NCBI GenBank assembly: GCA_032718475.1
Contig: JAUCBJ010005713.1
Span: forward strand, 1-46,582
Direction of reading: 5' to 3'
Length of the DNA: 46,582 bases
Origin: Nemertoderma westbladi
Lineage: Eukaryota; Animalia; Xenacoelomorpha
Below the pieces are notes generated by a model. The model ran no database searches and was not told the origin of the DNA. It saw only the letters and a list, made by a program, of their open reading frames with translations. A program made the translations under genes and the position numbers. Shown one piece after another: positions 1 through 46,582 of the stretch (its first letter is position 1; every line of letters begins with the position of its first letter).

Positions 1-1238
1 TGCTTACTGCAATAAAGAAGCTATATCCTTTAATGTTCGCGCTTTCAGACCTTTGGCAGTTTAACCCGCCAAATTAAGATGTCTTCTAGATATTAAATCG
101 CTTTTTAGCCTATGACAAGTATTTGATTCACTACACTAGTCGAAACCAATCCGTGCGCGACCATTCACCCGCTGGATATTCCCGGGAGATTGGGTTCGAC
201 GGTTTAATTTTGTTGCTATGTAAGCCTAATGTATTATTCGACTGACAGTATTATATAATCTCTGACAATATTATTCACCTTAGGTAATATTAACAGTTCC
301 TTTAGGACGTGGCGCTTTATCTACTTAAACAGAGTTATGACTTAAACTACTCACAACGATATGGCTTAATTATAATTCACATATATGGCGCATTCTTTAG
401 GAATGCTTCTTTAACAGACTCACTCATACACAATGCTGCACAATACTGCACACTAATCTGCCGATCTTCACTGATTTTAGTCACATATAAAAGGAACACA
501 GACTGACTCATGTAGGGTCTATCAAATAACATTAGATTCACTTCAAACCACTTTAACATAAGTCACAATCGTTTATCTGTAACCTTTCTCTCTTACCTTC
601 GGTATATCAAGAATATTGGGTGTCGGGGTTATTTCTCGTTATTCCAATATAATAATTCATCAACAAATATAATGAATAACCGACAACAAATAGCAGTATG
701 CAATATTCACAAAGCCAGTTATGCAGTACTGCAGTATGCAGTGATTACGAAATTGCAGAGTGTTTGTTTCGTCAGTTAAAGGATATATGTCCTTGTAATT
801 AAACCTACTAGTGTTGAGCTAAAAAGCATAAAACATAAAACACTAAAAGCCGTTCTTTCGTGGCTTTGAAAAACTCGTGACTACTGCTCTATACGAGTAT
901 ACCAACCACTCTTATTCCACGAAGCTCCCGTTCAACACAGAGAAAGAGCAGTGAGATAGGAAATTTTCAGTTCAGTACTCTGTGATTGGTCAAAATCAAG
1001 GCTAACTCAAAATTCTATTGGGAGATACAAAAACAAGGCTATGACGCAACCTCCCTAGGCTTGTTGGCCGATTAAACAGAGCCCAGATGCCTGCGTACAG
1101 CAAATCAGCCAATAAGCTGGTAACTTGCACTATTTTTAGCTGTAGATCACTTTGAGAGTATTCTTAGCGACTGGGGGGGAACTGGCCAACAAGGCAAACG
1201 AATCAGTTATCCCACAAAAGCTTTTACATTTGGTTTAA

Positions 1239-3658
1239 CACGTTCAAACATGTATCAAAATTTGCGCTAATTATTTCTGCATTCACCCATGCAACTCATT
1301 TTGGATGAGTACTAAATCCTCCTAGTCAATTAGCCCGATTATTATCGGGGAAACGATAATCAGAGAATATTCAGAGAAAGTATACTCTCTGACATTTGGA
1401 AATATTTACTACAGTTACTAAGGTAACTAACTATTCTGTGAACGGCACTCCCTTACATGTATTACCTGGCGTTGTGTAGTTCCTAGGCGACTGACTGTAT
1501 ACACTAAACACGCAGGCACAATCAAGCCGTTTTAAAGCAGCCCCCTGTGTTTTTTTTTAATAAGATTTAGTAGTTTACAGTATGTACCGCCGATGTTCTT
1601 AAAAATGTTAGCTATTTAATACTTATATTCGCAGCGATCGTATGTGAATAGGCCGTCCACCGTGGATGGTGGTACTAGTGTGTTTTGTGCGAGCACACCA
1701 CACCCCCCCCCCCCCCAAATTTGTTATACTAGCTAGTTTTTATTAATTTTAATGTTCTAGAACATATTATCTATTAATTTAATATGAAAATTATGTTATA
1801 GAACAAAACTTTTTTTTATATTAATTGTATATCTTTATAGTAGCTATTTTAAATTTGAAAAATAGTACAGGGATTTAAATAACCATGAAATCTGTAGACC
1901 CATAAATAATATTCTAAGTGCTGCTGAATTTCAACGTAATATGCAGCCTGGTATACTCTGTGTTCCACCAACTCATACAGAACAGTCGCAAATTATAGAG
2001 GATAAATTGTTTCAGAAGTATTTGCACTGGGTTTTAATACGAATTTTAACGTGTAAAGATCCCTCATTCCCGCAATTCTCTGGATGGAATATTAAGACCT
2101 TACAGCCTCCTGTTGGTTCGGTTATTACTAACAAGGTTGGAAAAACCGAATTGAAATACTTACCCCCCCCCCCCCCCCCCCCCCGTTTCTAGTCCAGTAT
2201 CAGAATTTGGTACGATAAAAAAGGTATTTGGCATAATTTTAAAGCGTTGTGATGTTGTAAAATGTAAATATGCCAATGTTACTGTGGATGTTGGTGCTGC
2301 AATGAATGCGTATCGAGTATTGTGGAATGACCATATTTATATATTTAATAGCATTTTTCTTCACCTAGGGGACTTTCACTTAATGAGGGAATGTTTCGGA
2401 ATTTTAGGAAAATTAATATCAGGCTCTGGGTTTGAAGACATCATAATCAGTCAGGGATTTGTACATATGGGGCGATAAGTAGCATTATATCAACTTCACC
2501 ACATTACAACCGGTGTTGGTACATACATCATTTTTCTGAGTCTCTTGAAAGGCTTATGTTTGAACGATTTGTAATAGAACAACCCGAACTGGAGTGGAGG
2601 ATATCGAAATCAAAGCAAAATTTACGTACTGATCTCGCAAATGAACAATGCGAACACGACAAATACATTTTGCAGCAGTACAGTAAATTTACTAATGACT
2701 GCAAATTAGGACTCCTATGTTTTGGACAACTTGTTACCTTGAAATATACACTGCAATCCAAGCTCTTCACTGCGCAGTACAAACAAATAACTACCATTTT
2801 GAGATTATATGCATGGAAGTACCTTATAGCATGGGCGTTTTCACTAAACAAACAAAACTATTCTCGATTTGGCTCATATTACATCAGAAGTTTAGAGACT
2901 ATTACACGGACATTTAATAGTATTTTACCATCCTACACGCCTTCCAATGTTGATATATTTATTACCTTACAGAAAACTATATAAGATATTACTTTTCCTT
3001 TAATACACCCGATTTACTGATATACCTACTTACTTATATTGTAATATATTCATTGATTGCATTGCATTTCTGTTCTGTTCTGTTCTGTACGTTTCGTTTA
3101 TGGCAAATTATATTCCCTCTGGTAAACAAAATTTGTTGCTGTTAAATAAATAATTACAATTATATTGAAGAAATGACAATTTATTTTAGTAAATATCATT
3201 TTCCTAATTGTTAAGAATATTATAACTTTGCTTCGGTTTTTGTCACAACATAATAAGCTACTGTAGTAGAAAAGTTTGAAAACGAAAGTATAAAATTCTG
3301 ACTCTCAGAACGTCAGTTCCATCTTTGTATTATTTTTATAAGAATTTTCAACGATCTGTGACTCAGTTTATGTATAAGCGCATGAATTTTGTATAATACA
3401 TTAAAAAACAATTAATATAATGTAAGGAATCGCCTACACTGGTACACAACATAGGCCTACAGTACATATAGTTGCCTAGTAACTGTAGTAAATATTTCCA
3501 AATGTCAGAGAGTATACTTTCTCTGAATATTCTCTGATTATCGTTTCCCCGATAATAATCGGGCTAATTGACTAGGAGGATTTAGTACTCATCCAAAATG
3601 AGTTGCATGGGTGAATGCAGAAATAATTAGCGCAAATTTTGATACATGTTTGAACGTG
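1239..3658 (+). mobile_element. Internally degenerate TIR DNA transposon with CAC...GTG termini, 182-bp TIRs and a 4-bp TTAA TSD (Chapaev/CMC-like, superfamily tentative)
   Basis: 1239-1420 is the reverse complement of 3477-3658. TTAA lies at 1235-1238 and 3659-3662. Transposase-like remnants are inside. Confidence 0.8.
1941..2920 (+). pseudogene. Frameshifted DNA-transposase-like remnant
   Basis: Fragments in several frames: FSGWN..YLPP, DVGAAMNAYRVLW..LHLGDFHLMRECFGILGKLISGSGFEDI, FWTTCYLEI, AFSLNKQNYSRFGSYYI. I recognise these as typical of invertebrate DNA-transposon ORFs. A poly-C run at about 2164-2184 breaks the frame. Confidence 0.65.
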
Positions 3659-4447
3659 TTAAACCAAAGTAGCTACATTTTATGGCAGTTAATGTAAATG
3701 TTGGATTCTTAAAAAAAGTGAATGTATTTTGTTCTCATGTAAATTTATCGCATTTAAAAAATAAAAGTGGCGATAAATTTGTATTTAAATTAATCGCCGG
3801 TCTTCCCTCTATAAGAAAAATGTTCATTTGAAAAAATTGATTGCATTTATATTCAACCAGAGGGCCCAACATAGAGTTAGGTAGGGGTCGGCTAGCTAGT
3901 TTGTTTTTGGCCTGTAGTTCTAGAATGCAAATTAGCTATACCGATCACCAACTGTGTTCTGACGTCTAACATGGTCCTCCATCCAAAAATAATAGTCTCG
4001 TTAATTTACCGAAGGTATTGCGCTTAATGCCGCCAGAGCCCGTACTATAATGTTTGTTATTTTTAAACTATAAAGTGCAGGAAAAAGTTCCCTGATCAAT
4101 ACTAAATAAATTATTATAGTAGCTCCTTAAAGGACGAACCTTTGCCATAGCGTTTAAAGCGCTGGTACAGTATAATGTTGAAAGGGAACCGCCATATTAA
4201 CATGTCTTCATTGTTTGGAAATAAGGAGATGCAGATTGTAGAATAGGCTTGTGATGTCTACGAAATCCAAAACATTGGATTCAATTACTGGAACATTAGC
4301 CTAATATCTTGATGTGGCATTTAATGACGTGTTTGGAGAGAAGGCCTTAATTAATTTTGTAGAATTATTTCTGTAACTTATTGGGAAAGTGACCCATTTT
4401 TAGTTTTAAATAAATGTTTATTGGGCAAATGACTCGTCTGCTTTTTA

Positions 4448-6336
4448 TTGGGCAAGTGGTATATTGGGCAAGTGGTATATTGCATTGGGCAAGTGGTATA
4501 TTGCATTGGGCAAGTGACTCATTGGACAAGTGGTATATTGCATTGGGCAAGTGACTCATTGGGCAAGTGGTATATTGCATTGGGCGAGTGACTCATTGGG
4601 CACTTGGTATATTGGGCAAGTGGTATATTGCATTGGGCAAGTGACTCATTGGGCACTTGGTATATTGGGAAAGTGGTATATTGCATTGGGCAAGTGACTC
4701 ATTGGGCAAGTGGTATATTGCATTGGGTAAGTGACTCATTGGGCACTTGGTATATTGGGCAAGTGGTATATTGGGCAAGTGGTATATTGCATTGGGCAAG
4801 TGGTATAATGGGCAAGTGGTATATTGCATTGGGCAAGTTGTATATTGCATTGGGCAAGTGGTATATTGCATTGGGCAAGTGACTCATTGGGCAAGTGGTA
4901 TATTGGGCAAGTGGTATATTGCATTGGGCAAGTGACTCATTGGGCACTTGGTATATTGGGCAAGTGGTATATTGCATTGGGCAAGTGACTCATTGGGCAA
5001 GTGGTATATTGGGCAAGTGGTATATTGCATTGGGCAAGTGACTCATTGGGCACTTGGTATATTGGACAAGTGGTATATTGCATTGGGAAAGTGACTCATT
5101 GGGCAAGTGGTATATTGCATTGGGCAAGTGACTCATTGGGCACTTGGTATATTGGGCAAGTGGTATATTGCATTGGGCAAGTGACTCATTGGGCAAGTGG
5201 TATATTGGGCAAGTAGTATATTGCATTGGGTAAGTGACTCATTGGGCACTTGGTATATTGGGCAAGTGGTATATTGGGCAAGTGGTATATTGCATTGGGC
5301 AAGTAGTATAATGGGCAAGTGGTATATTGCATTGGGCAAGTGACTCATTGGGTACTTGGTATATTGGGCAAGTGCATATTGCATTGGGCAAGTGACTCAT
5401 TGGGCAAGTGGTATATTGGGCAAGTGGTATATTGCATTGGGCAAGTGACTCATTGGGTACTTGGTATATTGGGCAAGTGGTATATTGCATTGGGCAAGTG
5501 GTATATTGCATTGGGCAAGTGACTCATTGGGCACTTGGTATATTGGGCAAGTGGTATATTGCATTGGGCAAGTGACTCATTGGGCAAGTGGTATATTGCA
5601 TTGGGCAAGTGACTCATTGGGCACTTGGTATATTGGGCAAGTGGTATATTGCATTGGGCAAGTGACTCATTGGGCAAGTGGTATATTGGGCAAGTGGTAT
5701 ATTGCATTGGGCAAGTGACTCATTGGGCACTTGGTATATTGGGCAAGTGGTATATTGCATTGGGCAAGTGACTCATTGGGCAAGTGGTATATTGCATTGG
5801 GCAAGTGACTCATTGGGAACTTGGTATATTGGGCAAGTGGTATATTGCATTGGGCAAGTGACTCATTGGGCAAGTGGTATATTGGGCAAGTAGTATATTG
5901 CATTGGGTAAGTGACTCATTGGGCACTTGGTATATTGGGCAAGTGGTATATTGCATTGGGCAAGTGGTATAATGGGCAAGTGGTATATTGCATTGGGCAA
6001 GTTGTATATTGCATTGGGCAAGTGGTATAATGGGTAAGTGGTATATTGCATTGGGCAAGTGACTCATTGGGCACTTGGTATATTGGGCAAGTGGTATATT
6101 GCATTGGGCAAGTGGTATATTGCATTGGGCAAGTGACTCATTGGGCAAGTGGTATATCGGGCAAGTGACTCATTGGGCACTTGGTCTATTGGGCAAGTGG
6201 TATATTGCATTGGGCAAGTGACTCATTGGGCAAGTGGTATATTTGGCAAGTGGTATATTGGGCAAGTGGTATATTACATTGGGCAAGTGGTATATTGGGC
6301 AAGTGGTATATTGCATTGGGCAAGTGACTGCACCCC
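4448..6336. repeat. Composite satellite of 16/21-bp units sharing a TTGGGCA core
   Basis: Units ttgggcaagtggtata, ttgggcaagtggtatattgca, ttgggcaagtgactca and ttgggcacttggtata are interleaved. The array ends in gactgcacccc. Confidence 0.97.
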
Positions 6337-6974
6337 AATGGAACAGGCTCTATATAAATGAGACGACATAATAAAACATGCTTTCAGTACTAGATCTTTC
6401 AATATCTATTAACATTCAAAGTACATTACAGAATTGCTTCTACACTTATATGAAATTATTTCAAATGCAGTCTCTATTGGTCTATCATTGCTGGTGTAGT
6501 CACCACCCAGCCCATAGATTTATTAAACTTAAAGCTTCCATAAAGACTTGAATTATAGTGATATTCTTCTTTTATTGTATTCCGATATGATGTAATTTTT
6601 ATTTGCTGTTTCTATTTGATTGATATCTGACTTACCCACACTATTCAGTGAACCTGTATCAATATTCACCCGTTTCGGGGACCTAATAGTTAATAATTAA
6701 CTGTTGTAATATTTTATAATAATTATATAGTTGGTGTGTTGTGTTGGGTAGTATAGGTACCTATCATGTTGCAGTAATATAATAATAGTGATTGTATTTG
6801 TAAATAAACGTGTATAAACATTGTTGTATGTTAACATTTATGTTAATTTTGAGAATCATTTGAAGTAAAGGTCATGTTTAATGCCTTTTCGTTTGTAGAT
6901 GAATTGAACGTTTCCTTAAAAATATTGTTCCGGATTTAAAAAAAAGTTACCTACTGTATTGTGATGTGTCTCAT

Positions 6975-7023
6975 CATGACCTACTATAATACGACCTGGC
7001 AAGGTAGGCCCTGGTAGGTCATG
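6975..7023. mobile_element. 49-bp micro-MITE-like insertion
   Basis: 10-bp TIR catgacctac/gtaggtcatg flanked by the direct repeat gtctcat (6968-6974, 7024-7030). Confidence 0.55.
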
Positions 7024-7896
7024 GTCTCATTTTCGTCCACAGTATTGAAAGCGCAATAGTAAATTTAGATGTACAAGGGAAAGGATCAGGTTACCATGGC
7101 ACTTTATTCTAACCAAAATAATAAACGATAGTCAGCAAACATTTACAGTTGAATTTTTCCTCGTAATCAGCTATAGTTTGCGTCGAGTTTCTTCAATGGG
7201 GATCAGCTTTGATATGTACTCCCCCCCCCCCCCCCCCACCCACCCACCTACCTGGCATGCTATGCGGGCATGGAAACTAATTAGGAGGAATTTATTAATG
7301 GGTATGCACTATGCGATATACAGTATATATAACTATCACATACCGACCATATACACATTTATTAATTATAATTCCGATAAAGGCATCATGCGTACTTAAC
7401 AGTTCATTTACATTTAAAATTATAGCAAGTAAAATTCTTAATTAGAGTAATTAAATTAAATACCAACAATAAAACAGGGTAGTTAATAATAAAGACATTC
7501 AAAATAAGGAATAGCCAATATTTTAATTAATATAATATAACAATTTAAATAAAGTGAAGGGTTGTACTTATGTATATATTAAATTGTCTATCGTGCAATT
7601 GTGTTAAAATTGTGCTAATTAAGTATATATCAGTAGTTTAGTATATAGATATTGTTGAATTGCCATACTGTACGTAATATATATACCATGCACAATATAT
7701 TTAGGCCTACAATCTGTATAGCAGTAAGTCAGTCTACCGGTCTTATCATTGAAAATGACGCCAGTTGGCGTATGAAATATTTGAATTTATTTAAATATTA
7801 TATTATATTAATTAAAATATTGGCTATTCCTTATTTTGAATATTTATATGGCTTACTTTGGTTGTTTGAATAAAATATATAATAAAAAACTGCTTT

Positions 7897-8447
7897 TTAT
7901 CCTAGCCATTGTGTTGGAGCCAGATTCTTGAGAGACTCAAGGTTAATATCAGGATCAGCTGCGAAAACTTGTGCAAGATAATCTAGGGATGGGATCACAG
8001 CTGTTGCGTACTTGGAGATAATCAATGACCATAAGGTTGCAACACCTATCGCTTCAGTATTTGGTACGACCCTTTTATTATCACCATTATCTTTATCTAG
8101 AGTTTCAGTGAAATATGATCCCCAAAGGTTTGAGCAGATTTCATCAATGTAATCGCTCTTTCCGCATTCTGCAGCGAGCTCTTCACATAAATAGACTGTT
8201 TCCCATTGAGTGCGCGATCTAACTGGGAATATATCCGCTCGCAAACTGTCTCCTATGTAAACCACTTTAGGGTGTGGCTTACCTAAGGCTCGAACTATAA
8301 ACTCATTCAGTTCAGTAAAATGGCCTCTGCTATAAACAGTACGACTATCTGTATCCATTACAACCGGCTTATCAAGATCTTCTTTCTGGGATTCAAAGTC
8401 GATGGCATAAAATGCATTGGGATTGTCTTTCGTGAAGAATCCGGGTC
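7897..8447 (-). CDS. NT5DC1: 5'-nucleotidase domain-containing protein 1-like (HAD family), 3' exon
   Basis: Open frame PGFFTKDN...VYSRGHF...KVVYIGDSLRADIFP...WETV (HAD motif IV GDxxxxD). It joins the 5' part in frame through the AG at 8449-8448. Confidence 0.85.
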
Positions 8448-8643
8448 CTACGAATTAGGGCCGACGAATTACCCAAAAAACTTCCCAAAATGACAAAAAA
8501 TAATATTTATCATAAACAATATATATATGAAAGATTCAGGTTAACTGTAACAATTTAAATTTTCATGATTTTTGTTTGTTTTACTTTAGGTAAATATTTG
8601 TGTTATTTTGTATTTCTTTTTTTTTTGGGTAATTCGTAGGACC
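8443..8643. mobile_element. 201-bp MITE (Mutator-like 9-bp TSD) in the NT5DC1 CDS; putative intron 8448-8642
   Basis: TIR ggtcctacgaatta at 8444-8457 and 8630-8643. TSD gaagaatcc (8434-8442) / gaagtatcc (8644-8652). Confidence 0.85.
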
Positions 8644-9411
8644 GAAGTATCCCGCTTTTTGTGCGTTACAGATAACAAAATCGAAATACTTTGTCCAATT
8701 AGTGTCATTGAGCGCCGTTGAGGCAACGAGATTGGCATAATCATAATGTGAAGTTGTCAGTAAAAATAAAATCTTTCCTGATACTCGTATATCTAATAAC
8801 CATTGTTTAACTTCATTGGAGCATTGGTCAATGAAACGCTCAGGGTTATTTATTACATTCGGAAACCAATTTCCCCGCTTACATTGAAAATTATCAGGGC
8901 GGTATAAAACACCGAAGCAGGAAATCAAATCGTGTATGATGGGCGCGTAATTTGGCGGCGACTCACACCTTTTGTCCAGAATATCAACTAACTTGGCAGC
9001 GATCAGCACGCCAACAGCATCGAAATTATTATCAAAAAGTCTGTAATTTGAACCTCCTTGATCCTGTGCAACGTTATCACGCAAACTTTGCCAATGTTTC
9101 CAGACACTGTCCTTGTACTTTGATTGAATTTCTTCTGTACTTAGCATTCGTGTACCATGCGAAGCTTTCACTATAACACCTTTATGGTCGACTTTAATGA
9201 AATCTCCATGCTCTATGTCCATGAAAATGCCCCTAAGTATGAAATCAATATCCTTGTCGTCCATCTCTAGAATGCTATCTTCATAACCTTTCTCTTTCAC
9301 CAAGTGCTCCGCCATACCTTTGTAAACAACCCTGTAACATTCCCTGATATTGTACCTCGCGAGAGTGTGATCTAAGTCAAGACCAATCGCATCGCAGCTG
9401 GACAACTTCAT
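8643..9411 (-). CDS. NT5DC1: 5'-nucleotidase domain-containing protein 1-like (HAD family), 5' exon
   Basis: MKLSSCDAIGLDLDHTLARY (HAD motif I DxDxT), ASHGTR, LFLLTTSHYDYA, YFDFVICNAQK. The spliced product would be 439 aa. Confidence 0.88.
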
Positions 9412-9618
9412 TGTTGATTTATTGTAGATAATGACTGCTGTAGATAATGAATTATATACTATAGGCGGGCGCCAGACAGTGAGAAAGATGGAAAATAATA
9501 ATAGAAAATAGGAACAGTTTATTATAATCAAAACTAGTTATATAATATAATGGAATGAATGATGCCTTTCGTGGCGTACAGTAAGCATACTCAAATGATA
9601 ACTATTTATGACGAATAC

Positions 9619-9732
9619 GGGTCTTGAGCCACGGCTAATATAAAATATTATTAGTCTACCATAGGTGAAATAGCTATATTATGGTAAACTAATAATATTT
9701 TAAAATAGCCGTGGCTAACTGGCACAAGACCC
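9619..9732. mobile_element. 114-bp hairpin MITE with GGGT...ACCC ends, upstream of NT5DC1
   Basis: gggtcttgagccacggcta..aaaatattattagtctaccata pairs with tatggtaaactaataatatttt..tagccgtggctaactggcacaagaccc. No TSD seen. Confidence 0.6.
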
Positions 9733-11622
9733 TTACTCACAGGTACAGATTATGGATTTACGGGCCCCTGGCAGTCCCAACTTACGGGCCCCTAACCCTA
9801 CTACCCCCCCCCCCACACCAATAGGGTTGGTGGACGAAAAAATTGTTGGGTTAGAAACAATTGAATACGGGGTAACAAGGTGCACTGAATCGAATGGCAG
9901 GGTGTGTTTTTTGTAAAACACGAGGAAACGCTCGAAATGACTGGTTTAATTAAGTAAGCGCGGGTCGCCAATTTTGAATATCGACTGTGATTGGCTGCTA
10001 CCGATTAGACGTCACTACACTGATAATTTTTTATCTTTGTTCTATGGATAGAGATTTTCGTCTCAATCATTTCACACGTGGCTTTTAACAATTGAAAGCG
10101 GAAAGTATTGCGCCCATGTGAAGAATACCAGGATTTCACTTTTCGGTCGACTTTTTATTGGAATTTTATATGAAGATTTTTTATTTTTTTTTATTTATCT
10201 TTATTAAGTGTTTTATAGCGCTTAGTTCTGTCTTATAACCTGTACATATACTAATTCGTTTATTGTTTTGGTTAGATTCAGCCCTTCTGTAACCTGTGGT
10301 TTTGGTGAAAATAACCTGGTATTCTTCACATGGGGGTAACCGCAAAGTGAAATATAACGGCAGAAAGTCTGGTATTCTTCACATGGGCCAAGTATTGCGC
10401 ATCTTTTGGCACTATAATTAATTAAATTCATGAAGAGGAACATTGATAAAATGTTATGCACAATTGTAAACTCGGCATATTGCCTGACCAGTATGCAAGC
10501 CTAATACAGCAGTTTCATGTTGTATTGAGTACGTTAAGGACCACATATTAGATTTACGGATTGATAATAACACTAAACGTGTATTACCGGTCAGCCGGTG
10601 TCACAGGCAAAAATGACGCACCCCCCCCCCCCCCACGCGAATTGCCGCACCGGGCATTTCAGCCTAGCGCCAAATGCCTCCCCAGAGCATTTTCACCCCA
10701 GATTTCGAGAGTGGTGGTCCGAAACCCGAATTTAAAGTGAAATGGCTGGCCGAAACCCTAATTAAAACCCTAAGTCATAAGGCTCTAATCTTAAGAAATT
10801 TTCTGGAATAAAGATACCAGCATTATTACTACTGTATGAGGATCAGAACACTGTCAGACTGTGACATACTTTGCAACCAGCTGACAAGTTACAAGTTATG
10901 TAGGTAGGCACAAACTTCTGCACAGCAAGGCTGTCAACTGAGTGCAAAAATCGCAAGGTGTTGTGCGCGGACACTATTAATTATAAAATAAGAATGCACT
11001 ACAGCACTAGGCCTATTCATTAAACTACTGTACATCGATTTATTTTGTGTGAATTGAATTGCTTGATGTGCGCGTTTTTTCGGTCCATGCGTGATAGGCC
11101 TATATGGTCCAATATTGCGCGGCTGAAAAATTGTGCGCGGGCGTTGTGCGCGGTTCAGTGGCGGTTTGTAGCCTGGCAGTGCACAGCGCTAAAAAGCTGA
11201 AAAGTGAAGTACTGAAACCACTGTGTTGACGCGATAACAACTGGAGCTGACTGACATACTGTAGTCAGTCAGTATTCAGTCATAAACAGGCTGACTTTAT
11301 GTTTGGTAGTTCTACGCAAACGCTAGTACCTGGCTACGCCAGTACCGGTACGCGTAGGATGGAAAGATCACCCGCAATCCAGTAATTACAATTCACTGAC
11401 AATTTTAATTGACACAGGCCTATTTAAATTTCCCTCCCTTGTTATCTTCCCTTTTTTATCGCATCGTGATTGGTATCTACTTTTTCAGGGAATTTCCTCA
11501 ACATCTCAATGTTGAGGAGAGAGTTGAAGTTTATGTTTTTAATTTACTAATCTATTTTTTTCGTTTTTACTTTGATAAAGCGATATAATTGTGCAAAAGT
11601 GTTTTGGTTGTGCCTACGTAGT

Positions 11623-13104
11623 CTACAGTGGAACCCCGGTGTGCCTTGTAGGCCTACAGTGGAACCCCGTTGTGCCTTGTAGGCCTACAGTGGAACCCCG
11701 GTGTGCCTTGTAGGCCTACAGTGGAAACTCGGTATGCCTTGTAGGCCTACAGTGGAACCCCGGTGTGCCTTGTAGGCCTACAGTGGAACCTCGGTATGCC
11801 TTGTAGGCCTACAGTGGAACCCCGGTGTGCCTTGTAGGCCTACAGTGGAACCCCGGTGCGACTTGTAGGCCTACAGTGGAACCCCGGTGTGCCTTGTAGG
11901 CCTACAGTGGAACCCCGATGTGCCTTGTAGGCCTACAGTGGAACCCCGGTGTGCCTTGTAGGCCTACAGTGGAACCTCGGTATGCCTTGTAGGCCTACAG
12001 TGGAACCCCGGTGTGCCTTGTAGGCCTACAGTGGAACCCCGGTGTGCCTTGTAGGCCTACAGTGGAACCTCGGTATGCCTTGTAGGCCTACAGTGGAACC
12101 CCGGTGTGCCTTGTAGGCCTACAGTGGAACCCCGATGTGCCTTGTAGGCCTACAGTGGAACCCCGGTGTGCCTTGTAGGCCTAAGTGGAAACCTGGTGTG
12201 CGTTGTAGGCCTACAGTGGAACCCCGGTGTGCCTTGTAGGCCTACAGTGGAACCCCGGTGTGACTTGTAGGCCTACAGTGGAACCTCGGTATGCCTTGTA
12301 GGCCTACAGTGGAACCCCGGTGTGCCTTGTAGGCCTACAGTGGAACCTCGGTATGCCTTGTAGGCCTACAGTGGAACCCCGGTGTGCCTTGTAGGCCTAC
12401 AGTGGAACCCCGATGTGCCTTGTAGGCCTACAGTGGAACCCCGGTGTGCCTTGTAGGCCTAAGTGGAAACCTGGTGTGCGTTGTAGGCCTACAGTGGAAC
12501 CCCGGTGTGCCTTGTAGGCCTACAGTGGAACCCCGGTGCGACTTGTAGGCCTACAGTGGAACCTCGGTATGCCTTGTAGGCCTACAGTGGAACCCCGGTG
12601 TGCCTTGTAGGCCTACAGTGGAACCCCGGTGTGCCTTTTTTGTAGGCCAACAGTGGAACCCCGGTGTGCCTTGTAGGCCTACAGTGTAACCCCGGTGTGC
12701 TTTGTAGGCCTACAGTGGAACCCCGGTGTGCCTTGTAGGCCTACAGTGGAACCCCGTGTGCCTTGTAGGCCTACAGTGGAACCTCGGTATGCCTTGTAGG
12801 CCTACAGTGGAACCCCGGTGTGACTTGTAGGCCTACAGTGGAACCCCGGTGTGACTTGTAGGCCTACAGTGGAACCCCCGTGTGCCTTGTAGGCCTACAG
12901 TGGAACCCCCGTGTGCCTTGTAGGCCTACAGTGGAACCCCGGTGTGACTTGTAGGCCTACAGTGGAACCCCGATGTGCCTTGTAGGCCTACAGTGGAACC
13001 CCGGTGTGACTTGTAGGCCTACAGTGGAACCCCGATGTGCCTTGTAGGCCTACAGTGGAACCCCGGTGTGACTTGTAGGCCTACAGTGGAACCCCGATGT
13101 GCCT
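11623..13104. repeat. 31-bp tandem satellite, about 48 copies
   Basis: Unit ctacagtggaaccccggtgtgccttgtaggc, with the 12-bp palindrome tgtaggcctaca across each junction. Confidence 0.97.
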
Positions 13105-13363
13105 AGTACTTGCACCAATCTCCAGTTGCTGCAGAGCACACTATATACTACAACAGTAGGCTAACTGCATGCCATTACTTCCATTATCCATTATAATATT
13201 TAATTATACAATTATTAAATATACAGTTTATCTAAAAAATACTTCCTAAATCAATTCCAATTATTAGGTTAATAGAGTGCCCATTCATAGCAATTAAATT
13301 TTATCATCTCATAAAATTAGATAAATTAAATGGTTTAATAAAAGTTTTATTTTACGGTTTATT

Positions 13364-13541
13364 TTACGCCCCCGGTTTCGGTTCATCGCCGATGGTTTTT
13401 GGCGCGTCTGCTATTCCGATGATGACATCCGGATTCCCCCCGGATCCATCGCAACTGGAGACAGGAGACCCGGCGTCGGCAAGTCTCCAACCAGCGAACG
13501 GTTGAAAAGACTGAAAGAAATCGCTCTGGAACCAAGAACTC
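13364..13541 (-). CDS. TMEM121/CECR6-family protein, exon 4 (terminal)
   Basis: Acceptor ccttttcag; its phase matches the exon 3 donor. Reads RSSWFQSDFF...PKPGA* and is a GC-richer island. Confidence 0.65.
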
Positions 13542-13674
13542 CTGAAAAGGTTAACAAAACCCGCGTCACTAAATGTGTGAAGTATAATGAGACATACAAA
13601 TATAGAATAAGAAATATAATCAACGGTAAAATATAATATAATTCTTGCTATAGTTGATAAAATTACAGTTGAAA

Positions 13675-14626
13675 TCCTGTTGTCACTACAGTCTCCTGTT
13701 GTCACTACAGTCTCATGTTGTCACTAGTCTCCTGTTGTCACTACAGTCTCCTGTTGTCACTACAGTCTCATGTTGTCACTAGTCTTCTGTTGTCACTACA
13801 GTCTCATGTTGTCACTACAGTCTCCTGTTGTCACTACAGTCTCCTGTTGTCAGTACAGTTTCATGTTGTCACTACAGTCTCATGTCGTCACTACAGTCTC
13901 CTGTTGTCACTACAGTCTCCTGTTGTCACTAGTCTCCTGTTGTCACTACAGTCTCATGTTGTCACTACAGTCTCCTGTTGTCACTACAGTCTCATGTTGT
14001 CACTAGTCTCCTGTTGTCACTACAGTCTCCTGTTGTCACTACAGTCTCATGTTGTCACTAGTCTCCTGTTGTCACTACAGTCTCCTGTTGTCACTACAGT
14101 CTCATGTTGTCACTAGTCTCCTGTTGTCACTACAGTCTCATGTTGTCAATACAGTCTCCTGTTGTCACTACAGTCTCCTGTTGTCAGTACAGTCTCGTGT
14201 TGTCACTACAGTTTCATGTTGTCACTACAGTCTCATGTTGTCACTACAGTCTCCTGTTGTCACTACAGTCTCCTGTTGTCACTAGTCTCCTGTTGTCACT
14301 ACAGTCTCATGTTGTCACTACAGTCTCCTGTTGTCACTACAGTCTCCTGTTGTCACTAGTCTCCTGTTGTCACTACAGTCTCCTGTTGTCACTACAGTCT
14401 CCTGTTTTCACTACAGTCTCCTGTTGTCACTACAGTCTCCTGTTGTCAGTACAGTCTCGTGTTGTCACTACAGTTTCATGTTGTCACTACAGTCTCCTGT
14501 TGTCACTACAGTCTCCTGTTGTCACTACAGTCTCCTGTTGTCACTAGTCTCCTGTTGTCACTACAGTCTCCTGTTGTCACTACAGTCTCCTGTTGTCACT
14601 ACAGTCTCCTGTTGTCACTACAGTCT
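13675..14626. repeat. 19-bp minisatellite with 17-bp variants, inside intron 3 of the TMEM121-like gene
   Basis: Unit tc(c/a)tgttgtcactacagtc; the short variant lacks ca. Confidence 0.97.
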
Positions 14627-15042
14627 ACAATATTAAGTTTTTATCTAAACTTTCTATTACTACAGGTTCCTCCATCAACTCAAAGGATTTTTAAGTGTAA
14701 TTTCTGTAGTCCTAGATAGGATACCGGAAAATAAAAATAACAATATACAGAAGGCATACAATTGTAGGCCTACCTCACATTAATTATTTTCATTTTCATG
14801 AAACCAAGGACATTCTGGGCCCATTCCATGCAAATGTCAACCGCTTATGTCTAGACACATGTCGTAGGCCTACAATACAACCGTATCTTGTAATTTCTTG
14901 ATTTTCTTCAATATCTTCGGTGTAGGACAATAATTTTCAAAGTCATAATTTTGAAATGTCTAACTTATTTAATGTTAAAAATTATTCATCTATACAGAAA
15001 TATATTCGGTTTACTTATAAAATTACAGTATTTTATTTATAC

Positions 15043-15188
15043 CTTCCCACAGAACAACGATCCTGAAGTTTCTCATCACAATCGCTCTTCATCTGTTGGA
15101 TTCGCGGTAATTCATCAAGCAGCAATTCTTTAATTAATTTACCATCGAGAACTAACATTATAATGTTCTTCATTAAGAAAGCATCAGC
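15043..15188 (-). CDS. TMEM121/CECR6-family protein, exon 3
   Basis: Acceptor ctttttag; ADAFLMKNIIML (family-type FxxKN motif); donor ag|gtataa, phase 2. Confidence 0.75.
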
Positions 15189-16074
15189 CTAAAAAGTAAA
15201 TAAATTGAGTTAAAAGGGTCGACAACAACATAACGATAATATAAAATAGTCAAAAGGACTAAATGTACCATATAAAAGATAAATAATAAATTAACTATTT
15301 ATTTAAAAAAAATACATTTTTGTACGACTTAGAGGTGTATGCTTTTACTATTCATCGAAAATGCGTATTATAAAGAAAACAAAAATACTTTCTTTTGCTA
15401 ATTGGCTTGTGCTAATTGGTTAATCATGTCTACTACATAGTAAGGATAAGAACACATGGGGGAAAATACCGTAATGGTAAGAACCAATTAAGACAGTACG
15501 TCCATCCAAAATTAACCTTACACCCGGGTCACACATTACATTACACATAGCCTGGAGACGTTCGCACATGTTCCATCTAACTACAAAGTTAAAATCTGGC
15601 ATTTCTATCATTGACAAACAAACAATCTTAAGTAACCACCATTATTTATCAACTGAATAGCGCAAATCAAACCCTTGTCCAGCTTTTAAATTGGAATTTT
15701 GCCAATTATTTTTTGAGTGTGTGTGTTGATTGTTTGTTTGTTGTAGTTAATTTATTTGTTTTGTTTGTGTTTTTTGAAGGCCCTATCGGCTAAGTACTAT
15801 TTTTGGGATTTATGTCCTGATTCCAGATTTTTGGTGTAATTCTCGAATGTTTACCTCTTCAGTTTAATTTAATATAACCACATACTCTAGGCCTACAGTT
15901 GTAGGCCTACATATGTACTGTACTGTTGGCTACGTGTACGACGTATGGCATTTGCACGAATCTACTACCACATTTGAGGACACTTAATAGCGACTGAAAT
16001 GCATCAGAAATCGAGATATCATTGTTTGATTATAATTTAAGAGGATGATCTAAACGTTCATCGACGTTACTAAC

Positions 16075-16191
16075 CTGTACTTTGTTCTGTCGCCACAATA
16101 CAATTCTGAGAAGAAGATAGGGTAGATTGTTGCTGAGCATAATGCAGACATGATATATTAATCTGAGAACGAGAACTCTCAACGCAGATGA
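16075..16191 (-). CDS. TMEM121/CECR6-family protein, exon 2
   Basis: Acceptor atttttcag; NNLPYLLLRIVLW (family-type NLPxLxxR motif); donor cag|gttagt, phase 0. Confidence 0.8.
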
Positions 16192-18343
16192 CTGAAAAAT
16201 GAATGCACATACATTATACTGTATATGTAGGTACAAACATACAGTAAATAGTATTTCTCAAATATAACTATTTTGTGTCACTTACGGTGCACTGTATAAA
16301 ATGGGTGAACTGTCATAAAAAATTATTAAGTATTTTAAACAGGACTTAGGATGACCCTAAAGTTCAGGTTGAGATTTGGATGATATCTAATAAACATTTT
16401 CGCCTTTTTTCTGGGGAAGATGATTCATACTGTATCAGTACTCTACAGTTACTCCGTTAGGGGAAGAAATGTATGAAAGGGAAATAATTGTCGAAGTTAA
16501 TAATTCTTTCAATATGAAACTCGACATATATTTGCTGGACCTTTGGTGAGGGCTGGTCCGGCTTGCAGTCTCACAATCACACACTATGTTGCTATACTGT
16601 AGGGCAACATTAAAATACTGTAGAAATCTTCTCATATGTCTCGCACGTGCTGCGTGAAGGTCCCACTTCCTGGCTGCTGGCTGCTACCGTACTGTATAAG
16701 GCAACAGTCATTGTTTGATTTATTTTCGTAGGATAAAATAGTTTGATAATGTTATTTTGTGTAACAATACACATAGTAAACAAGGGTCATGTGATAATAA
16801 CATACTGCATTCAGTAATATTCTGTTTTATTAATGGTATCGGTATTATTATTAATTCTTCATATCTTTAGGATTAAATTGATATTTTACTCTAACATTAT
16901 AGTAGACACAAAACAAACGTAGACTATACCTTATAAGCACAACCTACACAAAGTGAGCCGGAGCCGAGGTTTACTTTGCAAAGGTCGGCCCACAATGTAT
17001 TCGCCCTTAGCCCTTGTTTGTTTAATTAAGATGATTTCTTGCGGTTGTTTGATTTCGAGGAAAATATATTATGTAATAAAGATACGCCGATGAAATGCGA
17101 AAATGCTGTACCTACAACCTGTTGGGAAACATGCATGGACATGCTGATCTGCTACAGTTTCTACACAAGTGTAAGCGTCGCATAAAGTGTATATGAGACT
17201 TTGTGTAGCAAAGTAAAAAAATTTAGTAAATTTATTTAAATTTAGTACCAAATTTGGTTCAATTTCGGAAACCTGTCAACCAACAGAATCAGCCTGTTAT
17301 CATCGATATATTGCGCAGCCATACATACATAAACAATATGTTCCAGAATATTCTACAGCGAAAGATAATTATTGAACGCCTATATCTCTCTGAGCTGTTT
17401 CTCAACGGAACTCAGAAACATTGTTACTTATTTGGAATCATTGTAGAGCAATATTTTATTTTATCATGCCGAATTGCAACGGACTCCGGCACAGATTGAG
17501 GCACGGTAACAGGCAGAGATAGTGAATATCGCTATAAAGTATTGTAATTGCCCAGCCATAATTTCAAATTTGATTTTACTTTTATACTGTGATTAATGGT
17601 ATTATAGACCTACATGTTCAGAAAATAGCCTCCCCCGCCGCACTACAGTCTGCTGATCATTGATTGGTCGCAGAATATTTTACTTTAGTTTCCAATTTTT
17701 ATGTACAAATATTCATAAAATTGAGACTAGAAAGCCAGCAAGCTGGCTGGAAGGAGCCCGGGAGAAGAATCCTAGCCAAGACAATTACAAAGAACTATGT
17801 CAGTCAGCAGTAAGTTAACTAAACAATTGTCTAAACTGCAAGGCGTGAGGCTAGCTGACTTTGTGGCTAGCCCCACATAATAAATAATGCAACTTAGCTA
17901 CCACTAACAAAAATATAATATGAAGCAAATAATTTCATTATCAAGCAAGTTTACAAGATATAAGATATGATTGCCGAATATTTATAAAAGATGCCCATGA
18001 TGCACAACCAGATAAATAACAAATAATAAATTGAGTTTCCTTATTGTAGATCTACCCTTACGAAGTACTGGTAGAGCAATCAGCTTATGGGGTAATACAT
18101 TAGAAACCCACAGCCACATCTTATGTGTGAGTAAACATTTCCTTATAGCCTACAAGTAAAACTTGGCAACCAACACGTTTTACTATGATTGTGTATAACT
18201 CTGTCTGCAGGAAGTGCCTGAACCTGGATTATTATCAGTCAGTCAGTCAGTCAGTGTTAAACCTGAGATTTTTACAGTAAGTATCCCGCTGCGCTGTCGA
18301 GCGGGCTCCTAATTAATTTCTAATTTTAATTAGATTAACTCAC

Positions 18344-18997
18344 CCGGTAGTGTCTAGCTCTGTAGAGAACAAGAAGTCCCAAGGCAGGAAGATAGATAAC
18401 CGAGTTAGACAACAGCAAGACCGCTAAACGTAGCCTATCGTTACTGAAAACTGCATCCTTGTAGAGATAGCTGGTTAGAGAAACGGAATCCATGATATTC
18501 ATAACCGCATATAGTATGTTTAAGTGGATGTAAAGGGCGCGTTTACTGTTAGACTTATAGTTGTGGTGCATCAAAGTGAGCGGTATTATTAAAGCAGCGC
18601 TAAGAGACAGCGCAATCAATATGAACGACTCAGTGTTGTAATAATCGTATTTATTTTCTCTCATAGAGATAATAGTCTTTGGACAGAATAAATATGCGGA
18701 TTTGGCTGCGTAAACTGAAGCGTAAACGATCCAGGATACAGAGGCAAATCGGTATGACGAAGGTTTCTCTTTGAGAATATCTAGTCCGTATTCTTCGTGT
18801 TGGCGGTAGGCAAAGAGTTTGGCTATGTGAATCTCGATAAGCCATGCTACAGCTACCATGATGTCGGCGACGACCCAGACGTATGAAAGATTAAGAGTAT
18901 TGATGAAGAAACTGTTGATGATGTAAGCCTGTGCGACGAGTATCGCAATGCAGGATAACTTGAGGAACCTAGAATTCCACGGTGATGGTTTCGGCAT
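18344..18997 (-). CDS. TMEM121/CECR6-family multi-pass membrane protein, exon 1 (364 aa in total)
   Basis: 218 codons with several hydrophobic helices; WVVAD, SWIVYA..AK, NIMDSV and LP motifs; donor cgg|gtgagt. Confidence 0.8.
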
Positions 18998-20335
18998 CTT
19001 GGTCCCGAATCTACATTAAATCACTCATCACCGTTTTAGCTCACTATGAGTCACTAAGCTCATAGTATAACATTTAAATACGTAACCAATGTGTGAAATA
19101 ATCTCACATTTTCAATGAAGCCAAACAAGTTAAGTAAAGTAATACGGATTAGGGATTAATTGTTTGATTGAATATGGGTAGGGGGCCTATAGGTGGGCAG
19201 AGTACAGTAATAGGTAGATTATGAAAATAGTTACAAATATTCTTAACTTTTGTGTTAAATTAATTTTTAATGTGTTAATATCGTTGTAATCCTTGCAATT
19301 CATAATAAATACTGTATTGCTGTGGGGTAATTAATATAATTATTTATTACAGTATGGTTCGGAATAATTACATAAACTTTTCTGGTTTCCTATCCATGAG
19401 GACTGATTAGGCCTACCTACCCCTGTTTTGAATCCCTTCAATTTAATGAATTTTACAATTAACATGCAAATTTGATGTTTTTTTTAGTGGGACATTATTG
19501 TTCTTTAAACTTTATAAATCCGTATGAAGGATGACACGTCCTGGTTTTGTATGGTTTTGGTTAGTACTTCTAGTGGCGGCTTTAATAATATACTTATTGA
19601 TACTAATCTCCGCCATGCACTAACAGAAACCCACGTAAAACAAAGGAGGACAGCACTTTCCCAAAGTAAATATATAATGTGTATTACCATGGCCTTACAA
19701 TAGACTTGGATTACAGTACATTGTTTGTTTTAGGTATTTGTTAACTCCCAGCCAGTAGCTTCGATGTGGAACAGAACTAATTACTAATTGTGATGTAACT
19801 GGTCTCCTCCCCATTAATGTTAGATACTTAATTTATAAAATTGTATCTAAATTTTACTGATTCTCGTGAAATCACGCCACCTTTTCTTATAATTATGTCA
19901 AATCATGTCAAAAAGAATTGAATGGCAAATTTCTTATCCATTGTCATCTTTTAAGAAAAAGTCATTTCGGGTTTATATAATCCCAATAACCAATACGATT
20001 ACAGTTTACTCTTATTTACTCAAAGCAATCACTCTACCATTGATAAGGTCAACTACTCACTACTAGACAGCGTATACTGCGGTAATGTTATGTAAAGGGA
20101 TTTATATCATCAACCTTCAAGAGTTCCAGGGTATTTGAGTTGCCTTATCGATAAATTTCTAACTACAACCGCGGTGTTGTGTGGGTGTAAACGCTATGCC
20201 GACAGTGTCGGCGTTACGTTGTGCCGACAGTGTGGCGGCTAAAACCTCAATTAATACAAATACGTAGTGTATTTTAAGTAAGTCAATAAGTAGTGTATTC
20301 CTTTGGGATTTGGTCATTTTGGCGAGTCGTTTTAA

Positions 20336-20435
20336 GGGTGTTCGGACACTTCCCCCCCGGACACTTCCCCCCCGGACACTTCTCCCCCGGACAGTTTCCC
20401 CCCGCTCAAGTAGGACACTTCCCCCCCCCCCGACT
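20336..20435 (+). repeat. Orphan end of another GGGT-starting element with 15-bp subterminal repeats
   Basis: gggtgtt followed by about five cggacacttcccccc-like units. No matching inverted end found. Confidence 0.55.
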
Positions 20436-21285
20436 GTTCTTAACTTCGCACATTCGTATTTTTCATTTTGTAAAGTAAACGGACAGCTTGTATCCAGACA
20501 ATTTGTATCCAATTTTCCTTTCGTAGCTCAGAAAGTGATTTTTTACATCCCGATTTTACATTTTATATGCAAGTTTTATTTGTGGGTTTTATCAATGCAA
20601 TTACATCGTATTGTTTGCTAATCTTTAAACAATTAATTAGATGACCTATAAATTCCATCCCCCGAATGATAATATACTGTTTTTATTGTAACTATAGAAT
20701 TATAATAATTAATTGTTTTAATTATAGGTATTATTATGTAATAGTCTTCTTCAAATTGTAGCAGATGGGGATGAATATTATAGTTGCAATCAAAATTATA
20801 CTTCTCCAGGGTAAAATCGACATGCGTCGACCTGTATTCTGTGTTCAGTATTACATATTGATATACATATTACTATACATACTATATAGATATTATACAC
20901 ACAAAATCTTAAATTTCCTGGTTACTTGCAATATTTTTAATAGGATTTTGTTGAATTATATAATATTGTAGTAATTTATATATTAAATTGGTTAACATTC
21001 AATGCAGCTCCTACTCCAGGGGAATGAAGCTGAGATGGCGTCCCCCCCCCCCCCCCCCCTACCTTCAATAATTTTAACTTATCTTTTATGACGTTGTTTT
21101 CTTAAATATTATACTTCAATTATATCTTACATAATATTATGCTAATATATATTATTGTTATATATTTGTCTATATTATTGTGATAATATTATTAGATTTC
21201 TTTTTCATCACTGAAATTTTCAGTTTTTTTTTAAATGTCGCAAAATGTTGAAAATGATATGATAAATGAACATTTTGAAAATGTT

Positions 21286-22284
21286 GACATTGTCGGCACA
21301 ACGTAACGCCGACACTGACGGCACAACGTAACGCCGACACTGACGGCACAACGTAACACCGACACTGACGGCACAACGTAACGCCGACACTGTCGGCACA
21401 ACGTAACGCCGACATTGTCGGCATAACGTAACGCCGACACTGTCGGCACAACGTAACACCGACACTGACGGCACAACGTAACGCCGACACTGTCGGCACA
21501 ACGTAACACCGACACTGACGGCACAACGTAACGCCGACACTGTCGGCACAACGTAACGCCGACACTGACGGCACAAAGTAACGCCAACACTGTCGGCATA
21601 ACGTAACGCCGACACTGTCGGCACATCGTAACGCCGACACTGTCGGCACAACGTAACGCCGACACTGTCGGCACAACGTAACGCCAACACTGTCGGCACA
21701 ACGTAACGCCGACACTGTCGGCACAACGTAACGCCGACACTGTCGGCACAACGTAACGCCGACACTGTCGGCACAACGTAACGCCGACACTGTCGGCACA
21801 ACGTAACGCCGACACTGTCGGCACAACGTAACGCCGACACTGTCGGCACAACGTAACGCCGACACTGTCGGCACAACGTAACGCCGACACTGTCGGCACA
21901 ACGTAACGCCGACACTGTCGGCACAACGTAACGCCGACACTGTCGGCACAACGTAACGCCGACACTGTCGGCACAACGTAACGCCGACACTGTCGGCATA
22001 ACGTAACGCCGACACTGTCGGCACAACGTAACGCCGACACTGTCGGCACAACGTAACGCCGACACTGTCGGCACAACGTAACGCCGACACTGTCGGCACA
22101 ACGTAACGCCGACACTGTCGGCACAACGTAACGCCGACACTGTCGGCACAACGTAACGCCGACACTGTCGGCACAACGTAACGCCGACACTGTCGGCATA
22201 ACGTAACGCCACACTGTCGGCACAACGTAACGCCGCACACTGTCGGCACAACGTTATGCCGACACTGTCGGCACCCTGTCGGCA
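21286..22284. repeat. 25-bp tandem satellite, about 40 copies, with an internal palindrome
   Basis: Unit gacactgtcggcacaacgtaacgcc; gccgaca-c-tgtcggc dyad across junctions. Confidence 0.97.
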
Positions 22285-22472
22285 CAGCGTTTACACCCGT
22301 GTTGTATGTATGTATACGATATTTTATTTCATCAATACCAACTATTAACCATTAGGGAATCATTCCTCATAATCGAAAAATGTCTACAAACACCAACCAA
22401 CAAACCAAACAAACTAACAAACAAAATAACAAACAAACAACCAGTAACCCAAAGAAGTCCTGCAACCTTCAG

Positions 22473-25400
22473 AAGATCTCCACCCAGCATCCCTCCCACG
22501 TAAACTCTCCACCGAGAATCCCTCATAAGATCTCCACCCAGCATTCCTCGTAAGATCTCCACCCAGCATCCCTCCCACGTAAAATCTCCACCGAGAATCC
22601 CTCATAAGATCTCCACCCAGCATTCCTCGTAAGATCTCCTCCCAGCATCCCTCCCATGTAAGATCTCCACCGAGTAATCCCTCATAAGATCTCCACCCAG
22701 TATCCTTCGTAAGATCTCCACCCAGTATCTATCCCTCGTAGGATCTCCAGCCAGTATCCCTCCCACGTAAGATCTCCACCAAGTATCCCTCCCTCGTAAG
22801 ATCTCCACCCAGTATCCTTTGCAAGATTTCCACCCAGTATCACTCCCACGTAAGATCTCCACCCAGTATCCCTCGTAAGATCTCCACTCAGTATCCCGTT
22901 CACGTAAGATCTCCACCCAGTATCCCTCCCACGTAAGATATCCACCCAGTATCCCTCCCTCGTAAGATCTCCACCCAGTATCCCTCGTAAGATCTCCACC
23001 CAGTATCCCTCCCACGTAAGATATCCACCCAGTATCACTTCCACGTAAGCATACTCCACCCAGTATCCCTCGCAGATCCCCACCCAGAATCCCTCCCACG
23101 TAAGATCTCCACCCAGTATCCCTCGTAAGATCTCCACCCAGTATCCCTCCCACGTAAGATCTCCACCCAGTATCCCTCCCACGTAAGATCTCCACCCAGT
23201 ATCCCTCGTAAGATCTCCACCCAGTATCCTCCTCGTAAGATCTCCACCCAGTATCCCCCCTCCCCACGTAAGATCTCCACCCAGTATCCCTCCCTCGTAA
23301 GATCTCCACCCAGTATCCCTCCCACGTAAGATCTCCACCCAGTATCCCTCGTAAGATCTCCACCCAGTATCCCTCCCTCGTAAGATCTCCACCCAGTATC
23401 CCTCCTAAGATCTCCACTCAGTATCCCTCCCACGTAAGATATCCACCAAGTATCCCTCCCTCGTAAGATCTCCACCCAGTATCCTTCGCAAGATCTCCAC
23501 CCAGTATCACTCCCACGTAAGATCTCCACCCAGTATCCCTCGTAAGATCTCCACCCAGTATCCCTCCACGTAAGATCTCCACCCAGTATCCCTCCCACGT
23601 AAGATCTCCACCCAGTATCCCTCCCTCGTAAGATCTCCACTCAGTATCCCTCCCCGTAAGATCTCCACCCAGTATCCCTCCCACGTAAGATCTCCACCCA
23701 GTATCCCTCGTAAGATCTCCACCCAGTATCCCTCCCACGTAAGATCTCCACCCAGTATCCCTCCCACGTAAGATCTCCACCCAGTATCCCTCGTAAGATC
23801 TCCACCCAGTATCCCTCCCTCGTAAGATCTCCACCCAGTATCCCTCCCACGTAAGATCTCCACCCAGTATCCCTCCCACGTAAGATCTCCACCCAGTATC
23901 CCTCCCAAGTAAGATCTCCACCCATTATCCCTCGTAAGATATCCACTCAGTATCCCCCCTCTTAAGATTTCCACCCAGTATCCCTCCTAAGATCTCCACG
24001 CAGTATCCCTCCCACGTAAGATATCCACCCAGTATCACTCCCACGTAAGATCTCCACCCAGTATCCCTCGTAAGATCTCCAATCAGTATCCCGTTCACGT
24101 AAGATCTCCATCCAGTATACCCTCCCACGTAAGATCTCCACCCAGTCCTCCCACGTAAGATCTCCACCCAGTATTCCTCCCTCGTAAGATCTCCACCCAG
24201 TATCCCTCCCTCGTAAGATCTCCACTCAGTATCCCTCCCTCGTAATATCTCCACCCAGTATCCCTCCCACGTAAGATCTCCACCCAGTATCCCACGTAAG
24301 ATCTCCACCCAGTATCCCTCCCACGTAAGATCTCCACCCAGTATCCCTCCCTCGTAAGATCTCCACCCAGTATCCCTCCTTGTAAGATCTCCACCCAGTA
24401 TCCCTCCCACGTAAGATCTCCACTCAGTATCATTCCCACGTAAGATCTCCACCCAGTATCCCTCCCACGTAAGATCTACACCCAGTATCCCTCCCACGTA
24501 AGATCTCCACCCAGTATCCCTCCCTCGTAAGATCTCCACCCAGTATCCCTCCCTCGTAAGATCTCCACTCAGTATCTCGTCCACGTAAGATCTCCTCCCA
24601 GTACCCCCCCCCCCCCCCTCGTAAGATCTCCACCCAGTATCCCTCGTAAGATTTCCACCCAGTATCCCTCCCACGTAAGATCTCCACCCAGTATCCCTCG
24701 TAAGATCTCCACTCACTATCCCGTTCACGTAAGATCTCCACCCAGTATCCCTCGTAAGATCTCCACTGAGTATCCCGTTCACGTAAGATCTCCACCCAGT
24801 ATCCCTCGTAAGATCTCCACCCAGTATCCCTCGTAAGATCTCCACCCAGTATCCCTCCATCGTAAGATCTCCACCCAGTATCCCTCGTAAGATCTCCACC
24901 CAGTATCCCTCCCACGTAAGATTCCCACCCAGTATCCGTCAAAACGTAAGATCTCCACCCAGTATCCCTCGTAAGATCTCCACTCAGTATCCCGTTCACG
25001 TAAGATCTCCACCCAGTATCCCTCGTAAGATCTCCACTCAGTATCCCGTTCACGTTAGATCTCCACTACGTATCCCTCGTAAGATCTCCATCCAGTATCC
25101 CTCCATCGTAAGATCTCCACTCAGTATCCCGTTCACGTAAGATCTCCCCTCACTATCCCGTTCACGTAAGATCTCCACTCAGTATCCCGTTCACGTAAGA
25201 TCTCCACCCAGTATCCCTCGTAAGATCTCCACCCAGTATCCCTCCCACGTAAGATCTCCACCCAGTATCCCTCCCATGTAAGATCTCCACCCAGTATCCC
25301 TCCTACGTAAGATCTCCACTCAGTATCCCGTTCACGTAAGATCTCCCCTCACTATCCCGTTCACGTAAGATCTCCACTCAGTATCCCGTTCACGTAAGAT

Positions 25401-28400
25401 CTCCATCCAGTATCCCTCCATCGTAAGATCTCCACTCAGTATCCCGTTCACGTAAGATCTCCCCTCACTATCCCGTTCACGTAAGATCTCCACTCAGTTT
25501 CCCGTTCACGTAAGATCTCCACCCAGTATCCCTCGTAAGATCTCCACCCAGTATTCCTCCCACGTAAGATCTCCACCCAGTATCCCTCCCATGTAAGATC
25601 TCCACCCAGTATCCCTCCTACGTAAGATCTCCACCCAGTATCCCTCCCACGTAAGATCTCCACCCAGTATTCCTCCCACGTAAGATCTCCACCCAGTATC
25701 CCTCCCACGTAAGATCTCCACCCAGTATCCCTCTGACGTAAGATCCCCACCCAGTATCCCTCCATCGTAAGATCTCCACCCAGTATCCCTCCCACGTAAG
25801 ATCTCCACACAGTATCCCGTTCACGTAAGATATCCACCAAGTATCTCTCCCTCGTAAGATCTCCACCCAGTATCCCTCGTAAGATCTCCACCCAGTATCC
25901 CTCCCACGTAAGATCTTCACCCAGTATCCCTCGTAGGATCTTCACCCAGTATCACTCCCACGTAAGATCTCCACCCAGTATCCCTCCCAAGTAGATCTCC
26001 ACCCAGCATCCCTCGTAAGATCTCCACCCAGGATCCTTCCCTCGTAAAATCTCCACCCAGTATCCCCCCCCCCCCCACGTAAGATCTCCACCCAGTATCC
26101 CTCCCTCGTAAGATATCCACTCAGTATCCCCCCTCATAAGATTTCCACCCAGTATCCCTCCTAAGATCTCCACGCAGTATCACTCCCACGTAAGATATCC
26201 ACCCAGTATCCCTCGTACGATCTCCACTCAGTATCCCGTTCACGTAAGATCTCCACCCAGTATCCCGTTCACGTAAGATCTGCACCCAGTATCCCTCGTA
26301 AGATCTCCACTCAGTATCCCGCTCACGTAAGATCTCCACCCAGTATCCCTCGTAAGATCTCCACTCAGTATCCCGTTCACGTAAGATCTCCACTCAGTAT
26401 CCCGTTCAGGTAAGATCTCCACTCAGTATCCCTCCCACGTAAGATCTCCACCCAGTATCACCCCCACGTAAGATCTCCACTCAGTATCCCGTTCACGTAA
26501 GATCTCCACCCAGTATCCCCCCCCCCCCCCCACGTAAGATCTCCACCCAGTTTCCCTCCCTCGTAAGATCTCTACTCAGTATCCCTCCCACGTAAGATAT
26601 CCACCCAGTATCACTGCCACGTAAGATCTCCACCCAGTATCCCTCGTAAGATCTCCAATCAGTATCCCGTTCACGTAAGATCTCCATCCAGTATACCCTC
26701 CCACGTAAGATCTCCACCCAGTATCCCTCCCACGCAAGATCTCCACCCAGTCCTCCCACGTAAGATCTCAACCCAGTATTCCTCCCTCGTAAGATCTCCA
26801 ATCAGTATCCCGTTCACGTAAGATCTCCATCCAGTATACCCTCCCACGTAAGATCTCAACCCAGTATTCCTCCCTCGTAAGATCTCCACTCACTATCCCG
26901 TTCACGTAAGATCTCCACCCAGTATCCCTCGTAAGATCTCCACTGAGTATCCCGTTCACGTAAGATCTCCACCCAGTATCCCTCGTAAGATCTCCACCCA
27001 GTATCCCTCGTAAGATCTCCACCCAGTATCCCTCCATCGTAAGATCTCCACCCAGTATCCCTCCCACGTAAGATCTCCACCCAGTATCCCTCGTAAGATC
27101 TCCACCCAGTATCCCTCGTAAGATCTCCACCCAGTATCCCTCCCACGTAAGATCTCCCACCCAGTATCCGTCAAAACGTAAGATCTCCACCAAGTATCCC
27201 TCGTAAGATCTCCACTCAGTATCCCGTTCACGTAAGATCTCCACCCAGTATCCCTCGTAAGATCTCCACTCAGTATCCCGTTCACGTTAGATCTCCACTA
27301 AGTATCCCTCGTAAGATCTCCACCCAGTATCCCTCCATCGTAAGATCTCCACTCAGTATCCCGTTCACGTAAGATCTCCCCTCACTATCCCGTTCACGTA
27401 AGATCTCCACTCAGTATCCCGTTCACGTAAGATCTCCACCCAGTATCCCTCGTAAGATCTCCACCCAGTATCCCTCCCACGTAAGATCTCCACCCAGTAT
27501 CCCTCCCACGTAAGATCTCCACTCAGTATCCCGTTCACGTAAGATCTCCACCCAGTATTCCTCCCACGTAAGATCTCCACCCAGTATCCCTCCCACGTAA
27601 GATCTCCACCCAGTATCCCTCCTACGTAAGATCTCCACCCAGTATCCCTCCCACGTAAGATCTCCACCCAGTATTCCTCCCACGTAAGATCCCCACCCAG
27701 TATCCCTCCCACATAAGATCTCCACCCAGTATCCCTCTCACGTAAGATCTCCACCCAGTATCCCTCCATCGTAAGATCTCCACCCAGTATCCCTCCCACG
27801 TAAGATCTCCACACAGTATCCCGTTCACGTAAGATCTCCACCCAGTATTCCTCCCACGTAAGATCTCCACCCAGTATCCCTCTCACGTAAGATCCCCACC
27901 CAGTATCCCTCCATCGTAAGATCTCCACCCAGTATCCCTCCCACGTAAGATCTCCACTCAGTATCCCGTTCACGTAAGATCTCCACCCAGTATTCCTCCC
28001 ACATAAGATCTCCACCCAGTATCCCTCCCACGTAAGATTTCCACCCAGTATCCCCCCCCCAAGTAAGATCTCCACTCAGTATCTCGTTCACGTAAGATCT
28101 CCACCCAGTATCCCTCCCTCGTAAGATCTCCACCCAGTATCCCTCCATCGTAAGATCTCCACTCAGTATCCCGTTCACGTAAGATCTCCACCCAGTATCC
28201 CTCCCACGTAAGATCTCCACTCAGTATCCCGTTCAAGTAAGATCTCCACCCAGTATCCCTCCCACGTAAGATCTCCACCCAGTATCCCTCCCACGTAAGA
28301 TCTCCACCCAGTATCCCCCCCCCCCCCCACGAGAGATCTCCACTAAGTATCCCGTTCACGTAAGATCGCCACCCAGTATCCCTCCCTCGTAAGATCTCCA

Positions 28401-28626
28401 CCCAGTATCCCTCCATCGTAAGATCTCCACTCAGTATCCCGTTCACGTAAGATCTCCACCCAGTATCCCTCGTAAGATCTCCACCCAGTATCCCTCCCAC
28501 GTAAGATCTCCACCCAGTATCCCTCCCACGTAAGATTTCCACTCAGTATCCCGTTCACGTAAGATCTCCACCCAGTATTCCTCCCACGTAATATCTCCAC
28601 CCAGTATCCCTCCCAAGTAAGATCTG
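22473..28626. repeat. 6.1-kb satellite of 25/29-bp units with higher-order structure
   Basis: Core gtaagatctccacccagtatccc plus variable tails (tc, tcccac, tccctc, gttcac, tccatc). Confidence 0.98.
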
Positions 28627-28799
28627 ATTTGGATATCCGACATTTGTTACCCAAGTTGATATTGTTTCAGTCTTTAGAGTTATGCTTAATATTTCGAATA
28701 ATATATTATTAATTAATCTGGACACCCCCCAGTCGGGGTAAATGGTAAAAAACCTAAGTAATTACATATTATTAAATTGCACGGAATCTAAAATTTATA

Positions 28800-29895
28800 A
28801 ATTACTAAAATATTAATATATGGTCTAAAGTAATTAGTTATTGAGAGGATAAGGTGGGTATTGTTGGGCATTTGTCGCAGACTAGGGCATGGTATCGGTT
28901 CTTTGCAGGTTGCAGACAGAAACGACATATACAGTCAATACATGGATCGATTATTTTCACACAGCTTGAAATGAAACCCGTGTGATGTGGTTCTTGTTGC
29001 TAGGTGACGGTGTCGTTGGCCGCTGCGTTTCCAGCTAGATGATTGGAACGCAGGGCCCAGCTGGTATTGTTCTGCATTGAAATTTGCATTGCGATCGTTT
29101 CTGAAAGTGTTGTACTGTTCTAGAATTGCTGAGTTAAATATGCCTGGGAATTTAAGAACAATGTCATTAGTTAAGGTTTCTTCGTTGATTAATTTCAAAA
29201 CGAGCGTGGAGGATGAGGAGATGTGTAGGCCGAGTAACCGTTTTATAAATGTAGATTTTATTTTGTCGATTTCCTTTAGTTGGGGCAGTGTAAGCAGGGG
29301 ACCAAACTCGGATATTGCGTACGTTGTCATTGGGAAAATCTTCATTTGAAATATTTTCATTCCGGTTTGTACAGAAACTAGATGCAGGTTTCTAAGAGAG
29401 CCAATGGCGGAATATGCCTTTTCCTTTTTTGCTTTAATGTGCTTTGTGAACGTCAAAGTTGGTTGTAGGGTGAGTCCCAGATACTCGTAATGGTCACAGA
29501 TTGTTACAGCCTCCCCATTGTAAAAGAATTTGTCATACAGAGCAAGCCGGCCACCCTTCCTAAACTTAACAATCTTTGTTTTTATTAGGTTGACTTGTAT
29601 AGAGTTTTCACAGCACCATTTGTAAAGGTTGTTAAGACCGTCTTGAATATCCCTAGGGTTGGTAGAGTAAAAAGCAAGATCATCGGCATAAAATATACAT
29701 TTCAGAAACTGGATTGCGCGCCGCAGGGCAGATACGAGGACGGCAATGTACAGGATGAAATTCGTTGGAGAAAGGCAATCGCTTTGTAAGAAACCGAGTA
29801 TTTGTCGGATTGCATTTGATAGACGCAACCCATCATAGATTTGTATGAAATTTACTTTCAGTATTGATTTGATGATGTTGTATAGTTTCCCTTTG
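28800..29895 (-). mobile_element. Older non-LTR retrotransposon (CR1-group-like), 3' part of ORF2
   Basis: QSDCLSP, FYADD, KTKIVKFRKGG, YEYLG, and a C-terminal HGFH..C / C.C..C..H..C finger (frameshifted). The 3' boundary is approximate. Confidence 0.85.
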
Positions 29896-30027
29896 TCAGA
29901 ATAGTCAGGAAATCAGTCATTAGGAGTTTACTCATTCATTAGCTTGTTTGATAGGCCCTACAGCCCTACTGTAAAAATTTATTTTTTACATTACTTAAAT
30001 TTAAATATTTATTAAATATATATAATC

Positions 30028-30936
30028 ATGGAGCCAGATGCGGATCGATTTTTACAACTACAAAGCAAAATTCTAGCCATTACAAAATCTATAAAAAGTA
30101 AGAGGAGTACCACTAACGAAGAAGAAAACACCATAACGGAGACCTTACACGAAATGTCCGCCCTATATACTTCAACGCTTGGATGGTTAGCCGACTCAAG
30201 GAGAGATGTTATCGAGGCGAAGAATGAGATTATAAAATCCAAAACGGCGCAACTGGAGTACTCCAAATCACACAGATCAAACACCATGCAAAATATGCCG
30301 CATTCCAACACAAACATTATCCCTGTAACAAACACAACCAGTACAAGACTCGTCGATCCTAATAACTCATTCGCAACAGCCACCACCACCGGTACAATGA
30401 ACATTCACCCCACAAGAGCGCCTCGCTTCCAACAAACATCCAGAGATTTCCATGCAGCGACATCGAATGTTAACAACGATGAATCCACATCAGGTTGGCA
30501 GCAAGTTAATTCCAGACGACTGCATGATCAGGCTCTCAGTCGCAGGGGTACAAGGTCAGGTGGGTCGCTTTGAGTGGCGAGTTCGGTCGACCGTCATTCC
30601 ACCAGGAAAGCGCATATACACATTGGATGTCTAGATCCCTCCGTTACCCCCACCGAGATAAAGGATTTCCTAACCGCCGAGAAAATAGAATTCCAGGAAG
30701 TTAACAAAGTAAACCCTCACCCAGACGCGAGTCACGCCAGTTTTCACATTGTGTGTACCCAGGACGACCGCGATTCTATCATGGACCCCTCACTCTGGGA
30801 CGTAGGAATAACGATAAAAAACTATAGACTGACAGATTCCGAACGCGCTCGCTACGGGGTGAGACCACGGCCACGATACACCCCAACCAATCCCAATCCA
30901 TCTGGGATGGATACTGGTTCTCCGTCGGGGGACTAA
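30028..30936 (+). pseudogene. LINE ORF1 (coiled-coil plus RRM-like domain) with an in-frame TGA at 30571-30573
   Basis: ORFs 30028-30573 and 30574-30936 are contiguous in one frame. HIHIGCLDPSVT...SFHIVC...WDVGITIK resembles an RRM-type ORF1. Confidence 0.75.
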
Positions 30937-30980
30937 TAAGTGACTCGCACATACCGCCAGGCACCATATATAATTACCCT

Positions 30981-33049
30981 TTGATAACCGGTTCTAGAAC
31001 AGACTCATATTTAGCCGACTCAACCACATTGGTGCGAGGCTCAGACACAGCATCTACAGCGCACAGTAATCTGTCCGATCTTGCGGATGCAGCTGATGTT
31101 ACTACTGGGTCGGTTGGAAATGCCTCTATGACAGACTCCATGCCAGTTCCCGTTGCACCAGCCGGACCAGGCCATAATGATATAAGCGCAACTCTTTGGA
31201 ACGTGGAAGGCCTAAGATCTGTGTTGAACCTAACCCACAGGGACTCAGTATTCGATACTGACATCTTGTTGTTTACAGAAACTATGGTAACCGATTTCGT
31301 TGATATACCTGGGTACTGCACGTTTCATTCTCTTGCCAAGCGCCCCCAGCGCAAGGGACGACCGTCAGGTGGAGTATGTATCGCCATAAAGCCAAGGTTA
31401 AATCCAAAGCAATTGGCTTCTAGTGATTCTCATATAGTCGTTAGTTTTTATCATGGGATATCAGCTTGTGGATACTTTCCGCCTCATATGAATCTAGAAG
31501 ATTTCATAGAGAGCGTTCTATGCATGTTAGATGATGTAAAAACCACAAGCCATTCGTTCATTATCTTCGGAGGTGATTTTAACGCATGTGCTGATCTGAG
31601 CGACCAACCGAAAACTGATGCACTGGAATTGATGATGGAGGAAAATAATCTAGCTCTACAAAACGACCCTTCAATTCACACTTATATTTGCCACAATGGC
31701 GCCAGTACGATACATATTCTTTATTCTAACTCCCAAGACAATTGTGTCGAATATATCAGTTGTCCGCTCCGGAAACACATACCTGTGAAAGTTACATGGA
31801 ATTTCATAAAGACCGGGTTGAACGATGAAGAAGAATTGATCTTCACACCTCGAAAACGAACGGTAGATATCGATAAGGTCTCAAACGATGAACGAATCAC
31901 GGAAATTTATAATTTATTGGATGAGTCCGAAATTGACGAGGCTTATTCTATTCTAACTGATGTCATCCACGATGCTGCTCCTGTTAGTCACAAACAGACC
32001 CGTTTCTCTAAACAATGGTTTGACGAGGAATGCTTTAAAAAACGTCAGGAAGTACTAAACTCTCTTCACAGAGCGAGGTTCGACCATCGGCATCGTCCCA
32101 TTCTTGGTAAACTACGACGGGAATACAAAGAACTGTTAGAATTTAAGCTAAAAACTCACAATGAGGCCCAGGAGCAAAAACAAATTATTGAAGCCATATA
32201 AATGTATATTATATCATTATATCAACATATATATTATATCCCAACCATATAAATGGTCTAAAAAGAACAGTCAACAGGAGTCTTGCCCTGTTCGTCTAGA
32301 GACATTCGAAAACCACTTCAGCCAACTACTAGGATCAACCGACACGGAGGAGGTGTCGTTTGTACGAAACCTGTGGTCTGACACCAGCCATTTGGATCCC
32401 CCTCGTACTGAGAATTGCCTGCCTGATGATGATTATGAGCGAAGCTTCTCTGAGGAAGAGATTAGAAACGAGATCTTTTCAAAGAAGCCTGGTAAATCTG
32501 GAGGCCCCGACTGGCTTCCCTATGAGGTGCTAAAGGCTGCACTCCCCACCACGTTAACAATATGGACATTGCTGCTGAATATTTGTTGGAACACGGGCCG
32601 TCTAGTTAGCGCCTGGAAGAATAGCCTTATGAAAGTGTTGTACAAGGGGAAGGGCTGCCGTTCAGACGCCGATAATTACAGAGGTATCTCTTTACTATGT
32701 ACCATGTATAAAATTTTACCCCGTCTCGTGGAGAGGAGACTGCGAAATCTACTGTCTTTTCTGATTCCTTCCGAGCAATTCGGATTTATGCCCGGGAAAT
32801 CAACCAAAATCCCTTTAGCAAAATTTATTTCTAGAATAAGATCGAATTTATCAACCCCAAAGAAGCCACTTTATGCTCTTTTCGTCGATTTTCGAAAAGC
32901 TTTCGATTCTGTGCCCCGATCTATCCTATTGTCTAAATTAGAATCATCATTCGGTATCCGCGGAAAACTTCTTAGAATTATAAAAGCAATACTGGGTGCA
33001 AATTACGTTCGGGTTTACGATGGTCTAAGGAAAAGCCGGACGATAGAAC
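30981..33049 (+). pseudogene. LINE ORF2, 5' part: AP endonuclease and N-terminal RT
   Basis: WNVEGL, LFTET, GRPSGG, GGDFN, KSGGPD, NYRGISLL, EQFGF, FVDFRKAFDSV. Frameshift near 32200. Confidence 0.9.
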
Positions 33050-33230
33050 TGTTGATCCTAGTTTATATATTGAAAATATAGCTGTATGCTTGTACCGGTA
33101 ACCAGTACCTGTATGTATTTAATAACACTAAATGCTATATGGTAAATATAATAATACAAGACACCCGGTCGCAACATGCAGACATGCCAGGTCGTATTAC
33201 AGTAGTTATCACAATATATATTACATAACA
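33050..33230 (-). repeat. 3' LTR (TG...CA)
   Basis: Matches 39521-39701 with one mismatch by my comparison (aaatgcta vs aaacgcta). Confidence 0.95.
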
Positions 33231-33233
33231 GAT

Positions 33234-33246
33234 TCCCCCTATTTTC

Positions 33247-33286
<40 letters not shown>
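33234..33286 (-). other. Polypurine tract preceded by an A run of about 35 nt
   Basis: The minus strand reads A-run, gagaagaaaataggggga, then atc, then the 3' LTR. Confidence 0.85.
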
Positions 33287-33289
<3 letters not shown>

Positions 33290-33363
33290 GACCAGAATTA
33301 AGTCTGTTAATCCTAAGAATAGAAGACCGAAAGAAATGCAAAAATACATGAAACTAAAATAGT

Positions 33364-36300
33364 CTAAATCACCAGCTTTCCTTTCTGCATGACCTGCAAT
33401 AACGACAAACCCGAGGCACCTCTCTTGGTTAAACAGTTTGCCAGTTGCATCTGCCCCGAAATCCAACAGATGTCCTTTACTTCACCTTTCTCCAGCGATT
33501 CTTTTATTGCAGCAAGATCAATGTGTAACTTTCTGTCGTCAACCAGCTTGGTAGAGTGGATTGATTCTATCACGCTCTTATTATCAACATAGGCAGTAAT
33601 TGGAAGTGGAACTTCATTTCCACTTAAAAGTTCCAGAATGATGCTACGAATATAAATCGCCTCTTCCAAACCTGCTTCCAAACTCAAGGCTTCTGCTGCG
33701 ATAGTTGATCTGACAACACGTCGGATCTTGTTAGTGGTCCATGAGACTGGACAAGATCGCTGTCCCATTCCGACCAAGAATACGATGAAAGACATGGTAC
33801 TACTGATTTTATCATTAAGATTCGCTAGCGCTGCGTCAGTAAACACAACAATTCTCCAAAAGTAAAAGGATCCAAGATTCGGAAACAAAATATAACAGGA
33901 AGAGTCCTTAATCTTTCGAATAATTGATTTTACACGAATGAGGTTCTCCAAGCGCGCATTCTTGAATTTTGTACTCAATTCCAGCAAATCGAATGACCAA
34001 TCAGGGCGACATCCCTGAACTACCCAGTTCAGTTTTCCAACCAAAGATCGGTAAATAGACATATCCTTTGCACATAAAGTTTCACTCTTATCAACACCAA
34101 AGACTTGATCCGGAGCTCGAGTATCAAGTCCTTGAACATATCTGTCCTGAATTAGATGGATTGCTCCATTGTCAGACTCCTGGCGAATCTCAAAGCCAAT
34201 ATATTTGAAATTTCTCTGCTCTTCCTTGCCCGCAATAAATCTCGCTTTCAGTTCATTTATAACAGCCAATTCAAAATGTTTGGTGCCAGCATGTAAAAAG
34301 TCGTCCAATGACGTCGTATGAGTCGAATGAGTCGTATGAGAAACTAGCAAGCCACATAGCTTCTCCTTATGATAATAATAAAACAGGGTAGGGTCCAACT
34401 GTGATTTCTTACATCCAAGGGATATTAGTGCTTGAACCACGCTAATATAAAACTGCCTTGGAGCATCGTTAAGCCCATAAAGACATTTCTGAAGATGCCA
34501 CACCGTACCCGACGCTGCCTTGGCTTCTTTAGGAGGTGTTAAATAAACTGGACGCAACATATCTTCACTCTGTAAGAAAGCAGATTTAACATCAGTTGTT
34601 TTAACAATCCATGCATTTGTAGCTATAAGACCAAGTACAATACGCAAGGTGCTCTTATTCACTGTAGGTGAATCAGTAGGAAAATCAACTTCCTCTTCAA
34701 AACCACGAGCTACAAGCCTCGCACGTATTTCTTCTCCTTTATACCATAAAACCCAACGGGTCGATATGCAATTCTGTCCAGAATAAACGACTTCCTTGTA
34801 GGCATTAAAATCGATGAGTTTTTTAAGTTCAATCTCCTTTGCATTCATACACTCCGGTCTGTTATGTTCCTCCCGTGGAATGAGAACCAAATTTACTTCT
34901 TCCACAAATTCAGGCTTCCATTGTAACTGCTCTAAATCAACGCTCCGTGAATTGCCTGTCACATCTTCAATATTATACCAGTTGGAATATTTTCCTGATA
35001 CTTTTCCGGCTCTCCCGAGTACGGTTGCTGAAAACCACTGATCATTATTTGGGTCATGTATAGTAATTTTGTCCTTAGGTTTTGGATATGAAGATCTGGT
35101 TACTGCTGAAAAGTTGGGAAGTTGTGTAGTCAGCGACTCGGCTCTCGTAGTCGTATCGGAAATTATGGCTTCTGGGGAATATTGGGCACAATCATTCAGT
35201 GAGTTAGGTTCATCATCTTCGCTCACTTCACCAGGGTCAATCTCATCTGTGTTTCCTTTCTGAATTATTTTACATTGATTTTCACTATGCGGCTGCGCAG
35301 CAAACTCCTTACCCACTTTTACAATTCTGTTAAGAGACACTCGAACATACACACTTCCATGGCGTACAAATATGATTTTGCCATCTTGGCCAATAACAAT
35401 ACCGGGACCGTGCCATCTAGGACTATCGTTTCGTTTGTAAAACACCTTTTCTCCGGATTGAAAACTTTCATTGGATACCCGTATTTTATGACGCAATGCC
35501 CGCCGTACTCGCTCTGAAGCTTCCGATTTCAAAAATGCCAATCTTGATGCATGTAGTGATGTCAAATGCATAGCAAACTGTTCACTAATCGTTTGACCTT
35601 CTAGAGCAGGAGGCTTATCTATCAGAGTAGATGGAAATGTGGGGTTCTGACCAAATACCAATTGATAAGGTGAAAAACCTGAAACATTTTGAAGAGCATT
35701 TTTAGCATTTACTGCCCAAATCAATGCAACTTCTAGACTAACGGAAGGATTATCTTCTATTAACTTCTGAACAGATACATCGATGACTGTGTGGTTCCTT
35801 TCACATAATCCGTTCTGCCAGGGACTCTGTGCCGCAGTATTCAGAACTTCAATGTTAAGATTCTCACTCATATCGCGGTACTTCTCGTTAGCAAATTCAC
35901 CGCCGTTGTCTGCTAGAAATTTCTCCGGAACGCCCAAACCAGAACCGATCCATAATTTCATTACTTTATCAATTATTGTATCAGGTTTCTTATTCGTAAT
36001 AATGGTGGAGAGAGAAAACCGGGTAAACATGTCGATTAAGTGTAAGAAATATATTTCAGGTTTGTATTCCTTTAAGTCCATGGCCACAGCTTCATTAAAC
36101 CTTTTAGCAATTGGTAACCCAACAACAGGACGGGCAGGGGTCTTTTTGAATCTTAGACATATCTCACAGTTTCTTTCGAGATCATCAATAACTTTTTCAC
36201 AATCTTTATCCCAAAATCCTGCATCTTGTAATAATGCGCGTAGTTTCTTGCCCGAAGGATGTGCAAACTGCTTATGTAACTTTAATATAACTTCTTTCTT

Positions 36301-36634
36301 TTCTTTTATTGGTCGTTCATCGAGCGATACTAAACACATCCCGATTTCAACATCAGTTTTCTTAAGAGGAATAATATAATGACCCGATGTAGTGCAATCT
36401 AGAGTTACATCTCGACCAAATACTTTAGCCCGATCGTTCTCCAGATCCAGATTAATACACGCTTTCTTCATTGCCGATTTGCTGAGTAACAGTGGGATAT
36501 CACTATCGACAACATCTGTGCGTATCCGTATTTTTGTGCCTGCCATTTCACACGGAAATATGACTTCGTAAAGCGATAGTTTTTTTTCTCCACCTCCAAA
36601 TCGAAAAGAACACCCTCCAGGATTTATCAGCACA
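33364..36634 (-). CDS. Copia pol: end of protease, integrase, RT, RNase H
   Basis: KLHKQFAH..CEIC zinc finger, AMDL / ADNGGEF / NGLCERNH DDE, ARLVARGFEE, DVKSAFLQ, LYGLNDA, FTDA, QLANCLTK. Confidence 0.93.
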
Positions 36635-38211
36635 CACCCCTGGTTTTAAAAACTTTTAGTGTCATGAAAAATACCATAAAATCTGTGACTGCCAGCTCTT
36701 ATATAATGGTCTGCATAGCAAAAAAAAATATTTTTTAAAATATTTTATCGAGCTCCTTTTTTTTTAGCACCTAAAAATGTGTTCTAGAACATTTTTTCGG
36801 TGGTGTGCGGAGTTGTCGATTTTAGGTAACTTGAATACTGATTCCTTATATTGGCCATTATATGCGAAATTCGCTCAGGATTTCAAATCTGCAAACAGTT
36901 TCATCATATCTTGTTTAGTTTTCGAGATATCGTGAAAAATGTGATGCGCACCCAAAAAGTGCGTGCGGCGCCAAATTTTAAATTTTCAGTAAATTGAAAT
37001 ATTCACTAAAAAATGAAAATTATCAATTTCTATAGGTTTTCTGTCATGCTGAATGCAATGGTAATATTTTCCAAAAGTCTGAGTGAATTGTTGTGCTACT
37101 TTTCATTGGGTGCTGAAATTATAAAAACAAAAATGACAAATTTTCTAAGTTTGGTAATATCCCGTTTAAACCTATGATTAGCTATTTTTTTTAGGTTTTG
37201 TATGGTTTTGAATGCTACAGTATTATTTTTTGGATAACTGGTTTACTATGTATATAATGTTTCCCAAACCATCATATTCGTTAGCAAAAGCTGTATAAAA
37301 ATTACCAAAAGTTATATAATAATTTCCAAAACATGTATTAAAAGCGGTATAAAATTTTCTAAAAGTTATAGAAAAATCCGAAAATGTCATAGAAAAGTTC
37401 TAAAAGTTATTCAAAACTTTGTAAAAGTTATATAAATATTCATAAAAGTTTAATAAAAATACATAAAGATAATTAATCGAAGTATTGTGTTTTGAAATAT
37501 TTTAGAATATATAAGTAGGATGACAATAATACAAACGTATGAATTAGAAATTAAATATATCTCATCACATTTTTTAGACAGTTTAGTAAAAATTGTATAC
37601 ACAGTAAACCTCTTATTGAGAAAACATTACTGTTACATTCAGCAACACACAGAATCTTAATAAATCGTAAATCAGAGCTTTATATTGTAAATTTTCAATG
37701 GTTGAAAATTTGATTTTCATTTTCCAAATTTCAGCACCCAATGAAAAGTAGTATGACAATTCACCCAGCCTTCTGGAAAATATTACCATTGCATTCAGCA
37801 TCGCAAAAAACCTATAGAAATAGATAATTTTAATTTTTTAGTGAATATTTGAATTTACTGAAAATTGAAAATTTGGCGCCGCACGCACTTTTTGGGTGCG
37901 CATCACATTTTTCACGATATCTTGAAAACTAAACAAGATATGATGAAACTGTTTGCAGATTTGAAATCCTGAGCGAATTTCGCATATAATGGCTAATATA
38001 AGGAATCAGTATTCAAGTTACCTAAATTCGACAACTCCGCATACCACCGAAGAAATGTTCTAGAACACATTTTTAGGTGCTAAAAAAAAGGAGCTCGATA
38101 AAATATTTTAAAAAATATTTTTTTTTGCTATGCAGACCATTATAAAAGAGCTGGCAGTCACAGATTTTACGGTATTTTTCATGACACTAAAAGTTTTTAA
38201 AACCAGGGGTG
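36635..38211. mobile_element. Non-autonomous foldback DNA transposon with TIRs of about 500 bp, CAC...GTG termini and a 4-bp TSD
   Basis: cacccctggttttaaaaac... / ...gtttttaaaaccaggggtg. TSD caca at 36631-36634 and 38212-38215. Removing it restores the Copia frame (EKSIV|LINPGG). Confidence 0.92.
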
Positions 38212-39447
38212 CACAATGGATTTTTCCTGCGCTGTTAAAGATTCCAAATAACAATCCATCCATAACTTTCCTGTAACTGTTGAACTGCAACCACTATCTA
38301 GCACAGCAGCGTTTAAAGATTCGCCTGCCAACCGTCCCAACTCGTCTAAACTTCCTCCTGTGAAAAGAACAAGGTTCACTTCACCACCGTAATCATCCTG
38401 TTCCAACTCTATAGATGCCTCGTAAACCCGATCCATATTCTCGTAGCTGTCAATACAATCCTTCACCAAATGACGAATTGACTCACACGAACTGCAGCGA
38501 AGAACATTCCCATCAGATCCTATGGGATTCAATCGTTTTACCTGTGCATCCCTCCTCGGAATGAAATCTCTCTTATCGCATCTTGGGAAACCAGCTCCAC
38601 GATTTACTCCTGTAAATCCTTCATGATTATAACCATAACTATAGCTGGAACGCCCTCGACCAGCACCTGGAAATCGACTTGTGTTCGCACCCCTATAACC
38701 GGAATATCAAAACGATCGTCCCTGTCCACGATATCCTCCAGCGTTAGCATAATTCCCTCGAAAAGGTGAATATCTTGCGTTTGCATAAAACGCCTCCTCG
38801 TCTTCAAACTCTTCTGTCATATTAACCGACTCCATTTTTATCGGAAGATCTCGATGCTCTTCACTGGATGTTGACGCAATAGTCGACATGGATTGACTAC
38901 CAAAAAACTTATGTAACGCCGCTTTTGTTTGCTGAAACAGCGACCCCTTCTCCGAGTAATTGACAGCTGTAAGAACCAATTGCCGATCTTTATACGACAA
39001 GTTTGCCGCATCTAGCATTTTAAATGACAGGACAGGTTGTGGCAGCTCCATACCACACTGTTTACTTTTATTATATCGCTTCTCGAACTCTATTATAAAC
39101 ACATCCAACGTCTGTCCGCTGTCTTTCGAATATCGATATCTATCAAATTGCGTATATTTTTCATAAACCGCGGATAATTCGTCCTTCTTAAAAATATCAT
39201 CAAGAAAAGTTATTAAACGAGTTACCCCATCAACCGATTTAAGATCCGCTAAACCTATCTCGCTAAACACTTTCTCCCGTACTCCGGATGGATCATCCTC
39301 CGGCAATGCCAACTCGATCGCAATTCCGCGTTTCTCTTTTACCAACTCCGTCACTTCGCACCATGCGTTGACTTCCTGTATAAATCGTTCATAAGGCTTG
39401 CTCACACTGTTGAACAGTGGCGGATTTTTATAACTCGAAGACGCCAT
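38212..39447 (-). pseudogene. Copia gag and N-terminal protease, with one in-frame TGA (38707-38709)
   Basis: MASSSYKNPP..., CSSCESIRHLVKDC (CX2CX4HX4C) and AVLDSGCS are all in one frame apart from the TGA. Confidence 0.9.
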
Positions 39448-39508
39448 ATCGCTAATACGCAAACTAAATAATAATACGCTAACAATACGCTAATAATACG
39501 CTAACACG

Positions 39509-39519
39509 CTCTGCTACCA
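39509..39519 (-). other. Primer-binding site for initiator tRNA-Met
   Basis: TGGTAGCAGAG one base after the 5' LTR. Confidence 0.9.
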
Positions 39520-39520
39520 C

Positions 39521-39701
39521 TGTTGATCCTAGTTTATATATTGAAAATATAGCTGTATGCTTGTACCGGTAACCAGTACCTGTATGTATTTAATAACACT
39601 AAACGCTATATGGTAAATATAATAATACAAGACACCCGGTCGCAACATGCAGACATGCCAGGTCGTATTACAGTAGTTATCACAATATATATTACATAAC
39701 A
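39521..39701 (-). repeat. 5' LTR (TG...CA)
   Basis: Direct repeat of 33050-33230. Confidence 0.95.
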
Positions 39702-40680
39702 AGAACAGCTTAAAGGAGTTCTACAGGGAGATTCCCTCAGCCCATTCCTATTTCTATTATTTATACTGGATTTAGTCGACTTCATAAAAAACGCAACTCT
39801 TCTAATTGGCGAAATTGTCATAATGCTATTTGCCGACGACCTGCTGATATATTCAGATTCGAAAATGGCTATCCAAGCTACTCTTGATGCTCTAAATGAA
39901 TGGTGTTACAAAAACTGTTTAGAAATAAATTTGAAGAAAACACAAATAATGAAATTCCGCCGAGGCGGAAAATTATGTGCCAATGACTCTTTTACTTTCA
40001 GATGAAAGCCAGTTAATATCACAAATTCATATAAATACCTAGGAGTTCTATTTCAACCGTCGCTGGTTTTCACCAAACCTGTAACTGAAATTGTTTGCAA
40101 ATCCTTAATGGCTAGTCATAGTATCAAGTCCCCTCAGCTCTTGTCCCTTCGTACAGCTGTTGCTCTTTTCCAATTGAAGATCTATCCTATCATAACATAC
40201 GGTTTCGTAGAACTTTGACCATTGCTGTCAACTACCAACCTTCATTCCCTTGACAAGATTAAGTCAACCTACCTCAAAAGGGTTGCTTGCCTGCATAAAA
40301 CGGCTAAGAACCGACTTACGCTCGCCTTATGCCAAGAAAAGCCGCTTATTGTTCAAATTTTCACGTCTTTAGAATTACCGGAAACAGACGCGTATCGCAA
40401 ATATTTACAAGATATTGATTTAAAATGCACTGAGATACACACTGAATTTTGGAGTTCTCCTGCATTGACAAACCGAACTTGGACAGATTCAAATAAACGA
40501 AATCGCCACGTATTAACGCGTTTCTCTGTCCATGGCTTTCACTTTGCGATCTGTTCCAGAAAAGATTTCCACGAACCTGATGAAAATTGCAGTTGCCAGC
40601 TTTGCGGGGATACAGCCGATATATATCACCTTACTAGTTGCCGAAATAACAATAAATCTCTTAACGATTGGGCCAAATAA
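39702..40680 (+). pseudogene. LINE ORF2, 3' part: RT core and C-terminal zinc finger
   Basis: EQLKGVLQGDSLSP, LFADD, YKYLG, HGFHFAIC...CSCQLCG..YHLTSC. TGA stops at 40003 and 40216. Confidence 0.9.
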
Positions 40681-40845
40681 ATATTTTAAGTGCTCTCAGT
40701 ATTTTATAATATTTCATTATAAAATCTAGGTATAAGTATCTCTACCTTTAGTATATTTTTAACAATTAATCGTGCTTTAATTTATATGATCGTTATTTAC
40801 TTATTTTACTGGTGCCATAATGTTGGCTTAATAAATAATATATTA

Positions 40846-41025
40846 ATAGTTTCCCTTTGACACCGAAATCGTGGTAGAGTTTATAGAAGAAAATATTTCG
40901 GCTGGTGGAGTCGAAGGCCTTCCGAAAGTCTACGAAAGCCACATAGACTCGTCCCTCAGAGGCAACTAGTAACGAGATCTCGGAAAGGAGGAGTTTAATT
41001 GCGTCAGTTGTAGATTTGCTCGAAT
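40846..41025 (-). mobile_element. Older LINE, 5'-truncated upstream RT fragment that continues at 29895
   Basis: STTDAI...VYVAFVDFRKAFDS...FGVKGKL joins YNIIKSILK across the TSD. Confidence 0.85.
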
Positions 41026-41346
41026 AATATAACATAACAGAAAATGTTTAAAACAAGTAATATAAAACAACATTGTCATAGTTGAACACAAAGACGGGTT
41101 GGATGTTGTAAATTAAGATTATTGACCATTGGCAAACAGTTATCTGCATATAAATATATCTTACCATAAAATATCCTGCAACTGACAGTAGGATTTGAAA
41201 TTAAACTGCCAAGAACAGATTTACTGCAAATAATGATGGATTGAGGATTGATATTTAATACAGTAATTAGGTCTACATCACTACATCAGTATGTAGCAGA
41301 AATTCCTCGGAGACGACACCTCAAATCCATCTTTGGTTCGGTATTG

Positions 41347-41500
41347 TTACTCTAATTCGCTATTCGATATTCCATGGCCTTCGTCTGTTGTTTCGTGATG
41401 CGGCGCGTAATTGAAGTCGGTTGGGGCGAGATGAGCCATGTGCGCTGCTATATCAGGCCCTGGGTCACTTTTCCTGCCTTCTTTAATCCGCTTTCTAATT
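41347..41500 (-). CDS. CATSPER3: CatSper3-like channel, terminal exon
   Basis: Acceptor gtttag is phase-compatible with the upstream donor aa|gtaagt. Open to the TAA at 41347. Confidence 0.6.
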
Positions 41501-42210
41501 CTAAACAATCAAATAATTTCGAAATTCGTTAATGATTTGATACTTTGTTAAGGAATGCCATTTTCAATGACCAGATCACCATTACCCAACCCATATTAGA
41601 GAACACAGATTCTAAAAGAATAATAGATTTATTTCAGAAACGAATTTTACTGTTAGTATTTATGTTTTGAAATATTATTAGAATTTGACTCTGCGCATGT
41701 TTAGGTTGCGTATTTATAGTGTTGAATGAGCGGGTTGGAAGATCAAAGAGACTTGAAAAATGATGAGATTGTCAAGAGCAATCTACACAAGAGCAATGGC
41801 ACTTGTTCATACCACCAGAATGTTTGTGAGTGGAGAGGGACAGGTCTTCCTTCCACCCTGGCGCCATGGAGAAGGGCAACTCATTAGATAGTCCTGGATG
41901 GCAGACAAGTACAATATTGTTGAAAGAAATACCAAATTGCATCAGTGGAATATAAGGCTTTGGGAAATGGGCAGGAGGGTACTGTACACACCTAAAAAGA
42001 TGCAAAAACGCACAAAACACCATAAAAATTCAAATGTAGTGTTTTTACAAATTAAGCAATAATAAAAAATACTATCTACGCTACTATTTGTAAGCGTCAA
42101 GTTAAATGAAATTTGACGTCTTTAAATCAAGACGTTCTAGAACTACTAGTTCTAGAACGCCTTGCTTCAAATAGAAAATTAATTGTAATTTATCTTTCAA
42201 ATAAACTTAC

Positions 42211-42748
42211 TTCATGTCCATAGCAGCGCCCAAGTTGGTGGCGATGGCGAAGTGCAATCGTCTGCACTGATCCGTAACCTGGTCCAAGTGATCTAACGAC
42301 TTCATATACGTGTCCATCCACGAAAAATTCGTGGCCATATCGGCAGCGGCTGTTATGTTGCTGTCGCTTATGTTGGTCTTATAATCGTCGAGCATCTGTT
42401 CGAAGGTGCAACCCTTTCGTGTTCGGTTCATCATTGTCATGACTTCATCGTGTTGGTGGCGTTTCAGGTTGTCTTTCTTATCTTGCAGAATTCCCTCACG
42501 TTCAAGAATTAGTTGTTCCCTAAAGTCATCCGTTGCTTTTTGAATATTCATAATAATAATACCGACAAAGACGTTAGTGAATATAAAGTTTCCGATGAAA
42601 ATAAATGTGATGCAGAAGATATGGCTGCCAGGGGCCAACTTACGATCTTCCAATCGTTTCTGTATGTCCGTCCAACCTTCAGCCGTAACCAAGGTAAACA
42701 AAGATAGCATAGCGACGCTCAATCCTCCCCAATTTTCTTTATCCCCAC
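42211..42748 (-). CDS. CATSPER3: CatSper3-like channel, pore/S6/coiled-coil exon
   Basis: NWGGL..LFTLVTAEGWTDIQ pore, FIFIGNFIFTNVFVGIIIMNI S6, then a coiled-coil tail. Confidence 0.8.
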
Positions 42749-42816
42749 CTAGTGTAAAAAGGCAAAATATATAACCATCAGATATTGGCGTGTAAAGTAC
42801 AGTAAGGTGTGATTAC

Positions 42817-42910
42817 TGTAATATGATTCTAAGGAGACTGTAAGATAAACATACTACAACTAGGAGGTAGTAGTATGTTTATCTAACAGTCTCCTTAGAA
42901 TGATATTACA
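42817..42910. repeat. Intronic 94-nt hairpin with a stem of about 41 bp
   Basis: tgtaatatgattctaaggagactgtaagataaacatactac / gtagtatgtttatctaacagtctccttagaatgatattaca. Confidence 0.85.
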
Positions 42911-43307
42911 TGAATAGAATGGTATTACATGAGTTAAGATAAACATGAGTCTACACGTCCACGTTGTTGGCCCTACTACAGTACTTGTCTACTGTGTCCA
43001 CACCATTAGCATTACAAACTGATTACAATAATTTACTGTATATACTTAGGTTGACTAATTTTGTAGTCTTACCTGTATTTATTTACATAGGACAATAAAG
43101 TATTGCTACACTTTACATACTTTCTATTAGTAGTAGTTTAGTAGGAGATTTAAGAGGAATGTGGTTAATCACCTCGGCGTCACATTCATCCCCATGCAAA
43201 CGCACTACTAACTTATTTTCTCAGAACACGAGACCAAAATATATCTCACAATTCGCTGTCAACTCAGTTTGATTCAACGGCTTTAGGCTCCGGCGGCCAA
43301 TGCTTAC

Positions 43308-43497
43308 CCTCCTTTCCAAAGAAATAATATCCCATTATACCGAAGAAATACATAAACATTGCGAGCAAGATGACAATATTGATAACTGATCTGAATATTG
43401 TTTCGATGAGAGCCTTAACGAGTACCTGGAGCCCTCTCACAAACGACACTGTACGGAACGCTCTGATGGCGCGAAGTACACGCAGGATGCGTATAGC
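43308..43497 (-). CDS. CATSPER3: CatSper3-like channel, S4-S5 exon
   Basis: AIRILRVLRAIRAFRTVSFVRGLQVLV voltage sensor; acceptor ttttag and donor g|gtaagc. Confidence 0.85.
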
Positions 43498-43603
43498 CTA
43501 AAATAGAAATAAATATCTAATACGACGACTAAAAACATATTATATGATATGATATAATAATTGTCCTGCATGTACTACACCGGCGTTCATATTATACTAC
43601 TAC

Positions 43604-44277
43604 GATCGGCATGCTGCATTGCAGCTGCATTATATATATTACATATATATTAAGAATGGTTTGTCGACAAAATTGCGCCGCCACAACTCCCTATCACTCA
43701 TGATATTTGCACTCATGACCTTCGAATACGTAAGGGAAAGGCATGGGCAGCCTTAAATTGGCTTTCCAGGATTTGGAAGTCACATAGAATTAATCGGAAA
43801 CTTAAAGTCCGATTATTTAGAGCAGCAGTAGTTCCAGTACTCCTCTATGGGAGTCCATGCTGGGCTCTAAATGCTTAGGACACCAAATCTCTGGATGGCA
43901 CATTCACAAGAATGCTACGCCGGGTTCACTGTGTCAAGTACAATGCACACATCTCCAACCAGACACTATATAACATTGGAGGTGTCTCATTGGTTCCCCC
44001 AAACTTGACACTAGAACAAAGCCGACTCCGCTTTGCAGGACATTGCTTTCGCCGTGAGGACCAGCCAGTGCATAATCTTGTACTTTGGCAGCCTCATGGA
44101 GTGAATAAGCATGGTGGACAGCCCATGACTTTCTTGAGACGCATCTTAAAGGACACTGGCCTCGAAGATGCGGATGATCTAGCACATGTCATGGGTGATA
44201 AGGAGTTGTGGCGGCGCAATTGTTCGACAAGCCGGCACAGTATTCTTGAAATGCAGCTGCAATGCAGCATGCTGATC
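43604..44277 (+). mobile_element. 28-bp inverted repeats enclosing the 3' end of an RTE-like LINE
   Basis: gatcggcatgctgcattgcagctgcatt (43604-43631) is inverted at 44250-44277. The interior reads LLYG..W, LDGTFTRMLR, RLRFAGHCFR. Confidence 0.7.
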
Positions 44278-44339
44278 CTAGTACTAGTATACTAGTATAA
44301 CATTTGCTAGATCATCCGCATCTTCAATGTCATACAAAG

Positions 44340-45760
44340 CTTATACGGTTCCGTTCAATTGTCATGCTAGGGCAGTCAAGTGAAACACCTCCAAGGTTGT
44401 ATAGAGTCTGATATGATATGTGTTCATTGTACTTGACACAATGAACCCGGCGCGGCATTCTTGTGAAAGTGCCATCCAGAGATTTGGTATCCTCTGAAGT
44501 TAGAGCCTAGCATGGACTCCAATCTAAGAGTGCTGCTGCCCTAAACAATCGAACCTCGAGGTTCCGTTTTATTATAATGGACTTCCAAATCCTGGATAGA
44601 CTATATAATGCTGTCCATGCCTTCCTCTTACGTATCCGTATGTCTTCACCTTACTTCCGGATCCATGATCTCAAGTAGCAGAAGTCATCCACATGATCAA
44701 GCAAACCATCACTGGAGATTATGGCCTTACGATTACGATCAGACATTTCTTAAGAGTTGTCTAGTTGCACTGTAATTTTGGTCTTCTTGGAGTTTGCATA
44801 AAAAGACCAACACTAGAAGCAACCTGTTCCATTGAGCAGAGGAGCCTTTGGGCTCCCTCTAGTGATTCTGGCATTACCCCTAACTCATCAGCAAACTATA
44901 GCTAGATCATTAAGGTACTTTGCTTGAGTTCCTCTACTTCTTGTGCCTGTAGGGGGTGTTACCACCACCCCATTTATTAAAATGGTCTAAGGACATGCGT
45001 AGAACACAGTCAACCACAACTACGATCAATAATGGCACAAGTGTGTCACCCTGAAGGACTCCCCATAAGACTTCGAAAGGATTTGTGTTACCATCCGCAG
45101 TTGACACAAATGTTGTGGAACCATGATACAGTGATCTCATAGCTGCAATAATTTCCCCAGGAATCCAATGTGCTACAAAAGTATGCTAAACATCCATGGT
45201 CGGGAGACTGAGTCGAAGGCCTTTTAAAGAAGTCGACTAATAGAATAGTCAGAATAGGCACCATAGTCCCACGACCTTTATCGAACCCATTATTGTTCCC
45301 GCGTAACTTTCTCTCAATAGGATGCCGGATGCAATTTAATATAATTATATTACATAGCCTTGCAGCAATCGAGATTAACAAGATTCCATCAAATGATCCA
45401 TAAGTTGTTAGGTGGCTCTTTTTTGGGGCAGGGACCAACTTATTTGTTTTCATTTCTTGGGGGACTATCTTTGTCCTATACCTCTACTCTACAATAATGG
45501 GGTGAGTGAGCTCTAAACACTCAGGAATAGTAAAGACCTCAGGGGGCACGCTATCTACTCCACTGGCACGATTGGTCTTGATGCTCCTTGCTGCAGTCTT
45601 GATTTCAGCAAAGGAGATTTCACCAATGGGGATATCTGTGAGCAGAGAGCACAGACTGCGTGCGATACACGATGTACAGATATCAGGCAATACCATGTTA
45701 TTGTTTAGAAGTTTCTCAAAGTGGGCCTTCCAACCATTGAGGCATTGAGGCGTTGGTTGG
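44340..45760 (-). mobile_element. Degenerate RTE-like LINE RT fragment in the CatSper intron
   Basis: HFEKLL, ASGVDSVPPEVF, GVLQGDTLVP and DFCYL with many frameshifts. Boundaries are approximate. Confidence 0.8.
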
Positions 45761-46106
45761 CGTTCATATAGTTTACTCTAAGTGCTGGCCTACTCAACTA
45801 GGTAAATATCTCAAGAGCGGGTATGTCAAATTTGTTGACATTTGGTCTGTGTGAGGTAGATAAAAAATGTAGATTAGATAATTGCAGAGAATTTCATTCA
45901 CAATGATTTCGAAATCAATACGACAATATTTAACGGATGCATTTCTTAAACATTTGAGGTAGAGTAGAAGAGACTCTATGGGATCATGAAAGGTCATTCA
46001 AATCTATAAATTTCAACAGTTTCCGGTTGAAATATACTTTACAACATATGCTGTATGATAGGATAAAATGTGGGATTTAACTTTCATGTTTAGGGTTGGC
46101 ACTCAC

Positions 46107-46268
46107 AGACATTATGTGATTATTATCCATATTTTGATTAGAGCCAGTATTATTTACGCCGACTTTCGAAGCTCTCAGTAAGATCAGTTGCACAAAGCCA
46201 ACAACAAGTAGAAGAAAATCGAACAAATTGAATGGGACCTTCCAGTACCCGCGGGGTTCAGCAATTAC
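46107..46268 (-). CDS. CATSPER3: CatSper3-like channel, S2-S3 exon (upstream exons lie beyond the window)
   Basis: GYWKVPFNLFDFLLL ion-transport motif; acceptor ttgcag and donor tct|gtgagt, phase 0. Confidence 0.8.
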
Positions 46269-46582
46269 CTGCAAAATAACTGACTGATGTATTCGAGTTT
46301 CAGTAAAATTAATATAACAAGGGGGAAATAGTTTAATAAATTAAAATATAGGTGTTATGTAGTTTAGAAAATTGTAATGTGGTTTACTACACCAAATACC
46401 AAATACAAGGGCTCATAAATGTGGAAGTGGGATGTGTGGATACTTCATACAGTTTACTTAATACAGCTCTGATAATAGTAATAAAATATGAAAAGCAAAA
46501 ATAAGAACAATATGTGTAAAATATATTTTCATATATTGATTAAAAACATGAAATTCGGCAATAATTGAAAATCGACCTTCGA

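Follow-up and report, generated by a model that had tools for sequence, protein, structure and literature searches.

A short inverted-repeat element in an NT5DC1-like gene of the animal Nemertoderma westbladi probably acts as an intron through splice sites carried in its own ends

The source of new introns in animals is still an open question. It is raised in a rather direct form by an NT5DC1-like gene of Nemertoderma westbladi (Xenacoelomorpha), in which an inverted-repeat element of 200 to 202 bp, located by its terminal inverted repeats (TIRs) and the direct repeats flanking it, lies inside the coding sequence: is this element removed from the transcript as an intron, and do its own ends furnish the splice sites? 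The window analyzed here is positions 1 to 46,582 of contig JAUCBJ010005713.1 (assembly GCA_032718475.1), a stretch on whose minus strand the gene lies. The locus matters as an animal case, with transcript evidence, in which the ends of a TIR element supply both splice sites; moreover, its target-site duplication (TSD) can still be read, and five residues have been added beside the lysine of a catalytic motif. The length of that TSD, 8 or 9 bp, bears on whether the animal possesses a general intron generator.

The TIRs of the element, at 8643-8630 and 8457-8444 on the minus strand, are inverted repeats of 14 bp without a mismatch; a 14-bp perfect inverted repeat with arms 60 to 400 nt apart arose in just one of 2000 random base permutations of 500 nt. 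Bases 2-3 of the left TIR form the 5' splice site, and the right one, taken with one additional end base (8443) that separates it from the right direct repeat, holds the 3' splice site within 8443-8457. The direct repeats are 9 bp long with a single mismatch (8/9 identical), the upstream target-site copy at 8652-8644 reading as codons G-Y-F and the downstream copy at 8442-8434 as G-F-F. The TSD can in fact be drawn in three ways: as 8 bp with one mismatch, giving a 202-bp element with a mismatched end base; as 9 bp with one mismatch, giving an element with ends unequal by one base; or as 10 bp with two mismatches, giving a 200-bp element. In each of these, 15 nt are left after splicing. A sequence-only reading of this DNA had described a 201-bp element with 14-bp TIRs and a 9-bp TSD; the TIRs are as it described them, but its TSD length is one of three (8, 9 or 10 bp) that fit. 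At the right (acceptor) end only, the 14-bp unit is repeated further inward in diverged form (8458-8471, 12/14 identical), a feature absent from that earlier reading, and with this inner unit counted the TIR would be about 26 bp long and imperfect rather than 14 bp and perfect. The element is thus short and non-coding, with TIRs and a TSD, as a MITE is. Measured inward from the TIR ends, the splice sites are at 1-2 and 4-5 nt, and the exons join at a conserved motif; the limits of the element are those of the intron, as opposed to those of a later insertion into an older intron.

The reading frame of the host gene opens at 9411, runs for 256 codons to K-A-G-Y-F and then enters the element. Coding exon 1 (8643-9411), comprising these codons and the first G of the element, is an open reading frame that matches the PF05761 profile over 7-253 (E 1.6e-41, 143.1 bits). 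Coding exon 2 (7897-8447), whose first 5 nt belong to the right TIR and are followed by the second target-site copy, continues the match over 252-336 with 34.3 bits, above the cut-off of 28.5, and both exons are represented in a single transcript contig described below. If the intron is retained, the frame meets a stop at 8583-8581, the one foreseen at 8581 from the sequence, and ends after 276 amino acids. Among 20 GT/GC-AG pairs near the element that yield more than 380 amino acids, the pair 8642-8448 gives the longest product, 439 amino acids: QKAGYFGPGFFTKD. In this product D12, D14, T219, K252, D323 and D328 are each the majority residue of 128 aligned homologues, in agreement with the earlier statement that the HAD motifs are intact. 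Six of the ten best hits are named NT5DC1 or NT5DC1-like among representative proteins, a seventh is so named in UniRef and three are unnamed; the best named relatives come from a brachiopod, a hemichordate, amphioxus, a fish, an annelid, a sponge and a hagfish, at 35-40% identity. A word-based protein search with exon 1 recovered none of 169 candidates, exon 2 alone gave only weak PDB matches, and a homologue matched cN-II structures. Apart from the element, the coding sequence 7897-9411 is free of introns, in contrast to the many introns of vertebrate NT5DC1; hence, it is possible that this copy arose as a retrogene or that the lineage has few introns.

The spliced mRNA encodes K-A-G-Y-F-G-P-G-F-F, with the 15 retained nucleotides, 6 from the TIRs and 9 from the duplicated target (or 7 and 8), contributing five extra codons. 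A K..FF motif could be located in 117 of 150 homologues, most commonly as K-P-x-F-F, and is followed by a stretch of variable length; in none of the same 150 distant homologous proteins, the best of which are 31-43% identical, is it doubled. The insertion point lies three residues after a lysine conserved in 117 of the 128 aligned homologues. The proline of the second motif copy is encoded by the repeat-terminal CCC, and this copy, P-G-F-F, resembles the consensus, the first being A-G-Y-F.

The spliced joint predicted for the element was searched for in four sequencing runs (X1 to X4) of the eight listed for the window, none of which was recorded as RNA, a blank that carries no weight as evidence. 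Contig 21 of run X4 (1576 nt, depth 880.7) aligns gap-free over 7850-8446 and 8642-9500, and what it leaves out between them is precisely the expected GT-AG intron of 195 nt, 8642-8448, with 255 letters on the short side of the joint and CT..AC ends on the plus strand, equivalent to GT-AG on the minus. By its record offsets, and assuming that its ends continue colinearly, the contig would extend over 7801-9571. This joint matches the claim, made from the sequence alone, that splicing at these positions leaves 15 nt in frame, and it is as an exact 195-nt intron that the element is removed. The unspliced stretch is present in one piece in X1. X4 derives from sample S3 of study P3, and the window may come from S1 of P1. 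X4 carries the guessed label "DNA?", and its nature was therefore judged from introns read beforehand from the sequence of another gene, a TMEM121-like one with four exons and a spliced product of 364 amino acids (13364-18997, minus strand). Two of its introns, 18343-16192 (2152 nt) and 16074-15189 (886 nt), both with CT..AC ends, are skipped in X4, and a loose end mapping to 13511-13540 falls across the third, which it implies at 15042-13542. Over this gene X4 has depth in 12 of 30 bins, whereas X1 and X2 have it in 30 of 30, with long contigs running through the introns; X5 gave a single short repeat piece there, to which we attach no weight. Hence, X4 is a transcriptome, and the joint at the element is a transcript joint. 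The splicing evidence consists of assembled contigs from one RNA run of one study, set against a genomic copy from another sample. For contig 21, 11 of the 13 differences from the window are listed, and the other two may lie near the joint. X4 contains no intron-retaining contig, which, in a contig assembly, we do not take as a sign of complete splicing.

The donor matches the U1 consensus at 3 of 9 positions, against 7, 8 and 5 in three host introns in X4; the sequence-only reading had also called it weak relative to other introns of the window. In the three host introns the A of a TRAY motif stands at -23, -22 and -25. The element has two such motifs, with the A at -22 (8469, in the GGTAAT of the duplicated unit) and at -8; the background rate of TRAY in that four-base spacing window is 96 in 1164, the window itself being based on three introns and picked after looking. 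Two CatSper introns predicted from sequence have their TRAY motifs at -43 and -30, outside the host-intron spacing. That reading had drawn attention to a CTAAT just before the AG, but its A is 8 nt from the intron end and we reject it on spacing; GGTAAT fits the host introns better. A likely branch point is thus A 8469, which we offer as a lead from motif and distance, and its position in the duplicated unit suggests that the quality of this copy as an intron depends on a feature of one end.

Taking these observations together, we consider it highly probable that the element works in the manner of a "carry both" introner and is spliced out exactly, as a 195-nt GT-AG intron, in this copy; removal by the spliceosome is the most likely route. 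Two features count against spliceosomal removal, namely the weak donor and the predicted pairing of the element ends in a hairpin of -45.3 kcal/mol. The latter is also what would favor an artifact, in which reverse transcriptase skipped across the hairpin formed by the inverted repeats. However, 210 nt would be lost if the skip ran from one 9-bp direct repeat to the other, and the joint removes 195 nt at GT..AG, shares a mere 2 letters across its two sides and lies in a gene that is assembled whole in the joined form, which makes such an artifact exceedingly improbable. We regard it as very unlikely, too, that S3 carries an allele or processed copy already lacking the 195 nt in its DNA, so that its RNA was not spliced at this point. 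S3 is represented by RNA only, and X2 and X3 are without a contig at the element site, gaps that count as no evidence, so that the element may not be fixed, although no DNA contig shows the empty site. Introns can, however, be lost through mRNA, and an exact GT..AG loss that keeps 6 nt of the repeat would come most simply from a spliced mRNA, in which case the element would still once have been an intron.

Splicing could also be genuine in a gene that is a redundant duplicate under relaxed selection, with a paralogue doing the work and the five residues tolerated for that reason alone. Such a paralogue, with 28 differences in 160 nt (window 9235-9394), is found on other contigs in four of four runs, including the transcriptome X4. 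Its loose end, on those contigs, carries a matching start codon. The proximity of the insertion to the conserved lysine is in keeping with relaxed selection, as are the 7 replacement and 3 silent coding changes by which the X4 allele differs from the window, which show no departure from neutrality (p 0.35). Against this, the frame is open in both alleles (contig 21 is gap-free, with no stop among the 10 listed coding changes), the catalytic motifs are preserved and, of 18 listed differences from the paralogue, 11 are silent (p 0.0003), a biased sample in that it covers the best-conserved stretch only and 18 of the 28 differences. Contig depths in X4, 880.7 for the element-bearing gene and 73.1 for the paralogue, do not rank their expression. 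We hold redundancy to be possible but rather unlikely. It had been anticipated that an intact paralogue or allele carrying the function would undo the case for an intron: the paralogue indeed occurs in all four runs compared, but the splicing result is not undone by it. The gene is transcribed and open, and the working copy may be either this gene or its paralogue.

A wider claim would be that the element represents a true introner family, in which copies that end in GGG and have an 8-bp TSD leave 7+8 = 15 nt anywhere in exons and form introns in several genes, possibly in both orientations. In its favor, both splice sites lie within the repeat and are thus present on both strands of every copy. 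Further, the same terminus, with other flanks and three G at the end, recurs in X4 contigs and in contigs of X1 and X2 that probably represent a single locus; these are 30-letter loose ends, none of them placed in an exon. By arithmetic, an intact GGG-ended copy would leave 15 nt with an 8-bp TSD and keep the frame, but 16 nt with a 9-bp TSD, a frameshift. In the first case every exonic insertion would be in frame, and a single end base would have changed in this copy; in the second, the loss of one base would have rescued it. A 10-bp TSD with GG ends is disfavored, as the related copies end in three G. When the element is flipped, GT and AG are present and the strand is T-rich ahead of the AG (35 T in the last 60 nt), but the sole TRAY motif in those 60 nt is at -8. 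A branch-point-like motif at the host spacing thus comes only from the 14-bp unit duplicated at one end, and orientation independence of splicing is accordingly doubtful on sequence grounds. Also weighing against a family of introners are the single intron observed, the single copy in the 46.6-kb window, which has no related sequence elsewhere in it, and an X4 transcript contig (record 22), of unplaced gene position, in which one end of an element remains unspliced. All four runs contain short element-like contigs, with contig depth being no gauge of copy number. On balance, we view a true introner family with reserve, as an unlikely but live prospect, and are somewhat more skeptical still of the broadest version, in which an animal MITE family of Merlin or Mutator type, with GGG ends and an 8-bp TSD, seeds introns genome-wide, such that an insertion into an exon, whatever its orientation or phase, becomes a canonical intron plus five codons.

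As to class, Mutator/MULE elements have TSDs of 8-11 bp, and both their G-starting ends and the TSD of 8, 9 or 10 bp fit the element; both traits, however, are shared with Merlin, whose GG termini and TSD fit as well. A Mutator-like identity is consequently unproven, and a Merlin-like 8-bp TSD with GGG ends would fit equally well. A metagenome scan for the element terminus gave no matches; a looser one gave 5, all of 13-14 bp and without an inverted partner, which we take as chance. The TIR letters, in a search covering 12 of the 14, had no match in the supplement files of PMC12130899, a blank of little weight, as the rows concerned hold no sequences.

In light of the above, we propose that the element belongs to a MITE family of many copies, with ends of GGG and a TSD of 8 or 9 bp, and reached this site by cut-and-paste transposition. 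Doubling of the terminal 14-bp unit on the acceptor side would then have placed a branch point at the usual distance of the host, so that this copy is probably a better intron than the average member of its family. The five added residues might have been tolerated since the K-P-G-F-F motif is followed by a loop of variable length. Overall, the likeliest picture is an occasional gain of an intron from a MITE whose ends are ready for splicing, as opposed to a proven intron factory.

The remainder of the window, which holds the NT5DC1-like, TMEM121-like and CatSper3-like genes together with satellites and retroelements, displays a number of other repeats. Another inverted-repeat element, with 60-nt arms that are 90% complementary, lies at 7489-7849, about 50 nt past the NT5DC1-like stop codon, and the X4 contig, at its inferred 3' end, extends into it. 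The element at 1229-3668 has arms of 192 nt that are perfectly complementary and encloses broken ORFs; three ORFs were tested and gave no Pfam match. The CatSper3-like gene (42207-46340, minus strand), for which the single and best hit is a nemertean protein at 45% identity, has a last exon of about 540 nt and predicted introns holding decayed LINE pieces; at 43717-44644, one intron contains two nearby LINE-like fragment copies in opposite orientation, with arms that are 79% complementary. A Copia-like LTR element at 33048-39701, with 183-nt LTRs that are 99% identical and with RVT_2 and rve domains, is split by a long inverted-repeat element (36635-38211) that is in turn embedded among LINE fragments. 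Large tandem arrays occupy 4398-6169 (units of about 16/37 nt), 11492-12700 (about 31), 13557-14600 (about 19), 21161-22400 (about 25) and 22380-28670 (about 25/29).

In the literature searched, which lacked most subscription papers, we found no report of this element. In operational terms, introners have been defined as at least four similar introns in genes of different paralogy groups (PMC12130899). In a survey of 3,325 genomes, no more than two animal or land-plant groups had introners (PMC9860276). Animals account for 0 of the 44 "carry both" rows of a 2025 introner table (PMC12130899, Dataset S2), and the animal rows noted there, one from a sea urchin and two from tunicates, co-opt both splice sites from the host. 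Several known elements offer parallels. The MITE-derived introns of the tunicate Fritillaria borealis share with the present element a MITE origin and an animal host, but they have non-canonical ends and need an altered spliceosome, whereas the element here is GT-AG (PMC11282704). The Doc1053-derived intron of Drosophila sechellia GM26034 is likewise a single animal intron gained from a transposon, with the frame kept and five amino acids added; Doc1053, however, is a retrotransposon and not a TIR element, and the splice sites are not described as a symmetric feature of its ends (PMC3296678). Merlin DNA transposons resemble the element in their 5'-GG termini, 8- or 9-bp TSD, imperfect TIRs and internal tandem repeats, but have TIRs of 24-462 bp as compared with 14 bp perfect or about 26 bp imperfect here; the word "intron" does not occur in the main text of the paper describing them (PMC8101967).

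Further counterparts come from introns known outside animals. The fam65 elements of the dinoflagellate Amoebophrya sp. A120, of the Mutator class, are TIR elements that serve as introns and have GG/CC termini and an 8-9 bp TSD, but they are about 627 bp long, use non-canonical 3' sites and show MuDR homology (PMC12130899, Dataset S2 row 590). An 8-nt TSD is also found in ILE classes 6, 8 and 10 of Polarella glacialis and in the IEs of A. anophagefferens, which form introns in either orientation, the behavior that the sequence-only reading suggested for the present element, with one splice site recruited from the TSD (bioRxiv 10.1101/2020.10.14.339549); in the present case, neither site comes from the TSD and a single orientation is seen. 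A further likeness is to the introners of Aureococcus sp., which carry both splice sites and leave 4+8 = 12 nt (Gozashti et al. 2022, PMC9860276, Fig. 2F): in these, too, both sites are inside the element, and its ends remain in the mRNA with the TSD as whole codons. They differ in forming a multi-copy family in an alga and in leaving 12 nt, as against the one intron shown here, which leaves 15 nt. Thus, intron formation of the "carry both" kind has already been published for Aureococcus, and the NT5DC1-like gene presents it in an animal, with transcript evidence.
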